A stretch of 64,000 nt of DNA. It comes from Thermoanaerobaculia bacterium. Lineage in GTDB: Bacteria; Acidobacteriota; Thermoanaerobaculia; Multivoradales; SZUA-115. A program made the position numbers and the translations under genes. This document shows, in pieces, positions 1-64,000 of the stretch. Position 1 is the stretch's first letter; each line of letters opens with the position of its first letter. The notes under the pieces were generated by a model. That model was not told where the DNA came from. It did no database searches and was given only the letters and a program-made list of their open reading frames with translations. The stretch is taken from the NCBI GenBank assembly GCA_036274895.1, contig DASUEU010000057.1, forward strand, positions 5,807 through 69,806, given 5' to 3'.

Positions 1-20
1 AGTTCTCGGCGGATGCGCGG

Positions 21-356
21 ATGGTCGCCGCCGGTGAGTCGTTCCTCCGGCGGTCGCTGGAGGCCTTGCTCGACCTCGGTCGTCACGTGCTGGCCAAAGG
101 CTTCGGCAAGGTGATGCCGGAGTATGCCGCCGTGGCGGACGGCTTGCAGGCCCAGGGCGTTCTGCCACCGGAAAGCGCTGCCAAACTGCGGCTCATGGCG
201 CGCTACCGCAATCGGATGGTGCATTTCTACGACGACGTCACCCCACGCGAGCTCTACGACATCCTCACAAAGCAGCGGGGAGACGTGGCAGAGATCCTCG
301 CCGCCATCCGGACCTGGGTGGCTGCGCATCCGGCGCTTTGCGCCGAAGAGCTGTAG
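21..356 (+). CDS. HepT-like HEPN toxin (DUF86 family), possibly 5'-truncated by window edge
   Basis: RNRMVHFYDD matches the Rx4-6H HEPN motif of DUF86/HepT. The reading frame stays open upstream to position 3, so the start may lie outside the window. The partner nucleotidyltransferase antitoxin is expected upstream, outside the window. Confidence 0.55.
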   Translation: MVAAGESFLRRSLEALLDLGRHVLAKGFGKVMPEYAAVADGLQAQGVLPPESAAKLRLMARYRNRMVHFYDDVTPRELYDILTKQRGDVAEILAAIRTWVAAHPALCAEEL

Positions 357-369
357 CGGCTGGCGCCCC

Positions 370-3300
370 CTACGCCGCCCCCCCGCCCGCCCCCAGCACC
401 ACCCGCACCCGGCGTGCCTTGCCGTCGTCCAGCAGCGGAATCGCCGCCGGGCTGGCGGCCGAGCGAGCGATCGCCAGCCCATCGAGCTCGACGCGGGCCA
501 CGCCCCGGCAGCGCCGCTTGGGGTTCTCGACGACGATGGTGTAGAGCGTCCTGCCGAAGCGCCATTCGATGGAGAAGGTCGGCCACGACGACGGGATGCA
601 CGGGTTCACCGTGAAAAAGGCGCCGCGGCGCTCGAGCCCGAGGATCCCTTCCAGGGCCACCCGGTAGAGCCAACCGGCCGAGCCGGTGTACCAGGTCCAG
701 CCGCCGCGCCCGCGGTGGGCCGGGTGGTCGTAGACGTCCCCCGCGACGGCGTAGGGCTCGGTCTTGTACTGCTCGACCCGGCTCGGCGTCCGCGCGTGGT
801 TGATGGGGTTCAGCATGTGGAAAAGCTCCACCGCTTCGTCGCCGCTGCCGAGGCGTGTGAGGGCGAGCACGACCCACGCCGCCGCGTGGGTGTACTGCCC
901 GCCGTTTTCGCGGATGCCCGGAATATAGCCCTTGATGTAGCCCGGATCGAGAGCCGTGCGATCGAAGGGCGGCGAGAGCAGCAGGATGACCCCCGAGCCG
1001 CGCCGGACCAGGTGGGCACGCACGGCATCCATGGCCCGCTCGGCCCGCTTGCCGCGCGCGGCGCCCGACAGCACGGCCCAGGTCTGGGCCACGGAGTCGA
1101 TCTTCCCCTCGTCGTTCTGCGACGACCCCAGGGGCGTGCCGTCGTCGAAGTAGGCACGCCGGTACCACTCGCCGTCCCAGCTCTGCTCCAGCATGGTGCC
1201 CAACCGCTCGCGCTCGGCGCGGTAGCGCGCCGCTCGGGGCGCGTCACCCCGCTCTTCGCACCAGGGGGCGAAAGCTCCCAGGACGGCGTGGAGGAACCAG
1301 CCGACGAAGACGCTCTCCCCGCGACCCTCGGGGCCGACGTTGCTGAAGCCGTCGTTCCAGTCGCAGCTGCCGATCAGCGGCAGGCCGTGCGCACCCACGG
1401 TGAGGGCCCGATCCACCGCCCGCAGGCCGTGCTCGAAGAGGGTGCCCGTCTCCTGGGAGACGGTCGGGAGCCCGTACACCTCGGACTCTCCGGGCGGCAC
1501 GGCCGGCCCTTCGAGGAAAGGCACCTGCTGGTCGAGGACGCCGCGGTCGCCGGTGGCCTCGACGTACTCGGCGAGGGCGTACGGAAGCCAGAGGAGATCG
1601 TCCGAGCAACGGGTCCGGATGCCCTGACCGCCCGGGTCCGTGCCCGTCGGGGGGAGCCACCAGTGCTGGACGTCCCCCTCCACGAACTGGCGCGCGGCTG
1701 CCCGCAGGAGGTGCTCGCGGGTGAGGTCCGGCCGGGTGAAGAGGAGGGCCAGCACGTCCTGGAGCTGATCTCGGAAGCCGTAGGCACCGCCCGCCTGGGA
1801 GTAGCCGGAGCGCGCCCACAGGCGGCAGGCGAGGTTCTGGTAGAGGAGCCAGCGGTTGACCAGCAGGTCGAAGGAGTCGTCGGGGGTGGTGACGCGCACG
1901 GCGCCCAGCGTGTCCTCCCAGAAAGCCTCCACCCGGGCGAGCTCGGCCTCGGCGGCCGCGGCGCCGTCCTCGCCCGCGAAGGGCCGCAGCAGGGCGAGGG
2001 CCTCTGCCGCGTCCCGCCCCTGCCCGAGCAGGAACACCACGCGCCGGGTCGCACCGGGTTCGAGGTCCACCACAATCTGCAACGCCGCGCACGGGTCGAG
2101 ACCGGCGCCGAACCGGTTCAGCAGCAGCGGCCGGCCCAGCCCGGCCGCCCGCGCGAGCGAGCCGTTGCGGCCGAGAAACTCCAGCCGGTCGCCGGTGGCG
2201 GACAGCAGGGGCTCGCTCGCGGCGGCGAACGCGACGCGTTCCCGGTCGCGACCGTAGAGGTCGCGGGCCAGGACCGCTCCGGTCTCGCCGTCCTGCTCCG
2301 TGACGATGAACCTCGGACCGCCGGCCAGGGGGGGGCCGAGCAACCACTCGCAGTAGGAGAAGAGGGTGAGGCGCCGCGGGCGGTCGGAGCGGTTGGTCAG
2401 GCTCAGGAGGGACAGCTTCAGGGGCTCGTCCCGCGCCACGAAGACCGCCAGCTCCTGGTCGATGCCGCGCGCGGCGCGGGCGAAGCGCGTCACGCCGGCG
2501 GCGTGGCGCACCACCCAGCGCGGTGAGCGGGAGGTGCGCCCGAGGGGCGCCGGCGTGGCTCCCCACAGCGCGCCGCTCTCCTCGTCGCGAACGAAGATCG
2601 CCTCGGCCGTCGGGTCGCTGATCGGGTCGTTGGCGAACGGGGTGAGCCGGTTCTCCCGGCTGTTCTCAGCCCAGGTGTGGGCCGCCCCGGAGGTGGTGAC
2701 GATGCTGCCGAAGCCCGGGTTGGCGAGCACGTTGATCCAGGGCAGGGGGGTCTCTCGATCGCCCTCGAGGACGACGACGTACTCGCGCCCGTCGGGCGTG
2801 AAGCCGCCGAGACCGTTGCCGAGCAGCAGCGGCGGTGGCTCCCCTTCGGCCGCCGGCGCCGTCGTTTCGGGGGCCTCGTCGAGGGGCACGGTGCCGAGCG
2901 GCAGGGGAGGGTCGGTTCCCGGCCGGTCGAGCTGTTGCTCCAGGGTGCCGCGGTCGCCGGAGAGAACGGCCTGGGCGACCCCCTCGAGCAGCACCGTCTC
3001 GGCCTCCTGCATGGCCTCGGCCAGGAGCAGGAAGACGCCGCCGGGCTGGGCCTTCCAGGCGCTCCACGGGCCGGTGTCGAGCAGCTGCCCGAGCCCTTCG
3101 TTGATCGCCTCGCGGTAGCTCGCCGCGTGCTCGTTGAGGAGCACGACGTCCGCCCGCAGCCCCTTCAGGCGCCAGTGCTCGTGGGCGACGAGAACCTGCC
3201 GAACGAGCTCGAGGTCTTCGGGCTCGGCCACGCGGACGAGGACGATCGGCAGATCGCCCGAGATGCCGAACCGCCACAGACCGTCCTGCCCGAGGGTGTT

Positions 3301-6300
3301 CCTGGCCAGGGTCTCGCCGTCGGCGCGCAGGGAGGCGTCGGAGAAGAAGACCCGGGAGCCGAGTCGTTCGCAGAGCTGGGCCTCTCCGGCGGAGACCCCG
3401 AGATGGCGCAGGGACACCTGCGCCTGCGTGAAGGCCAGGGCGAAGACCCGGGCCGCGACGCCGTGGTCGTGGTACTTCTGGGCCGAGGCCAGTGCGGTCG
3501 GCTCGTCGGCGGCAACGCCGGTGGTGAACGAGACGCGGGCGAAGCCTCCGGGTGCCAGCCGCAGCCGGGTGCGCAGCGAGAGGATCGGGTCGAGCACCGC
3601 GCCGGTGGTCCCCGAGAGAGCGCGTCCGTTCATCGCCCTGGGGTTGTCGGGACCACGCCCCCGCCCCAGGAAGCGCATGCGATCGGTCTCCCACTCGACC
3701 TGCGCGTGGGTCGGTCCCTGCATGGCGAGCACGTGGAACCCCACCACCACCGGCTCGCCCGGCGAGCGCTGCCGGCGTCGCGCCAGCAGGGCCGTGTTCT
3801 CGGCGATCCACTCGGTCTCCACGAAGAGCTTGCCGAACGCGGGGTTGGCGACGTCCTCGGCGACCGACCCCAGACCCAGCTCGACGTAGCTCGTCAGCTC
3901 GATCTCGCGGGTGCGGTCGCTGCGGTTGGTCAGCGAGACGCGCCGGACCTCGGCATCGTCCCCGGGGGCGACGGCGATCTCGAGCCGCGTCAAGATCTCG
4001 TGGTCGAGCCGTTCGAAGGTCACCTTCTCGGCGAGGAGGTCCACCAGGTAGGTGTCGGGCTGCTTGGCGATGGGCTGGTAGGCCGCGGACCAGACGGCTC
4101 CGCTGTGGACGTCGCGCAGGTAGATGAACTGGCTTCCGGGATCGCGGGTGCGGTCCTGCCGCCAGCGCGTCACGGCGCGGCCGCGGCAGAAGCTCGTCCC
4201 GCCGCCGCCGTTGGTGACGATCGCGACGTAGCTGCCGTTCGAGAGGATCTGTGCCCGGGGGAAGGGCGTGTGGGGTGAGCGGAAGCGGCGCGGCGGGCGC
4301 GGCAGCGCGGGCGGCTCGGCCCGGGCCTCCTCGGCCGGCCGCGGGTCGATGACGGCGGCCTCGCGGGGGATCCGCTCCTGCAGCAGCAGCTCGGTCGCCT
4401 GGATGCGCCGGTCGGCATGGAACCGCTCGACCATCACGTCGGGCAGGAGGACGTTGGCGATGGCCACCAGCACCATCCCCTGGTGGTGCGCCATGTAGGT
4501 CTTCACGATCACGCCCGGGCCGCTGCTCGCGGCCGGAGAGTCGCCGCTCTCGTGCGGCTTGCGCACCGTGTAGTCGATGGCCTCGTAGTACCCGAGCGGC
4601 CCTTCGGCTCCCTCGGCTACCAGTCGTCGCAGGTTGCGCACGGCTTCGGCCGGCTCCAGGAGAGCGGCCAACGCCGTCGCGTAGGGGGCGACCACGAGCT
4701 CGTCGGCCAGCCCCCGTTTCAGCCCGAGGCCCGGGACGCCGAACTCCTTGTACTGGTAGTTGCCGAGCCGGTCGACCAGGTCGTAGGCGGACTCGGAGAT
4801 GCCCCACGGAGCCCGCCGCTCGCGACCGTATCGGATCTGGCGCCGGATGACCCTCCGGCAGCTCTGGTCGAGGAGCGTTCCCGGATACGTCCGCATCAGC
4901 AGGAGCGGCATCAGGTACTCGAACATCGTCGCGCTCCAGGAAACAAGCGTCGGCACGCCGCCCACGCTGACGACCAGCCGTCCGAGGTGAAACCAGTGGC
5001 TCTGCGGGACGTCGCCCTTGGCGATGGCGAAGAAGCTCGCCAGGCGCGACTCCGAGGCCAGGAGGTCGTAGAAGGCGCTGTCCATTCGCCCGGGCCCGTT
5101 GGCGTCGGCCAGGCGATAGCCGATCGAGAAGAGCTGACGCTGGCGGTCGTAGAGGAAGGCGAAGCGCATCCCGTCCGCGAGCGTCGCCGCGCGCCGTGCA
5201 ACGTCGCACAGCCGAGGTGCCAGGTCCGGTTGCGCCGCAGCCAGCTGCCGGCACCCTTCCGCCAGGGCCAGCAGGGCCCCCGCGAGATTGCCGCTGTCGA
5301 CCGTGGACACGTAGCGCGGCGAGAGGGGCGAGAGGCTCTGGGTGTCGTACCAGTTCAGCAGGTGACCCTCGTGGCGCTCCAGCCCTTCGACCGTGGTCAG
5401 GGTCCGGTCGAGCCGTTCGACCAGGGCCTGCGCCGGCAGCAGGCCCAGGTCGTGCGCCGCGAGCGTGGCGAGGAGCCCCATGCCGATGTTGGTCGGCGAG
5501 GTGCGGTGGGCCACCGGGGGCGCTCGTCCTTCCTGGAGGTTGTCGGGCGGCAGCCAGTGATCCTCGGGGCCGGCCAGGGTCTCGAAATAGAGCCAGGTCT
5601 TCTGCGCCACCGCCATCAAGAGCTGACGGTCCTCCGGCGATGGCTGGCTGCGGCGCGGCACCGTCGACCGGCTGAGCCAGTAGGCGCCGGCGGGTGCCGC
5701 CAGCCACAGGGCGAGGAACGGCAGGGCGAGAGGAAGGGCGCCGGGCCGCACCGCGCCGACCGAGGCCAAAAGCCCCAGGGCCGCGAGCGGGCTCGCCGCC
5801 ATCTCGACGAAGAAAGAGCGGATCCCCTGCCGCAGCAGGCCGGCGGCGCGCGCCCCCTGGGAGGCCGCGGTCTCCCACTCGAGCAGGCGGCGCCGGGTGA
5901 TGACCAACCGGACGAGCGTCAGGGCGATGGCGTGCACCATCTCCCAGGCCTGGAAGGGCAGGAAGACCAGGGTCAGGAGCGACTGCCCGAAGGCGGTGGC
6001 CAGATCCTCCAGGAGGCCCCGAAGGTGGATGCGAGCCCCCTCGCGCGAGGAGCGCCGCCGCGAGATCTGGAGCAGGGCGACCAGGAGGGGGAAGGCGACG
6101 ACGGCGAGACCGCCGAGGGTCCAGACCAGCGGGCTCCCCGGCAGGAAGGTCCACGCCGCGGCGAAGAAAGCGAGCAGCGCGGGGGGTACGAGGCTGCGCC
6201 GGAGGTTGTCGAAGATCTGCCACTGGCTGATGAGCGGCAGACGGTTCTTGATGAAGCCCTGGGGTGTCGGGACCACCGGCAAGAGCCAGGCGAGGATCTG

Positions 6301-8571
6301 CCAGTCGCCGCGCACCCAGCGGTGCTGCCGGCGGGCGTGCGCGAGGACGTTGGCGGGGTAGTCGTCCACCACCTCGACGTCGGAGACCAGCGCGGTCCGG
6401 GCGTGCAGTCCCTCGAAAAGATCGTGCGACAGCAGTGCGTTCTCGGGGACGCGCCAGCCCACCGTGGCCTGGAAGGCGTCGACGTCGTAGAGCCCCTTGC
6501 CGGTGAAGATCCCCGTACCGAACAGGTCCTGGTAGGTGTCCGAGACCGCCGTCGTGTAGGGATCGACGCCGGTGTGCCCGGCGTACACCCGGGCGAAGAG
6601 AGAGCCGGCGGCGCTGGCGAGGTTGACGCTCACGCGCGGCTGGAGGATGCCGTAGCCCTCGGTGACCCGCCTCAGGGCGGCGTCGACCACGGGCCGGTTG
6701 AGGGGATGGGCGAGGATCCCGATCAGGGTCCTGGCGGCACCTCTCGGCAGCCGCGTGTCGGCATCGAGGGTGAGGACGTAGCGCACGGACGGGAGGATGG
6801 CAACGTCCCCGACCTTGACGCAGGAGTGGGCGTCCGTGGGGCAACGCAAGAGGCGGTTGAGCTCCTCGATCTTGCCCCGCTTGCGCTCCCAGCCCATGAA
6901 CACGCCCTCTTTCGGGTTCCACTGGCGGTCGCGGTGGATCAGGTAGAAGCGGTCGCCGCTGCCGGGCCGGTGTGAGGGTCCGTGGCGGCGATTCAGCGCT
7001 TCGATGCCGGCCACCGCGGCGGCCAGGATCTCGTGGTCACCAGCCACCGAGAGCGTCCGCGCGTCCTCGAGATCGCTCAGGATCGCGAAGTGGATCCAGG
7101 GGTCGAGGTTGCCGAGGGCCTGGACCTCCAGGTGCGCCAGCAGCCGCTCGACCTCGCCAACGCTGCCGAGCAGCACCGGCACCACCACCATGGTGCGGGC
7201 GCTCTCGGGGATCCCTTCCGAGAAGTCGAGACGGGGGAGGCGCAGCGGCGGAACGAGCGCGGCGACCACCCGCTGGACGAGCAGCACGGCGAGCTCGCTC
7301 GCGGGAAGCAGCACCAGGAGGGCCGCGGCCAGCGCCATCCCCGGGCCGCCCGTCGAGTCGGCCCAGGCGTACGCGGCGAGCACGCCGCCCGCCGTCAGCA
7401 GGCCGATGCTGCCGAGGTAGGCCGCCGTTGCATGGGCGAAGGCCCAATGACGGAGCCGCTCGGCGAGGCGCGGCCGGTAGGCCACGTCGATCTCGAGACC
7501 GCTCCGGCCCGTGCCGATCAGGTGATGGCCGACGTGCGCCGCCGGGTCACCGGCCCCCGCGCGCTCCGCGGCCCGGCGGGCGCTCTCGACGGTGCGCAGG
7601 GCTACCCGCACCTGCGCCTCGCCGGTCGGTTGGGCGAGATCCTCCACGGCGTGCCGGTAGCGGTCGCGGCTGGCGAAGTCCATCCGGGGATAGGCCCCGG
7701 CGGGGTCTCGCCGCAGGACCTCCTCCACCGGGCTGACCTGCTCGACGAAGCGGCTCCAGTCGTGCGTGCCGCAGAACCGCAGGCTGGTCACCGTGTTGCC
7801 GGTGGAGACCTCCTCGGTGGCCTGGCGCTGGTTCTCGGCGCGCACCGCGTCCTCGGGTGTCGTTCCCGTCGCCGCCAGCGCCTGCTCCACCGCCGCGGCG
7901 AGGGGGGAGACGCGGGGGTCGTGCTCGCGCATTCGCTGGCGCAGCTGCGCCACGAAGGCGCTCGGCAGCGGCTCGGGGAGGGGACCGGGAGGGTCACCGT
8001 GCTCCAGCCGTGCGAAGGCACGGTCCGCCTCCAGGCGAGCCGCCCGCCCGGCCAGCAAGCCGTCGGTCAGGACCCTGAGGTTCTCGAGCAGGGCCAGCTT
8101 GAGCACGCTGGGCAAGGCCCAGAGCTCGCCGATGGTCAACGGCGCCACGGTCTGGAAGGCGAGGACGAAACGGGTGAGGCGCTCGGCGTCGAGGCGACCG
8201 TCGCCGTGCCGGATCAGCTCGAGCGCCAGGGCATGGATGCGGGCCTTGCCCGCGAGCTCGCGCGCCGCGAGCTTGGGCAGCGTCCGGTAGTAGCGGACGG
8301 GAAGATCCCGCCGCACGGCGCGCCCCTCCGACTCGACGAGGTGGAAGTTGTCGAGCAGCCACTCGGCGGCCGGAGGCACGGCGACGCCCCGGTGGACGTC
8401 GTCAGCGAGGGAGCCGTAGGCCGAAGCGAGGACCCGCCGGTTCTCGTCCAGCCGGGGCAGCACGCTCGGCCCGCCCGTGCGCGCGGCCGGCCTCAGCGTG
8501 AAGACGGCGGCGAGAGTCTTCGCCCGTTCCTCGAGGCCCTCGAGGCTCAACAGCTCGCCCCGGAGAGGCAT
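370..8571 (-). CDS. ndvB: cyclic beta-1,2-glucan synthase (GT2 plus GH94 phosphorylase-like domains), ~2733 aa
   Basis: Single 8.2-kb ORF with multiple TM segments in the N-terminal half. GT2 signature around [24 protein letters not shown]-terminal GH94/cellobiose-phosphorylase-like catalytic region ([23 protein letters not shown]). Size and architecture are typical of NdvB/ChvB/Cgs. Confidence 0.85.
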
Positions 8572-8573
8572 GG

Positions 8574-9059
8574 CTACTTCGGGACGTCGCCGTCCGAACA
8601 GTGATCACCCCCTGCGTAAGGTCCAACGTCTGTCAACCCGGCTCCGAGCGCCGCCAACCGCGAGCTTTGGTCGTCGAGCCAGGCGAGAAGGGTTTCGTCT
8701 GCGGCGTCTCTCGGCGGCAGCTGGAGGCACTGGCTTTCCGAGCCATGGCCTGGATGGCCGGTCCCGCGGGTCACCTGGCCAACGCGCTTCGCCGTCTCGA
8801 ACAAGCGCCCGGCGAGGTCGAATGCCTGCTCCCGCCAGACCACCTGCTCCGCTCGCAAAGCCCGGTTCTCGTGCCTGGCTGCACCGGTTGCGCGAGCTGT
8901 CAGGAAGCCGTCGAGACCGACCAGCGAACCACCGGCAACCACGATCAGGCCGGCGATGCCGAGGGCGAGCAGCAGGCGCCGAGCGACTCGCCAGGCACCC
9001 TTGGCGCTCGGCACGTCATCGGCCCGAGAGCTTCCGGCGGGGACGACTGCGCGTGGCAT
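8574..9059 (-). CDS. hypothetical single-pass membrane protein, translationally coupled to glucan synthase
   Basis: Stop codon TAG lies 2 nt before the ndvB ATG (8569-8571). One predicted TM helix ([21 protein letters not shown]). No recognisable family. Confidence 0.35.
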
Positions 9060-9214
9060 GGGAGACCGTCCTTTCCAGAACGCTCTCCGAGACTAGTTTT
9101 CGGATCCCGCACCGGGAAGAGCACTTTCTACCCTGGAGCAGGGCCGCGGCCCGGGTAGAAACTACCGCCCCGGCGCACCCGCTCGGGCCCTCTGCCCGTG
9201 CCTGCTGCCTCCCC

Positions 9215-9895
9215 TCAGCCCCAGCGGACCGCCTTGTCCAGGGAGCGGGCGGCCACGTAGCGCTCGTTGACGATCTGGGTCTGCTCGATGGTCCAGGAGA
9301 GGTCGGGGTTCAGGATGGCGGTCATCGAGTAGACGTTGGGCGGGAACTGGATCTGCGCCGGCGCGTTCATGGTCGTCACGTCGATGACCTCGCCCTCGAC
9401 GTAGTTGCCGAAGGCGATCCAGTACTCCGGATGCGGGGTGAACACGGCGTTGACGTTCGCCATGGCCTGGACGACGTAGGTCGCCGAGCCGGCCATGCCG
9501 ATGCCGACCGACGCCACGTTGGAGGGGATGGTGCGGTCCTGGACCACGTTGAGCGACCCGGGCTGCGAGGCCTTGGTCTGGTTCGCGAAGGTGAAGGCAC
9601 CGTGCTGGGCGTCGTAGGTCAAGGTCACCTGGTTGGAGGTGGTGAGGTCCGCCGGCCAGTACTGCGAGGCGGCCACCACGATCCCCGGGGTCAGCACGCC
9701 GGTCTGGCTCCAGACGAAGCCGTACTCGATCTGCCACTGGAAGCTCACCGAGGTGGTCGGGTAGGCGTACTTGGTCATCCAGGCCAGGGGCATGCCGGCG
9801 TTGTCGAAGCTGGGGTTCTGCTGGTAGAGGCTCGCCGAGCCCGGGTTCTGGGAGTTGTTCTTGAAGATCACCGTGTATTGAAAGCCGTTGGCCAT
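9215..9895 (-). CDS. hypothetical protein; Cys-free, low-charge, N/Q/S/T/V-rich, 226 aa
   Basis: ATG at 9893-9895 lies 10 nt after the stop of the upstream selenoprotein gene, with a GGAGA RBS between them, so the two are co-transcribed. Codon usage is consistent with coding. No signal peptide and no family recognised. Confidence 0.5.
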   Translation of the reverse strand: MANGFQYTVIFKNNSQNPGSASLYQQNPSFDNAGMPLAWMTKYAYPTTSVSFQWQIEYGFVWSQTGVLTPGIVVAASQYWPADLTTSNQVTLTYDAQHGAFTFANQTKASQPGSLNVVQDRTIPSNVASVGIGMAGSATYVVQAMANVNAVFTPHPEYWIAFGNYVEGEVIDVTTMNAPAQIQFPPNVYSMTAILNPDLSWTIEQTQIVNERYVAARSLDKAVRWG

Positions 9896-9905
9896 CTTGG
9901 TCTCC

Positions 9906-10478
9906 TCACGCTGCGGTTGGGTCCCGGCCCACGCCGAGGGCGTCGGCCACGCGATTGATGTAGTTGAACCACGAAGCGATCAGGGTGATCTGGAGGATCG
10001 CTCGGTCGTCGAAGCCGTGGGCGCGCAGGCCCTCGTGGTCACCCGGGCTGATCCCCGTCGCATCACGGGTCAGCTGGGTCGCGTAGTCCAGCATGGCCCG
10101 ATCGGCCACCGAGATCGGGGCGTTCTCGTAGTCCGCCACCAGCGCCTCCACCAGGGCTTCGTCCAGGGTTACGGCACGCAGAAACTCTGCGTGAGCGCCC
10201 AGTCAGTACTGGCACCGGTTGACCGCCGAGACCCGGGTGGTGATCATCTCCTGCTGCCGCCGGGTGAGGGGCAGCTCCGGGGACAGCAGCGTGCCGAAGG
10301 TCGCGAACGCGTGGAAGAGGGCGTCCGGGATCAGCGTGTGGGTGGCCACGATGCTGCTGCTGCCATCATCCCCAGGGGCGCGGTCGTACTCCTTGGGGTA
10401 GAGGGCGCGCTGGCCTTCGATGGCCCGGCGCAGGGCATCGTCGGCCTGATCGAAGGGAATCGTCTTGATCCAGGCCAT
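9906..10478 (-). CDS. AhpD/carboxymuconolactone-decarboxylase-family (peroxidase-related) selenoprotein, CxxU motif, ~190 aa with in-frame UGA (Sec) at 10203..10205
   Basis: ORF-track fragments 10203..10523 and 9906..10151 are in the same frame, separated only by TGA. The read-through gives ...[24 protein letters not shown]..., i.e. the family active-site motif CxxCxxxH with U replacing the second Cys. N-terminus [11 protein letters not shown] is typical of this family. GAGGAGGAG RBS precedes ATG at 10476-10478. A hairpin follows the UGA. Confidence 0.7.
10175..10193 (-). other. putative bacterial SECIS hairpin (7-bp stem CACGCAG/CUGCGUG, loop AGUUU) starting 9 nt 3' of the UGA
   Basis: mRNA sense: UGA CUG GGC GCU CAC GCA GAG UUU CUG CGU GCC. 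Perfect 7-bp stem. The apical loop holds G and U residues ~17-21 nt downstream of UGA, as in the fdhF-type SECIS. Confidence 0.5.
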
Positions 10479-10626
10479 CGGGTCTCCTCCTCGGGATCCA
10501 GGAAGGGAACTTCCTCGGATCATGCTGGACGGTTCTGCCCATCGACTCTACCTGTTCTCCCGCGGCAGCGGTCCCCGCGCTAGACTAGGGCCTCACATCC
10601 AGCCACTTGCCGCCGAGGAGAGTCCG

Positions 10627-12207
10627 ATGGGGACTGAGTTGCGCGCGACCTTCGGCTTGCCGGGTTTGGCCTTTGCCCTTCTGGCCTTGGCCGGCTGCGT
10701 CACCACGGGGGCTCGGCCAGCCCCTGATGCGGGGACCACGCCGGCGCCGCTCGCCGCGTACGTCCTGCTGGGGGAGTCACCGGCCGGTGGGCCGGTAGCC
10801 TTGGCACGGGTGATCCTGACCTCGGGCCGGGCCTGCCCCCGGCTGGTCGCCGCCGACGGCCGCGCCCCCGCCTCCCTGCCGATGGTCAAGCGGCTCAATC
10901 CCCACGGCTTCACGGTCGACGTCTGCGAGGCGGTGCTGCCCTTCGATCGCGAGTACGCCCTGGGCCCAGGTGGAGCGACCTTGCCGGTGGCGCGGCGCCA
11001 CGTCGAGAGGGTGGCGGTGTTCGGGGACACCGGGTGCAAGCCCAAGGACCAGGCCGGCTGCGGCCTGGACGACCCGGCCTGGCCCTTCCCGGCCCTCACC
11101 CGGGCCGCCGCGGGCCGGCAGCCGGACCTGGTGCTGCACGTGGGGGACTACAACTACCGCGGAACGCCCTCGAGCTTCGAGCAGACGGCCGGCGGCCAGA
11201 GCGTGAAGCAGTGGTACTACGACGCCGGGGACGGCGCCGAGCCCTCCGAGCAGTGCGAGCTGCCGGGGCCGTACTACAGCCAGAACTCGACCGGAAACCC
11301 GGACAGGGATGCCTGGCCGGCCTGGTGGCTGGACTTCTTCCAGCCGGCGGCGGAGCTGCTGGCGGCCTCGCCCTGGGTCTTCGCCCGCGGCAACCACGAG
11401 CTGTGCAGCCACGCCGGGCCGGGCTGGTTCTACTTCCTGGACGCCAGCTCGGAGCTGCCCGAGGGCGGTGGCGCCCAGCTCGCCTGCCCGTCCCAGGACG
11501 GGGAGGGACCCGCCCTACCGCACCTGGTGATGATCCCGCCGCGAGTGGTCGCTCTCCAGGATCTCTCCGTGGCCGTGCTGGACTCCGCCAACGCCTGTGA
11601 CGGGCTGAACAACTTCGGGCCGCAGTACGACGAGCAGTTCGGCGCCATCGCCGGCCGGCTGGCGGACGGCACGGCCTGGCTGATCGGGCATCGCCCGGTG
11701 TGGGGTGTCGAAGGCTCGGCCAGCGGCCCGGCCTACGGCTGTGATGGAGAGCCCGGCAGCGGCCCCACGCCGGCCTACGGCGTCCTCAATCGCACCCTCC
11801 AATGCGCCCTCGCCGGCACCGGCGGCCAGGCCCTGCTGCCCAAGCTCGACCTGCTGCTGGCGGGCCACATGCACCGTTTCGAGTGGCTGGTGTTCAACCA
11901 GAGCACGGGCCGTCCGCCGAGCCTGATCGTGGGCAACGGCGGGGTCCAGGAGGACACCGAACCTCCCCAGGGCGCCTTCCAGCAGGCCGTCGACGGCACC
12001 CAGGCCAGCGGCTTCTCGGTCGAGGAGTTCGGCTTCCTGGAGCTGGCCAGGGATGCCAAGGGGCGGTGGCTGGGCACGGTCCTCACCCCCGACCCCGGGG
12101 CCTGGGCGCCGAGCCTCCAGCCCTGTCCGGCGAGGGCTGGCGAGCCCCCCTTGTGCGTCGAGGGGCTTCCGGGGCGAGGTGGTGCTACCCTGTCAACCCA
12201 TCACTGA
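10627..12207 (+). CDS. lipoprotein metallophosphoesterase (calcineurin-like / purple-acid-phosphatase-like)
   Basis: Start MGTELRATFGLPGLAFALLALAGC (lipobox LAGC) with GAGGAG RBS. The ORF-track N-terminal extension is rejected. Motifs GDYNY, GNHE and GHMHRF match the metallophosphoesterase signature. Confidence 0.75.
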   Translation: MGTELRATFGLPGLAFALLALAGCVTTGARPAPDAGTTPAPLAAYVLLGESPAGGPVALARVILTSGRACPRLVAADGRAPASLPMVKRLNPHGFTVDVCEAVLPFDREYALGPGGATLPVARRHVERVAVFGDTGCKPKDQAGCGLDDPAWPFPALTRAAAGRQPDLVLHVGDYNYRGTPSSFEQTAGGQSVKQWYYDAGDGAEPSEQCELPGPYYSQNSTGNPDRDAWPAWWLDFFQPAAELLAASPWVFARGNHELCSHAGPGWFYFLDASSELPEGGGAQLACPSQDGEGPALPHLVMIPPRVVALQDLSVAVLDSANACDGLNNFGPQYDEQFGAIAGRLADGTAWLIGHRPVWGVEGSASGPAYGCDGEPGSGPTPAYGVLNRTLQCALAGTGGQALLPKLDLLLAGHMHRFEWLVFNQSTGRPPSLIVGNGGVQEDTEPPQGAFQQAVDGTQASGFSVEEFGFLELARDAKGRWLGTVLTPDPGAWAPSLQPCPARAGEPPLCVEGLPGRGGATLSTHH

Positions 12208-12215
12208 GAGGGCAC

Positions 12216-12374
12216 ATGGGCAAACCCAACTACTCCATCGTCAAGCGGCAGCGAGACCTGGCCAAGAAGAAGAAGCAAGAAGAGAAGCGGCAGCGCAAGG
12301 CAGCGGCCCAAGCCGAGAAGCCGCAAGAGGAGGCGCCCCCCGAGCCGGCCCCGGACGAGCCGGCCGGCGCTTGA
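12216..12374 (+). CDS. small highly basic protein (52 aa, K/R/E/Q-rich)
   Basis: ATG lies 8 nt after the metallophosphoesterase stop and is preceded by GAGAGGG. Sequence MGKPNYSIVKRQRDLAKKKKQEEKRQRK... No family recognised; could be spurious. Confidence 0.3.
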   Translation: MGKPNYSIVKRQRDLAKKKKQEEKRQRKAAAQAEKPQEEAPPEPAPDEPAGA

Positions 12375-12405
12375 CGCCTGCTCCCGGAGATCGGAGGTCA
12401 GCCTG

Positions 12406-13971
12406 ATGTCATCCGCGCCACGCCGAGGGCGATGGGGCGTCCCGAACCTGGTGGCGCTCCTCCTCCTGGCTGGCCTGCCGCTGGGATGTGTCAGCTCCCG
12501 CTCGGGAAGGGCGACCGCCCCGCTCGAGGAGCCGCCCCATTCAAGCGGGATGGAGCCGGAACCTCCCGTCCCTCCGCCGCCCGTGGACCCGCAGCCTCCC
12601 CCGCCGCCACCTCCGGCGGGAGGCTCGGCGAGGGAAGAGCACCAGTCCGTGAATCACTCTCGTGAGGTCGTCCGGGAGCCAGCCGATCTGAGGCGTGCTC
12701 CTCGCCCCCCCCAAGCACCGCCGCTGGTCGACAAGAAGCTGCGCTCGGTGCGCCTCTTCTATGGCACCAACCGGGCGCGCATCGAGGGATGTGAAGGGGT
12801 CAGCACGGTGAGCCGGCGCACGGCCAGCGGCCGCTGCCGGACGAGCGCCTACTACGGCGGCGTGATGTTGCCGAGCCCGGAGGAAGGCACCGCCGGTCTC
12901 GAGGTGGGCACCCTGGCCGTCACCTTCCCACCCATCCACGGCAAGGGCAAGATCGAACGGCCGCTCGAGGTCTTCTCCTTCCGCCTGCGGGGGGAGGATC
13001 CCGACCAGCACGTGGTGATCTCCGAGCTGCGTTCTTTCGGCTCCGATTTCGCCGCCTGGGCCCGCGAGCTGCGGGCCACCGGCCGCGACCAGGCGTTCAT
13101 CTACGTCCACGGCTTCGAGCACACCTTCGAGAAGGCCGCGCTGCGCGCCGCTCAGATCGCCTACGACCTGGACTTCGACGTCGAGGAGGACTTCCGCGGC
13201 GTGCCCATGCTGTTCAGCTGGCCGTCGCGCGGCGGGATCGACGCCTACGGGGTCGACTACGACGTCTCCTTCGAGTCGATCGACGCCTTCAACCGCTTCC
13301 TCGACCTGGTCAAGCACGAAGCGGGCATCCGGCAGGTCCACGTGATCGCCCACAGCATGGGCAACCGGGTGGTCACCGAGGCCCTCCTGGCTCGCGCTGA
13401 GCGCCAGCAGGTCGGCCCCCTGGTCGACCAGTTGGTGCTGGCGGCCCCGGACGTCTGGGCGAGCCGGTTCAAGAACAAGTTCCTGCGCACTCTTCCGCGG
13501 CTGGCGGCGCGGGTGACCCTGTACGTCTCGAATCAGGACCGCGCCCTGATCGCTTCGAGCAAGATCCGCAAGGACGAGCCCCGGGCGGGCCAGGTCGAAG
13601 GCGGGCTGCTGGAGGCGAGCCGCGGTGTCGAGCGCTTCGACGCGATCAACGCCTCGACCCTCGAGACCGACTTCCTCGGCCACGGCTACTACGCGAGCCA
13701 CGGCTCGATGCTCGGTGACATCTACTGCCTGCTCAAGGGCACGCCCGCTGCCGGGCGACCGCTGCTCCTCCTGGCCGGCCCGGCCTGGCAGTTCCGCCCA
13801 CCGGTGGAGCTGGCAGCGCTCGCCGCCGGAGCCTGCCGCGCCGCCGCCCCGGCGCCACCCGCGGCCATCCCCATCCCCGAGCCCGCAGCCTTCCCCTGGC
13901 TCCCGGTCTGGGTACTGCTCGGGGCAGCGCTGGTGGTCCTGGTGATCTGGCGTCTGCGGCGCGGCCGATGA
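12406..13971 (+). CDS. lipoprotein alpha/beta hydrolase (DUF900-like esterase), C-terminal TM anchor
   Basis: Signal peptide with lipobox LAGLPLGC. Pro-rich linker. Serine-hydrolase elbow IAHSMGN. C-terminal hydrophobic helix. GGAGG RBS. Confidence 0.7.
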   Translation: MSSAPRRGRWGVPNLVALLLLAGLPLGCVSSRSGRATAPLEEPPHSSGMEPEPPVPPPPVDPQPPPPPPPAGGSAREEHQSVNHSREVVREPADLRRAPRPPQAPPLVDKKLRSVRLFYGTNRARIEGCEGVSTVSRRTASGRCRTSAYYGGVMLPSPEEGTAGLEVGTLAVTFPPIHGKGKIERPLEVFSFRLRGEDPDQHVVISELRSFGSDFAAWARELRATGRDQAFIYVHGFEHTFEKAALRAAQIAYDLDFDVEEDFRGVPMLFSWPSRGGIDAYGVDYDVSFESIDAFNRFLDLVKHEAGIRQVHVIAHSMGNRVVTEALLARAERQQVGPLVDQLVLAAPDVWASRFKNKFLRTLPRLAARVTLYVSNQDRALIASSKIRKDEPRAGQVEGGLLEASRGVERFDAINASTLETDFLGHGYYASHGSMLGDIYCLLKGTPAAGRPLLLLAGPAWQFRPPVELAALAAGACRAAAPAPPAAIPIPEPAAFPWLPVWVLLGAALVVLVIWRLRRGR

Positions 13972-14041
13972 CGCGACTCGTTGGGCACGACAAGAAAACG
14001 CATGAGGCGTGGCCGTCAGAGATGGTGAAGGGAGAGTCTCC

Positions 14042-15139
14042 ATGAACGCAAGAGCTGTGCTTCTTCTCGCCGGTCTGGGGTTGGCGGCGGGTGCCGCAGT
14101 GGCCCAAGAGGGCGCCGCCACCGCGAGGATTGTGTCGGTGTCACCGCAGACGTTCGCCATCGGCTCGAAGTTGGTCTTCGAGACCGAGCATCTCGACCGC
14201 CTCTGTCCCGGCCGTGCGGCCGGCCAGGAGCTGCGCCTCTTTCTCGATGGTCGCCCGCTGCCCGGAGTCGAACCTCTCGTGTTGGCTCCCGACCGCGTGC
14301 GCTTCGACCTCGAGCCCAGCTGGGCTCGTCGCGTCGAGGGAGAAGAAGGCAACGTGTGGGCCGGGTTCGCCTCTGGCTCGCTGTTCGGTCCCAGGTCACG
14401 AACGGTCCAGACGAGCCTGGGTTACGACGCCTGCCCGGGCGGCGCCTGGGCGCAGACGCCCGCCGTCCCGCTGACGATGACAGTGCTCTCGAATAGCTGG
14501 CGGCTGACCTGGATCGTTTGCATGCTGGCGATCGTGGGGCTCACGGTCTGGCTCGCTCGGAACACGCCGCTTCTCCGCGAGGGGGGGGCCAGCGGCCCCT
14601 ACAGCCTGGCCCGGACCCAGATCGCCTTCTGGACCGTCCTGGCGCTCGGCGCCTTCCTGCTCATCCTGATGTCCACCGGCTCTGTCGCCAGCCTGAATGG
14701 CGACGTGCTGGTGCTCCTCGGCATCAGCGGAGCCACCGGTCTGAGTAGCGCGGTGATTGACTCGAGCAAGAAGGAGCAGATGGCGCGGAAGGAAGCCCTG
14801 GACTCCCAGAAGACACGTCTCGCAGGTCTCGACGCGGAGAGCCAGAGGAGCGCGCCGGTCCTCGATCAGCAGCGCCAGGTCGCCGTTGAGCTGGCCCAGC
14901 TGCCGTCCTACATCGACCAGCCCAAGGCCAGCTTCATCCCTGACCTCTTGAAGGATGAGAATGGCTACAGCATCTACCGCCTTCAGTTCTTTCTCTGGAC
15001 TCTGGTCCTCGGCGGCTGGTTCCTTTACGCGGTGGTCACCCGGCTGACGATGCCCTCGTTCAGCACCGAGCTCTTGACCCTGATGGGCATCAGCTCCGGG
15101 ACTTACGTCTCGCTCAAGACGCAGGAGAAGCAGGTCTGA
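14042..15139 (+). CDS. hypothetical membrane protein (signal peptide plus ~4 TM helices)
   Basis: Start MNARAVLLLAGLGLAAG with GAAGGGAGAG RBS; the ORF-track extension is rejected. Hydrophobic helices at WRLTWIVCMLAIVGL, IAFWTVLALGAFLLI, VLVLLGISGATGL and FFLWTLVLGGWFLYAVV. Confidence 0.6.
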   Translation: MNARAVLLLAGLGLAAGAAVAQEGAATARIVSVSPQTFAIGSKLVFETEHLDRLCPGRAAGQELRLFLDGRPLPGVEPLVLAPDRVRFDLEPSWARRVEGEEGNVWAGFASGSLFGPRSRTVQTSLGYDACPGGAWAQTPAVPLTMTVLSNSWRLTWIVCMLAIVGLTVWLARNTPLLREGGASGPYSLARTQIAFWTVLALGAFLLILMSTGSVASLNGDVLVLLGISGATGLSSAVIDSSKKEQMARKEALDSQKTRLAGLDAESQRSAPVLDQQRQVAVELAQLPSYIDQPKASFIPDLLKDENGYSIYRLQFFLWTLVLGGWFLYAVVTRLTMPSFSTELLTLMGISSGTYVSLKTQEKQV

Positions 15140-15153
15140 GCCGGCAGGGCCGC

Positions 15154-15939
15154 TCAGGCGCCCAGCCCGAGCTCGGCCGTGGCCGCGGCGTCCACCAGCC
15201 AGCCGAGGCTGCCTGCTGTCGGCCGAATCCCCTGGGCCGGTAGCAGGTCGGGCTGGGGTGGCTCGGTGAGCACGCGCCGGAGCGCCGCCGCCTTGTCGCG
15301 GCCGGCAACCAGAAAGACCACCTCCGCGGCGGCGTTGACCACCATCGGGGTCAGGGTGATCCGCCAGGGCGGCGCGGCCGGCGCGCGCTCGGCCCGCACC
15401 CACAGCTCGCGCTCGTGGAGGGCCTCGGCGCCCGGGAACAGGGAGGCGGTGTGACCGTCCTGCCCCAGGCCCAGGAGCACGAGGTCGAAGCGGGCCCCCG
15501 GCATGGTGCGAGGGGGGCCGGTGGGGGTGGCGAAGGCCTCGCGCAGCTCCCGTTCGTAGGCCGCCGCGGCCACGGCGGGCTCGGCCTCGCCCCGGATGCG
15601 GTGGATCTGCTCGGGGCGCAGCGGAACGCGATCGAGCAGGGCCTCGCGCGCCATCCGGTAGTTGCTCGCGCCATCGCCTGGCAGCACCGCCCGCTCGTCA
15701 CCCCAGAAGACGTGGACCCGGGACCAGTCGATTCGCGAGGCGTGGGGCTCGGCCGCCAGCCGGGCGTAGAGCCCCTCGGGGGTGGCGCCTCCCGCCAGCG
15801 CCACCACGAACCGGCCCCTGGCCGCGATCGCCGCACCGGCCGCGGCCGCGAAGCGCTCGGCCGCCGCTGCCAGCAGCGCCTCGCGGGTGGGGAAGACCTC
15901 GACCTCGCCGCGGTTCGGGCTCTCTCTCTGGAGCGTCAT
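15154..15939 (-). CDS. pgl: 6-phosphogluconolactonase
   Basis: Motifs ALAGGATPEGLY and LLGLGQDGHTASLFPG. ATG at 15937-15939 overlaps the zwf stop (ATGA). The longer track ORF 15154..16392 is an artefactual extension into zwf. Confidence 0.85.
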   Translation of the reverse strand: MTLQRESPNRGEVEVFPTREALLAAAAERFAAAAGAAIAARGRFVVALAGGATPEGLYARLAAEPHASRIDWSRVHVFWGDERAVLPGDGASNYRMAREALLDRVPLRPEQIHRIRGEAEPAVAAAAYERELREAFATPTGPPRTMPGARFDLVLLGLGQDGHTASLFPGAEALHERELWVRAERAPAAPPWRITLTPMVVNAAAEVVFLVAGRDKAAALRRVLTEPPQPDLLPAQGIRPTAGSLGWLVDAAATAELGLGA

Positions 15940-17315
15940 CTGGCGGGCCTGTGCCAGCCGCCCACGTCCGCGGCCAGCGCCTCGGCCTCCGGGGGGCCCC
16001 AGCTGCCGGGCCTGTACTCGTGGGCGGGGGTGACGTTGCCCAGCACCGGCTCCACCACGGACCAGGCGGCCTCCACGGTGTCCTGGCGAGCGAACAGCAT
16101 GGGGTCCCCCTCCAGGGCGTCGCCCAGCAGTCGCTCGTAGGCGTCCATGGCGTCGCCGTGGGGGTGGTGGGCGATCGCCAGCTCGATGGGCTCCGAGGTC
16201 AGCTCGCCGCCGGCGCGCTTGACCCGCGCCCCGATCGCGATGGTCACGTCCGGCCCCAGGCGGAAGCGCAGGTAGTTGGTCTCGCCGGCGGCCAGCCGGA
16301 GCAGGGGCGGCCGCTTGAGGGTCACCAGCACCTCGGTGGCGGTCACGGCCAGGCGCTTGCCGCTGCGCACCAGGAACGGCACCCCTTCCCACCGCCAGGA
16401 GTCCACGTGCAGCCGGGCGGCCGCGAAGGTCTCCACCGTCGATCCCGGCGCCACGCCCTCCTCGTCCCGGTAGCCGCGGAACTGGCCTCTCACCACGTTC
16501 CTCGGGTTCAACGGCCGAATCAGCCGGAAGACCTTGACCTGCTCGTCGCTGATCGACTCGCGCAGGGCCAGGGCCGGCGGCTCCATGGCCAGAAAGCCCA
16601 CCACCTGCAGCAGGTGGTTCTGGATCACGTCGCGCAGGGCCCCGGCTTCCTCGTAGAAACGGCCGCGGCCGGCCACCCCGAAGCGCTCGGCCAGCGTCAC
16701 CTGCACGCTCCGCACGTAGTGGTTGTTCCAGATCGGCTCGAGGAAGGTGTTGGCGAAGCGGAAAACCAGCAGGTTCTGCACCGCCTCCTTGCCCAGGTAG
16801 TGGTCGATGCGGAAGATGCGCCGCTCGTCGAACACCCGGTGGAGGGTGGCGTTGAGCGCGCGGGCCGAGGCGAGGTCCCGGCCGAAGGGCTTCTCGACGA
16901 TGATCCGCGCCCGACCGGCGCAGCCCGACGCCCCCAGCCCTTCGACCACGGTGGCGAACAGTCCCGGCGGGATGGCGAGGTAGTGGAGAGGTCGCTCCGC
17001 CTCGCCCAGGGCCCGGTGGAGGGCCCTGAAGGTGGCGGCGTCCTGATAGTCGCCCTGGACGAACGCGAGCCGGGCCTCGAGCTTCGAGAGGGCCTGGCGG
17101 TCGAGGTCGCCGCCCTTGCCGACGTGCCTGGTGATGCTCTCGCGCAGGCGAGCGCGGAGCTGGTCGAGGTTCCAGTCGGAGCGGGCCACGCCGATCACCG
17201 GCAGGTCGAAGCCGCCCCGGCGGACCATGGCGTAGAGGGCGGGGAAGATCTTCTTGTAGGCGAGGTCGCCGGTGACCCCGTAGAGCACGAAGGCGTCGGA
17301 GCGCACGGGCTTCAT
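15936..17315 (-). CDS. zwf: glucose-6-phosphate dehydrogenase
   Basis: Motifs MKPVRSDAFVLYGVTGDLAYKKIFPA, RIDHYLGKE and EKPFGRDL. Start at 17313-17315 overlaps the gnd stop. Confidence 0.9.
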   Translation of the reverse strand: MKPVRSDAFVLYGVTGDLAYKKIFPALYAMVRRGGFDLPVIGVARSDWNLDQLRARLRESITRHVGKGGDLDRQALSKLEARLAFVQGDYQDAATFRALHRALGEAERPLHYLAIPPGLFATVVEGLGASGCAGRARIIVEKPFGRDLASARALNATLHRVFDERRIFRIDHYLGKEAVQNLLVFRFANTFLEPIWNNHYVRSVQVTLAERFGVAGRGRFYEEAGALRDVIQNHLLQVVGFLAMEPPALALRESISDEQVKVFRLIRPLNPRNVVRGQFRGYRDEEGVAPGSTVETFAAARLHVDSWRWEGVPFLVRSGKRLAVTATEVLVTLKRPPLLRLAAGETNYLRFRLGPDVTIAIGARVKRAGGELTSEPIELAIAHHPHGDAMDAYERLLGDALEGDPMLFARQDTVEAAWSVVEPVLGNVTPAHEYRPGSWGPPEAEALAADVGGWHRPAR

Positions 17316-18343
17316 CGCCCGGGCTCCCGAGCCGGGCCCTTCTCCACGTGGCCGCCGAACTCGAAGCGCAGGGCGGAGAGCAGGCGGTTCTGGAAGTCGG
17401 CCTCGCCCCGGGAGCTGAAGCGCTCGAACAGGGCGGCAGCGAGGACGTGGGCCGGCACCGCCGCGTCGATGGCCGCCTGGAGGGTCCAGCGCCCCTCGCC
17501 CGAGTCGGACACCCGGCCGTCGAAGTGGTCCAGGGCGGGATCCTTCGCCAGCGCCGAGGCGGTCAGGTCGAGAAGCCAGGAGGTGATCACGCTGCCCCGG
17601 CGCCACAGCTCGGCGATCTCCGCCAGGTCGAAGTCGTAGCGGTAGAGCTCCGGCTCGGCGAGCGGCGTGGTCTCGGCGTCGTGCTCGTGGGTGAGGTGGC
17701 CGGCGTTGGCGTGCTTCAAGAGGTTGAAGCCCTCCGAGTAGGCCGCCATCAACCCGTACTCGATGCCGTTGTGGACCATCTTGACGAAGTGGCCGGCGCC
17801 GTGGGGGCCGCAGTGGAGGTAGCCGCGCTCCGCCGTGCCGCTGCGCCCCTCACGGCCTGGAGTGGGGGGCAGCGAGCCGAGACCGGGCGCCAGGGTGGCG
17901 AAGAGGGGGTCCAGGCGCTCGACCACCTCGCTCTCGCCGCCGATCATCAAGCAGTAGCCGCGCTCGAGGCCGAACACGCCGCCGCTGGTGCCGCAGTCGA
18001 CGTAGTGCAGGCCCCGTTCAGCGAGGCGCCGGGCGCGGGCGAGGTCGTGCCGGTAGTGGGAGTTGCCGCCGTCCACCACCACGTCGCCCGGCTCCAGGTG
18101 GTCGATCAGGCCGTCGAGGGCACGGTCCACCACGGCGGCCGGCACCATCAGCCAGACCGTCCGGGGCTTCTTGAGCGCGGCCACGAAGCCCTCGAGGGTC
18201 GCCGCCCCGGTGGCGCCCTCGTCGGCCAGCTCCGCGATCGCCGCGGCCGAGAGGTCGTGCACCACGCAGCGGTGGCCGCCCCGCAGCCAGCGCCGAACCA
18301 TCCCCGCCCCCATGCGCCCCAGCCCGATCATGCCAACGTTCAT
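17312..18343 (-). CDS. gnd: 6-phosphogluconate dehydrogenase (decarboxylating), short Gnd/YqeC-like form
   Basis: Motifs MNVGMIGLGRMG (Rossmann) and GHFVKMVHNGIEYG. GAGAGGAG RBS. ATG at 18341-18343 overlaps the czcA stop (ATGA). Confidence 0.85.
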   Translation of the reverse strand: MNVGMIGLGRMGAGMVRRWLRGGHRCVVHDLSAAAIAELADEGATGAATLEGFVAALKKPRTVWLMVPAAVVDRALDGLIDHLEPGDVVVDGGNSHYRHDLARARRLAERGLHYVDCGTSGGVFGLERGYCLMIGGESEVVERLDPLFATLAPGLGSLPPTPGREGRSGTAERGYLHCGPHGAGHFVKMVHNGIEYGLMAAYSEGFNLLKHANAGHLTHEHDAETTPLAEPELYRYDFDLAEIAELWRRGSVITSWLLDLTASALAKDPALDHFDGRVSDSGEGRWTLQAAIDAAVPAHVLAAALFERFSSRGEADFQNRLLSALRFEFGGHVEKGPAREPGR

Positions 18344-21300
18344 GCTGGTCTCCTCTCTCGGGATGATAAGGGCTCCACCCAGGCGTACACGCTCGGCAGC
18401 ACCAGCAGGGTGAAGAGGGTGGAGGTGACCAGGCCGCCGACCATCACCAGGGCCAGGGGGCGCTCCAGCTCGGAGCCGCCGAAGCCGAGCAGCATGGGTG
18501 TGAGGCCGAGGATGGCGGCACCGGCGGTCATCAGCTTGGGGCGCACGCGGCCCAGGCTGGCCTCCCTCAGGGCCTCGCGGAAGGGCAGGCCGGTCCCCAC
18601 CAGCCCGCGGGTCTGGGTGATCAGCACCAGGCTGTTCTGCACCGCCACCCCGAGCAGGCCGATCACCCCCACGATCGAGGAGGCGTTCCAGGTCTCCCCG
18701 GCGAGCCACAGGGCGTAGAGGCCGCCGGCGAGGGCCAGGGGCAGGGTCACCAGCACCACCAGCACTTCCCGCGCCCGGCCCAGGGCGAGAAACAGCAACA
18801 CCACCACCAGGGTCAGGGCGGCGGCCGAGGCCGCCAGCAGGCGGCGGCGGGTCTCCCGCGCCTCCTCGATCTTGCCCGCCAGGGCCACGGTGGTGCCGGG
18901 GGGCAGCTCGGCCCCGGCCAGCGCCGCCTCGATGCGCTTCGCCGTGCCGCCCAGGTCCCCCTCGGTGCGCACGTTCAGCCCCAGCCGGCGCTGGCCGTTC
19001 TTGCGCCGGATCATCGCCGGCATGGTCTCCTCGACCAGGGTCGCCACCTGGCCGACCTCGATGATCCGCCCCTCCTCGACCACGATCGGCAGGCGCTTCA
19101 GCTTCTCCGGGGTCAGCCGGCCGTCGCTGGGGAAGCGCACCACCCTCTCGATGCGTTGCAGCCCCGCGAACCGGGGCTCCAGCGCGATGCCCTGGAGGGC
19201 CGCGGTGACCGTCTGGGTCAGGGCCTGGCGCGGCACGTCGAGGCGGCGCAGGGCCTCGTCGTCCGGGATCACCCGCCAGCGGGGCAGGGGAGCGCCGGTG
19301 TCCGGCGCCACGCTCGCCACCCCCGGCACCTCGGCGAGCCGGGCCTGGAGGGCGGGGAGCCGGGCCAGCAGCCCGTCGAGGTCGGGGTGGAAGAGCTCGA
19401 CCTGGATGTCCGCCGGGGTGCCGCCGATGCCCTCCGAGATGCGCATGTTCATCGGCGTGGTCAGCTCGACGACGAAGGGCATGCGTTCGGCGATCTCGGC
19501 CAGCTCGGCCTCGACCTCGCCCGGATCGGCTCCCGGCTCGAGCACCACCAGCACGTCCGAGAGGTAGCTCGGCATGGGGTCCTCGGTGACCTCACCGCGG
19601 CCGGTGCGGCGGTAGGAGCCGCGCACCCCCGGGACGCCGGCCAGCTCGCTCTCGAAGCGGCGGTTGGCCTCGTCGATCGCCGACAGGCTGGCGTCCGAGG
19701 GCAAGAGGGTCTGTGCCATCAACGCTCCCTCGTCGAGGGCGGGCAGGAACTCATTGCCCAGGGAGAGCCCGAGCCACAGGGCCGGCAGGGCGACGGCGAG
19801 GGCGATCGCCTGGGCCACGCCGCCGTGCGCCAGGGCGCGCTCGAGCAGGGGGCGGTACAGGCGCTTGATGGCGGCGACCACGCGGGGCTCGGCGAGGCGG
19901 CTGCCCGGGGGCAGGAGCCGGTCGACCAGCACCGGCACGAGGGTGAAGGAAAGCACCAGCGAGAGGGTCATGGCCGCCGCCACGGCCACCGCCAGGGGCG
20001 CGTAGAGCCTGCCGGCCACCCCGCCGACGGCGAGCAGGGGGATGAACACGGCGAGGATCACCGCGACCGCAGTGGCGATCGGCACGGCCACCTCGGCCGC
20101 GGCGCGGGCGAGCACGGCACCGCGGTCTTCCGGCGCGGGAGCGGCCTGGTCGAGGCGGTGGGCGAGGTTCTCGACCATGATCACCCCGGCATCCACCAGC
20201 AGGCCGACGGCGATGGCGAGGCCGCCCAGGGTCATGGCGTTCAAGCCCAGCCCGAGGGCCGCCAGGGGCACGGCGGCGCCGAGGGTCGCGAGCGGCAGCA
20301 GGGCGATCACCACCAGGGTGGAGCGCCAGCTGCCGAGCAGCACCACCAGCACCAGCGCCACGAAGGCGGCCCCCAGCAGCAGGGCCCGCGAGACGCCGCC
20401 GAGGGACCGGGCGACCAGCTCCCCCTGGTCGTAGAAGAGGGCGAGCGACATCCCCTCCGGCAGGGCGGCCTCGAGCCCGGGCAGGGCGGCGCGCACCCGC
20501 CGCGAGGTGGCCAGGGTCTCCGCCCCGGGCTGCTTGATCACCCGCATCGACACCGCCTCGAAGCCCTGGAAGCGGGCCAGGCCCTGGCGCAGCTCGGGGG
20601 CTTCCCGCACCTCGGCCAGCTCGCCCAGGGCCACCAGCCCGTGGGCGGTGTGCACCGGCAGGCGGCGCACCGCCTCGGGGGTGGCGGCGAGGCTGGCGAC
20701 GGTGACGTACCACTGCTTGTCCTGGATCTCGAGGATGCCGGCGGAGGCGTCGCGCTCGGCTCCTTCCAGGGCCTCGACGATCTGGTCCAGGGAGACCCCG
20801 GCCAGGCGCATCCGCTCGGGGGAGATCGCCACCTGGAGCTGGCGGCCCTCACCCCCCAGCAGCTCCACCCGCGCCACCCCGGCCACGGCCTGGAGGCGGG
20901 GCACCACCTCGCGCACCGCGTGGTCCCGCAGCCGCATGGGATCGGCCGCCGGCCCCTCGAGCACCAGCTCCTGGATCTCCTGCAAGCGGCCGGCGGCGGA
21001 GGTCATCAGCGGGGCAGCGGTGCCGGCGGGGAAGCCGGGCACCACCAGGGCGAGCTTCTCGGCCACCAGCTGGCGCGAGCGCCAGGGGTCGCTGTCCCCC
21101 TCGAAGGCGACCACCACCTGGACGATGCCGGCCTGGGAGGTGCTGGTCACCCGGCGGACCGCGGGCAGGCCGGTCAGGGCCTGCTCGATGGGCTGGGCCA
21201 CGGCCAGCTCCAGCTCGTCGGGAGAGCGCCCCGGGCTCTGCACCAGCAGCTGCAAGGTGGGCAGGGCGAGGTCGGGGAAGAGGTCCCGGGGCAGGCCGAG

Positions 21301-21414
21301 GAAGGCCACCAGGCCGGCGCCACCCCACAGCAGGGCGAGGGCGAGCACCCAGCCCCGGAAACGCTGCACCCCCGCGAACCAACGTCGCAGGCGGCTGTGG
21401 CTCTCAGTGGCCAT
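18340..21414 (-). CDS. czcA: CusA/CzcA-family heavy-metal efflux RND transporter
   Basis: 1024 aa with 12-TM RND topology. Sequence is typical of the HME-RND family, with large periplasmic loops. Confidence 0.9.
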   Translation of the reverse strand: MATESHSRLRRWFAGVQRFRGWVLALALLWGGAGLVAFLGLPRDLFPDLALPTLQLLVQSPGRSPDELELAVAQPIEQALTGLPAVRRVTSTSQAGIVQVVVAFEGDSDPWRSRQLVAEKLALVVPGFPAGTAAPLMTSAAGRLQEIQELVLEGPAADPMRLRDHAVREVVPRLQAVAGVARVELLGGEGRQLQVAISPERMRLAGVSLDQIVEALEGAERDASAGILEIQDKQWYVTVASLAATPEAVRRLPVHTAHGLVALGELAEVREAPELRQGLARFQGFEAVSMRVIKQPGAETLATSRRVRAALPGLEAALPEGMSLALFYDQGELVARSLGGVSRALLLGAAFVALVLVVLLGSWRSTLVVIALLPLATLGAAVPLAALGLGLNAMTLGGLAIAVGLLVDAGVIMVENLAHRLDQAAPAPEDRGAVLARAAAEVAVPIATAVAVILAVFIPLLAVGGVAGRLYAPLAVAVAAAMTLSLVLSFTLVPVLVDRLLPPGSRLAEPRVVAAIKRLYRPLLERALAHGGVAQAIALAVALPALWLGLSLGNEFLPALDEGALMAQTLLPSDASLSAIDEANRRFESELAGVPGVRGSYRRTGRGEVTEDPMPSYLSDVLVVLEPGADPGEVEAELAEIAERMPFVVELTTPMNMRISEGIGGTPADIQVELFHPDLDGLLARLPALQARLAEVPGVASVAPDTGAPLPRWRVIPDDEALRRLDVPRQALTQTVTAALQGIALEPRFAGLQRIERVVRFPSDGRLTPEKLKRLPIVVEEGRIIEVGQVATLVEETMPAMIRRKNGQRRLGLNVRTEGDLGGTAKRIEAALAGAELPPGTTVALAGKIEEARETRRRLLAASAAALTLVVVLLFLALGRAREVLVVLVTLPLALAGGLYALWLAGETWNASSIVGVIGLLGVAVQNSLVLITQTRGLVGTGLPFREALREASLGRVRPKLMTAGAAILGLTPMLLGFGGSELERPLALVMVGGLVTSTLFTLLVLPSVYAWVEPLSSRERRPA

Positions 21415-22558
21415 GGTCGTCGCCTCCGCCTGCCTGCTTGAGGTGGAGTGACTTCAAGAGGTAAGCGCCCTCGGTGGCGACCTCCTCGCCGGTGGCGAGC
21501 CCCGCCAGCACCAGCACCTCGCTGCCCAGCTCGGCCCCCTTGCGCACCGGGCGGAACAGGGCCTCGTCACCTTCCTTGACGAAGACTCCCCACACCCCCT
21601 CGATCTGCTGGAGCGCCGTCTGGGGCACCACGATCGCCCGCGCCAGGGGCACCCGGGCCTCGAGGGGCGTGCCGGCCAGGGGCAGGGTGCCGCCGGTGAG
21701 CCGCAGCCGGTAGGTCAGGCGGCGGGTCTCGTTGGAGAGGGCCGGCGGTACCCCCTCCACCTGCGCCGGCCAGCGGCGGCCGTCGGCGTGGCGGACCTCG
21801 GTGGCCACCCCCGCTCGCCAATCCTCCGGGCCGGGCAGGGGCAGCTCCACCTGCACCCGGTCGGTGCCCGGGGCGAGCAGGCGGCCCAGCTCCTGGCTGG
21901 CCGCAACCCCCTGGCCCAGCACCACCGCCAGGGAGGCGACCATCCCGCCGCGGGGAGCGCGTACCGTGAGCCGGGCGCCGGCCTGCTCAGGGGCCACGCC
22001 CCGGGCCTCGAGAGCCAGCCGTGCGGCCGCCTCCTCGGTCTCGGCTTGGGCCAGCTCGGAGCCGGCCGCCTCCACCTCGCGCTGGGAGGTGGCCGCCGCC
22101 GCGAGCAGCCGCTGCTCGCGAGCCAGCTCGGTCTCGGCGCGCTGCCGGCGCGCCCGGGCGGAGAGCCAGCGGGCCTTGAGATCGGCGAGCTCGGGGCTCT
22201 GCAGCTCGACCAAGGCCTGCCCGGGCTGCACCGTCTGCCCCAGCTCGACCCGCACTTCGGCGACCGTGCCGGCCACGGGCGCCGCGAACGACGCCGACGA
22301 GGCGGGATCCGCCACCGCCTCGGCGGCGAACCAGGCCCCCTCCTCCCGCGGCTCGCCCACGACGGTGAAGGCGACGCCGCGCAGATCGTCGAGGTGGACC
22401 CGCCTTTCGGCCCCCGGGCCCGTGCTCGCCGCCTCGGCGTGGTCGGCGTGAGCGTGCTCGTCGTGGTCGTCCTCGTGGCCGGGCTCGCGCCGGCAAGCCG
22501 GGGCCAGCAGGGGCAGCAGGAGAAGCAGGAGGAGGGCGAGCTTGCGGGGCAGGGTCAT
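21404..22558 (-). CDS. czcB: efflux RND periplasmic adaptor (membrane fusion protein) with His-rich termini
   Basis: Signal/TM segment. N-terminal HEDDHDEHAHADH and C-terminal GGGDDHGH metal-binding stretches. Coiled-coil/lipoyl MFP core. Overlaps the czcA start by 11 nt. Confidence 0.85.
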   Translation of the reverse strand: MTLPRKLALLLLLLLPLLAPACRREPGHEDDHDEHAHADHAEAASTGPGAERRVHLDDLRGVAFTVVGEPREEGAWFAAEAVADPASSASFAAPVAGTVAEVRVELGQTVQPGQALVELQSPELADLKARWLSARARRQRAETELAREQRLLAAAATSQREVEAAGSELAQAETEEAAARLALEARGVAPEQAGARLTVRAPRGGMVASLAVVLGQGVAASQELGRLLAPGTDRVQVELPLPGPEDWRAGVATEVRHADGRRWPAQVEGVPPALSNETRRLTYRLRLTGGTLPLAGTPLEARVPLARAIVVPQTALQQIEGVWGVFVKEGDEALFRPVRKGAELGSEVLVLAGLATGEEVATEGAYLLKSLHLKQAGGGDDHGH

Positions 22559-23721
22559 GGGTTCACCTCGGTCGTCAGCAGGGAGAGTTCCTGGCGAGCG
22601 GCGAGCAGGGCGAGGTCGTGGTCCAGGCGATCGCGCCGGAGGGCCCCGACGCTGCGCCGTAGGGCGAGCACCTCGGCGGCCGTGGCCTTGCCCTCGACCA
22701 GGCGGGCTTCGAGGGCACCGAGGGCGCGATCGAGGCCCGCGGCCGGGGTCATGACGCCGAGGCGGGAAACCAGGCCCCGGGCATGCTCGAAGCGGGCGTC
22801 GAGGGCAGCGGCCGCCTCCGCGTGGCGGCGTCGGGCGGCCTGGCGCCGGGCTTCGGCGGCGGCTTCGAGGGCCGCGGGCTCCTGCCGCCCGAAGAGCCGG
22901 TAGGCGAGCCCCACTCGTGCCACGCTCTCGTCGCCTTCACGGGCCACCCGGGTGGCCAGATCGAGGCGGGAGCCCTCGCGAGCCGTGGCCAGGGCCAGCC
23001 GCCCCTCCTCGAGCGCCAGGCCGGCAGCCAGGGCGCGGCGCGACAGCCCCCCCTGGAAGCGGGCCTCCCAGCCGGCAGCCTCGGGGAGGGGCGGAGCCGG
23101 CGGCACGGCCAAGGGGGAAGTACCGAGGGGCCGATCCACGAGAGCGGCGAGGGCGGAGCGCGCCCGCAGCTCCTCGGCCTCGGCCAGGGCCACTCTCGCC
23201 CTGGCCTCAGCGACCTCGGCCGAGAGCAGGTCCACCTCGAAGTCGGCGGCGGCCCCGGCCTCGGCGCGGCGGGCCGTGATCCCAGCCCAGCGCTCGACGG
23301 TGGCGAGGTCCTCCCGCGCGAGGGTGAGGCGGGCGGCGGCGGCCCAGCACTCTCGGTAGGCGGCCGTGGCCCGGCCGAGCGTCTCGAGCCGGGCGGCCCC
23401 GAGCAGGGTGGCCTCGGCTGCGGCCAGGGCGTCGACCAGCAGCTGGCGAGCGGTGGGCCGGGCGAGCAGGGGCCAGTCCAGCTCGAGCTCGACGTCGGGC
23501 CGGGTCGAGCCCTCGGCCCGGCGGGCGCCGACGGTCGCCCCCAGGGTGGGCGCGTCCGCCCGCCAGGACGAGGTCCCGGCCAGCTCGCGCCGGGTCTCCG
23601 CCAGATCCGCCGCCAGGAAGAGCTCTTCGGCGCTCGGGCGGGTGCGTGCGAGCACCTCTTCGAGAGTCAGTGGTTGATCGATAGCGCCCACGAAGAGCGC
23701 CACCAGCAGGGCCCAGGGCAT
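22555..23721 (-). CDS. czcC: TolC-family outer membrane efflux protein
   Basis: Signal peptide. Two coiled-coil/barrel repeats typical of OMF proteins. 4-nt overlap with the czcB start. Confidence 0.8.
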   Translation of the reverse strand: MPWALLVALFVGAIDQPLTLEEVLARTRPSAEELFLAADLAETRRELAGTSSWRADAPTLGATVGARRAEGSTRPDVELELDWPLLARPTARQLLVDALAAAEATLLGAARLETLGRATAAYRECWAAAARLTLAREDLATVERWAGITARRAEAGAAADFEVDLLSAEVAEARARVALAEAEELRARSALAALVDRPLGTSPLAVPPAPPLPEAAGWEARFQGGLSRRALAAGLALEEGRLALATAREGSRLDLATRVAREGDESVARVGLAYRLFGRQEPAALEAAAEARRQAARRRHAEAAAALDARFEHARGLVSRLGVMTPAAGLDRALGALEARLVEGKATAAEVLALRRSVGALRRDRLDHDLALLAARQELSLLTTEVNP

Positions 23722-23788
23722 GGCTCACCTCCGAACGGCTCGGGAGTTGCGCCGCTCCAGCAGCGACTGGGCGGCGAAGCGAGGCGCT

Positions 23789-24043
23789 TCAGGCGCGGGG
23801 AGGGGGTAGCTCGGGGAGGACGGTTCGGGAGAGCAGGTGCTGGGTCGGCTCGGCCAGGGCGGTCAGCTCGGGGGCCGCGGGCGGAGCGAGGGACTCGCCC
23901 GGTTCAGGCTCCGGAGCCGCCGCGCAGCCCAGGTGGCAGACCGTACAGCGGGCCGAATCCTCCTCCTCGCAGCCGTCCCAGGGCAGCTCACAGGGAGCGA
24001 GCGCCGTGACGATCAGGAACAGCACGAAGAGGTGGCGGGCCAT
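23789..24043 (-). CDS. small secreted Cys-rich protein with CxxCH motif (84 aa)
   Basis: Hydrophobic N-terminus MARHLFVLFLIVTALAPC. Cys cluster CELPWDGCEEEDSARCTVCHLGC, including the heme-c-like CTVCH. High GC3. Lies 67 nt upstream of czcC. RBS is weak. Confidence 0.35.
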   Translation of the reverse strand: MARHLFVLFLIVTALAPCELPWDGCEEEDSARCTVCHLGCAAAPEPEPGESLAPPAAPELTALAEPTQHLLSRTVLPELPPPRA

Positions 24044-24133
24044 CTGGCGCAGACCCTAGCACGAGCCGTAACTCGGCGGGGGTGCGAACGTACAGAGACC
24101 GGGAAAGAACCCGACCGTTCCCGGAGGAACCCC

Positions 24134-25669
24134 ATGACCCTGAGAAACTCGGCCAGACGATCCACCCTGTTGCTGGCCCTGCTGCTCGGCAGCGTGCTCA
24201 CGCTGCCTTCGACGGCCGACGAGCCGATGGCCAAGCCGGACGCCGCCAAGGCCGAGGCTCCGGCCCCCAAGCGCTTCGTCTCCGAGCACCGCCTGCAAAG
24301 CGGCGCCACCGACCTGCGCTACACCGCCACCGCCGAGGAGATCTACCTGCGCGACGAGGCGGGCAAGCCCACCGCGAGCTTCTTCACCATCTCCTACTTG
24401 AAGAGCGGCGTCGCCCGCCCCGAGGAGCGCCCCCTGACCTTCGTGTTCAACGGCGGCCCCGGCTCGGCCTCGATCTGGCTGCACTTCGGCCTGGTCGGCC
24501 CGAAGCTGGTGGACCTGCCGAGCGACGCCACCGACCCTGGGCCGCCCCCCTACAAGCTGCGCGACAACCCGTGGACGATCCTGCGAGCCACCGACCTGGT
24601 CTTCGTCGATCCGGTGGGAACCGGCTTCTCCAAAGCCCTGGGGGAGAAGAAGGACGCCGACTTTTGGGGCTTCGACCAGGACGCCGACTCGGTGGCGGAG
24701 TTCATCCGCACCTTCATCACCCAGCACGGCCGCTGGAACTCACCGAAGTACCTGCTGGGCGAAAGCTACGGCGGGATCCGCAGCTCGCTGCTGGTACCGC
24801 GCCTTCAGCAGCGGCTCGACATCCGCTTGAACGGCGTGATCCTGATCTCGCCGGCCCTCAACATGGGCACGCTACCGTTCGTCGTGGCCGGCAACGACCT
24901 GCCCTACGCCACCCACCTGCCGGCCTACGCGGCGAGCGCCTACTACCACGGCAAGCTGCCGGACAAATGGCCGAGCCTCGAATCCCTGCTCGTGGAGGTC
25001 GAGGCCTACGCCGGCGGCGAGTATTTGACGGCCCTCTTCCAGGGCGATCTGCTCCCCGCCGCCGAGCGCGAGAAGGTCGCCGAGCGGCTGCACCGCTACA
25101 CCGGCCTTTCGAAGCAGTACCTGCTGCGCTGCGATCTGCGCCCGTACGCCCTGCGCTTCATCAAGGAGCTGTTGCGCGACGAGGGCAAGGTGGTCGGATT
25201 GATCGATGGCCGCTACGTCCAGGACGAGCTCGACGACGTCGCCGACTTCTCCGAGGGCGATGCCTTCGACGCCAAGACCGCCCCGGCCTACGTGGCGACC
25301 TTCCAGAGCTACTTGAAGAGTGAGCTGAAGGTTGACTTCGAGCAGCGATACGTCGGCGGCAGCGACCAGGCCAACCAGCAGTGGAAGCGCCCCGAGGGCG
25401 GCAACGGCGCCTTCGCCGGCTACATCGACGTGACCGGCCAGCTGGCCCAGGGCACCAAGGACAACGAGGCCTTGCGGATCTTCTCGGCCGGCGGCTACCA
25501 CGACCTCACCACCTCCTACTTCGCCACCGAGTACATGCTGCGCCACAGCGGCATCGACCCGGCCCGCCTGGTGGTCAAGAACTACTTCGGCGGCCACATG
25601 ATGTACCTCCACCAGCCCTCGCTCGAAGCCCTGTCGAACGACCTCGTCGCCTTTATCGAAGGACGCTGA
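24134..25669 (+). CDS. secreted serine carboxypeptidase (peptidase S10 family)
   Basis: Start MTLRNSARRSTLLLALLLGS (signal peptide) with GGAGG RBS. GESYGG nucleophile motif. Followed by a strong terminator. Confidence 0.8.
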   Translation: MTLRNSARRSTLLLALLLGSVLTLPSTADEPMAKPDAAKAEAPAPKRFVSEHRLQSGATDLRYTATAEEIYLRDEAGKPTASFFTISYLKSGVARPEERPLTFVFNGGPGSASIWLHFGLVGPKLVDLPSDATDPGPPPYKLRDNPWTILRATDLVFVDPVGTGFSKALGEKKDADFWGFDQDADSVAEFIRTFITQHGRWNSPKYLLGESYGGIRSSLLVPRLQQRLDIRLNGVILISPALNMGTLPFVVAGNDLPYATHLPAYAASAYYHGKLPDKWPSLESLLVEVEAYAGGEYLTALFQGDLLPAAEREKVAERLHRYTGLSKQYLLRCDLRPYALRFIKELLRDEGKVVGLIDGRYVQDELDDVADFSEGDAFDAKTAPAYVATFQSYLKSELKVDFEQRYVGGSDQANQQWKRPEGGNGAFAGYIDVTGQLAQGTKDNEALRIFSAGGYHDLTTSYFATEYMLRHSGIDPARLVVKNYFGGHMMYLHQPSLEALSNDLVAFIEGR

Positions 25670-25693
25670 CGAGGTCTCCCTCCTTCCTCGAGT

Positions 25694-25734
25694 GCCTCCG
25701 GGCGGGTTCCACCCCGCCCGGAGGAAGTTTGTGT
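25694..25734 (+). terminator. rho-independent terminator (12-bp GC stem, 6-nt loop, U-rich tail)
   Basis: CCTCCGGGCGGG-uuccac-CCCGCCCGGAGG followed by AAGUUUGUGUU, 25 nt after the S10 stop. Confidence 0.7.
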
Positions 25735-25792
25735 TCCGCACTTTACGTGCAGATAGGGAAAACTCTGAACTAGAAGTTATAGCGGAATATCC

Positions 25793-25821
25793 TTGATTCT
25801 TGTCGTCAGGTCCCCTAGCAT
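25793..25821 (+). promoter_or_regulatory. candidate sigma70-like promoter in an AT-rich island
   Basis: TTGATT-N17-TAGCAT within an unusually AT-rich ~100-bp stretch (25735-25830). Upstream of the secreted-protein gene at 25991. Confidence 0.3.
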
Positions 25822-25990
25822 GGGATCACTGCCAACGCTCCTTGAAACCATCCACCCTGGGTTCTGGGTCTGTCTTGTCGTCCTGATTGCCTGGGGCCGA
25901 GCTCAATGCCGGGCTCGGCCCGAGCTCCGCAGGGTCCCGAGCGCGGACGCATTGCGGGGCGATGACTCCTCCAAGGGAAGGAGAGATCCC

Positions 25991-26833
25991 ATGCGCCAGC
26001 TCCAGCACCACGCCACGCCAAGTCGAGTCCCGGAGAGCCTGCGATCCAACCGGAGCGCTCCCCCTCCCCCTCTTTGCCCGGTCTCCCTCGGCCGCGCCGC
26101 CGTCCTGGCCGCCGTCGCCCTGGCCTTCGCCTCGGCGTTGGCGCCGGCGGCGGTCCATGCCCAAGGGACGCGGGGCTCGAGCCAGGCCATGAGCGTCAGC
26201 GGCTGGCTCAAGCTGGTGACTTTCTCCGGCAGCGGCGACTCGGTCGATCTCGGCCGGGTGGCCACCGTTTCGGCACAGGCTCCACCGAATTACCTGTTGA
26301 GCGATGCGCGGCCGAACTTCGCTGCCAACCTGGGCGAGGCGGGTAAGGTCCTCGGCAGCTCCACCCTGCGCTCCGCCGTGGCGGGCACGGTGGAGATCTC
26401 CCAGCTCCTGTCGGCCCGGGCCGAAGCCGAGGATCTCGAGCTGATCGTCGTCGGCGCCGCCCCCCTCCTCACCCTCTCGGTCGATGGGGTGGTCGCCGAA
26501 GCCTCGATGTCCGGACCTTGCGGTGATGCCCTGAGGGCGACCGGCTCGGTGACGATCGCCGGTGCGACGGTCGGCGGCAGCCTCGGCCTCGGCCTCACCA
26601 TCCCTCTCCAGCCGAGCGCCGACACCGTTCTGCTCGATCGGGACGGTATGCGCATCGTCCTCCACGAGCGCAAGCTCACGGGGTCGGGTTTCGGTGACCT
26701 GCGCCTGGTCGTCAACGCCATCCACGTCGAGCTGGACGAGGTGTTGATCCCCGGTCTCGGCCTGCTCAGTGGCCAGATCGTCATCGGCCACGCCGAGGCC
26801 GGGCTCATCTGCGGCGACATGCTCCAGAACTGA
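25991..26833 (+). CDS. hypothetical secreted protein (Gly/Ala/Ser/Val/Leu-rich)
   Basis: ATG preceded by GGAAGGAGAG. Long n-region followed by a hydrophobic signal AAVLAAVALAFASALAPAAVHAQG. No family recognised. Confidence 0.55.
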   Translation: MRQLQHHATPSRVPESLRSNRSAPPPPLCPVSLGRAAVLAAVALAFASALAPAAVHAQGTRGSSQAMSVSGWLKLVTFSGSGDSVDLGRVATVSAQAPPNYLLSDARPNFAANLGEAGKVLGSSTLRSAVAGTVEISQLLSARAEAEDLELIVVGAAPLLTLSVDGVVAEASMSGPCGDALRATGSVTIAGATVGGSLGLGLTIPLQPSADTVLLDRDGMRIVLHERKLTGSGFGDLRLVVNAIHVELDEVLIPGLGLLSGQIVIGHAEAGLICGDMLQN

Positions 26834-26834
26834 G

Positions 26835-29225
26835 CTAGGGCACCACCACGCTCCAGGCCGAGGTGTTGCCGCTCTCGAAGCCGTCGGCGAACAGGGCGTT
26901 GATCGCGGTGCCGATGATCGCCACCGGCATGTGGGTCTCCGGCACGTTGGCGTCGTTGGGGGTCAGCACCAGCTGGCCGAACTGGTAGACCCCCAACGGC
27001 AGCAGGTAGCTCACGGAGACGTCCACCGTGATGACCTGGGTAGCCCCCGCGGCCAGGGTGAAGCTCGAGGGGGTGGCGCGGATGGCCAGGCCCGGCGGGC
27101 CGGTCTTCGATGCCGTCCAGGTCAGGCTCGAGGCGGTGGCGTTCTCCACCGTGCGAGTGAAGCTGCACAGCCCCGCGCAGGCGCTGTGATTGAAGCTCGG
27201 GATGTTGAGGGTACGGGGGTTGCCCCCGATCCCCGGGTTGGCGGCCAGATAGTTGGCCTCGGTCTCGTCGAGGATCAGCCCGGCCCGGCCGGCACGGGAG
27301 AGATCCACCCGCCCGGCCCCCATGTCGTGGGCATCGGCCGGGGTCACACCGTTCTCCTTGAGCACCGTCAGGTCGGCCGTGGTCATCAAGGCGGACTTGA
27401 CCTCGGACGGCGTCCACATGGGGTGGAGAGCCTGGATCAGCAGGCCCGAGCCGGCGGTGTGCGGGCTCGACATCGAAGTGCCGGAGAGGGTGCCGAAGTC
27501 GGGGCTGGCACCGACGACCGAGTTCTCGTGCACGGCGGCGAAGATGCTCGCCCCCGGGTTGGTGACGTCCGGCTTGATGACGTTGAAGGAGGCGTTGGGC
27601 CCGCGGGAGCTGAAGGAGGCCATGATGTCGGCCACCGCCGGGTCGGTGACGATCGCCGAGCCGGTGATGGTGCCCATGTGACCGCTGCCCGAGGCGAGCC
27701 AGGTACGCAGGGCGTTGCCCTCGGCCTGGTCGACGTGGGTCGCCGGGATGACGTGCGGGTCGGCGACGATGCCGGTCTCGGTCAGATTGCCGAGGATGCA
27801 GCCGGCGGCGCCGCCGGCCGCGACGTTGGCGCACTTGAGCACGCGGGCGAGGTTCTGGCCGCGGTCGCACATCACGATCATGCCGGTGAAGGTGCCGCCG
27901 GCGAAGGCGGCGCTGCACTGGCCGTCGAGCGGGTCACCGGGCGGGAAGGCGTCGAAGGCGCGAGCGTGGACGATCGGCAGCGGCCCCACGCCGGTGGTGC
28001 GCGAGGCCCCCTGCATGTCCGCAGGGGGAGAGACGCCGCCGCTCATGCTCTCGAGGTCGTTGAAGACGTTGACCCGGTCGTGCGTGCTGGCGCCGACGGT
28101 CATCACCCACGGCCCGAGGTGAGCCACGGTCGAGGCTCCGGGACCGGAGTTGCCGGCGCTCGCCGAGACGAAGATACCCGCCGCCACGGCGTCCAAGAAG
28201 AAGGTGTCGCTGTCCCCCGACCACGGCGCGCTGCCGCCACCGATCGAGTAGTTGATGGCGTCGACGCCGTCCATGATCGCCTGGTTGGTGGCCGCCGAGG
28301 TGGCGACGAAGGGGCAGAGCCCCTGGCCCGCGGAGTTGGTGTAGCAGGCGTCGTAGGTGATCAGGCTGGCGCGGTGGGCCACGCCCGAGATCGCCGGGCT
28401 GTTGAGCATGTTGCCCACCGCCGTCGAGGCGGTGTGGCTGCCGTGGCCGTTGTCGTCCTCGGGGCCGTCCGCCTCGCTGCAGGTGCCCGGGTTGGCGGTG
28501 CAGAAGGCGTCGGTGAAGTCCCAGGCCGCGAACAGCTTGTCGTTGCAGGCGTAGGAGGGGTCGAAGTTCGGGTTGCCGGGGTCGCACCAGCCGCCGAACA
28601 CTCCCGTGCCCAGCGGGTTGACGTAGACGTAGCCGTCCGGCGGAGAGTCCGAGAACGACGGATGGTTCATGTTCACGCCGGTGTCGATGTCGCCCAGAAC
28701 CATGCCTTCGCCCTTGGTGGCGCCCAGGCCGCCGGTCTGGGTACCGTCCCAGATGCCCGGGGCGCCGATCCAGGTCGGGCCGCGGTCGGTGTCGAGCGGC
28801 ACCTGCACGTCGGGCAGGACGCTCTTGACCCCGGGCAAGGCGGCCACGCGGGCCGCTTCTGAGGGGGAGAGGGCGACGGCGACGCCGTTGCCGGCCGCCC
28901 GGTACGAGAAGAGGACCGGTACCGGCCGCCCGAGGGTGCTCTCGATGGCGTCGAGGTGGAGCCGCTGCCGGTGGCTCAGGTAATCGAGATAGGCCCGGCT
29001 GGCCGGGCTCTTGGCGTCGAGCTTGCGCTCACCGCGGGCGGCGGGGTTGGTCGCCTCGAGCCCCGCGATTCCCCCGCTGTAGCGGGCGAGGGACGGCTCG
29101 CTGAAGAGCACGACGTAGTAGCCGCTGGTGGCGAGGTCTCGCGCGCCGTCGGCCCAGGCGGGGGCGGCGAGCGACAAGCCAACGGCGAGGAAGGCGGTGC
29201 ACAAGAGGATGCGCCTCGGGATCAT
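26835..29225 (-). CDS. secreted subtilisin-like serine protease (peptidase S8) with I9 propeptide
   Basis: Signal MIPRRILLCTAFLAVGLSLAAPAWA with AAGGAG RBS. Catalytic motifs DTGV, HGSHTAS and GTSMSSPHTAG. Confidence 0.85.
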   Translation of the reverse strand: MIPRRILLCTAFLAVGLSLAAPAWADGARDLATSGYYVVLFSEPSLARYSGGIAGLEATNPAARGERKLDAKSPASRAYLDYLSHRQRLHLDAIESTLGRPVPVLFSYRAAGNGVAVALSPSEAARVAALPGVKSVLPDVQVPLDTDRGPTWIGAPGIWDGTQTGGLGATKGEGMVLGDIDTGVNMNHPSFSDSPPDGYVYVNPLGTGVFGGWCDPGNPNFDPSYACNDKLFAAWDFTDAFCTANPGTCSEADGPEDDNGHGSHTASTAVGNMLNSPAISGVAHRASLITYDACYTNSAGQGLCPFVATSAATNQAIMDGVDAINYSIGGGSAPWSGDSDTFFLDAVAAGIFVSASAGNSGPGASTVAHLGPWVMTVGASTHDRVNVFNDLESMSGGVSPPADMQGASRTTGVGPLPIVHARAFDAFPPGDPLDGQCSAAFAGGTFTGMIVMCDRGQNLARVLKCANVAAGGAAGCILGNLTETGIVADPHVIPATHVDQAEGNALRTWLASGSGHMGTITGSAIVTDPAVADIMASFSSRGPNASFNVIKPDVTNPGASIFAAVHENSVVGASPDFGTLSGTSMSSPHTAGSGLLIQALHPMWTPSEVKSALMTTADLTVLKENGVTPADAHDMGAGRVDLSRAGRAGLILDETEANYLAANPGIGGNPRTLNIPSFNHSACAGLCSFTRTVENATASSLTWTASKTGPPGLAIRATPSSFTLAAGATQVITVDVSVSYLLPLGVYQFGQLVLTPNDANVPETHMPVAIIGTAINALFADGFESGNTSAWSVVVP

Positions 29226-29306
29226 CGCGGGCTCCTTCTCGGTTCGAGAGACTGTGCTTCGCAATGTACCCGAGGTTCAGCGGCAGGGCAACCGCGAGCC
29301 CGCCTG

Positions 29307-31808
29307 TCACTCCTGCCGCAAGGCCACCATCGGCTGGACCTTCGAGGCCCGGGCGGCCGGGATGGCGCCGGCGGCGAGGGCCACGATGGCCAGGGCGACG
29401 GCCGCTCCGGCCAGCACGGCGGGGTCGTGACCTTCGAGCTCGAAGAGTAGCGAGCGGCCGAGGCGGGCGAGGCCGAGGGCGGCGAGGATGCCGACCACGG
29501 CGCCCACCACGGTCATCCAACCCACCTGGCGCAGCACCATCACCCGCACGCGCTGGGCATCGGCGCCCAAGGCCATGCGCAGGCCGATCTCCCGCGTGCG
29601 CTGCGCCACGGTGTAGGCGAGCACACCGTAGAGCCCCACCGCCGCCAACAGGGTGGCGAGCAGGGCGAAGGCGGTCGACAGGGTACCGATCAGTCGATCG
29701 ATGAAGACGTTGTCGCGCACCTGCGCCGCCATGGTCTGGAGGTTCTCGACCGGCAGGTTGGGGTCGAGACGGCGGATCACCTCGCCGATGGTGGTCACCA
29801 GCTGCTCGGGAGCGAGGCCGGTGCGCACGTAGAAGTTGAGGGCGCCCACGCCTTCGTCCTGCCGGTAGGGGGTGAAGAACTGGGGCGGCACGGCCTGCTT
29901 GACGTCGCTGTACTTGGCGTCGGCCACCAGGCCGACGATCTCGAGGTCGAGCTCGGGGGCGGCCCGGCGGCTCATCGCCATGCGCTTGCCCACGGCGTCC
30001 CGGCCGAGGTTGAACTTGCGGGCGAAGGCCTCGTTGACGATCGCCACCTTGGGCGCGCCGACCACGTCGGTCCGGCCGAAGTCCCGGCCGGAAAGCAGGG
30101 GGATCCCCACGGTGGCGAAGAAGCCCGGGCCGATCTCGTTGAAGCTCGCCTGGGTGTCGGTGTCCGGCCCGGCCTCGAAGCCCTCGACCGAGACGCTGCT
30201 GCCCCAGTTGCTGCCGGCGATCAGGGGCACCATCGAGCCGGCCACGGTGGTGACGCCGGGAAGCCCCGAGAGCTCCTCTTCGACCCGCTCGAACAGGGCC
30301 TTCGAGCGCTCCGGTGTGTAGCCGGACAGCTCCGGCGAGACCGCGAAGACGACCAGATGGTCGGTTTTGAGGCCGAGATCGACGCGGCTGACGTTGGCGA
30401 GGCTCTTGGTGAACAGCCCCGCCGAGACCAAGAGCGCCATGGCGAGGCTGATCTGGCCGGTGACCAGCACGGCGCGGAAGCGGGCCGCCGCCCGCGTGCC
30501 GGAGGTGCGCGTCGCCTGGCCCTTGAGAATCGAGGCCAGCTCGGGACGGGTGCTGTGGAGGGCCGGGAAGAGCCCAAAGGCGAGGCCGGTGCCGAGGGCC
30601 AGGGCGGCGGTGAAGCCGAGCATCCGCAGATCCACCTGGAAAGACAGATTGGCGGTGGTCTGCGCCGGCAGCAGCGAGCGCAGCAGCTCCAGAGTCCAGC
30701 CCGCGGCCAGCAGACCGCCGAGGCCGGCCGCCAGAGCCATCAGCCCCGACTCGGTGAGCAGCTGGGCCACTAGCTGGCGGCGCCCGGCGCCGAGCGAAAG
30801 ACGGACCGCGATCTCGCCGGCGCGGCTCGCCGACCGCGCGAGCAGCAGGTTCGCGACATTGGCGCAGGCGATCAACAGCACGAAGGCGGTGGCCCCCAGC
30901 AGCAGCAGCAGGGGGGCGCGGGAGCTGCCGCGCACCGAGCTCTGGCCATGGCTGCCGGAAGAGAGCGAGACGGTCCGGACGCGGAACCGCGCCATCGTCG
31001 CCTCGCTCATCCCCTCCTGGAGAGGCGCCTCGACCTCGTTGATGAGGGCGGCGTACTTGCTGTTGAGGGCGATCTCGGCCTGCTGCCGTGATGCGTCCCG
31101 GGCCAGCCGGCCGAACAGGTACACCCAATAGCTGCGCCGGTCGTCGAGGCCCCGGAACCCGGGCACCACCGTCTCCCGCATCACGATCGGCACGAAGACC
31201 TGGGGCCGAGAACCGAGCGTCGTGCCGTAGAAGCCGGCCGGCGCCACGCCGACGATGGTCAGGGCCTGCCCGTTGACGGTCAAGGACTCGCCGACTACCG
31301 AAGAGCTCGCGCCGAAGCGGTTCTGCCAGTAATCATGCCCGAGCACCACGATCGGATGCGCCCCCGGGGTGCGGTTGTCGTCGGGGCCGAACAACCGGCC
31401 GAGGGCCGGCTCGAGTCCGAGGGTCGAGAAGTAGCGGCCCGAAACCAGCAGCCCCTCGGCGCTCGCCGTCTGACCGCGGTAGGCGAGGTTGGCCCCGAAG
31501 TCCCGGTGGGCGGCGACGGACAGCAGCTCCGGCGCGGCGTTCTCGAGGTCGCGGAACATCGGGTAGCTGAAGACCTCGTCGCAGTCCCCGGCGTTGCTAC
31601 AGGACTGTGAGCCGGGTTTCGGTCCCGGCGCCGAGAGGTTGACCAAGCGGTCCGGCTCCTCGACCGCAAGAGGGCGCAGCACCATCTGATCGAAGAGGGA
31701 GAAGATCGCCGAAGTGGCACCGATCCCGAGCGCCAGCGAGAGGCAGGCGATGCCGGTGACCAAGGGTGTCTGGGAGAGCGTGCGCAGGGCGAGGCGGAAG
31801 CTCAGCAT
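29307..31808 (-). CDS. FtsX/MacB-like ABC transporter permease (duplicated-permease, ADOP-type) without adjacent ATPase
   Basis: 833 aa. An N-terminal TM helix, a large periplasmic domain and FtsX 3-TM modules, all duplicated. The start lies 9 nt downstream of the decarboxylase stop. Confidence 0.85.
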   Translation of the reverse strand: MLSFRLALRTLSQTPLVTGIACLSLALGIGATSAIFSLFDQMVLRPLAVEEPDRLVNLSAPGPKPGSQSCSNAGDCDEVFSYPMFRDLENAAPELLSVAAHRDFGANLAYRGQTASAEGLLVSGRYFSTLGLEPALGRLFGPDDNRTPGAHPIVVLGHDYWQNRFGASSSVVGESLTVNGQALTIVGVAPAGFYGTTLGSRPQVFVPIVMRETVVPGFRGLDDRRSYWVYLFGRLARDASRQQAEIALNSKYAALINEVEAPLQEGMSEATMARFRVRTVSLSSGSHGQSSVRGSSRAPLLLLLGATAFVLLIACANVANLLLARSASRAGEIAVRLSLGAGRRQLVAQLLTESGLMALAAGLGGLLAAGWTLELLRSLLPAQTTANLSFQVDLRMLGFTAALALGTGLAFGLFPALHSTRPELASILKGQATRTSGTRAAARFRAVLVTGQISLAMALLVSAGLFTKSLANVSRVDLGLKTDHLVVFAVSPELSGYTPERSKALFERVEEELSGLPGVTTVAGSMVPLIAGSNWGSSVSVEGFEAGPDTDTQASFNEIGPGFFATVGIPLLSGRDFGRTDVVGAPKVAIVNEAFARKFNLGRDAVGKRMAMSRRAAPELDLEIVGLVADAKYSDVKQAVPPQFFTPYRQDEGVGALNFYVRTGLAPEQLVTTIGEVIRRLDPNLPVENLQTMAAQVRDNVFIDRLIGTLSTAFALLATLLAAVGLYGVLAYTVAQRTREIGLRMALGADAQRVRVMVLRQVGWMTVVGAVVGILAALGLARLGRSLLFELEGHDPAVLAGAAVALAIVALAAGAIPAARASKVQPMVALRQE

Positions 31809-31817
31809 GGGGGGGTG

Positions 31818-33323
31818 TTACGAAGAAACCCCCGGCCAGGTTCCACCGGCCACGTCCCGCGCGGCCTCGGCCAACACCGAGAGGGCCAGGTCGATGGTGC
31901 GCCGATGGGTGCGGAAGGCGAGCGCGGCCATACGCAGGGTGAAGCGGCCGTCGAGCTGGGTCGAGGACAGGAAGATGCGCCCGTCGTGGCGCACTCGGTC
32001 CACGATGGCCTGGTTGAGCCGATTGGCCTCGTCGAGGTCCATACCAGGCGGGCCCCAGCGGAAGGTGACGATCGACAGCTCGGGGGCGGGACCGACCTCG
32101 TAGCCCAGGGTCTGGACCTCGCGGTAGAAGTAGCGGGCGAGCAGCAGCTTCTCCTCGAGGGCCGCGCGGAAGGGCGCCAGGCCCAGCTGGACCAGGGGCA
32201 ACCACATGCGCACGGCCCGGAAGTGCTTGGACAGCTCGGGGGAGACGTCCGCCGGCGAGATCTCCCCCGGCTCGTTGAGCTCAGCATCCTGCATGTAGTG
32301 GCCGGAGGCGGTGTGGGTGGCCGCCAGGGCGCGGGCATCGCGCACCACCACGATGCCGGCGCCGTAGGGCAGGAAGAGCCCCTTGTGGGGGTCGAGGATC
32401 ACCGAGTCCGAGCGCTCGATGCCGGCGAGCAGCTGGCGGCCGTGCTCGGTCAAGAGGAAGAAGCCGCCATAGGCCGCGTCGACGTGGAACCAGCAGCCCT
32501 CCCGCCGGGCGATGCCGGCGATGGCGTCCAGGGGGTCCACGGCACCGGTGTCGGTGGCGCCGGCCGCGGCCGCCACCAGCCAGGGCTTGAGGCCGCGGGC
32601 GCGGTCGGCGGCGATCGCCTCAGCCAGGGCATCGGGGCGCATGCGGTAGCCCTCGTCCATCTCGACGTAACGCACCGGGGCCTCGCCCAGGCCGGCCAGG
32701 CGCAGGGCCTTCTCGAGACAGTGATGGGCCTGGTCCGTGAGGTAGACCACGGTCGAGGCGAAGTCGGCTCCCTTCAAGCCATGGGCATCCCGCGCCGTGG
32801 CGATCGCCGCGAGCGTCGCGAGGCTGCCGCCGGAGGCGATGTGGCCGCCGGCCGAGGCCGGGTAGCCCACCAGGTCGGCCACCCAGCGCACCAGCTGGTT
32901 CTCCATCCGCACGGGGCCCGGGCCGGTGAAGAAGATGCCCGCGTACTTGTTGGTGACGGCGGCGAGGTAGTCACCCAGGGCCGCGTGGTAGAGGCCGCCC
33001 CCCGGGACGTAGGCCAGGTGGCCGCCCGAGGCGGGGTTGCCGCCGGGCCGCACCACGTCCCGCTCCCAGGTCTCGAGCACGGCGGCGATCGGCCGGCCCT
33101 GCTCGGTGATCGGTGAACGCAGCAGGCCGATCCCCTTGTCCTCGGTGTCTTGGTAGGCCGGGAGGGAGTCGATCTCGGCCAGGAAGCGCTCGGTCGAGGC
33201 CACCACGGCTTGGCGCAGCTGCCGGCGGCGGGAGGCACCGGGCTCGAGGGGCCGGGCCTCCCGCTCCAGCCGGCGGAGCTCGGCGAGCAGGGCGGTGGTC
33301 TCGGGGTCTTGACGCTCCGGCAT
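31818..33323 (-). CDS. PLP-dependent group II amino-acid decarboxylase
   Basis: SVILDPHKGLFLPYGAG contains the PLP lysine (DPHK). Roughly 500 aa, typical of aromatic/glutamate-type decarboxylases. Confidence 0.85.
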   Translation of the reverse strand: MPERQDPETTALLAELRRLEREARPLEPGASRRRQLRQAVVASTERFLAEIDSLPAYQDTEDKGIGLLRSPITEQGRPIAAVLETWERDVVRPGGNPASGGHLAYVPGGGLYHAALGDYLAAVTNKYAGIFFTGPGPVRMENQLVRWVADLVGYPASAGGHIASGGSLATLAAIATARDAHGLKGADFASTVVYLTDQAHHCLEKALRLAGLGEAPVRYVEMDEGYRMRPDALAEAIAADRARGLKPWLVAAAAGATDTGAVDPLDAIAGIARREGCWFHVDAAYGGFFLLTEHGRQLLAGIERSDSVILDPHKGLFLPYGAGIVVVRDARALAATHTASGHYMQDAELNEPGEISPADVSPELSKHFRAVRMWLPLVQLGLAPFRAALEEKLLLARYFYREVQTLGYEVGPAPELSIVTFRWGPPGMDLDEANRLNQAIVDRVRHDGRIFLSSTQLDGRFTLRMAALAFRTHRRTIDLALSVLAEAARDVAGGTWPGVSS

Positions 33324-33455
33324 CGCAGGCCCTCTATCACAGGTTCACCCCCTTGAGACAGCTTCGGACCCGGTAGCGGGCACTTCCAGACGAGAGGTCG
33401 AGGAGAAGATCTCCTCGCCGGCAAACCAGATCGAACCGAATCTGTCCTTGGCTGA

Positions 33456-33475
33456 AGATCAGATCAGATCAGATC
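33456..33475. repeat. (AGATC)x4 tandem pentamer
   Basis: agatcagatcagatcagatc, directly abutting the 29-bp palindrome. Confidence 0.8.
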
Positions 33476-33499
33476 TGTCCTTGACAGAAGGACAGATCT
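33471..33499. repeat. 29-bp palindrome AGATCTGTCCTT-gacag-AAGGACAGATCT (a partial direct copy AATCTGTCCTTG sits at 33439-33450)
   Basis: Perfect 12-bp inverted arms. Lies in the divergent intergenic region between the decarboxylase and the AAA+ ATPase. Related copies occur at 34931-34992. Confidence 0.8.
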
Positions 33500-33520
33500 T
33501 CTGGCAGGCTCCTCGGCCTG

Positions 33521-34840
33521 ATGTCCCTCCACCCGGTCCTGCTGGAGAAGCTGAACACCGCCCTCGCACCCTCGCTGGCCCGTGCCCTGACCCGGCGCGA
33601 CGCGCGCTTGCCTGCCGTGCCCGGCAAGGTACACGCGGTGATCGGCATGCGGCGGGCCGGCAAGACCAGCTACCTCCACCAGTTACTGGCTGAGCAGCGC
33701 CACCAGCTCCCCCTGGAACGCGCTCTCTACCTCAGCTTCGACGACGACCGGCTGGCCGACCTGGCTGCCGATCAGCTCGGCCAGCTGCTCGAGGAGCACT
33801 ACCGCCGCTTTCCGGAGCTGCGGGGCCGGGAGCCGGTGCACTGGTTCCTGGACGAGATCCAGCTGGTGCCGGGCTGGGAGCGGTTCGTTCGCCGGGTGAT
33901 CGACTCCGAGCGAGTCGAGATCGTGGTCTCCGGTTCCTCCGCCCGCATGCTGAGCCGGGAGGTGCACACCTCGCTGCGGGGGCGCGGGATGGAGACCGTG
34001 ATCCGGCCCTTCAGCTTCCGGGAGTTCCTCCGGCACCGGGGCGAAGAGCCGGCCACGCCCGCGGCGCATTGGGCTGGCCCGCAGCGCTCACTGGTCGAGA
34101 AGCGCTTCCGTGAGTTCCTCCTGGAAGGCGGCCTTCCCGAGGTGCAAGGCCTCGCCACCGGCCTGCGGATCGAGATGCTCCAGGGCTATGTCAGCACCGT
34201 CCTCTTCCGCGACGTCGTCGAGCGCTACGGGATCACCCAGGTGGCGGCTCTGCGCTGGCTGACCCGGCACTGCCTGCGCAACGCCGCCGGCACGTTCAGC
34301 GCGCATCGCTTGACCCTCGATCTGCGAGCGCAAGGGCTGGGCGTCGCCAAGGACGTGGTGCACGAGATGCTCGGGCACCTCTCCGATGCTTTCTTGATCA
34401 GCGCCGTGCCGATCGCCACCGACTCCGAGCGGCGGCGCAACTCGAACCCGCGCAAGGTCTATCCCGTGGACCCGGGCTTCATCGGCGCCTTCGACATCAG
34501 TGGCCGTTCGAATCTCGGGCACGCGCTGGAGACCGTGGTGGCGAACGAGCTCGAGCGGCGCAAGACCGAGGTCGGCTACGTGAGAACCGCGAGCGGCTTC
34601 GAGGTGGACTTCCTGGCCCGGTCTCTCGAAGGCTCGGAAGAGCTGTTGCAGGTCTGCGCCGATCCCTCAGCCGAAAAGACCCGCCAACGCGAGCTCCGCG
34701 GCCTCGTCGAAGCTGCCGAGGAGCATCCCCGCGCGCAGCGCCGCCTGCTGGTGCTCCAGTACGACCACGCCCTGGCCCTCTCCGCCCCCGGCGTCCAGGT
34801 CCAGCCGGCCTACGAATGGCTGCTGGAAGGGTCCGGCTGA
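33521..34840 (+). CDS. AAA+ superfamily ATPase (COG1373-like, AAA_14/DUF4143)
   Basis: Walker A GMRRAGKTS. Walker B near VHWFLDEIQ. C-terminal DUF4143-like region. Confidence 0.8.
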   Translation: MSLHPVLLEKLNTALAPSLARALTRRDARLPAVPGKVHAVIGMRRAGKTSYLHQLLAEQRHQLPLERALYLSFDDDRLADLAADQLGQLLEEHYRRFPELRGREPVHWFLDEIQLVPGWERFVRRVIDSERVEIVVSGSSARMLSREVHTSLRGRGMETVIRPFSFREFLRHRGEEPATPAAHWAGPQRSLVEKRFREFLLEGGLPEVQGLATGLRIEMLQGYVSTVLFRDVVERYGITQVAALRWLTRHCLRNAAGTFSAHRLTLDLRAQGLGVAKDVVHEMLGHLSDAFLISAVPIATDSERRRNSNPRKVYPVDPGFIGAFDISGRSNLGHALETVVANELERRKTEVGYVRTASGFEVDFLARSLEGSEELLQVCADPSAEKTRQRELRGLVEAAEEHPRAQRRLLVLQYDHALALSAPGVQVQPAYEWLLEGSG

Positions 34841-34930
34841 GGCTCGGCCGGCAGGGCCCCCGCTCAGTCCAGAGGCAGGAAGAGCGCAAGGCATAGCGCC
34901 ACAGCGCGAAGAGCTTCACTGCGGCGCCGG

Positions 34931-34992
34931 ACAGATGTGTCCTTTCTGGAAGGACAGGTTCTTACAAATCTGTCCTCGATCGAAGGACAGAT
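34931..34992. repeat. two palindromes of the same family: TGTCCTT-tctgg-AAGGACA (34938-34956) and ATCTGTCCT-cgatcga-AGGACAGAT (34968-34992)
   Basis: Same ATCTGTCCT...AGGACAGAT core as 33471-33499. Located in the convergent gap between the ATPase and VOC genes. The minus-strand copy is followed by UUUGUAA and may act as a terminator. Confidence 0.75.
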
Positions 34993-35082
34993 CGTCCGCC
35001 ACCTTCTCCTCTCCACACCCAGCAAGGCAATGCCCGGCCCGGGCACCGCGCTCCCGAGAACCTCGACCATGGTGAGAGCCTG

Positions 35083-35469
35083 CTACCCAGCGGTCGGGTC
35101 CATCTGGGTCAAGCCCAGGATGTTGCCGTCCGGGTCGGTGACGTAGGCCAGCCAGGCGAGCCCGGGCACCGCCATCTTGGGCAGGGCGAGGCCGCCTCCC
35201 AGCTCGGCATTCTTGGCCAGGGCGGCGTCCAGGTCCTCGATCTGGACGGTGCAGATGAACGAGGTGACGGCCTGCCCCTGGACGGGGCCGGCGCCGCGCC
35301 GGGGCAGCAGGCCGCCGTTGATCCCTGGCTGATCAGGCGGGCCGGTCTGGATCAGCCAGTAGTCCATGGCGCCCATCCGGCTGAACGTCCACCCCAGCAG
35401 GGCGGAGTAGAAGTCAATCAGCACCTGCGGCTGCGACGCGTGGATCTCGAAGTGGGTGACACGGGCCAT
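35083..35469 (-). CDS. VOC (glyoxalase/bleomycin-resistance) family protein
   Basis: 128 aa with the typical VOC fold sequence (MARVTHFEIHASQPQVLIDFY...DPDGNILGL). Confidence 0.8.
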   Translation of the reverse strand: MARVTHFEIHASQPQVLIDFYSALLGWTFSRMGAMDYWLIQTGPPDQPGINGGLLPRRGAGPVQGQAVTSFICTVQIEDLDAALAKNAELGGGLALPKMAVPGLAWLAYVTDPDGNILGLTQMDPTAG

Positions 35470-35582
35470 GGGTCTCTCCCAAACGTCGCGAACGGGCGGG
35501 GTTGCAGGGGCGGGAGGGTATCGCAGAGCGGTTCGAGGCGGTAGGCACCTCCGACCCGGGGTGGTTTCCGGGCCGGGGGAGT

Positions 35583-35679
35583 GGGTAGGCTGGGTTAGGC
35601 CCGACCGGGCCGTAACCCAGCACCTGAAGACTCGACCGAGAGGCTGGGTTACGCCGCAGACGGCTAACCCAGCCTACCC
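35583..35679. repeat. nested inverted-repeat element with four alternating copies of GCTGGGTTA(G/C)G
   Basis: Outer arms GGGTAGGCTGGGTTAGG (35583-35599) and CTAACCCAGCCTACCC (35664-35679). Inner arms CGTAACCCAGC (35611-35621) and GCTGGGTTACG (35643-35653). Predicted ~100-nt double hairpin, intergenic between the VOC and BNR genes. Confidence 0.7.
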
Positions 35680-35718
35680 ATGCCGCGCTTCGAGAGAAGC
35701 GAGGAGTTCCGTTGCCCC

Positions 35719-38592
35719 CTACGGCAGCGGCTCGCCGTCGGCCGGTAGGCGCAGGGCGTAGATGCCTCTGCCGAAGGTGAAGGCGGTGAGCGTGGTGCCG
35801 TAGGCCTCCTTGCCTTCCGGGCCGCGATCGATCGTCAGGTAGCGGATGATCGTGTTGGGCAGGCCGTGCTGATAGCGCACCCAGGTCGGCGTCGTGGCGT
35901 CGATGTTGTTGGTGTAGTAGAAGCCGAACGAAGTCCCCACGAAGACCTGCTTTCGGTTGTACGGGTTCACCGCAACGGACCACGCCGGCACGTCCGGCAG
36001 ATTGCCCGTTTTGTTCTTCCGAATCCAGCTCGAGCCATTCCACCGGAACTCGAAAAGGTGGCCGGGTGTGGTCGGCGTGTTGTCGTCGAAGCCGCCCACG
36101 GCGGCGTAGAGCCGCTGGTGGTTGGTGGGATCGAACGCTGTGCCCAGGACGGCGCGGTTGGGCAGCACCTCGTTGGCGGAGTCCACGTCCCGCCACAGGG
36201 CACTGGTGTTCGGGGTGCAAGTGAACGTCGGCTTGTTGGCGTGCTTCTCCGTGCAGGTCGAGCCGGTGAAGGCGTTGTTCGTCCACCACAGCTTGCCGTC
36301 GTTGGTGCCCGCCGCCGCCCCCTTGGGCCGGCTGGGGGCGAAGGCCAGGCTGACGATCGAGGCACTGCCGCCGCCCTTGGTCAGGAGCGGGGAGATCACC
36401 GTCCAGCTCGGGCTGGTGGCGCTGTAGGAACCCGAGGCGTGGACGTAGTCCTCACCGAAGAGCAGGTTCGCGCAGCGCTCGTGAGTGCAGTGCCACGGGT
36501 TCAAGACCAGCGGCGCGACGAGGTCCGCCGAGCCCAGCTGCTCAGGGTTGCAGCTGTCCGTGAAGGGGCCGTCGGCGCCGCTGTCCGCCGAGCAGAACAG
36601 CCAACCGAAGGAGAACTCGGAGAACCACCAGCCGGCCGTCTCGCTGCCGGCGACGGGGTCGAACGCCGAGTGATAGCCGTCGCCGCCGATGCCGCGGCCG
36701 GTCGCCGTCAGATCCGCGGTGGTCGAGTCCCAGCTCGCCGTGCCGTTGTCCTGCATGCCGCCGAACAGCCATTGCACGCCATCCATCCCCGAGCCTGCGA
36801 AGTCGGCACCGGCCTGGCCGCCGTAGAAGAGCAGGGTGTTGAAACTATCGTTGAGCTGGCGCCAGGCGTTGGCGTCGCCGGCCTTGTCGTTCCAGTAAAC
36901 GCCGCCGTCATTGCCCATCAGGAACGTCGAGCCCTCGGTGCCCGGCACGAAGGCCATGGCGTGGAAATCCGGGTGGATCTTGCCGTACTCGGGGCAGAGG
37001 GGCTCGTAGGTCGCGGAGAGGTTGGTGAGCGTAATCGCGGAGTAGTCCGCGCTCACCTCGCCCTTGAACACGTCGATGTGCCCGAGGTAGAGGGTGCGGT
37101 CGTTCTCCGGGTCCACGGCCACGAACAGGTCGAAGAAATCCTGATAGGTGTAGCTGATCGTGGCGTTGCAGTTGAGGTGATCCTCCTCGCCGCTGCCGGC
37201 GAGGCGCGTCCAGGTCGTCGAGCCGCCATCCGGCCGCAGCACGTAGGTGCCCTCGGCACTGCCGGTCTCCAGGCTGTGGACCTGGGCGTAGAGGGTGAGG
37301 TGATCGTCCTTGCCGATGCCCCCGGCCAGCTCGATGCGGCCGGTCCAGCTGCCGTCCTCCCAGTAGGGGACGCCGTTGCCCGTGCCGGCGGGAAGGCCGG
37401 CGGAGAGGAGGGTGAAGTCCCCGGGCCAGGTCGGGCAGCCGGCGGCCGGCACGTTGAAGCGGTAGATGCCGTTGTTGCCGTTGGCGTCACCGCCGGTGTG
37501 CCCCACGGCCACGTAGGCCACGGTGGGCGTGGCGCGGGCATCGAGATAGATCGCGCTGACGCGGTTGATCGATTGCAGGGGCCCGCCGGAAACCGAGGGG
37601 TTGGTGTAATCGTTGCCGAAAGCGCAGATCTGCCAGGTATTGCCGGCGTCGTTCGAAAGGTAGAGATCGTTGCGCGTGCCGACCAGCACGGTCGAGGGCT
37701 GGTGGGGATCGACCTCGATGTCCTTGACCGCCTGGTTGTCCCAGCGGTTGCCGCCGGCCGGCAACGTCGGGGAGAACGGCGTGAACACGCTCGCCCCGAG
37801 CTGGGTCCAGGTGGCACCGGCGTCGGTCGACTTCATGATGCCGGCGCTGAATTGGGCGCGGCCCACGGCGTCCCCGGTGCCGACGTAGAGGATGCTCGAG
37901 TTGTTGGGATCCAGCTCCACGGCCCCGGCGGCCTGGCTGACGAAGTCCTTGTCGTCCCACAGCGGCGTCCAGACCTCGCTGCCCGAGCCCAGGTTGGTGG
38001 TCTTCCACAGGCCACTCGCGGCGAAGGCGGCGTAAGCGACGTTGGGGGAGCTCGGGTTCACGGCCAGGCCGTTGGCCGCCACGCGGCCCGAGACGCGGCC
38101 CCACTGGTAGGCGTCGTTGGTGGTGCCCACGCTGTCCACCGGCTGCGGGCCGTAGGAGACCCAGGTGTTCGTGCCTGGGGGAATGACACCTTCGCGGGCG
38201 AGGCGGGCGGCATTGGCCGGGGCTCCCGCCCAGGCCGGAGCGTCCGTAACGTGGCGGGCCACCCAGTCGCGAGCGCGATCCCAGGCCATCGGCGGGATCC
38301 GGCCGGTGGGGTAGGTGAGCAGGTGCCACTCCACCGCATCGGCGGTGTCGATCCGGTCGCCGTTGCCCAGGCGGAAGCCGGAGGGAAGGGCGCGAAGGTA
38401 GGCCTCCGAGCCGCGCTTCTGATGCTCCTTGCGGGCCTGGCGAGCCTGCGCGGGGTCGCCGGATGCCGCCCCTTGGTGAGCAGCGGGCGGCAGCATCCAG
38501 ACGGCCGCCGCCAGGGCGCCGAGGAACACCAGGGCAGGAATGCCGGCACGAGCTACGAGCCGTGGCCAGCGAGCTGATTGCGTCCTACTCAT
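35719..38592 (-). CDS. secreted BNR/Asp-box repeat protein (sialidase/GH74/Ycf48-like beta-propeller), 957 aa
   Basis: Start MSRTQSARWPRLVARAGIPALVFLGALAAAVW with AAGGAA RBS; the upstream track extension is rejected. Several Asp-box repeats (STDAGATW, SNDAGNTW). Confidence 0.75.
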   Translation of the reverse strand: MSRTQSARWPRLVARAGIPALVFLGALAAAVWMLPPAAHQGAASGDPAQARQARKEHQKRGSEAYLRALPSGFRLGNGDRIDTADAVEWHLLTYPTGRIPPMAWDRARDWVARHVTDAPAWAGAPANAARLAREGVIPPGTNTWVSYGPQPVDSVGTTNDAYQWGRVSGRVAANGLAVNPSSPNVAYAAFAASGLWKTTNLGSGSEVWTPLWDDKDFVSQAAGAVELDPNNSSILYVGTGDAVGRAQFSAGIMKSTDAGATWTQLGASVFTPFSPTLPAGGNRWDNQAVKDIEVDPHQPSTVLVGTRNDLYLSNDAGNTWQICAFGNDYTNPSVSGGPLQSINRVSAIYLDARATPTVAYVAVGHTGGDANGNNGIYRFNVPAAGCPTWPGDFTLLSAGLPAGTGNGVPYWEDGSWTGRIELAGGIGKDDHLTLYAQVHSLETGSAEGTYVLRPDGGSTTWTRLAGSGEEDHLNCNATISYTYQDFFDLFVAVDPENDRTLYLGHIDVFKGEVSADYSAITLTNLSATYEPLCPEYGKIHPDFHAMAFVPGTEGSTFLMGNDGGVYWNDKAGDANAWRQLNDSFNTLLFYGGQAGADFAGSGMDGVQWLFGGMQDNGTASWDSTTADLTATGRGIGGDGYHSAFDPVAGSETAGWWFSEFSFGWLFCSADSGADGPFTDSCNPEQLGSADLVAPLVLNPWHCTHERCANLLFGEDYVHASGSYSATSPSWTVISPLLTKGGGSASIVSLAFAPSRPKGAAAGTNDGKLWWTNNAFTGSTCTEKHANKPTFTCTPNTSALWRDVDSANEVLPNRAVLGTAFDPTNHQRLYAAVGGFDDNTPTTPGHLFEFRWNGSSWIRKNKTGNLPDVPAWSVAVNPYNRKQVFVGTSFGFYYTNNIDATTPTWVRYQHGLPNTIIRYLTIDRGPEGKEAYGTTLTAFTFGRGIYALRLPADGEPLP

Positions 38593-38784
38593 TCGGCTGA
38601 TTCCTTTGGACCGGACGGCGGGCCAGTTCCCGTCGTCCAAGGCGAGGCGAAGTAGAATCACCAGAGAGTTTGTGAACACACCAAAAGATACCATGTGAAG
38701 CCAGTGCAGGGCATCTCGATTCGATGGCTGCGCGACCGTTGAGGCGGCACCCGCCCGCGGCGAGCCCGGCGCCGGCGTTCTCGG

Positions 38785-38802
38785 CTGCTCAAGACTGAGC
38801 AG
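38785..38802. promoter_or_regulatory. palindromic operator CTGCTCA-agac-TGAGCAG (copy 1 of 3)
   Basis: 135 nt upstream of the first ABM-like gene. Shares the identical 16-mer TGCTCAAGACTGAGCA with the site at 46639-46658. Same half-sites as the perfect palindrome at 51027-51050. Confidence 0.6.
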
Positions 38803-38936
38803 ATCCCCCCCGCTCGGGACGGTAGAGTCACCGCCAGCTCCGAAGCCGTTCGCCATCCCGAGCCGCGCACCCCTGGAATGCGGGTGCCGATACGGGTCTC
38901 TCTCTGCTTCGGGCGTTGCGGAGGTCCGTTTCAGCG

Positions 38937-39791
38937 ATGGTGCCCACAGCAGCCGCACAGACCACCCAGGAACCGGACCAGCTCCTGCATTCGGCGAGCT
39001 CCGGGCTGATCATCCACCGCACGGCACAGCTCAAGAACGAGTTCCGCTCGGGGGGGCGCGAGTTCGCCCGTGAGGTGGCCGAGCACGTCAACCGGACCCA
39101 GACCGGCAGGGCGACCCTCTTCGTCTACGAGGAAGCCTTCGGGGTGCACGACCGCATCCACTGGCTGATCCACCTCGGCGGCCTCACCGACTACCTGACC
39201 CTGATCACCATGTCGGTCAACGACGAGGGCTTCCGCAACATCTTCTTCCGCGAGCGCATCGCCCCTGAGAAGGGCGGTGGCGATTGGTCGCGGATGTTCC
39301 CGGATGGCTCACTGTCGGAGCGGGTGTTGATCCCGCTGCGGCGACCGGGGGCCAACGGGACGGACGGCGCCGCCTTCCCGCTACCGGCTGGCCGGCAAAC
39401 GACGCTGCCCGCCGAGCAGATCCTGCATTCGGCCAACGCCGGGATGCTGGTCGAGCGGGTCGGCATCGCCCGCTACGAGGCCCGCGACCAGGCCCGCGAG
39501 CTGGCCCTCGAGGTGGCGGAGCGGGTCAACCTCGGTCTGCCGGGAGTGGCCTCGATGTTCGTCTACGAGGAGATGTTCGGCCGCCAGGACTGCCTGCACT
39601 GGCTGATCCACCTGCGCGCCCTCGACGCCTACACCGCCTTCTTGGCCTTCGTCCAGGAGGACGCCGGCCTGGCCGAGATCCTGCGCCGTTCGGGCCCCGG
39701 GGGCGGTTGGAGCTGGTTCCTCGACGGCAGCCTCGAAGAGACGGTGCTGGTGCCGCAGTTCGCCGGCAGCTCGGGCACCGTCAAGCGCTGA
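38937..39791 (+). CDS. tandem-duplicated ABM/Dabb-like (dimeric alpha+beta barrel) domain protein
   Basis: Two internal ~125-aa repeats sharing LHSA..G...R...ARE.A.EVAE.VN...FVYEE.FG..D..HWLIHL...DGSL.E.VL.P. The FVYEE..G....HWL segment resembles the antibiotic-biosynthesis-monooxygenase fold. GGAGG RBS. Family assignment is tentative. Confidence 0.55.
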   Translation: MVPTAAAQTTQEPDQLLHSASSGLIIHRTAQLKNEFRSGGREFAREVAEHVNRTQTGRATLFVYEEAFGVHDRIHWLIHLGGLTDYLTLITMSVNDEGFRNIFFRERIAPEKGGGDWSRMFPDGSLSERVLIPLRRPGANGTDGAAFPLPAGRQTTLPAEQILHSANAGMLVERVGIARYEARDQARELALEVAERVNLGLPGVASMFVYEEMFGRQDCLHWLIHLRALDAYTAFLAFVQEDAGLAEILRRSGPGGGWSWFLDGSLEETVLVPQFAGSSGTVKR

Positions 39792-39821
39792 ACACGTCCA
39801 CCGTGAGCCCCGGGAGCCGTG

Positions 39822-40706
39822 ATGAACCCTGCCCAACCCTCAACCGCCGGCGCCGCGCCGGTGATCCCCCCGGCCTTCCATCAAGCCGCCCAGCCCGTGG
39901 AGGCCCTGCTCAACTCGGCCAGCTGCGGACTGATCATCCAGCGCACCGGCCAGATCAAGGGCAAGTACCGCTCCGAGGGCCGCCAGTTCGCCCGCGAGCT
40001 GGCCGAGCACATCAACGAGAGGCAGCTCGGACGGGCCACGGTGTTCGTGTACGAGGAGACCTTCGGCGTCAAGGAGCGACTCCACTGGCTGATCCATCTG
40101 CGCTCGCTGCGCGACTATCCCACCATGGTGGCGATGGGCGCGGCCGACGAGAAGTTCCGCGAGCTGATCCTCCGCGAGCGGCTGCCGGGGGGAGGGCGGT
40201 GGGACGAGATCTTCCTGGACGGCTCCCTGCGCGAGACCGTGCTGGTGCCCCAGCGCTGGCTCTCCCCCGGCCGCGACGGCGCGCCCTCCGGCACGGCCCT
40301 CGACCAGCTCGGGCCCGGCGAGACGACGTTCCTCCACTCCGCCACCGCCAGCTCGATCGTGCAGGTCTCCGGCATCCTGCGCCACGAGCACCGGCGCAGC
40401 GGCCGGGAGGTCGGCCGCCGCCTGGCGGAGCGCCTCAACCGCGAGCAGGCCGGCGCCATCACGGCCCTGGTGTACGACGAGGCCTTCGGCGCGGGCGAGC
40501 GGGTCCACTGGCTCCTCCACCTCTCGGCCCTGAGCGACCACGCCGAGCTGGCGCCCTACCTCGGGCCGGAGCCGGTGGCCGAGGGCAGCGGTGCCGGCCC
40601 GGCGGCGGAGCCGTCCTGGCGCGAGCTGTTCGTCGAGGGCTCCCTTTCCGAGGTCGCGTTGACCCCTCAATTCTGGGGCCTGTACGCTACGAAAAAGCCA
40701 TCGTGA
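39822..40706 (+). CDS. paralogue of the preceding tandem ABM/Dabb-like protein
   Basis: Same two-repeat architecture (…GRATVFVYEETFGVKERLHWLIHL… and …ITALVYDEAFGAGERVHWLLHL…), giving four domain copies across two adjacent genes. Confidence 0.55.
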   Translation: MNPAQPSTAGAAPVIPPAFHQAAQPVEALLNSASCGLIIQRTGQIKGKYRSEGRQFARELAEHINERQLGRATVFVYEETFGVKERLHWLIHLRSLRDYPTMVAMGAADEKFRELILRERLPGGGRWDEIFLDGSLRETVLVPQRWLSPGRDGAPSGTALDQLGPGETTFLHSATASSIVQVSGILRHEHRRSGREVGRRLAERLNREQAGAITALVYDEAFGAGERVHWLLHLSALSDHAELAPYLGPEPVAEGSGAGPAAEPSWRELFVEGSLSEVALTPQFWGLYATKKPS

Positions 40707-40732
40707 GCGTGCCCGACACCCAGGAGGGGATC

Positions 40733-41200
40733 ATGACCGAAGCGCTGGTGGAGGCCTGGCTGGTCAACAACCGAGTCAACCTGATGATTCTCCGCGAGCT
40801 GGGGGACGAGGCCCTGGCCGCCAGCCTCTCCTCGCGGGGCGGGCGCACCGTGGGCGAGCAACTGGCCCACGTGCTCGAGGTGCGGCGGGCCAAGGTGGAG
40901 GCGGCGGACAAGGCCCTCGCCGCGACCATCCCCACGGTCGGCCGCGAGCAGGGCCACGACCGGGAAGCCCTGCTCGCCGGCTTCGAGAAGAGCGGCGAGG
41001 CGGTGGCCGAGCTGATCCGCAAGAGCGCAGGCGAGGGCGGGCAGGTCAAGGGCTTCCGCCGCGGCATCGTGGTCCTGATCGCCTACCTGATCGCTCACGA
41101 CGCCCACCACCGGGGACATCTGTTCCTGACCCTCAAGCAGTCCAAAGTCGGGATCCCGGCCTCGCTCCGCATGGAGATCTGGGCCTGGAACCAGATCTGA
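40733..41200 (+). CDS. DinB/YfiT-like (DinB_2) metal-dependent protein
   Basis: Motifs GEQLAHVLEV and IAHDAHHRGH (His-triad). ~155 aa. CAGGAGGGGATC-ATG start. Confidence 0.7.
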   Translation: MTEALVEAWLVNNRVNLMILRELGDEALAASLSSRGGRTVGEQLAHVLEVRRAKVEAADKALAATIPTVGREQGHDREALLAGFEKSGEAVAELIRKSAGEGGQVKGFRRGIVVLIAYLIAHDAHHRGHLFLTLKQSKVGIPASLRMEIWAWNQI

Positions 41201-41203
41201 GCC

Positions 41204-42619
41204 ATGGCTCCGGCGCTCCTCGACGACACGTCGTCCGCGAAGCCGCGGGAGCGCCCTGCGAGCGCGGCCGCCGGCCGGGCCCGGCCGCCCGGGCCCCGCG
41301 GGTTGCCCCTGCTGGGCTGCCTGCCGGCCTTCCGCCGGGATCCCCTCGCCTTTCTGCAACGCACCGCACGCGAGCACGGAGACGTCGCCTTCTTCCGCCT
41401 CGGCACCCAGAACGTTTTCCTCTTGAACGACCCCGAGCTGATCCGCGAGGTGCTGGTGCAGCGACAGGGCCTGTTCACCAAGAGCCGGGGCCTGCGCCGC
41501 GCCCGCGCCCTCCTCGGAGACGGCCTGCTGACCAGCGAGGGCGAGGTGCACCACCGCCACCGCCGCCTGGTGCAGCCGGCCTTCCACCCGGACCGCCTCC
41601 AGGGCTATGCCGAGGTGATGGTCGACGCCGCCCTCGAGACGGGCCGGCGCTGGCGGGCCGGCGAGTCGGTCGAGGTCTTCTCCGAGATGGCGCGCATCAC
41701 CCTGGGGGTGGTCGGCACCACCTTGTTCAGCGTCGAGGTGGAGGAGGAGGCCCAGGAGATCGGCACCGCCCTGACCAGCGTGCTCGAGATGTTCAGCATC
41801 ATGATGCTGCCCTTCTCGGGCCTGGTCGAGCGCCTGCCCTTGCCGGTGGTGCGGCGTTTCCACGCTGCCCGCAGCCTCCTCGATGGGCGTATGGAGCGCT
41901 TGATCCACGAGCGCCGGGAGAGCGGCAGGGACTCCGGCGACCTGTTGTCGATGCTGCTCCTGGCCCAGGACGAGGCGGGGGGTGGGCTGTCGGACCGCGA
42001 GGTGCGCGAGGAGGCCTTGACCCTCTTCCTGGCCGGCCACGAGACCACCGCCAACGCCCTCTCCTGGACCCTCTACCTGCTGGCGTCGAACCCCGACTGC
42101 GAGGCACGGCTGCACCGGGAGCTCGAGGAGGTGTTGGGCGGGCGCCGGCCGACCTTCGCCGACCTGCCCCGCCTGTCCTGGGCCGAGCACGTGCTGGCCG
42201 AGGCCATCCGCCTCTACCCGCCGGCCTGGGCGATCGGGCGCTCGGCCAGGGAAGCCCTCGAGCTGGGCGGCTTCGAGGTGCCGGCGGGCAGCACCGTGAT
42301 CCTGAGCGCCTACGTCACCCAGAACGACCCCCGCTACTTCCCCCATCCCGAGGTCTTCGATCCCGAGCGCTGGCAGCCAGGGCCGAGGGCGGAGCGGCCG
42401 AAGTTCGTCTACTTCCCCTTCGGTGGCGGTGCCCGGACCTGCATCGGCGAGCGCTTCGCGATGATGGAGGGCGTGCTGATCCTGGCCACGCTGGCCCAGC
42501 GCTGGCGGCTGCGGCTGGCGCCGGGCCAGACCGTCGAGCCGATGCCGCTGATCAACACACTGCGGGCTCGGGGTGGCTTGCCGCTCCGGCTCGAAGCACG
42601 CGGCGCGCCAGCTCCCTGA
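41204..42619 (+). CDS. cytochrome P450
   Basis: AGHETT I-helix, ExxR, heme loop FGGGARTCIG. Ends with GLPLRL as in many P450s. Confidence 0.9.
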   Translation: MAPALLDDTSSAKPRERPASAAAGRARPPGPRGLPLLGCLPAFRRDPLAFLQRTAREHGDVAFFRLGTQNVFLLNDPELIREVLVQRQGLFTKSRGLRRARALLGDGLLTSEGEVHHRHRRLVQPAFHPDRLQGYAEVMVDAALETGRRWRAGESVEVFSEMARITLGVVGTTLFSVEVEEEAQEIGTALTSVLEMFSIMMLPFSGLVERLPLPVVRRFHAARSLLDGRMERLIHERRESGRDSGDLLSMLLLAQDEAGGGLSDREVREEALTLFLAGHETTANALSWTLYLLASNPDCEARLHRELEEVLGGRRPTFADLPRLSWAEHVLAEAIRLYPPAWAIGRSAREALELGGFEVPAGSTVILSAYVTQNDPRYFPHPEVFDPERWQPGPRAERPKFVYFPFGGGARTCIGERFAMMEGVLILATLAQRWRLRLAPGQTVEPMPLINTLRARGGLPLRLEARGAPAP

Positions 42620-43757
42620 CGTTGGCCTCGGCGCGGAACACCGAGAGGTGGTCGCCGTGCGGCTCGACGTAGAGGGTCGCGTCGGCCAGACGGGCCGCCA
42701 CCCGGCGCGAGCCTTCGGGGTGGGCGGTGCCGTCGTCCTGGCTGGTGATCACCGCCACCGGCTGTCGCACGCGCGGCAGCAGCGCCTCGACCTCGAAGCT
42801 CATGATGCTGCCGTTCAAGAGCCCGTAACGATGGGTCAGCTCGGCATTGGCCCAGGGGTAGAGGACGTGGGCGGCGGGCTGGGGCAGGGGCTTGCCGGCC
42901 AGGGCGTGGCACATCGCCCCCCGCACCGCGGCGGCGCTCTCCCGGCTCTCGGCGGCCATCGCCAGCAGCGACCCGAGGTCGTGCTGGTGATCGGTCTTCG
43001 GGCCGCCGGCACCGAGCTCGTAGTCGCCGTGCCAGAGGCTCAAGGAGTGGACCCTCGCCGGCCAGGCCGCCGCCGCGGCGAGGGCCAGGACCGCCCCACC
43101 GCACATCCCGAGGGCATGGGCCGAGGCCACGCCGAAGCGATCCATCACCGCCACCAGGTCGGCCGCCTGGGCCGAGACGTCCCGCCCCCGGCGGTCGAAG
43201 GCGGCGTCCGCGAGGAAGAGGCCCCGGCTCTCCCAGGTGAGGACGTAGGCGTCACGGGCAAGGAAGTGTAGCCAGGCCAGCGACAGCCCCACCGGCATGC
43301 CGCAGGGGGGCACCAGCACCACGGCCGGCCGGCTGCGCTCGCCCAGGGCATAGGCCCGAAGCGGCGTACCGTCGAAGGAGCTCAGGTGCACGGGCTCCGG
43401 GCGCCCTTCGCCGGGGTCGGCGAGCGCGCGCCGGGTGCTCCGCTCGAAGGCCTCGACGCTGGGCCAGGCAGGCCGGGCCTCGTCGAGGCTCGCCAGGGCG
43501 CTCTCCAGGCCCTCGCTCAGCACCCGGGCGAAAAGCCTGGCCCCGGGATCGGCGGGCGTCTCGCCCAGCGTGAGCCGGGGGGCCGGAAGGCCCCGGCAGA
43601 CCGCGTCGAGGCACGCCTGGAGCGGGGCGGCCTCCCCGCCCTGGGCCAGGGCGAGGGGCAGGTGGAGGGGCCGGGGCAGGGCATCGATCAGCGGCCGCAG
43701 GGCCAGCACCGAGCGGGCCAGGAGCAGGGCGAGGTCCACGCCCGGGGCGAGGGCCAT
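42552..43757 (-). CDS. alpha/beta-fold hydrolase/acyltransferase with Cys nucleophile (G-M-C-G-G elbow)
   Basis: Nucleophile elbow HALGMCGGAVLA, acid near SQDDG, His in EPHGDHLS. 3' end overlaps the convergent P450 by 68 nt. First Met lies 10 nt after the PhyH-family gene stop. Confidence 0.7.
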   Translation of the reverse strand: MALAPGVDLALLLARSVLALRPLIDALPRPLHLPLALAQGGEAAPLQACLDAVCRGLPAPRLTLGETPADPGARLFARVLSEGLESALASLDEARPAWPSVEAFERSTRRALADPGEGRPEPVHLSSFDGTPLRAYALGERSRPAVVLVPPCGMPVGLSLAWLHFLARDAYVLTWESRGLFLADAAFDRRGRDVSAQAADLVAVMDRFGVASAHALGMCGGAVLALAAAAAWPARVHSLSLWHGDYELGAGGPKTDHQHDLGSLLAMAAESRESAAAVRGAMCHALAGKPLPQPAAHVLYPWANAELTHRYGLLNGSIMSFEVEALLPRVRQPVAVITSQDDGTAHPEGSRRVAARLADATLYVEPHGDHLSVFRAEANVRELARRVLRAGAASHPEPAVC

Positions 43758-43767
43758 CGGCGTCCCC

Positions 43768-44718
43768 CTAGCGGTTCGGGAACGGGTAGCCGCGGGTGGT
43801 GGCGGTGGCGATGCGGTTGTAGCGGTAGCGATCCTCGCCCGCCACCACCACGGCGCCGTAGCGGTCCAGCCGCACCGTGCCGCCGTACTCCTCGATGGCC
43901 TCGCTGTCCGGGTAGACGTGGACCCGGGTGGGCACGTAGCGCGCCGCGAAGCCCATGCGCATCTCCTGGGTCTTGCCGCGGTGGGGATGGGAGGCGTGCA
44001 TCAGGGTCGACCAGAAGAGGATGGCCTGGCCCGGCCGCATCACCATCGACACCGCATGATCCTCGTCCGGCTTCCAGTCGGGATCGATCTGCAGCTCGCG
44101 GTAGTCGTAGCCGAAGAAGCCGCGCCGGATGCCGTCCTTCTCGACCTGGTTGATCGACTCCGGGCGGTAGTGCATCTCCTTCTGCTCGTCGTAGAACATG
44201 GTGTGGTGGGTGCCGGGGATGAACTGCAGGCAGGCAGTGTCTTCGTTGGCCTCGGTGAAGGCCGTCCACACCGTGATGGTGCCGCCGAAGTCCTCGTGAC
44301 CGTCCGGCCAGACGATCTGCGGCTGGCCCGAGGCGTTGGCGAAGGTGTCCGCCTGATGCCAGTCGGTGCCCTCGTCGCCGGGGTACTTGGGGAAGAACTC
44401 GGTGCGCCAGCACAGCACGTCCGGCCCCAGGATGCTGACCACGCGGTCGACGATCTCCGGACGGCAGATGTGGTCGGCGAAGAACTGGCAGTCGAGGTGG
44501 CGGTCGTAGTTGCCGATGTTGGTCGCCCCCGACTGGGCGACGCTCTCCTGGTAGACGGCAGCGGAGCGGTCCATCAGCTGCAAGCGCTGGCGCCGCCAAT
44601 GGGCCTTCATCTCCTCGACCTCGTAGACCGTGAACGGCCCGAGGTAGCCGTTGCGATGAAAGGCGGCGAGCTCCGCCGGGCTAAGAGAGAACTTCGGCTG
44701 CGTCAGGGTGTCCAGCAT
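43768..44718 (-). CDS. PhyH-family Fe(II)/2-oxoglutarate-dependent oxygenase, HQAD variant of the facial-triad motif (possible halogenase-like)
   Basis: PhyH-like core with WHQADTF where hydroxylases have WHQD (H-x-D). The A at +2 matches the H-x-A pattern of SyrB2/CmaB-type halogenases. A distal His is in [10 protein letters not shown]. The start may be a later Met, since the ORF overlaps the A-PCP gene by 38 nt. Confidence 0.7.
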
Positions 44719-46552
44719 GGGGAGTCTCCGAGAAGAGGGGTGGGGCGGTGGCGAGCTGGGCCTCGACGCAGGCGGCCAGGCGGGCCACCGTGGCCTGGTC
44801 GCCCAGCTCGCTGCCGTTCAAGGACACGCCGAAGGCGTCGTTGGTCAGGCGCAGCAGGCGCACGAAGGCCATCGAGGTCGCGCCGTGGTCGAAGAGGTCG
44901 TCGTGCGGGGAGAGGCCCGGCAGCCGCAGCACCTCTGCGGCCAGGCCTAGCAGGGTGCGCTCGGTGCTGCCGATCGGCCCGCCGGGGGCGGAGGGTGGCG
45001 CGGTCCCGGCCAACGCCGCGAGGGCCCGGCGGTCCACCTTGCCGTGGGCGGTCAGGGGGATCGCCCCCACCACGTGGACCTCCGCCGGCACTTGGTGGGC
45101 CGGCAGCTCGCGGGCCGCCCGCGTGCGCAGCTCCTGGCTCAAGCGGGCGGCGCCGCCGTCGAGCCCAGAGCCGGGCCGGGGCACGACGGCGGCGAGCAGC
45201 CGCACGTCGCCGCCGCCGAGGTCGAGGCTCGTCACCACCGCTCTCGCCACCTCGGGATGGGCCGCCAGGCAGGCTTCGACCTCGGAAGGCTCGATGCGGA
45301 AGCCCCGCACCTTGAGCTGGTCGTCGAGCCGGCCCAAGGTGCGCAGCTCACCGTCGGCGCCGCGCACGGCGCGGTCCCCGGAGCGGTAGGCGCGAGCCCC
45401 CGAGGCGCCGGTGCCGGCTGCGGGCAGGAACCGCTCGGCGGTCAGGCCCGGGCGGCCGAGATAGCCGCGGGCGAGGCCCGGGCCGGTGACGTGGAGCTCG
45501 CCGGGTGTGCCGGCGCTCACCGCGAAGCCCCGGGGGTCGAGCAGCGAGACCCCGAGGTCGCCGAGAGGCTGGCCGATCGGGCTCGCCGCGTCGCCGTCGA
45601 GGTCCTCGCGGAGGATCCTCCGCCAGGTGACGTGCACGGTGGTCTCGGTGATGCCGTAGAGGTTGGCCACCTGGGGCCGCTGGTCGCCCCAGCGCTCGAA
45701 CCACGGGGCGAGCAGGCGAGGGTCGAGGGCCTCGCCGCCGAAGACCAGGGCCCGCAGCCGCGGGGCGAAGGGGGTCTCGGCGTGGAGCTCGGCGTCGAGC
45801 AGGCCGTGGAAGGCCGACGGTGTCTGGCTCAGGATCGTCACCCCGTTCTCGGCCAGGAGGTGGCAGAGGCGCCCGGGCTGGCGGGCCACCTCGAGGGGCA
45901 CGATCACCAGCCGGCCGCCGTAGAGCAGGGCTCCCCAGATCTCCCAGACCGAGAAGTCGAAGCTCGCCGAGTGGCAGAGGGACCAGACGTCCTCCGGGCC
46001 GAAGTGGAGGTGTCGGTCCGCCTGCTCGAACAGGCGCACCACGTTGCGGTGGGAAACCATCACCCCCTTGGGCTCGCCGGTCGAACCCGAGGTGTAGATC
46101 ACGTAGGCCAGGTTGTCGTCCGCCGGCCTGCCTGCCCCCGCGGCCGCCGGCGGAGCCGGGCCCGGGGCGTCGTCGGCCGTCAGGACTTCGACGCCCAGGG
46201 CGGCGAAGCGTGGGCCGAGGTCGGCGGTCGTGACCACCCGGCGCACCCGCGAGTCCGCCAGCAGGTAGCGCAGGCGGGCCTCCGGGTAGGCGGGATCGAG
46301 GGGCAGGTAGGCACCGCCCGCCTTGAGGATGGCGAGCAGGCCGACGATGAGCTCGAAGCCCCGCTCGGCGGCCAGGCCGACGAGCACCTCGGGCCCGACC
46401 CCGGCGTCCCGCAGGCGTGCCGCCAGCCCTTCGGCCCGGTCGTCGAGCTCCCGGTAGGTGAGGTCTCGGTGGCCGAACGAGAGGGCGACGCGGCGGGGGA
46501 ACTCCTCCGCCCGCCGTTCGAAGATCTGGTGAAGACACTGACCGGATGCCAT
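44681..46552 (-). CDS. free-standing NRPS adenylation-PCP didomain (loading A-T)
   Basis: A-domain cores [52 protein letters not shown] and [21 protein letters not shown]. Confidence 0.85.
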
Positions 46553-46638
46553 GTCGGCTCACTTCCTGGAGGCGCTGGCCCAGAGCACGGGAGAGGCTGG
46601 TTGTCGCTGCACGATTGTGGGAAAGCTGCTCCGAGCCG

Positions 46639-46658
46639 TCTGCTCAAGACTGAGCAAG
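46639..46658. promoter_or_regulatory. palindromic operator TCTGCTCA-agac-TGAGCAAG (copy 2 of 3)
   Basis: In the 91-bp gap upstream of the A-PCP gene. Overlaps the AT-ER stop codon (tca at 46644-46646). Confidence 0.6.
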
Positions 46659-48950
46659 CCGTGGGGGATCCGAGCGCCCGAGCAGACCCTCGAGCCGCCG
46701 GCCGAGCACTGTGGCGGCGCCCCGCATCAGGTGCTCGGCAATGCGCTCGACGTGGCGCTCCCGCCAGGGCTCGAGGGGGGTGCCGCGCACCGAGCGGTTG
46801 AAGGCGCCCATCGCCGGCCCGCAGTGGATCTGATAGTTCACCCGCTCCGGCGAGCCGGCGAGGGCCCAGCGGCTGGTGTGGGCGAAGTACCAGTTGAAGA
46901 CCAGGGCCATCTTGTGGCGGGGGTCCCGCTCGGCCTGCTCGATCTGCTCCGGTCGGGTGCTCGCCAGGTGGTCGCAAGTCTCGCTCCAGACCTGGGCGAG
47001 CGAGCGCTTGAAGTAGCGCTCCTCGAGCGTCTTCCGGGTCCCTTGGTCGAGCTCGTCGAGCGATCGATGCTGGCGGTAGAGCTGGAAGAGCTTGTTGGCG
47101 CGGGCTGCGAAGAGGGTGCCGCGGCTCGCCACCTGCACGCGGGCCCCCAGCTCGAACATGTCACCGGCGGCGGTGTAGGCGGTGTCCTGCACGTCGAGCT
47201 GGGCGAGCAGGTCCTTGACCGCCTCGGAGGTGCCGGCCTCGGGGGAGCACTGGTTGACCGAGCCGGTCAGCACGAAGTCCGCCCCCAGCACGAACGCCGC
47301 CGCCGCGGCCTCGGGGGAGCCGATGCCGCCGGCGGCACCCAGGGGGACGTCGGCCGGGCAGGCCCCCCGCTCCCGCATCTCCTCGCGCAGCTGGAGCATG
47401 GCCGGCATCAGGGCGTAGGCGCGCCCGGCGTCGGTGTGGCCGCCCGAGTCGGCCTCCACGCACAGCTCGCTCGCCACCGGCAGGCAGCGCGCCACCGCCG
47501 CTTCCTCGGCCCCGAGGCCGCCGCTGGCCACCAGTTGGGCCAGCACTTCTTCGGGCGGGGGGCGCAGGAAGAGGGTGGCGATCTCGGGCCGTGACACCTT
47601 GGCCAGCACCCGGCGCCCGGCCACCGGCTCACCGGCGGCCGTGAAGCGGGCGCCGCGGAAGCGGCAGCGCACCAGCGGCGCGGTGATGCGCAGGTAGGCG
47701 GCGGCCTCGACGAAGCGCACGTCGTGGGCGAGCAGCAGCTCGACGGTCGCCGCCTCGAGCTCCGGCTCGTCGAGGGGGTAGAGCAGGTTGGCGCCCCAGC
47801 TCGCCCGGGGCCCCAGCTCGCGCTTCAGCTCCTGGAGCGCCGCCTCGATCGCCGCCAGGCCGAGGCCGCCGGTGCCGAAGAAGCCCATCAGCCCGTTTCT
47901 CGCCAGGCGGATCAGCAGCCGGGTCGAGGCGATGCCCTGGTACATCGAGCCGGCGAGGTAGGCGTAGCGCAACCCATAGTCGCGCCGGAAGCTCGCCGAG
48001 CCCAGCCGCTCGGCGGCGAGGCACGGGTCGGGCGGCGGTTCCACCTCCGGGGCGGCCACGGCGACGGGCCGAGGTGCCAGGCGGGGCGGCGAGGGCGGTG
48101 CCGGGAAGGCCGAGCGCCAGAGCTTGGTGAGCACCCCTCCGGGGCCGAGCTCCTCGACCTCCTCGACCCCCTGCTCCTGCAGGTAGCGCATCGCCTCCCA
48201 CCAGCGCACCGGCGAGCGGATCTGCGCGCTCAGCAGGGCCGGGAGCTGGTCGGCCCGGTAGGGCCTGGCGGTGACGTTGGCGATCACCGGCAGGGTGGGA
48301 GGGGCGAAGCGAGCACGCCCCAGCACCTCCTCGAAGGCGTGCGAGGCTTCGACCATGGAGCGCGAGTGGAAGGCGGCGGCAACCGCCAGGGGCAGGGTTC
48401 GCACCGTCCGCCCCTCCGGTGCCGCTGCCACCAGCCGGGGCGCCAGGCGGCTGAGCGCCTCCCCCGGCCCCGCGAGCACGATCTGGTCGGGGGCGTTGTA
48501 GTTGGCGACGTCGACCGAGTCGATGCCGCTCGCCGCCAGCGCCTCGGTGAGTCGCTCGGCAGTGAGGCCGATCACCGCCATCATGGCGCCGCCGCTCGCC
48601 GCGGCCATCAGCTCGGAGCGGGCCGTCACCAGAAGCAGGCCGGTCTCGAGATCGAAGCAGCCGGCGGCGAAAAGGGCGTTGAGCTCGCCCAGGCTGTGGC
48701 CGGCCAGGAAGTCCGGCCGCTCGCCGTTCGCCCGGCGTTCGAGGTAGCTGAGGGCGTTGACCAGGAAGAGGGCCGGCTGGGCCCAGCGGGTGGAACGCAG
48801 GCGATCCCCGGGGTCTTCGAGGCAGAGCTCCCTGAGGGAGGTGCCGGCGATGCGGTCGGCCAGCGCGCACTCCTCCGGGAAGCGCTCGAAGAGCCCCGCT
48901 CCCATGCCGCGGCGCTGTGAGCCCTGGCCGGGGAAGAGGAAGGCCCTCAC
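46644..48950 (-). CDS. trans-acting acyltransferase fused to trans-enoylreductase (AT-ER didomain, PksE/LnmG-like)
   Basis: AT motifs FLFPGQGSQ and GHSLGE. C-terminal PfaD/nitronate-monooxygenase-like ER. Preferred start is the GTG overlapping the ECH stop (GTGA). An alternative ATG at 48981-48983 would overlap ECH by 37 nt. Confidence 0.85.
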   Translation of the reverse strand: MRAFLFPGQGSQRRGMGAGLFERFPEECALADRIAGTSLRELCLEDPGDRLRSTRWAQPALFLVNALSYLERRANGERPDFLAGHSLGELNALFAAGCFDLETGLLLVTARSELMAAASGGAMMAVIGLTAERLTEALAASGIDSVDVANYNAPDQIVLAGPGEALSRLAPRLVAAAPEGRTVRTLPLAVAAAFHSRSMVEASHAFEEVLGRARFAPPTLPVIANVTARPYRADQLPALLSAQIRSPVRWWEAMRYLQEQGVEEVEELGPGGVLTKLWRSAFPAPPSPPRLAPRPVAVAAPEVEPPPDPCLAAERLGSASFRRDYGLRYAYLAGSMYQGIASTRLLIRLARNGLMGFFGTGGLGLAAIEAALQELKRELGPRASWGANLLYPLDEPELEAATVELLLAHDVRFVEAAAYLRITAPLVRCRFRGARFTAAGEPVAGRRVLAKVSRPEIATLFLRPPPEEVLAQLVASGGLGAEEAAVARCLPVASELCVEADSGGHTDAGRAYALMPAMLQLREEMRERGACPADVPLGAAGGIGSPEAAAAAFVLGADFVLTGSVNQCSPEAGTSEAVKDLLAQLDVQDTAYTAAGDMFELGARVQVASRGTLFAARANKLFQLYRQHRSLDELDQGTRKTLEERYFKRSLAQVWSETCDHLASTRPEQIEQAERDPRHKMALVFNWYFAHTSRWALAGSPERVNYQIHCGPAMGAFNRSVRGTPLEPWRERHVERIAEHLMRGAATVLGRRLEGLLGRSDPPRLAQS

Positions 48951-49729
48951 CGAGTCGGGTCCCCCGGGGGCGAGGTTTCCCACGGCAGCTTGCGCTCACG
49001 GACGAAGGCGGCGATGTTGCGCCGCACCAGCGGGGAGGCCATCAGCTCGGCCAGCTCGGCGAGGGCCGCCCGCTCGACCTCGGGCGAGAGAGACCACAGC
49101 GAGCAGAAGTGGCGCTTGGCCCGACCGAGGGTCGTGGGATCGATCTTCGACAGGCGGAAGGCCAGCCTGCGGATGGGCTCGTCGGGGTCTTCGGTCCGTT
49201 GGTCCACCAGGTGGATGCGCTCGGCCTCGGCGGCGCCGATCGGCAGGGTGGCGAGGGTCATGGCGTAGGCCTTCTGGAAGCCGACCCTGCGGATCAGGAA
49301 GGGCAGCACGCAGCAGGGCAGGAGGCCCCACAGCGCCTCGGGGAGGCTGAACTGGCTGCGCTCGGTGGCGAAGACGAAATCGCAGGCCACGGCCAGCCCG
49401 ACGCCGCCGCCGGCGGCGCGGCCGTCGACTTTGGCCACCACCACCCGGGGCAGCCGGGTCAGGCGCTCGAGCAGCGCCAGGAAGGCGGCACCACCGTCGC
49501 TGCCGCCGTCCTCGGCGGCCGCCTGCTCGAAGTCCATGCCGGTCGAGAACACGCCGTCCCGCCCCTCGAGCACCACCATCCGGCAGGCGGTCGTGGCCTC
49601 GGCCTGGTCCAGGGCCGCCTGGATCTCGCGCAGCAAGGCCGGGGTGAGGCCGTTGCCCTGGGCCGGCCGGTCCAGGGTCAGGGTGAGGACGGCGGGCGCG
49701 GTGGCGCGGACGAGCAGGCCCTCTGCCAC
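48947..49729 (-). CDS. enoyl-CoA hydratase/isomerase (crotonase) of a beta-branching cassette
   Basis: Crotonase oxyanion region VVAKVDGRAAGGGVGLAVACDFVFA...PEALWGLLP. Likely GTG start at 49727-49729, with GGAG 6 nt upstream, immediately after the HMGS stop. The long ORF-track N-terminal extension is junk. Confidence 0.75.
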   Translation of the reverse strand: MAEGLLVRATAPAVLTLTLDRPAQGNGLTPALLREIQAALDQAEATTACRMVVLEGRDGVFSTGMDFEQAAAEDGGSDGGAAFLALLERLTRLPRVVVAKVDGRAAGGGVGLAVACDFVFATERSQFSLPEALWGLLPCCVLPFLIRRVGFQKAYAMTLATLPIGAAEAERIHLVDQRTEDPDEPIRRLAFRLSKIDPTTLGRAKRHFCSLWSLSPEVERAALAELAELMASPLVRRNIAAFVRERKLPWETSPPGDPTR

Positions 49730-49731
49730 CT

Positions 49732-50964
49732 TCAGCTCCACTCGTAGAGGCGGTGGTACTCGTCGATGGCGCGCAGCACCAGCAGGCCCTGGCCGGCCAT
49801 GGTGCGGTCGTAGATCGCCTGGTAGGGAGCGGTGTCGACCGCGAGGGAGCGGGGGGCGCCACGGCTCTGCGCCGAGAGCTCGGCGATGGTCTCGTACTCC
49901 TCCATGTCGAGCTCGTAGCGCTCCGCGACCCGCTCCGCAAGGCCCAGGGCGGCGAGCGCCGCCGGGGCCCCGGGAGAGATGACGCCGCTGTAGAACTCGG
50001 CGGCACAGCCCGAGCCGTAGGAGAACAGGCCGATGCGCTTCGGCGCCTCGAAGCTCGCCCCCTCGATCAGCGAGCAAAGGGCGAGGTAGAGCGCCGCCGA
50101 GTAGATGTTGCCGATGCGCATACAGTAGGAGAGCGAAGGCGCGACGCGGGCCGCGAAGTCGCGCTCGATCGCCTCCGGGCCGAGGCCCCCGAGCTTGCGC
50201 AGCAGCATGCGATGGGCGCCCTTGACCATGCCGGCGAAGGGAGTGTGGAAGGCGAGGTAGTCGAAGGTGGTCCGCACGTCCGCGCCCCGCACCCGTTCCT
50301 GGTAGGCGAGCACGCATTGCTCCAGGCAGTGCAGGTAGGAGAGCAGGGAGAGGTCCGAGTCCCCGGCCTCGAGGTCGGGGGAGGGGCGGCAGGTGTCCAT
50401 CACCTCGTAGCTGTAGCAGCCGCTGGCGCCGGCATCGACCTCCAGGACCTCGGCCCTCTCGCCCACCAGCATGGCGACGGCGCCCGCGCCCTGCGAGGGT
50501 TCCCAGTAGGTGGAGCGGGCCACCCGGCTGGCGGTGTCGGTGGCCACCACCAGGGCTTTGACCCCGGACCGGCCACTCCGGGCCAGCAGGCCGAGCGCGG
50601 TCTGCAGGGCCGCGGTGCCGCCGTAGCAGGCATGCTTGACCTCGAAGGAGCGGCAGCGGCGGCTGAGGCCGAGATGGTGATGGACGTAGGTGCTGAGCGG
50701 CTTGCCCTGATCGAGGCCGGACTCGGTGCCGACGATCAGCAGTTCGATCGCAGCGAGCTCACCGGCCGAGAGGTTGCGCAGCAGCGGCCGGGCAGCGTTT
50801 ACGGCGTTGGTGACCGGGTCCTCGCAGGGCAGATTGACCGACTTCTCGACCATCATCAGGTTCGAGAAACGCTTGAGGTCCAGCGTTCGCGCGGCGAATA
50901 GCCGCTCGACACCCAGGCGCAGCCTGCCCGGATAAACGTTGATGGCTTCGATGCCGGTGGTCAT
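49732..50964 (-). CDS. HMG-CoA synthase-like (PksG/HCS family) beta-branching enzyme
   Basis: HMGS fold with active-site region SFEVKHACYGGTAAL plus His/Asn residues. 410 aa. Confidence 0.9.
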   Translation of the reverse strand: MTTGIEAINVYPGRLRLGVERLFAARTLDLKRFSNLMMVEKSVNLPCEDPVTNAVNAARPLLRNLSAGELAAIELLIVGTESGLDQGKPLSTYVHHHLGLSRRCRSFEVKHACYGGTAALQTALGLLARSGRSGVKALVVATDTASRVARSTYWEPSQGAGAVAMLVGERAEVLEVDAGASGCYSYEVMDTCRPSPDLEAGDSDLSLLSYLHCLEQCVLAYQERVRGADVRTTFDYLAFHTPFAGMVKGAHRMLLRKLGGLGPEAIERDFAARVAPSLSYCMRIGNIYSAALYLALCSLIEGASFEAPKRIGLFSYGSGCAAEFYSGVISPGAPAALAALGLAERVAERYELDMEEYETIAELSAQSRGAPRSLAVDTAPYQAIYDRTMAGQGLLVLRAIDEYHRLYEWS

Positions 50965-51026
50965 CGGCGGGCACGGCGCGCAGAGGGGAGGCGTCGGGCT
51001 GGGAAGCTAAGCGAGCGGCGGGGCAC

Positions 51027-51050
51027 CGTCTGCTCACTTTTGAGCAGACG
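51027..51050. promoter_or_regulatory. perfect 10-N4-10 palindrome CGTCTGCTCA-cttt-TGAGCAGACG (copy 3 of 3)
   Basis: In the divergent promoter region between the HMGS (minus) and Crp/Fnr regulator (plus) genes. An extra TGCTCA half-site lies near 51227. Confidence 0.65.
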
Positions 51051-51290
51051 GACTTTTGGACGAAGAAAGAGAATTCCGAGCGAACCAGAGAGGCATTGGG
51101 AGCTGAAGGACGAGCCGGATGTGTCGGTCCGATCGACTCGCGGTGGCGCAAGAGCCTTCTTCGAAAGAAACAGAGAAGCATTTCATTCGCAAAGAACAAC
51201 AAGTAGTGAATTCTTGCGTGAGAGATGCTCAGCCTTTGAACGATCCGGTGGGAGCGCGCGTCGGCGGGCTGCGAGGGAAGGAGACCTGAG

Positions 51291-51968
51291 ATGTCGCGTT
51301 CCGTGGCAGGTCCTGTTTCCCTGGGCGACTCGGTCAGCGCCTTGATCCGTCGGGGAGTGTTGCGCGCCTCGACGCTCAAGCTGGCCAAGCACGCGACGAT
51401 CTACAGCAGCGGTGATCCAGGCACCAGCATGTACGTGGTCGAAGAGGGTTGGGTGAAGATCGTCACCCACTCGCGGGCGGGCAAGGACTGCCTGCTGGCC
51501 ATCCGCACCAACGGCGACCTCTTCGGTGAGCAGGCCCTGCTCGGCGAGGTCCGCGAGGAGACGGCGACCGCCATGTCGCCGACCACCCTCAAGCGGGTGA
51601 GCCGCGACTCCTTCATCGGCAGCGTGGCCCAGGAGGAGCTGCTCGAGGCCTTGCTGCGCTATTCGCTCACCCGCCTCTCCGAGCAGCAAGACATCATCAC
51701 CGACTTCGTCACCGCCGACAGCGAGCAGCGGCTGGCCTCGACGCTGCTGCGTCTGGGCAGGAAGCTCGGCCGCCGGGCACCGAGCCAGATCCGCATCGAA
51801 GAGCGCATCTCCCAGGAGGACCTGTCACGAATCGTCGGCACCACCCGTTCCCGTGTGGGTTTCTTTCTCAAGCGGTTCGAGGCCCTGGGACTGATCGAGA
51901 CGAGCAAGAACTGCTTCCTGGCCATCAACGAGCAGCGCCTGTGTGAGTTCGTGGAGCGGGAGGCCTGA
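51291..51968 (+). CDS. Crp/Fnr-family transcriptional regulator (cNMP-binding domain plus C-terminal HTH)
   Basis: GGAAGGAGA RBS. cNMP-binding beta-roll. C-terminal HTH EERISQEDLSRIVGTTRSRVGFFLKRFEALGLIE. Confidence 0.85.
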   Translation: MSRSVAGPVSLGDSVSALIRRGVLRASTLKLAKHATIYSSGDPGTSMYVVEEGWVKIVTHSRAGKDCLLAIRTNGDLFGEQALLGEVREETATAMSPTTLKRVSRDSFIGSVAQEELLEALLRYSLTRLSEQQDIITDFVTADSEQRLASTLLRLGRKLGRRAPSQIRIEERISQEDLSRIVGTTRSRVGFFLKRFEALGLIETSKNCFLAINEQRLCEFVEREA

Positions 51969-51969
51969 G

Positions 51970-64000
<12,031 letters not shown>

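Follow-up and report, generated by a model that had tools for sequence, protein, structure and literature searches.

The gene at positions 9,906 to 10,478 (minus strand) of the 64,000-nucleotide stretch of Thermoanaerobaculia DNA analysed here, which we call the window, very probably encodes a selenoprotein that is decoded through a hairpin in its own mRNA. Its sequence points to an unbroken gene, split in the public annotation, whose product is a small redox protein of AhpD type with selenocysteine (Sec) in place of an active-site Cys. The initial annotation had anticipated that such a gene would be mis-annotated as a pseudogene or as two fragments, and two separate NCBI entries for it do indeed exist. 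They belong to the record of a Thermoanaerobaculia bacterium metagenome-assembled genome, on a contig of 151,111 bp; the glucose-6-phosphate dehydrogenase encoded in the window is 100% identical to HEX4954720.1 of that record, a source with which the closest AhpD-like loci accord. The features on which the following discussion is based are these:

9906..10478, minus strand: complete predicted AhpD-like selenoprotein gene (TIGR01926 'peroxidase-related enzyme'), 190 codons in a single frame
10484..10490, minus strand: Shine-Dalgarno-like GGAGGAG, 5 nt upstream of the ATG at 10478, read from the sequence
10478..10476, minus strand: start ATG, placed by the homologue N-terminal consensus and the upstream Shine-Dalgarno
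10248..10250, minus strand: E77, candidate relay residue, from spacing and conservation
10191..10214, minus strand: active-site motif C89-Q-Y91-U92-L-G-A-H96, from translation
10203..10205, minus strand: in-frame UGA, predicted selenocysteine codon U92, at the second position of CxxC/CxxU
10175..10193, minus strand: SECIS-like hairpin CACGCAG/AGUUU/CUGCGUG, 7 bp with a 5-nt loop and G at loop position 2, starting 9 nt after the UGA
10176..10193, minus strand: near-invariant 18-nt hairpin core, from conservation in 81 sequences
9908..9906, minus strand: terminal TGA stop
10203..10478, minus strand: N-terminal fragment as annotated, 91 aa, ending at the UGA, HEX4954714.1 'hypothetical protein VF017_15080', by exact-sequence look-up
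9906..10139, minus strand: C-terminal fragment as annotated, 77 aa, from a GTG at 10139, HEX4954713.1 'peroxidase', by exact-sequence look-up

Translated from 10478 to 9906, the minus strand yields a frame of 190 codons that is interrupted only once, by the TGA at 10205..10203, whose context is NRCQY-TGA-LGAH. The ORF list of the stretch contains the same region as two fragments, 10203..10523 and 9906..10151, which lie in the same frame; the single internal stop in the 190-codon translation bears out the earlier claim that they are collinear and in frame across one TGA. An ATG at 10523 was considered as the start and rejected in favour of that at 10478, where the N-terminus reads MAWIKTIP, the consensus of homologues being MTWIKTIP, and where GGAGGAG stands just upstream at 10490..10484. 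A scan for promoters and terminators on the gene's strand gave nothing useful.

The family to which the product belongs was established with protein queries in which Cys was substituted at the UGA. Among the NCBIfam models, TIGR01926 'peroxidase-related enzyme' is matched with 107.5 bits over residues 48-187 (curated cutoff 81.8, E 6.5e-31) and the AhpD core domain model TIGR00778 with 39.3 bits (cutoff 27.8), and the Pfam CMD domain PF02627 is found with an E-value of 4e-10. Two further models, NF041238 (AhpD_rel_CFYUT, 59.5 against a cutoff of 175) and NF053654 (YciW-related, 37.2 against 310), score below their cutoffs; these are related selenoprotein families, distinct from that of the gene described here. 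Relatives of known structure are 2PFX, 3C1L, 2OYO, 2PRR and 6K40, with E-values from 3e-25 (2PFX) to 2e-17. They are Cys-containing 'uncharacterized peroxidase-related' proteins (6K40 is named 'AhpD') of the same length class, about 190 aa, the match extending over residues 57-182 at an E-value of 3e-25, and they differ in having Cys where the gene has UGA, so that no recoding signal is needed. A literature search on PDB 6K40 returned nothing relevant.

The position of the UGA within the active site is well defined by these comparisons. In the alignments with 2PFX and 3C1L the CxxCxxxH motif is in exact register with the motif of the gene, and the column occupied by the TGA holds Cys in these two structures and in 50 of the 120 closest database homologues. 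The assignment of the TGA to the second Cys of CxxCxxxH, made from the window sequence at the outset, thus stands. Among 29 aligned homologues E77, C89 and H96 are invariant and Y91 is present in at least 90%. The spacing of E77, C89, Y91, U92 and H96 is that of the proton-relay residues of AhpD from Mycobacterium tuberculosis (Glu118/Cys130/His132/Cys133/His137) and of PA0269 from Pseudomonas aeruginosa (Glu36/Cys48/Tyr50/Cys51/His55) (PMC3141380), and a Glu/Cys/Cys/His relay is retained in COG2128-type AhpD homologues (PMC6300522).

By virtue of the shared AhpD core domain and the Glu-12-Cys-x-x-Cys-x-x-x-His spacing, M. tuberculosis AhpD (TIGR00777; 1GU9, 1KNC), the reductase of the peroxiredoxin AhpC, may serve by analogy as the mechanistic model for the CxxU pair. 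It is not an orthologue, however: the TIGR00777 model is not reached (20.3 bits against a cutoff of 191.95), the part in common is the 45-residue core domain only, and the relay lies elsewhere in the chain. Its His132 is a Tyr here, as in PA0269, and there is no partner AhpC gene adjacent in the window.

Conservation of the TGA across genomes speaks for recoding. A search of species-representative genomes gave 591 relatives, and all of the best 80 loci (66-83% identity) have a TGA at the homologous codon and keep the frame before and after it. These 80 belong mostly to several classes of Acidobacteriota, with 10 from Gemmatimonadota and 1 from Pirellulales, and the closest AhpD-like loci among them, at 82-83% identity, are from Thermoanaerobaculia. 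The tblastn matches cover query residues 1-186. In comparisons with the four closest loci dN/dS is 0.08-0.18 upstream of the TGA and 0.12-0.23 downstream, and amino-acid identity downstream of it is 73-81%. Both halves of the gene are, on these figures, under purifying selection, and from the downstream value it follows that the downstream half is translated.

These data also bear on the possibility that the gene is simply dead, a TGC or TGT Cys codon having mutated to TGA and left two non-functional fragments. Such a change requires a single substitution, the public record does list two separate short proteins, and none of the machinery for Sec insertion was found in the window. A decaying gene, on the other hand, would not be expected to carry the identical TGA codon in 80 of 80 of the best-matching species-level genomes, drawn from several phyla, nor to keep its frame intact with a dN/dS of 0.12-0.23 beyond the TGA, nor to keep a hairpin against codon bias in the TGA-type genes only, as described below. 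The conservation of the TGA taken together with dN/dS therefore excludes a pseudogene for practical purposes, and we give this explanation a very small probability.

One locus in the comparison set, L046 (DASROJ010000400.1), is binned as 'Patescibacteria group bacterium' and contains a TGA-type gene whose motif and hairpin are nearly identical to those of Pyrinomonadaceae; its 3.7-kb contig is probably mis-binned.

The hairpin downstream of the TGA is present where it had been noticed in the window sequence, at 10175-10193, with a 7-bp stem and a 5-nt loop and beginning 9 nt after the TGA. Folded alone it has an energy of -10.8 kcal/mol. Judged from the window only, it is at most suggestive. 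With a GC content of 72%, 0.19% of positions in the 64 kb begin a perfect 7-bp hairpin, and such a hairpin lies 6-13 nt downstream of 8 of the 982 TGA triplets in the window; the 76-nt local fold is unremarkable (z = -0.81), and folding energy alone is therefore no evidence. It is the comparison across genomes that lifts the hairpin far above chance. An additional lower stem (columns 10-12 with 31-33), which many of the sequences could form, was considered and is not claimed, being lineage-dependent and no better than shuffles. The hairpin motif does not recur in the window.

For this comparison 81 TGA-type sequences were aligned, namely the window gene and the best 80 loci of the 591. From +12 to +29 after the TGA, the codons CAC GCA GAG TTT CTG CGT, encoding H-A-E-F-L-R, are fixed in 78-81 of the 81. 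The entropies at the third positions of these six codons are 0, 0.23, 0, 0, 0 and 0.26 bit, whereas neighbouring third positions have 1-1.9 bit. In a codon alignment of the whole gene, where the median is 1.26 bit, synonymous entropy averages 0.08 bit over the six-codon block; none of the 137 windows is lower, and the next-lowest ones all overlap it. The third positions that fall in the stem each have the base needed for pairing, as follows:

His codon position 3 (C) pairs with Arg codon position 2 (G): CAC in 81 of 81
Ala codon position 3 (A) pairs with Leu codon position 2 (U): GCA in 78, GCG in 3, giving G-U
Leu codon position 3 (G) pairs with Ala codon position 2 (C): CTG in 81 of 81
Arg codon position 3 (U) pairs with His codon position 2 (A): CGT in 78 of 81

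The only common variant in the block, GCA to GCG, retains pairing as G-U. The loop codons are always GAG rather than GAA and TTT rather than TTC (81 of 81), which keeps a G and a U in the loop. No compensatory covariation was found in the stem among the 81 sequences, because every pair has one base that is fixed by an invariant amino acid; the argument for an RNA structure is accordingly one from conservation and pairing potential and not from covariation.

It might be supposed that the hairpin is not a SECIS element, and that its conservation is a by-product of an invariant HAEFLR peptide or reflects some other function of the RNA or DNA, such as attenuation or mRNA stability. In accordance with this, H96, E98, F99, L100 and R101 are invariant in Sec and Cys forms alike, the stem shows no covariation, and the window has no Rfam match. 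Conservation of the peptide, however, cannot reach the invariant third codon positions. Three of the codons are, moreover, ones that each account for only 3-4% of their family in the window (GCA 3.1% of Ala, TTT 3.4% of Phe and CGT 4.2% of Arg codons), and given window codon usage the chance of this codon series for HAEFLR is 1.7e-5. A control is provided by the five homologues of Cys type, which have TGC at the site (L084-L088). Four of these encode HAEFLR and L088 encodes HLEFLR, but their codons vary (GCC or GCG, TTC, CGC or CGG) and the exact hairpin block is absent from all five, so that the constraint is strictly tied to the TGA, with 81 of 81 TGA-type sequences having the block and 0 of 5 of Cys type. 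The pattern argues for selection on RNA structure independent of the peptide, and we consider it highly improbable that the hairpin has a role other than that of a SECIS.

In its general form the hairpin resembles the bacterial SECIS of the E. coli fdhF type and the bSECISearch consensus, lying inside the coding sequence about 10 nt after the UGA and having a small apical loop with G then U and a GC-rich upper stem. The E. coli element has a spacing of about 11 nt and a requirement for G/U in the loop. The hairpin of the window gene differs from that type in having no bulged U, in a lower stem that is variable and unsupported, and in the lack of a match to any curated Rfam family.

The reading that we favour is thus of a single gene whose product would be a 190-residue AhpD-like (COG2128/TIGR01926) thiol-selenol oxidoreductase with the active site C89-x-x-U92-x-x-x-H96. 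In the mRNA, the hairpin at 10193..10175, with a G in its apical loop, would act as a bacterial SECIS: SelB, carrying GTP and Sec-tRNA(Sec), would be brought to a ribosome that has paused at the UGA, and Sec would be inserted instead of termination taking place. The TGA that ends the same gene is without such a hairpin. U92, at the second-Cys position of the AhpD CxxC, would cycle together with C89 between the selenol/thiol and the selenenylsulfide, assisted by a relay of E77, Y91 and H96, in the reduction of a peroxiredoxin-type partner or a hydroperoxide. Decoding by SelB and SECIS, incorporation of selenium and the role towards a physiological substrate are all predictions from sequence, and the biochemical role, which is assigned by homology, is less certain than the identity as a selenoprotein.

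The best 120 database proteins are full-length, about 188 aa, and 62-72% identical to the product; at the TGA column they have 50 Cys, 67 Trp, 1 Ser, 1 Leu and 1 gap. Three of the proteins with Trp were checked at the DNA level. Two have TGA (P0002, on two JGI contigs, and P0094, on an ENA contig), and their stored proteins do not match a translation with table 11; the third, P0061 (ENA contig), has a true TGG. Trp at the Sec site is evidently in the main an artefact of gene callers that used a code in which TGA is Trp. The contigs in question (loci L081, L082 and L091) are short, and the entries derived from them appear to be mistranslated selenoproteins. Two metagenomic homologues are without a TGA and have the 18-nt hairpin block intact, with TGG at L083:955-957 and TTA at L092:580-582; these are either sequencing or polishing errors or else very recent losses of Sec, which would remove the catalytic residue. 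In a neighbour-joining tree, which is crude and without support values, 44 of the 50 Cys forms fall in one clade and the Sec forms in a few pure clades, a topology that fits few switches between Sec and Cys and an inherited hairpin.

The frequency of Trp in gene-caller translations of homologues could also be taken to mean that the UGA is read through by something other than Sec, whether by an opal suppressor, by a tRNA that mimics tRNA(Sec) (an allo-tRNA or a selC* tRNA(Cys)), or under a genetic code that assigns an amino acid to UGA. Allo-tRNAs, which are possible nonsense suppressors, have been described in Acidobacteria, and tRNA(Cys) species that mimic tRNA(Sec) and depend on SelB have been described in Deltaproteobacteria (PMC5389517). 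Against this, the Trp calls are mainly artefact, as shown by the TGA in two of the three proteins checked, the third being the true TGG, and selC* genes were not reported in Acidobacteria in the same study (PMC5389517). TGA ends 15 of the 20 window genes, this gene included; stop-codon usage rules out a genome-wide reassignment of UGA, TGA being here a normal stop. A scan for internal TGAs with coding-type flanks found no other recoded TGA in the window, the sole other match being the boundary of two adjacent genes at 41198. Furthermore, the UGA stands at a redox Cys position, the family has been catalogued before as one that contains Sec, and a conserved hairpin lies at the SECIS position with the loop G that SelB-dependent Sec decoding requires. 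Read-through without Sec is on this evidence very unlikely.

For selenocysteine to be inserted the organism must have the machinery for it, as the initial annotation had implied, and the conserved TGA and hairpin suggest that it does. No match to E. coli SelA, SelB or SelD was found by tblastn in the 64-kb window or in 88 related loci, and Pfam scans of the 27 window ORFs revealed no SelA, SelB or SelD domains. ARAGORN detected no tRNA genes in the window, and in the 88 related loci ordinary tRNAs only, with no tRNA-Sec near the homologues. Acidobacteria have been recorded as having selenoproteins (PMC1794560); a literature search on Thermoanaerobaculia and selenocysteine returned nothing relevant.

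A variant of read-through decoding deserves separate mention. The acidobacterial UGA and hairpin might be decoded not, or not only, by Sec-tRNA(Sec) and SelB, a tRNA(Sec)-like suppressor (an allo-tRNA or a selC*-type tRNA(Cys)) inserting Cys or some other residue, for example under selenium limitation. We give this little credence. If it were true, the gene would encode a facultative Sec/Cys protein, and the TGG of L083 and the TTA of L092, with their intact hairpins, would show the abandonment of Sec while it is still in progress.

Decoding as Sec is in keeping with what has been described for the family, and the suggestion that AhpD-like proteins are a known selenoprotein family finds ample confirmation in the literature. 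The AhpD-like protein (COG2128) with a CxxU motif was among the new selenoprotein families that emerged from the Sargasso Sea data, where it was represented by 27 sequences and SECIS elements were predicted (PMC1088965). In the GOS data 'AhpD-like 1', counting 299 Sec and 902 Cys forms, ranked fourth in abundance among prokaryotic selenoprotein families (PMC2398784). Reviews from 2022 (PMC9312934) and 2026 (PMC13188914) cover COG2128 (YciW), TIGR01926 and the CxxU motif, the latter listing the family with TIGR01926. The predicted product has every sequence-level hallmark of this family, known since 2005: it falls in the same HMM family, has CxxU with Sec at the second Cys and a stem-loop with an apical-loop G directly downstream of the UGA, and has widespread Cys homologues. 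It differs in its source, an uncultured soil-type Thermoanaerobaculia (Acidobacteriota) metagenome-assembled genome and not the marine plankton of those two surveys, and in being split and unrecognised in the public record.

The genes surrounding the predicted selenoprotein gene differ between genomes. A 226-aa gene at 9215-9895 (minus strand), given by NCBI as 'protein rhiA' (HEX4954712.1), starts 10 nt after the selenoprotein stop with its own GGAG and is probably co-transcribed with it. It has no Pfam match and occurs beside no homologue, and synteny with the window neighbours (the RhiA-like protein and a metallophosphoesterase) was found in none of the related loci. A recurrent partner, absent from the window, is an amino-acid permease gene (PF00324/PF13520) on the same strand directly upstream, which is found in about 26 of the 80 TGA-type loci and 3 of the 5 Cys-type loci. 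It spans about 1.3 kb upstream of the AhpD-like gene (L004-L088), with overlapping start and stop where gene calls existed.

Elsewhere in the window several other genes were observed. A HepT-like ribonuclease (the toxin of a HepT/MntA-type pair) at 3-356 (plus strand) is cut by the window start, and at 370-8571 (minus strand) a 2733-aa protein has the GT2, glucoamylase-like and GH94 domains of the cyclic beta-1,2-glucan synthase architecture. A 1096-aa ORF at 35719-39009 (minus strand) has no Pfam match. Two tandem DUF6039 genes followed by a cytochrome P450 occupy 38826-44817, with a PhyH-family dioxygenase nearby. The end of the window, 44681-63999, is taken up by a hybrid NRPS/trans-AT-type PKS cluster. 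Among its members are an adenylation-PCP protein, a stand-alone acyltransferase with a fused NMO-like domain, an HMG-CoA-synthase-like gene and a regulator of the Crp family. Its megasynthase exceeds 4035 aa (C, A, nitroreductase, 3 KS, KR, 4 PCP/ACP) and runs off the window end.

General knowledge of selenoproteins is unchanged by this gene, as the family, motif and mechanism were described about twenty years ago; its value lies in the correction of annotation and in a clean synonymous-site signature. HEX4954714.1 and HEX4954713.1 would be merged into one 190-residue selenoprotein, and in many database entries of the family the Trp at the catalytic site would be recognised as spurious, the product of gene callers that had gone over to genetic code 4. 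A TGA, 9 nt and then CACGCAGAGTTTCTGCGT could serve as the signature of the family in soil metagenomes. If the reading proposed here is correct, use of Sec would be implied for this uncultured Thermoanaerobaculia bacterium and for many soil Acidobacteriota and Gemmatimonadota.

Follow-up and report, generated by a model that had tools for sequence, protein, structure and literature searches.

The window analysed here is the whole 64-kb stretch of DNA from a Thermoanaerobaculia (Acidobacteriota) MAG. By combining GC3 frame analysis with Pfam, a Crp/Fnr-family regulator gene (crp) was placed between a leftward HMGS-ECH-AT/ER operon and a rightward NRPS-PKS megasynthase gene, which is probably co-transcribed with crp; further to the left lie a SyrB1/SyrB2-type halogenation cassette and a DUF6039-DUF6039-DinB-P450 operon (Table 1). 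The gene map of an earlier sequence-only reading was otherwise correct, but the genes it called 'ABM' are the two DUF6039 genes. The SyrB2-type halogenase keeps the His-x-Ala motif, and the gene order of operon 1 is repeated in locus L014, a fragment of the same cluster type without crp. With its AT-ER, ECH, HMGS and PCP-C-A-Ox-PCP-KS... megasynthase, the cluster is of the leinamycin-type trans-AT NRPS-PKS kind; the leinamycin-family hallmarks LnmK and the DUF-SH didomain lie outside the visible window because the megasynthase continues past its end.

Table 1. Genes, dyads and predicted promoter elements in the window
Feature	Position	Strand	Basis or remark
Operon 1: DUF6039, DUF6039, DinB-like, cytochrome P450	38916..42619	+	GC3 frame analysis, Pfam
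Operon 2: halogenation cassette, SyrB1/SyrB2-type	42552..46552	-	Pfam
Alpha/beta hydrolase	42552-43757	-	Pfam
SyrB2-type halogenase	43768-44718	-	Pfam; SyrB2 match E 1.9e-148
SyrB1-like A-PCP	44681-46552	-	Pfam
Operon 3: HMGS-ECH-AT/ER	46644..50964	-	GC3 frame analysis, Pfam
Trans-AT/enoyl reductase (AT-ER)	46644-48983	-	operon 3
Enoyl-CoA hydratase (ECH)	48947-~49735	-	operon 3
HMG-CoA-synthase homolog (HMGS)	49732-50964	-	operon 3
Crp/Fnr-family regulator gene (crp)	51291..51968	+	cNMP_binding + HTH_Crp_2; recognition helix TTRSRVGFFLKRF
NRPS-PKS megasynthase, PCP-C-A-Ox-PCP-KS...KS-KR-ACP-KS	51925..64000	+	overlaps crp stop; continues past window end
Dyad site 1	38783..38804 (22-bp frame; core TGCTCAAGACTGAGCA 38786-38801)	.	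exact core; intergenic gap upstream of 38916(+)
Dyad site 2	46638..46659 (core 46641-46656)	.	exact core; overlaps AT-ER stop codon 46644-46646
Dyad site 3	51028..51049 (core 51031-51046)	.	divergent HMGS/crp gap
-10-like TAGAGT	38823..38828	+	32 bp from site 1 centre; predicted TSS near 38835
-10-like CACAAT	46614..46619	-	32 bp from site 2 centre; predicted TSS near 46607
-10-like TAGCTT	51004..51009	-	32 bp from site 3 centre; predicted TSS near 50997, HMGS-ECH-AT/ER
-10-like GAGAAT	51069..51074	+	33 bp from site 3 centre; predicted TSS near 51081, crp + megasynthase

Three exact copies of the dyad TGCTCA-N4-TGAGCA occur in the window, at 38786, 46641 and 51031, whereas 100 dinucleotide-preserving shuffles averaged 0.01 and none gave three (0/100). 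The 16-mer TGCTCAAGACTGAGCA is the same letter for letter in sites 1 and 2, TGCTCACTTTTGAGCA is the dyad core of site 3, and the consensus is cTGCTCA-N4-TGAGCAg in a 22-bp frame. The window scan thus found the three copies where the sequence-only reading had put them, and its remark that no other copy was noticed in the 64 kb is true for exact matches; the 38 kb upstream of the cluster hold none. The remaining matches, at 3128 and 36449, have two mismatches each, are at chance level, lie inside coding sequence and lack a -10 hexamer of the kind seen with the real sites; a composite scan of the window for dyad plus -10 hexamer returns just sites 1-3. The 7-N4-7 pattern described earlier, CTGCTCA-N4-TGAGCAG, stands, except for one mismatch in site 2 (TGAGCAA for TGAGCAG). 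Similarly, the supposedly perfect 24-bp palindrome at 51027-51050 does have perfectly complementary arms of 10-11 bp, which reach 51026-51051, but its 4-nt spacer CTTT is non-palindromic. Site 1 is the predicted operator of the DUF6039 operon promoter; site 2, 88 nt ahead of the A-PCP start, is that of the halogenation cassette promoter; and site 3 would be one operator common to two divergent promoters.

Palindromes may also act as nucleic-acid hairpins (a terminator, an attenuator or an RNA processing/stability element). The arms of site 3 can pair as an 11-bp stem (-20 to -22 kcal/mol; z -3.9 and -4.9), behind which the + strand has a short T-run, and site 2, lying between co-oriented genes, would be transcribed by read-through. 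However, sites 1 and 2, like the site 2 orthologues, show no folding advantage over shuffles (z +0.2 to -1.8), a scan found no terminator-like site at the site 2 or site 3 dyad, and sites 1 and 3 lie in upstream or divergent gaps where there is nothing to terminate. Moreover, the sequence and not just the pairing is conserved, since copies with one mismatch are uncompensated (TGCTCA/TGGGCA, TGCGCA/TGAGCA). A hairpin function, which would also leave the fixed distance to the -10 hexamers unexplained, is very improbable.

This distance is 32-33 bp from the dyad centre to a -10-like hexamer (TAnnnT or nAnnnT) on the downstream-operon side, at 23/23 sites. Across offsets 8-62 from the dyad centre, the hexamer TAnnnT stands out solely where it starts at index 29 or 30 (14 of 46 sides), while nAnnnT is found at index 29/30 on 30 of 46 sides, compared with about 0.9 per offset elsewhere, and on at least one side of all 23 sites. 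The hexamers in Table 1 are predictions from sequence that rest on this positional enrichment. GAGAAT is also present in L002 at the identical offset, and TAATTT (L003) and GACAAT (L001) lie 32 bp from the crp-side dyad centre there. The promoter-proximal half-site is followed by an asymmetric G-A-C (25/27, 16/27 and 21/27, respectively), 17-18 bp ahead of the hexamer; this GAC occupies the expected -35 position and is all that remains of a -35 element. Of 29 predicted TSSs, 28 fall ahead of the start codon; at L104:10728 a called ORF contains the predicted -10. At site 1 the -10 element is on the right side only, and the cluster boundary earlier suggested near 38.7 kb marks no more than where the dyad regulon ends; the cluster may yet include a glyoxalase/bleomycin-resistance-like gene at 35083-35469.

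At a spacing of 32-33 bp, the dyad would be centred at about -41.5/-42.5, where class II CRP/FNR activators bind, and it is from this geometry that activation is predicted. Alternatively, the same regulator may be a repressor that covers the -35 region (GAC) and, until released by an effector, keeps RNA polymerase off, as CRP/FNR proteins are able to repress at overlapping sites. Indeed, the dyad overlaps the -35 region, and GAC, 17-18 bp from the hexamer, matches the core of TTGACA, so RNA polymerase might use these promoters unaided. A repressor, however, needs no fixed helical position, whereas the same spacing is observed at every site in two phyla; the -35-like element matches at only 3/6 positions, and no consensus sigma-70 promoter was detected in the scanned site 2 and site 3 gaps. 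In addition, the relatives known from leinamycin-type clusters are activators, and it would be odd for a negatively autoregulated gene to be co-transcribed with the megasynthase. Repression thus appears unlikely, and class II activation is the preferred reading.

The regulator itself contains PF00027 (E 1.4e-18) and PF13545 (E 2.3e-11), both exceeding the gathering cut-offs, and aligns over its full length with GlxR and CRP-Mt, its best PDB matches (E about 1e-21 to 1e-19, both domains covered), which places it in the Crp/Fnr superfamily. The Gly-Glu and Arg of the phosphate-binding cassette of GlxR/CRP-Mt align with conserved residues of its subfamily, in which VGTTRSRVG-FLK-F is invariant in the helix. 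Several named groups were rejected: CRP proper (NCBIfam NF008732, 60 bits against a cut-off of 266; helix RSRVGF, not RETVGR; half-site TGCTC), FNR proper (NF008365, 46 bits against 228; no Cys before residue 67; a different operator), and the NtcA, FixK, PtrA, LdrP and CooA types (28-40 bits against cut-offs of 245-400). Crp/Fnr proteins bind two-fold symmetric sites of ~22 bp as dimers, and a conserved 22-bp dyad is found alongside the regulator gene. The dyad geometry had been read as FNR-like rather than CRP-like, but the two are not truly distinct: TGTGAT-N4-ATCACA, the CRP consensus, and TTGAT-N4-ATCAA, the FNR box, fit a single 22-bp frame, in which the dyad reads TGCTC-N6-GAGCA. The FNR-like label is further weakened by the protein, which is nearer GlxR/CRP-Mt than FNR and has no N-terminal Cys cluster.

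The dyad accompanies this type of regulator. The recognition helix TTRSRVG[FYH]FLK[RK]F was represented by three syntenic metagenomic orthologues and eight Actinomycetota/MAG loci, two of the eight being held out, and every homolog carrying it has a dyad nearby. In the three syntenic clusters (regulators 55-80% identical), the comparative check proposed by the sequence-only reading found the dyad at both positions that the orthologous contigs cover, the AT-ER stop and the HMGS/crp gap. The half-sites are kept, and the spacers (GAAG, GAAT, ATTC, ATCT, AGAT, TTTT, CTAT) and flanks diverge; when the four orthologous HMGS/crp gaps are aligned (53% mean identity), no long block other than the dyad is invariant. 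Orthologues of site 2 are exact at L002:550 and L003:3902, and a copy with one mismatch lies at the AT-ER 3' end in L104 (L104:4694), whose gene set matches that of the window; a degenerate counterpart of site 1 is upstream of the orthologous DUF6039 operon in L014. Intergenic dyads also adjoin regulators of 46-51% identity in Streptosporangium, Actinokineospora, Micromonospora, Microbispora, Kitasatospora and one MAG, and in the hold-out loci, from Dactylosporangium and Saccharothrix, the dyad was predicted and then found. The dyads of the four acidobacterial loci are orthologous and hence non-independent, whereas those of Actinomycetota are independent. In general, the family loci (231.8 kb, 9.9% intergenic) hold 22 matches with at most one mismatch, 20 wholly intergenic and two across the AT-ER stop codon (binomial P about 1e-18), and the control loci, 553 kb around genes for Crp-type proteins whose helices differ, hold one such match and no exact one (Poisson P about 3e-30).

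These results effectively refute the idea that the copies are non-regulatory, whether as a generic genomic repeat or as a product of chance. Although the window scan spans 64 kb of the genome only, the copies far exceed the shuffled expectation and are missing upstream of the cluster, exact copies are absent from the control loci, the unconserved flanks speak against a mobile element, and copies recur at orthologous positions across phyla. It may be asked instead whether another transcription factor, encoded elsewhere, binds the dyads, the Crp/Fnr gene being a passenger or having other targets. Eighty metagenome loci with helix start VGTTRSRV but different residues thereafter have no dyads, so specificity is not readable from the VGTTRSRV residues alone, and this sister subfamily, near-identical in the first helix half, leaves the helix-to-motif inference imperfect. 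On the other hand, the Crp-type gene is the sole regulator gene common to the 11 crp-holding loci (the window, L001-L003, L015, L017 and L099-L103); the Crp/Fnr family is typified by just such an arrangement, a 22-bp 6-N4-6 dyad near -41.5; and the dyad recurs with the regulator in both phyla and also where the cargo is different, for example MFS-DUF3224 in L017. A separate factor is accordingly improbable. Other subfamily members, in L099 and L103, lie beside LnmK_N_HDF-ACP-HMGS-ACP-KS-TE.

Based on the results presented above, we consider it likely that the three dyads are operators of the 51291-51968 regulator, which would activate four promoters, including that of its own gene, in a class II manner. 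The earlier proposal that the dyad is the operator of the cluster regulator at three promoter regions, with autoregulation, is thus strongly supported by the co-conservation of regulator and dyad, from which we infer binding. A regulator dimer would occupy each dyad, centred ~41.5-42.5 bp upstream of the TSS in place of a proper -35 element, and the bound regulator would therefore recruit RNA polymerase as in class II CRP/FNR-type activation. Site 1 would drive DUF6039-DUF6039-DinB-P450, site 2 the SyrB1/SyrB2-type halogenation cassette, and site 3 HMGS-ECH-AT/ER leftwards and crp with the megasynthase rightwards. Since site 3 would drive crp, the regulator would activate its own gene in a positive feedback, and the cluster core may be turned on as a single unit. 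Such autoregulation is not universal in the subfamily, as L017, L099 and L102 have no dyad upstream of their own regulator gene.

The proposed mechanism is ordinary CRP/FNR biology. What appears to be new to the literature is the operator sequence, together with its conservation in both Acidobacteriota and Actinomycetota. More speculatively, regulator, operator and activator-dependent promoters may form a self-contained, portable module that moved with leinamycin/largimycin-type cargo between the two phyla; the ligand pocket would then sense not cAMP but some small molecule specific to the pathway, either an intermediate or a product, and the site 3 feedback would turn cluster expression into an all-or-none switch. 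This is a tentative idea that we hold to be possible rather than probable. The cargo concerned would be the DUF6039/SyrB1-SyrB2 halogenation/P450 cassette and MFS-DUF3224 exporters.

Leinamycin-family clusters are typically silent in the laboratory, as exemplified by largimycin, whose activator must be force-expressed (PMC9396626). The predicted operator TGCTCA-N4-TGAGCA and its fixed class II layout would make the gene membership of the regulon predictable in such clusters, including those of uncultured Acidobacteriota, suggest expression of the cognate Crp-type gene as a strategy for waking silent clusters, and offer a co-regulated promoter set ready for refactoring. They would also tie the unstudied DUF6039 and DinB-like proteins functionally to halogenation/P450 tailoring, and add to the CRP/FNR recognition code a new specificity class (helix R-S-R-V-G-F with half-site TGCTCA). 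One promoter design is kept in two phyla.

Among known systems, the title of Huang et al. 2016 (via PMC6001450 and PMC7105598) describes LnmO, from the leinamycin cluster of Streptomyces atroolivaceus, as a pathway-specific positive regulator of the Crp/Fnr type, and the largimycin cluster of S. argillaceus is silent unless the cluster-specific activator lrgR2 is expressed (PMC9396626). Like the window, these systems have a Crp/Fnr-family gene (LnmO) in a trans-AT NRPS-PKS cluster with an HMGS beta-branching cassette, AT-ER, ECH and an oxidase-containing NRPS-PKS hybrid, a likeness of cluster context; the names LnmO, LrgR2 and S. atroolivaceus are absent among the 120 matches listed for the regulator. 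Their activator sign agrees with that predicted here, and LrgH of largimycin parallels the SyrB2-type halogenase, whereas their hosts are actinomycetes and ours is acidobacterial. We know of no operator for LnmO or LrgR2, and the searchable literature describes none. The closest solved structures, GlxR of Corynebacterium glutamicum and CRP-Mt of Mycobacterium tuberculosis, are of global, cAMP-responsive regulators that recognize TGTGA-N6-TCACA through an R-E-T-V helix, in which the window regulator has Ser for Glu, with another operator. Compared with E. coli CRP and FNR, the window differs in half-site (TGCTCA against TGTGA(T) or TTGAT), in recognition helix (R-S-R-V-G-F against R-E-T-V-G-R in CRP and V-E-T-I-S-R in FNR), in the absence of the FNR-type Cys cluster, and in a regulon of one biosynthetic cluster instead of a global one. 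On the other hand, the outermost TG recurs in the CRP half-site TGTGA, and E. coli class II promoters have in common with the predicted promoters of the window a 22-bp two-fold symmetric site of 6-N4-6 layout centred at -41.5 (here predicted), a distance of 32-33 bp from dyad centre to -10 hexamer centre, a poor or absent -35 element, and the ability of one site to serve divergent promoters.

The window holds three exact copies of the dyad TGCTCA-N4-TGAGCA (sites 1 to 3), with core matches at 38786, 46641 and 51031, where the sequence-only reading had placed them; its longer 7-N4-7 form stands as a pattern, with one mismatch in site 2. The gap that precedes the DUF6039 operon holds site 1, site 2 lies across the stop codon of the trans-AT/enoyl reductase (AT-ER) gene, 88 nt upstream of the start of the SyrB1-like A-PCP gene, and site 3 occupies the divergent gap between the genes of an HMG-CoA-synthase homolog (HMGS) and the Crp/Fnr-family regulator (crp). 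In 100 dinucleotide-preserving shuffles, exact dyads averaged 0.01 per 64 kb, and no shuffle reached three. When up to two mismatches were allowed, just two more matches appeared in the window (3128 and 36449), which is the chance level; both are in coding sequence and have no -10-like hexamer, and a composite scan of the window for weaker sites gave no credible one. The family loci (231.8 kb, 9.9% intergenic) contain 22 matches with at most one mismatch, 15 of them exact; 20 of the 22 are wholly intergenic and two lie across the AT-ER stop codon (binomial P about 1e-18). The control loci (553 kb) gave a single one-mismatch match and no exact match (Poisson P about 3e-30). These controls consisted of 79 metagenome loci with the helix TTRSRV[SN]FFMN[RK]F and ten loci with regulators of at most 33% identity; a search of genome contigs with the regulator gave only such relatives, which were used solely as negative controls. 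Based on the shuffles and the control loci, a chance origin of the dyads, or their being a generic repeat, is excluded.

The comparison with orthologous clusters that the sequence-only reading had proposed also recovers the dyad. The three closest homologs of the regulator (71%, 80% and 55% identity) are encoded on metagenomic contigs with the gene order of the window; all three have a dyad in the HMGS/crp gap, and both contigs long enough to cover the AT-ER gene end have one there too. Among these syntenic orthologues the half-sites are kept and the spacers are all different (GAAG, GAAT, ATTC, ATCT, AGAT, TTTT, CTAT). When the four HMGS/crp gaps are aligned (mean identity 53%, length differences of up to ~170 nt), the sole long block that stays invariant is the dyad. 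The site 1 orthologue in L014, a crp-less fragment of the same cluster type, is degenerate, with one perfect half-site. More distant regulator homologs (46-51% identity) were found in Streptosporangium subroseum (L015), Actinokineospora spheciospongiae (L017), Micromonospora tulbaghiae (L100), Microbispora hainanensis (L101), Kitasatospora (L102) and a MAG (L099). Throughout this group the recognition-helix region VGTTRSRVG[FYH]FLK[RK]F is invariant, dyads with at most one mismatch lie in intergenic gaps directly upstream of operons, and the cargo is largely that of the window (DUF6039, A-PCP, PhyH-type, hydrolase, P450, enoyl-CoA hydratase (ECH), AT-ER, HMGS and NRPS-PKS genes), with LnmK-type beta-branching genes or MFS-DUF3224 pairs in addition in some distant loci. 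Two hold-out loci retrieved after the model was fixed, from Dactylosporangium vinaceum (L103) and Saccharothrix (L104, with the gene set of the window), both have the dyad at the predicted promoter spacing, one copy being at the AT-ER 3' end. Binding of the dyads by a different, unlinked factor is disfavoured by the co-occurrence of regulator gene and dyad, and the Crp-type gene is the sole regulator gene common to all loci holding one. A hairpin or terminator was rejected: of six sites folded as RNA, the extended site 3 alone did better than shuffled sequence, mismatches are uncompensated, and a scan of the gaps of sites 2 and 3 gave no terminator-like site at the dyads. The comparative co-occurrence thus supports the original proposal that the dyads are operators of the cluster's own regulator.

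A metagenome scan for the helix fragment VGTTRSRV returned 80 loci, 79 of which belong to a sister subfamily (...RV[SN]FFMN[RK]F, 32-39% identity) and have virtually no dyads; they serve as a control, not as further positives. The remaining locus, L019, comes from the regulator's own subfamily; it is a fragment of 1.3 kb and has no dyad. Prediction of the motif from VGTTRSRV alone is ruled out, as the sister subfamily (79/80 loci) is nearly dyad-free. With more than 600 stretches, this subfamily (L020-L098) is very abundant in metagenomes from soil, and the first half of its helix is common with the cluster regulator.

Hexamers were counted outward from the dyad centre on both sides of 23 sites (46 sides). 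TAnnnT starts at index 29 or 30 on 14 of the 46 sides and at none of the other offsets from 8 to 62, and the looser nAnnnT starts there on 30 sides, compared to a mean of 0.9 and a maximum of 3 per offset elsewhere. Each of the 23 sites has nAnnnT at index 29/30 on one or both sides, and in every case the side in question faces an operon. The centres of the dyad and the -10-like hexamer are therefore 32-33 bp apart; with the hexamer taken as -12 to -7, the dyad would be centred at about -41.5/-42.5, the class II position of CRP/FNR activators, over the -35 region. The site logo shows a symmetric core and an asymmetric G-A-C (25/27, 16/27 and 21/27) on the promoter-proximal side only, 17-18 bp ahead of the hexamer, where the GAC of TTGACA would fall. 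No consensus sigma-70 promoter was found in the scanned gaps of sites 2 and 3. In 28 of 29 cases the predicted transcription start falls before the start codon, and leaderless transcripts are predicted for two actinomycete promoters. Credible intergenic copies with two mismatches also have the hexamer, and chance matches in coding regions mostly lack it.

Dyads, predicted -10-like hexamers and genes in the window
Feature	Position	Strand	Detail
Site 1 core	38786-38801		exact; spacer AGAC
Site 2 core	46641-46656		exact; spacer AGAC; 16-mer identical to site 1
Site 3 core	51031-51046		exact; spacer CTTT; complementary arms reach 10-11 bp
DUF6039 operon promoter (site 1)	38823-38828	+	TAGAGT, predicted
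A-PCP/halogenation cassette promoter (site 2)	46614-46619	-	CACAAT, predicted
HMGS-ECH-AT/ER promoter (site 3, leftward)	51004-51009	-	TAGCTT, predicted
crp + megasynthase promoter (site 3, rightward)	51069-51074	+	GAGAAT, predicted
DUF6039, DUF6039, DinB-like, cytochrome P450	38916-42619	+	
A-PCP, 'PhyH' protein, alpha/beta hydrolase	42552-46552	-	
HMGS, ECH, trans-AT fused to PfaD-type enoyl reductase	46644-50964	-	
Crp/Fnr-family regulator	51291-51968	+	
PCP-C-A-Ox-PCP-KS... megasynthase	51925 to window end	+	overlaps regulator gene end

The operator proposal thus becomes more specific: class II activation is predicted at four promoters. We infer that a dimer of the regulator would bind each dyad and, once bound, would activate transcription by the class II mechanism. 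Site 3 would also drive crp, probably co-transcribed with the megasynthase gene, and for this reason the core cluster as a whole is predicted to be under a switch with positive feedback. A repressor sitting over the -35 element is possible but disfavoured by the rigid spacing of dyad and hexamer, the poor -35 and family precedent. Under class II activation, the HMGS and crp promoters both use the single site 3; the syntenic contigs L003 and L001 have a separate dyad for each direction. The left side of site 1 has no -10-like hexamer, so this site apparently does not drive the gene at 35719-~38500(-). The predicted crp leader is long (210-300 nt; window 51081-51290, L003 8362-8627, L001 4531-4830) and poorly conserved, with no Rfam match; in L017, L099, L102 and L103 a small unannotated ORF (64-101 aa) lies directly upstream of crp instead. 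In L104 (10728-10777) an exact dyad lies between crp and the megasynthase gene, but the megasynthase ORF is called from 10737 and so contains the predicted -10 and start; probably the call of the start codon is wrong, or the dyad there works otherwise. Upstream of a P450 gene in L015, tandem dyads (2197 and 2248) are 51 bp, or about five helical turns, apart; the upstream copy, with two mismatches, lacks its own -10 hexamer, and the pair may form a two-dimer (class III-like) promoter.

Genes were called by third-position GC, because the window is 64-79% GC, and annotated by Pfam, NCBIfam and PDB sequence searches. The 'PhyH' protein (43768-44718, -) is a SyrB2/CytC3-type non-haem-iron Fe/2-oxoglutarate halogenase (E 1.9e-148) that keeps the His-x-Ala motif WHQAD, and its gene adjoins those of the A-PCP (44681-46552, -) and the alpha/beta hydrolase (42552-43757, -). 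Judged by sequence, this set looks like a cassette for carrier-tethered amino-acid chlorination, like LrgH of largimycin, in an Acidobacteriota MAG. The DUF6039 genes clearly belong to the predicted regulon. In both phyla (L014, L015, L100, L104) the pair (window 38916-39791 and 39819-40706, +) is found alongside the regulator and the halogenation/P450 cassette; one source labels a homolog 'chlorite dismutase', and the literature searched gave no mention of DUF6039. Just beyond the dyad regulon lies a glyoxalase/bleomycin-resistance-like gene (35083-35469, -), a candidate self-resistance gene against a DNA-damaging product, which counts against the cluster boundary suggested earlier at 38.7 kb. 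Genes upstream of ~35 kb are unrelated to the cluster (a GH94 enzyme, an efflux pump, peptidases, MacB and others). The large ORF at 35719-~38500(-) has a strong GC3 signal, an unusually low first-position GC and no Pfam match. An Rfam scan of 38.4-52.0 kb gave no match, and none of the regulator, DUF6039 and the DinB-like protein has a specific NCBIfam model. In two actinomycetes an exact dyad precedes an MFS transporter-DUF3224 pair (L015 31, L017 6133); no PKS lies within 10 kb in the Actinokineospora locus L017, so its regulon may have shrunk to genes for export or resistance.

The regulator matches a Thermoanaerobaculia MAG protein at 100% identity and is by its sequence a bona fide member of the Crp/Fnr superfamily. 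It scores below the NCBIfam equivalog cut-offs for CRP (60 bits vs 266), Fnr (46 vs 228) and NtcA, FixK, PtrA and LdrP (28-40 vs 245-400), and GlxR and CRP-Mt are its closest solved relatives in a PDB sequence search. Its recognition helix reads R-S-R-V-G-F, whereas CRP has R-E-T-V-G-R and FNR V-E-T-I-S-R. An FNR-type Cys cluster is absent from its sequence. A cyclic nucleotide is a possible effector, because the phosphate-binding cassette keeps its Gly-Glu and Arg; the residue following the Arg is variable. Replacement of the phosphate-binding Arg by Glu was ruled out, as HMMER pairs the subfamily-invariant R88 with the GlxR Arg. The earlier description of the dyad as FNR-like rather than CRP-like in geometry makes no meaningful distinction, because both boxes have one common 22-bp frame: the CRP consensus fits the notation TGTGAT-N4-ATCACA, and the dyad can be rewritten as TGCTC-N6-GAGCA.

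The proposed mechanism is conventional. What appears to be new is the sequence of the operator, its link with the recognition helix, and the fact that both are conserved between Actinomycetota and an acidobacterial MAG; these findings are also of practical use for activating leinamycin/largimycin-type clusters and setting their limits. The literature searched gave no description of an operator for LnmO/LrgR-type regulators and no paper joining leinamycin, Crp and a palindrome, and neither LnmO nor LrgR is named among the matches listed in the third homolog search with the regulator. In the passages of PMC6001450 and PMC7105598 that cite Huang et al. 2016, LnmO is a Crp/Fnr-type pathway-specific positive regulator of leinamycin biosynthesis. 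The largimycin cluster, of the leinamycin family, has the SyrB2-type halogenase LrgH and two HMGS sets, and is silent without the 'cluster specific activator lrgR2' (PMC9396626, PMC13200230). In Micromonospora tulbaghiae (L100), two paralogous regulator genes (4996-5577 and 10001-10735) lie in one cluster, each flanked by dyads, and recall lrgR1 and lrgR2 of the largimycin cluster. By function, the LnmO and largimycin systems are the nearest known ones.

Follow-up and report, generated by a model that had tools for sequence, protein, structure and literature searches.

Compounds of the leinamycin type alkylate DNA and are potent against tumours; the leinamycin family is defined by a DUF-SH (thiocysteine lyase) didomain at the end of the polyketide synthase (PKS). 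The ΔlnmE mutant SB3033 of Streptomyces atroolivaceus, which Huang et al. are said to have described in PNAS in 2015, reportedly makes no leinamycin and accumulates LNM E1, and because of this accumulation the step of LnmE presumably follows chain release but precedes both hydroxylation and formation of the warhead. An SH domain can generate the hydropersulfide in situ out of the cysteinyl adduct (PMC8479088). The nascent leinamycin-type product carries an unstable C-3 hydropersulfide; how its sulfur warhead is finished was unsolved as of 2026, the enzyme that forms the 1,2-dithiolan-3-one ring having yet to be identified (PMC13200230, 2026). For the largimycin cluster, whose authors named lrgE as the homologue of lnmE, the published gene order is lrgT2-lrgE-lrgM2-lrgF-lrgG ... 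lrgS-lrgH-lrgY-lrgI (PMC9396626).

Here we analyse two adjacent genes, A and B, within a stretch of 64,000 nucleotides (the window) from a metagenome-assembled genome (MAG) of the Thermoanaerobaculia. We are highly confident of the identity, the predicted fold and the cluster membership of A and B; the overall explanation that we propose, a conserved DUF6039 pair of the leinamycin family that would handle the warhead after chain release, we consider evenly balanced between right and wrong.

The gene pair and its cluster

Gene A (38937..39791, + strand) encodes 284 amino acids and is preceded by GGAGG, which reads as a ribosome-binding-site-like element, at 38920..38924, 12 nt before its ATG. 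Gene B (39819..40706, + strand) encodes 295 amino acids from a GTG at 39819 or 294 from an ATG at 39822, of which the ATG, with GGGAG at 39812-39816 preceding it, is the likelier start. Both genes show a coding-type GC3 of 0.89-0.93. As a sequence-only reading of this DNA had proposed, they are paralogous open reading frames on the same strand (45% identity over the full length, BLASTP E 9e-76), each made up of an internal tandem duplication, with 44% identity between the halves of A (E 4e-33) and 37% between those of B (E 7e-27). Alignment and AlphaFold2 (AF2) models delimit repeat units of about 140 amino acids, namely repeat 1 of A at 38937..39362 (residues 1-142, barrel core 24-133), repeat 2 of A at 39363..39791 (residues 143-284, barrel core 170-273), and repeats 1 and 2 of B at 39819..40268 and 40269..40706, all on the + strand; in repeat 2 of B the second helix region is degenerate and pLDDT is low around residues 250-260. 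Aligned together, the four halves have 31 invariant columns, among which lie the motifs that had been quoted as common to all copies (S-A of LHSA, A-E..N, VYE-FG, HWL-HL and GSL-E..L-P). Judged by these alignments, the similarity among the four halves is far above chance. We rejected the idea that A and B arose by duplication recently, because their mutual identity of 45% does not stand out from the 41-47% that they share with homologues in other phyla.

Comparison of 123 family sequences reveals the residues that are kept in both halves: R28/R174, N52/N198, Y64/Y210, E65-E66/E211-E212, G69/G215, H75/H221, H79/H225, Y86/Y232, W117/W258 and P133/P273. The polar set of R, N, Y-E-E, H-x3-H, Y and W is thereby retained in both halves of both paralogues, and no conserved cysteine, cofactor motif or nucleotide motif is recognisable in the DUF6039 family sequences.

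At the left edge of the cluster, A and B open a tight + strand unit of four genes with gaps of 27, 26 and 3 nt, so that the earlier description of the pair as heading the cluster operon was roughly right. The third gene, 26 nt after B, belongs to the DinB family (40733..41200, + strand; Pfam DinB E 1.2e-7), and a DinB-family gene after the DUF6039 pair is conserved elsewhere only in the related locus L074. The unit ends with a cytochrome P450 gene (41204..42619, + strand; Pfam p450 E 2.5e-91) that occupies the equal position in L074. On the - strand lie an alpha/beta-hydrolase gene in the LrgY position (42552..43757; by Pfam and context, with roles according to PMC9396626), a PhyH-family Fe/2OG halogenase-like gene with an H-Q-A motif in the LrgH position (43768..44718; Pfam PhyH, 76% identity to the gene of locus L003), a stand-alone A-PCP loading didomain in the LrgS position (44681..46552; 53% identity to the L003/L036 gene), a trans-acting AT/enoyl-reductase (AT/ER) resembling LnmG/LrgG (46644..48983; Pfam Acyl_transf_1, FabD_helical_ins and NMO), an LnmF/LrgF-like enoyl-CoA hydratase (ECH1) with an approximate start (48947..49741; tblastn 57% identity to the L003 ECH over 48977-49699), and the HMG-CoA synthase (HMGS) homologue of the beta-branching cassette, similar to LrgM2/LnmM (49732..50964). 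A Crp/FNR-family regulator (51291..51968, + strand) and an LnmI/LrgI-like hybrid NRPS/AT-less PKS (51925..63999, + strand; Cy/C, A, nitroreductase-type oxidase, PCPs, three KS and a KR), cut by the window end, complete the set. HMGS cassette, trans-AT/ER and Crp/FNR regulator together constitute the lnm-type hybrid NRPS/AT-less PKS context, and judged on the genes up to the window end in the first PKS gene, the window holds a largimycin-like cluster.

The operator that the sequence-only reading had placed directly upstream of A was not recovered: between 38450 and 39000 we found no inverted repeat, sigma-70-like promoter or terminator-like site, and the Crp-box pattern was no more frequent than chance, with none near 38.5-39 kb. 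Only two short blocks of the upstream region are common to the window and L074. The conserved TGGAAT...GC block was considered as a sigma-54-like element and rejected, the GG-to-GC spacing being, by eye, 9 nt and not 10 in both loci.

Family assignment and fold

Pfam assigns both proteins to PF19505 (DUF6039), for which membership is a whole-protein score above the gathering cut-off of 25 bits on a model of about 298 positions: A scores 306.6 bits (E 2.1e-91) and B 259.7 bits (E 4e-77) over model positions 5-296, and each isolated half also matches with an E-value of about 1e-52. In addition, the product of gene A is 100% identical to a protein of a Thermoanaerobaculia MAG annotated as DUF6039 family. 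By these profile matches A and B are new members of a known family that is so far uncharacterised, although the sequence-only reading had seen no named family in which it could place them confidently. The families it had suggested for checking fared otherwise: ABM (PF03992), Dabb (PF07876), EthD (PF07110) and YciI (PF03795) gave no match for A or B at E<=10, and the last three gave none at E<=1 among the halves and remote relatives either, while ABM matched one of 16 half-domain relatives with E 0.094. An NCBIfam search of A and B returned a chance-level match only.

By profile comparison, the nearest named sequence family to DUF6039 is NIPSNAP (PF07978). Its gathering cut-off of 22.3 bits is exceeded by P0352 (27.6 bits) and P0369 (30.5 bits), two relatives with a single domain that also match DUF6039, and nine of the 16 half-domain sequences match NIPSNAP at E<=1; A, B and their halves did not match it at the thresholds used, the first repeat of A matching DUF6039 only. 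Via these single-domain relatives, the DUF6039 repeat is linked to the ferredoxin-like alpha+beta barrel domain of about 100 amino acids that characterises NIPSNAP, from which it differs by an additional N-terminal P-A-x-x-Q-T/LHSA extension, an extra helix with a GGG-W loop, and the YEE-FG...HWLIH motif particular to DUF6039. Against the PDB, a full-length DUF6039 profile found no meaningful sequence relative; with a half-domain profile that had been broadened, the sole match was weak (E 0.83) and led, over most of the repeat, to 1vqy, a single-domain hypothetical protein of 116 amino acids.

Structure prediction, which the sequence-only reading had called for, yields two ferredoxin-like domains per protein at high confidence (A: pLDDT 92, pTM 0.90; B: pLDDT 89, pTM 0.88), and the DSSP strings of the AF2 models describe two beta-alpha-beta-beta-alpha-beta halves in each. 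A different fold for the two repeats is implausible, given that they share 37-44% identity. All top Foldseek matches are likewise dimeric alpha+beta barrels, the superfamily to which the predicted topology belongs, and for both models the best are single-chain tandem barrels, including 3mcs and 3f44 (JCSG 'putative monooxygenases'), 5f9p, which resembles anthrone oxidase, PenE (9kdp) and chlorite dismutase/HemQ. The guess of an ABM/Dabb-like barrel was therefore right at the level of the fold superfamily, since the models show two ferredoxin-like halves per protein, and failed at the level of the Pfam families. With the ABM-type and tandem monooxygenase barrels (3mcs, 3f44, 2pgc, 5f9p, PenE), A and B have in common the single-chain tandem ferredoxin-like barrel; the E-values are 2e-9 to 1e-6 and the target-normalised TM reaches 0.70-0.75 for 2pgc, 3mcs and 3f44, but DUF6039 proteins are some 70-80 residues longer, the query-normalised TM is about 0.5-0.56, and sequence identity is about 6-12%. 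Chlorite dismutase, HemQ (ChdC), DyP and sulfur oxygenase reductase, which also have two ferredoxin-like domains per chain, are matched at E 5e-8 to 1e-4 and are not linked to A and B by sequence profiles. Sulfur oxygenase reductase has a conserved cysteine, which DUF6039 lacks. A metal site like that of sulfur oxygenase reductase, formed by H-x3-H, was rejected, because both histidines sit on a beta strand, by inferred geometry about 13 Å apart, and not one helical turn from each other.

Distribution of DUF6039 and the link to LrgE and LnmE

In order to place the pair within its family, we considered 73 fetched DUF6039 loci with 10-kb flanks, or 74 with the window included. Two DUF6039 genes occur in 39 of the 74 loci and three in 7, so that 46 have two or three; two tandem-repeat paralogues per cluster are the usual state of the family, and the quadruplicated architecture, previously thought uncommon, is its norm. 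Leinamycin-type trans-AT PKS genes (HMGS, AT/ER, A-PCP or PKS) lie within 10 kb in 70 of the 73 fetched loci, in agreement with the Pfam-annotated neighbourhoods, and a Crp/FNR-family regulator is found in 28; many loci also have a stand-alone AMP-binding enzyme. With only 80 representatives found among 1.84 billion proteins and with this context in 70 of 73 loci, DUF6039 is essentially confined to leinamycin-type clusters.

A neighbour-joining tree without bootstrap separates the family into two clades defined by context, an E-type whose genes precede HMGS and an H-type whose genes follow AT/ER. The E-type gene lies directly 5' of the HMGS gene in about 35 loci, often overlapping it, as it does in most actinobacterial loci, and the H-type gene lies directly 3' of AT/ER. 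In this tree A and B both split off close to where the two clades begin, which leaves the orthology of A ambiguous; it appears to be a deep-branching, weakly LnmE/LrgE-like (E-type) gene, while B leans towards the H-type clade. The clade HMM scores are 296 (E) and 323 (H) for A and 234 (E) and 286 (H) for B; for typical clade members the two scores lie 77-123 bits apart.

The order of genes in L003 is transporter, DUF6039, HMGS, ECH, AT/ER, DUF6039, A-PCP, PhyH, hydrolase and PKS, in agreement with lrgT2-lrgE-lrgM2-lrgF-lrgG ... lrgS-lrgH-lrgY-lrgI (PMC9396626). Two published largimycin primers match locus L036 exactly: 'ermEorf29LnmE up' just 5' of the DUF6039 gene that precedes HMGS, and 'ermEorf30HMG up' inside the 3' end of that DUF6039 gene. 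By primer mapping and gene order, LrgE is thus identified as an E-type DUF6039 protein, and the further link to LnmE rests on the naming by the largimycin authors together with the primer mapping. Aligned over some 300 amino acids with the DUF6039 genes from L036 and L003, A and B show 41-42% identity. No protein named LnmE appeared in database searches or in ten cluster listings, where the entries read 'DUF6039 family protein' or 'hypothetical'. A literature search for 'DUF6039' returned no paper, one for lnmE with leinamycin or S. atroolivaceus returned nothing, and the bare terms 'LnmE/LnmH' led to unrelated abbreviations; in the supplement of PMC8479088 'LNM E' occurs as a compound only. 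Literature and PDB sequence searches found no experiment on, or solved structure of, any DUF6039 protein.

Possible roles of the pair and comparison with known systems

We tentatively propose a role for A and B in processing of the warhead, which on present evidence we would not call probable. Since each protein is an internal duplication of a NIPSNAP-like ferredoxin-fold unit, a single chain mimics the alpha+beta barrel for which relatives with one domain would have to pair up as homodimers. The alternation of residues along the predicted strands suggests that the conserved polar set faces a pocket for a ligand, enclosed by the sheet and the helices as is the case for ABM-type enzymes. Probably as a heteromer, the two proteins would act after chain release on the nascent macrocycle, where the unstable C-3 hydropersulfide lies beside the beta-branch carboxylate. 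There they could capture or stabilise the hydropersulfide, or convert it towards the S-S warhead by ring closure of the 1,2-dithiolan-3-one type and/or S-oxygenation, and in the window they may pass the product on to the co-transcribed DinB-type protein and P450. The more specific proposal that the DUF6039 heteromer is itself the enzyme building the S-S warhead from the C-3 hydropersulfide, either by persulfide-to-carboxylate closure to the 1,2-dithiolan-3-one or by cofactor-free oxygenation of the persulfide, appears rather unlikely. Ring closure between a free carboxylate and a persulfide would need activation, and it is not obvious how A and B, whose family has no conserved cysteine and no recognisable cofactor or nucleotide motif, could provide it. 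Pairs of DUF6039 genes are present, too, in those largimycin-type clusters from which products without the dithiolanone have been isolated.

A different function, to which we likewise assign a rather low probability, is that of non-catalytic barrels that sequester or chaperone the reactive, DNA-alkylating product or the hydropersulfide from which it forms, either to protect the producer or to pass the compound to an exporter, much as other alpha+beta barrels bind small molecules and in the manner of NIPSNAP-like proteins. NIPSNAP is without known enzymatic activity, and DUF6039 genes often adjoin transporter genes, as with the Na/H-exchanger-type gene before the E-type gene of L003, the OEP-RND efflux genes directly after the second copy in Burkholderia L001 and the MFS gene preceding the pair in L075, although A and B have no adjacent transporter gene in the window. 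DUF6039 proteins (40-47% identity) moreover diverge faster than the core enzymes of their clusters (53-76%), but the strict polar set of E-E, two His, Arg, Asn and Tyr in four repeats across 123 sequences fits catalysis or ligand chemistry better than a greasy cavity, and loss of lnmE reportedly alters the product itself (LNM E1 for LNM), not just titre or viability.

Cofactor-independent oxygenases or cyclases of the ABM/anthrone-oxidase type, as the sequence-only reading had envisaged, which would activate O2 on an electron-rich intermediate, for instance to oxygenate persulfide or disulfide sulfur or the polyene, are in our view unlikely. The structural neighbours 3mcs, 3f44, 5f9p and PenE and the marginal ABM match in one relative are consistent with such an activity, as is the fact that leinamycin requires an S-oxide whose enzyme stays unassigned (PMC13200230). 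The absence of ABM, Dabb and EthD matches for A and B at E<=10 argues against it, and at about 10% identity the fold does not discriminate between functions, because heme enzymes and sulfur oxygenase reductase match as well as the monooxygenases. Furthermore, the clusters already possess P450s and in many cases also an FAD monooxygenase, and DUF6039 is present in clusters whose known products lack an S-oxide.

We find it quite improbable that the pair serves the assembly line, where it would aid the trans-AT or HMGS-dependent beta-branching while the chain is still bound to its carrier protein. The position of E-type and H-type genes next to HMGS and AT/ER would suit such a role, and so could the observation that the ΔlrgM2 mutant was complemented only when lrgE was co-expressed alongside lrgM2, a result that the largimycin authors, however, ascribe to translational coupling (PMC9396626). 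Against it, the pair and the HMGS gene stand apart from each other in the window as well as in L074, L048, L043 and L075. The ΔlnmE mutant, moreover, is said to yield a full-length, beta-branched, sulfur-containing macrolactam, LNM E1. Dependence on heme, in the manner of chlorite dismutase, coproheme decarboxylase or DyP, is highly improbable: chlorite dismutase and HemQ/ChdC rank among the top structural matches of both models and one UniRef entry of a family member is auto-named 'Chlorite dismutase', but Pfam Chlor_dismutase matched neither A nor B in the search at E<=10, and the similarity is at the level of the fold with about 10% identity. In each repeat it is strand beta3 that bears the invariant histidines, and no helix has a conserved one (half of the repeats have R in place of H50 in helix 1). 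Both DUF6039 halves are equally conserved, whereas in Cld/ChdC the proximal heme histidine belongs to a helix and is found in the C-terminal domain alone.

Returning to the proposed role in warhead processing, DUF6039 is among the few role-less genes that accompany these clusters in nearly every locus examined. Its description as a duplicated NIPSNAP-like barrel, occurring as a conserved pair essentially confined to leinamycin-type clusters, is new here and offers a compact marker for genome mining together with a short list of testable hypotheses. If the pair were the warhead enzyme, NIPSNAP-like alpha+beta barrels would gain a catalytic activity new to them, and DUF6039 would make a better beacon than the DUF-SH didomain for mining such warheads into Acidobacteriota, Myxococcota and Proteobacteria. 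The window itself, by placing a largimycin-like cluster outside the Actinobacteria, suggests a wider range for such chemistry.

The closest described counterparts of A and B are LrgE of Streptomyces argillaceus and LnmE of S. atroolivaceus, together with the second DUF6039 paralogue in each of their clusters; A and B have in common with these the DUF6039 family, the two-repeat architecture and the occurrence as a conserved paralogue pair, but the identity is only 40-47%. The surrounding clusters agree in HMGS-ECH-AT/ER, stand-alone A-PCP, PhyH-type halogenase, alpha/beta-hydrolase, Crp/FNR regulator and Cy-A-Ox NRPS/AT-less PKS. They differ in the placement of the pair, which in the window is adjacent and accompanied by the DinB-family gene and P450, whereas in the LrgE/LnmE clusters it flanks HMGS-ECH-AT/ER, the second paralogue in Streptomyces having the AT/ER gene on one side and the loading A-PCP gene on the other. 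They differ also in their hosts, actinomycetes for LrgE and LnmE and an acidobacterial member of the Thermoanaerobaculia for the window.

The tandem gene pair and its family

Genes in the window, which has a G+C content of ~70%, were called using a frame-specific GC3 screen together with an ORF list. Gene A (38937-39791, + strand) encodes a protein of 284 aa and carries a GGAGG 12 nt before its ATG, and gene B (39819-40706, + strand) encodes 295 aa, with ATG 39822 behind a GGGAG as its more likely start. The full-length proteins are 45% identical (E 9e-76), the halves of A share 44% identity (E 4e-33) and those of B 37% (E 7e-27), and the motifs quoted in an earlier sequence-only reading are common to all four halves. 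Its description of two adjacent paralogous genes, each internally duplicated, is therefore correct, the similarities lying far beyond chance. As A and B are no more similar to one another than either is to homologs from other phyla, they are, judged by their sequences, old paralogs; a recent local duplication was rejected as their origin, the homologs in other phyla being equally close.

Pfam PF19505 (DUF6039) matches both proteins strongly (A, E 2e-91; B, E 4e-77), while the ABM, Dabb, EthD and YciI profiles of Pfam match neither, even at E<=10; the NCBIfam search with A and B gave nothing useful. A is 100% identical to a 'DUF6039 family protein' of a Thermoanaerobaculia MAG (151-kb contig). 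Searching 1.84 billion cluster representatives with a four-half-domain profile retrieved just 80 at E<=1e-3; DUF6039 is a small, isolated family. Relatives of ~100 aa with a single domain, among them P0361-P0363 and P0369, share the HR-, N, YEE-FG, HW and GS-D motifs and seem to represent the domain in unduplicated form. The DUF6039 and NIPSNAP profiles both match them, and two of these relatives exceed the NIPSNAP cut-off. Among 16 half-domain sequences nine match NIPSNAP at E<=1 and one matches ABM (E 0.094), and a broadened profile weakly finds 1vqy, a 116-aa hypothetical protein, over most of the repeat. The DUF6039 repeat thus appears to be bridged to NIPSNAP at the level of sequence. Some of the NIPSNAP-matching single-domain relatives (P0361-P0363, P0369; P0340, P0341, P0368, P0374) have N-terminal hydrophobic, signal-peptide-like segments.

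Predicted fold and conserved residues

AlphaFold2 models of A and B, built on alignments of 65 and 84 sequences, reached a pLDDT of 92 and pTM of 0.90 for A and a pLDDT of 89 and pTM of 0.88 for B. Each shows two consecutive beta-alpha-beta-beta-alpha-beta units, and every unit has two further helices, a short N-terminal one and one preceding the last strand. All Foldseek matches of the models in the PDB are single-chain tandem alpha+beta barrels (E 2e-9 to 1e-4, query-normalised TM ~0.45-0.56, 6-14% identity). They comprise 2pgc, 3mcs and 3f44, labelled 'putative monooxygenase', the anthrone-oxidase-like 5f9p and PenE, chlorite dismutase and HemQ/ChdC, and sulfur oxygenase reductase. The predicted fold class is secure, and no single enzyme family is prominent among these structural matches. 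Given the barrel fold and the bridge to NIPSNAP, the earlier assignment as 'ABM/Dabb-like' is therefore correct at the level of the superfamily but not of the family, which is PF19505 with NIPSNAP as its nearest named relative and silent ABM and Dabb profiles.

Across 123 family sequences, R28/R174, N52/N198, Y64/Y210, E65-E66/E211-E212, G69/G215, H75/H221, H79/H225, Y86/Y232, W117/W258, F121/F261 and P133/P273 are kept in both repeats; a conserved cysteine was looked for in the family sequences and none was found. According to the strand assignment in the model of A, strand alternation brings E66, H75, Y64 and H79 to the same side of the beta2-beta3 hairpin, from which we infer one polar pocket per repeat.

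A largimycin-like cluster and its relatives

Genes A and B form a tight unit with a DinB-family gene (40733-41200, +) and a P450 gene (41204-42619, +), the gaps being 27, 26 and 3 nt. Minus-strand genes converge on this unit: an HMG-CoA synthase (HMGS) homolog, ECH, trans-AT/ER, a stand-alone A-PCP, a PhyH-family gene and an alpha/beta-hydrolase; beyond them lie a Crp/FNR regulator and a hybrid NRPS/AT-less PKS (condensation/cyclisation, A, nitroreductase-type oxidase, PCP, KS and KR domains) running off the window end. The cluster at 40733-63999, continuing past that end, is largimycin-like (leinamycin family). Published genome mining for this family drew on actinobacterial genomes; the host here is a Thermoanaerobaculia (Acidobacteriota) MAG. 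The PhyH-family protein (43768-44718, -) carries H-Q-A, an HxA halogenase-type motif, and is 76% identical to the Streptomyces gene at the position of LrgH (cryptic threonine halogenase) in the DUF6039 locus L003, a conservation far above the 40-61% of the remaining cluster proteins. The P450 gene and the alpha/beta-hydrolase gene run towards each other and share 68 nt at their 3' ends (42552-42619), with a comparable 56-nt overlap in locus L074.

Directly upstream of A, a large minus-strand ORF (35719-38958) has a signal-peptide-like start, probably near 38562, and no Pfam match; it probably lies outside the cluster, and the genes further upstream look unrelated to it. Amongst these, a 2733-aa protein with GT2, glucoamylase-like and GH94 domains (370-8571, -) resembles cyclic beta-1,2-glucan synthase and has no bearing on the DUF6039 pair. 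An AcrB-type RND transporter with an outer-membrane efflux protein (18340-23721, -), ~15 kb off the cluster edge, indicates a diderm host. An operator proposed directly upstream of A was not confirmed: scanning 38450-39000 revealed no inverted repeat, sigma-70-like promoter, terminator or Crp-box. Alignment with L074 gave just two short common non-coding blocks, a CAAGACTGAGCAGA-like one and TGGAAT/CG (38790-38804 and ~38873-38880), neither palindromic.

L074 is the closest relative, with the entire A-B-DinB-P450 layout and an A counterpart 71% identical; among the fetched DUF6039 loci, a DinB gene between the pair and a P450 recurs there only (2095-2562, 77% identity). In 70 of 73 loci sampled from Actinomycetota, Burkholderia, Pseudomonas, Pseudoduganella, Myxococcota and MAGs, an HMGS, AT/ER, A-PCP or PKS homolog lies <=10 kb away, and the other three are short contigs or loci. 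A-PCP occurs in 55 loci, HMGS in 47, AT/ER in 42, PhyH in 38, hydrolase in 34 and Crp in 28. DUF6039 is thereby shown to reside near-exclusively in leinamycin-type clusters. A module of a stand-alone AMP-binding enzyme (~45 loci), DUF3224 (32) and a FAD_binding_3 monooxygenase (20) recurs beside DUF6039 genes in proteobacterial and many actinobacterial loci (e.g. L001, 5823-10993; L075, 10001-15655) and is absent near the A/B pair in the window.

Two DUF6039 paralogs per cluster are the norm. Counting the window, two genes are found within the stretch retrieved in 39 of 74 loci, three in 7 and one in 28, so that the quadruplicated architecture is not 'uncommon', as had been claimed; pair members lie side by side in about a dozen loci. 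The seven three-gene loci (L024, L030, L047, L057, L063, L064, L067), all actinobacterial, have one E-type gene before HMGS and two neighbouring copies ahead of the AT/ER gene. In a neighbour-joining tree, E-type sequences (encoded before HMGS) and H-type sequences (encoded between AT/ER and A-PCP) fall into separate clades. Clade-specific HMMs (E versus H, 234 versus 286 bits for B and 296 versus 323 for A, where typical members differ by 77-123) would put B on the H side and leave A ambiguous between the two clades.

Possible role of the pair in leinamycin-type biosynthesis

A ΔlnmE mutant (SB3033), described by Huang and colleagues in PNAS in 2015, reportedly makes no leinamycin and accumulates LNM E1, said to be full-length, beta-branched and thiol-bearing. 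The link from DUF6039 to this gene runs through largimycin. Locus L003 reads transporter - DUF6039 - HMGS - ECH - AT/ER - DUF6039 - A-PCP - PhyH - hydrolase - PKS, the order of the published S. argillaceus cluster (lrgT2-lrgE-lrgM2-lrgF-lrgG ... lrgS-lrgH-lrgY-lrgI; PMC9396626). Primers 'ermEorf29LnmE up' and 'ermEorf30HMG up' from the supplement of that paper match L036, the Streptomyces nogalater locus, exactly at 4339-4356, just 5' of the pre-HMGS DUF6039 gene, and at 5200-5217, within its 3' end. Because they map around this gene, lrgE is itself a DUF6039 gene, the tie to LnmE coming via the largimycin authors' label 'LnmE homologue'.

The nascent product of leinamycin-type assembly lines bears a hydropersulfide at C-3 that is unstable; published work leaves its onward conversion to the warhead unassigned, and the enzyme forming the 1,2-dithiolan-3-one 'has yet to be identified' (PMC8479088, PMC13200230). 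We tentatively propose that A and B, probably joined in a heteromer, would act once the chain has been released: they would bind the hydropersulfide/carboxylate end of the macrocycle, either stabilising the molecule or converting it towards the S-S warhead, with the DinB-type protein and P450 of the window taking the next step. A non-catalytic sequestration or export chaperone is unlikely, though conceivable, a cofactor-free oxygenase is rather unlikely, and an accessory role in the beta-branching machinery seems improbable. That the pair is a heme enzyme is highly improbable.

A and B are credible candidates for a step of leinamycin-family biosynthesis that is acknowledged to be unsolved. They are not a new kind of system, but a new, deep-branching member pair of the known, functionally uncharacterised family DUF6039 (LnmE/LrgE-type).
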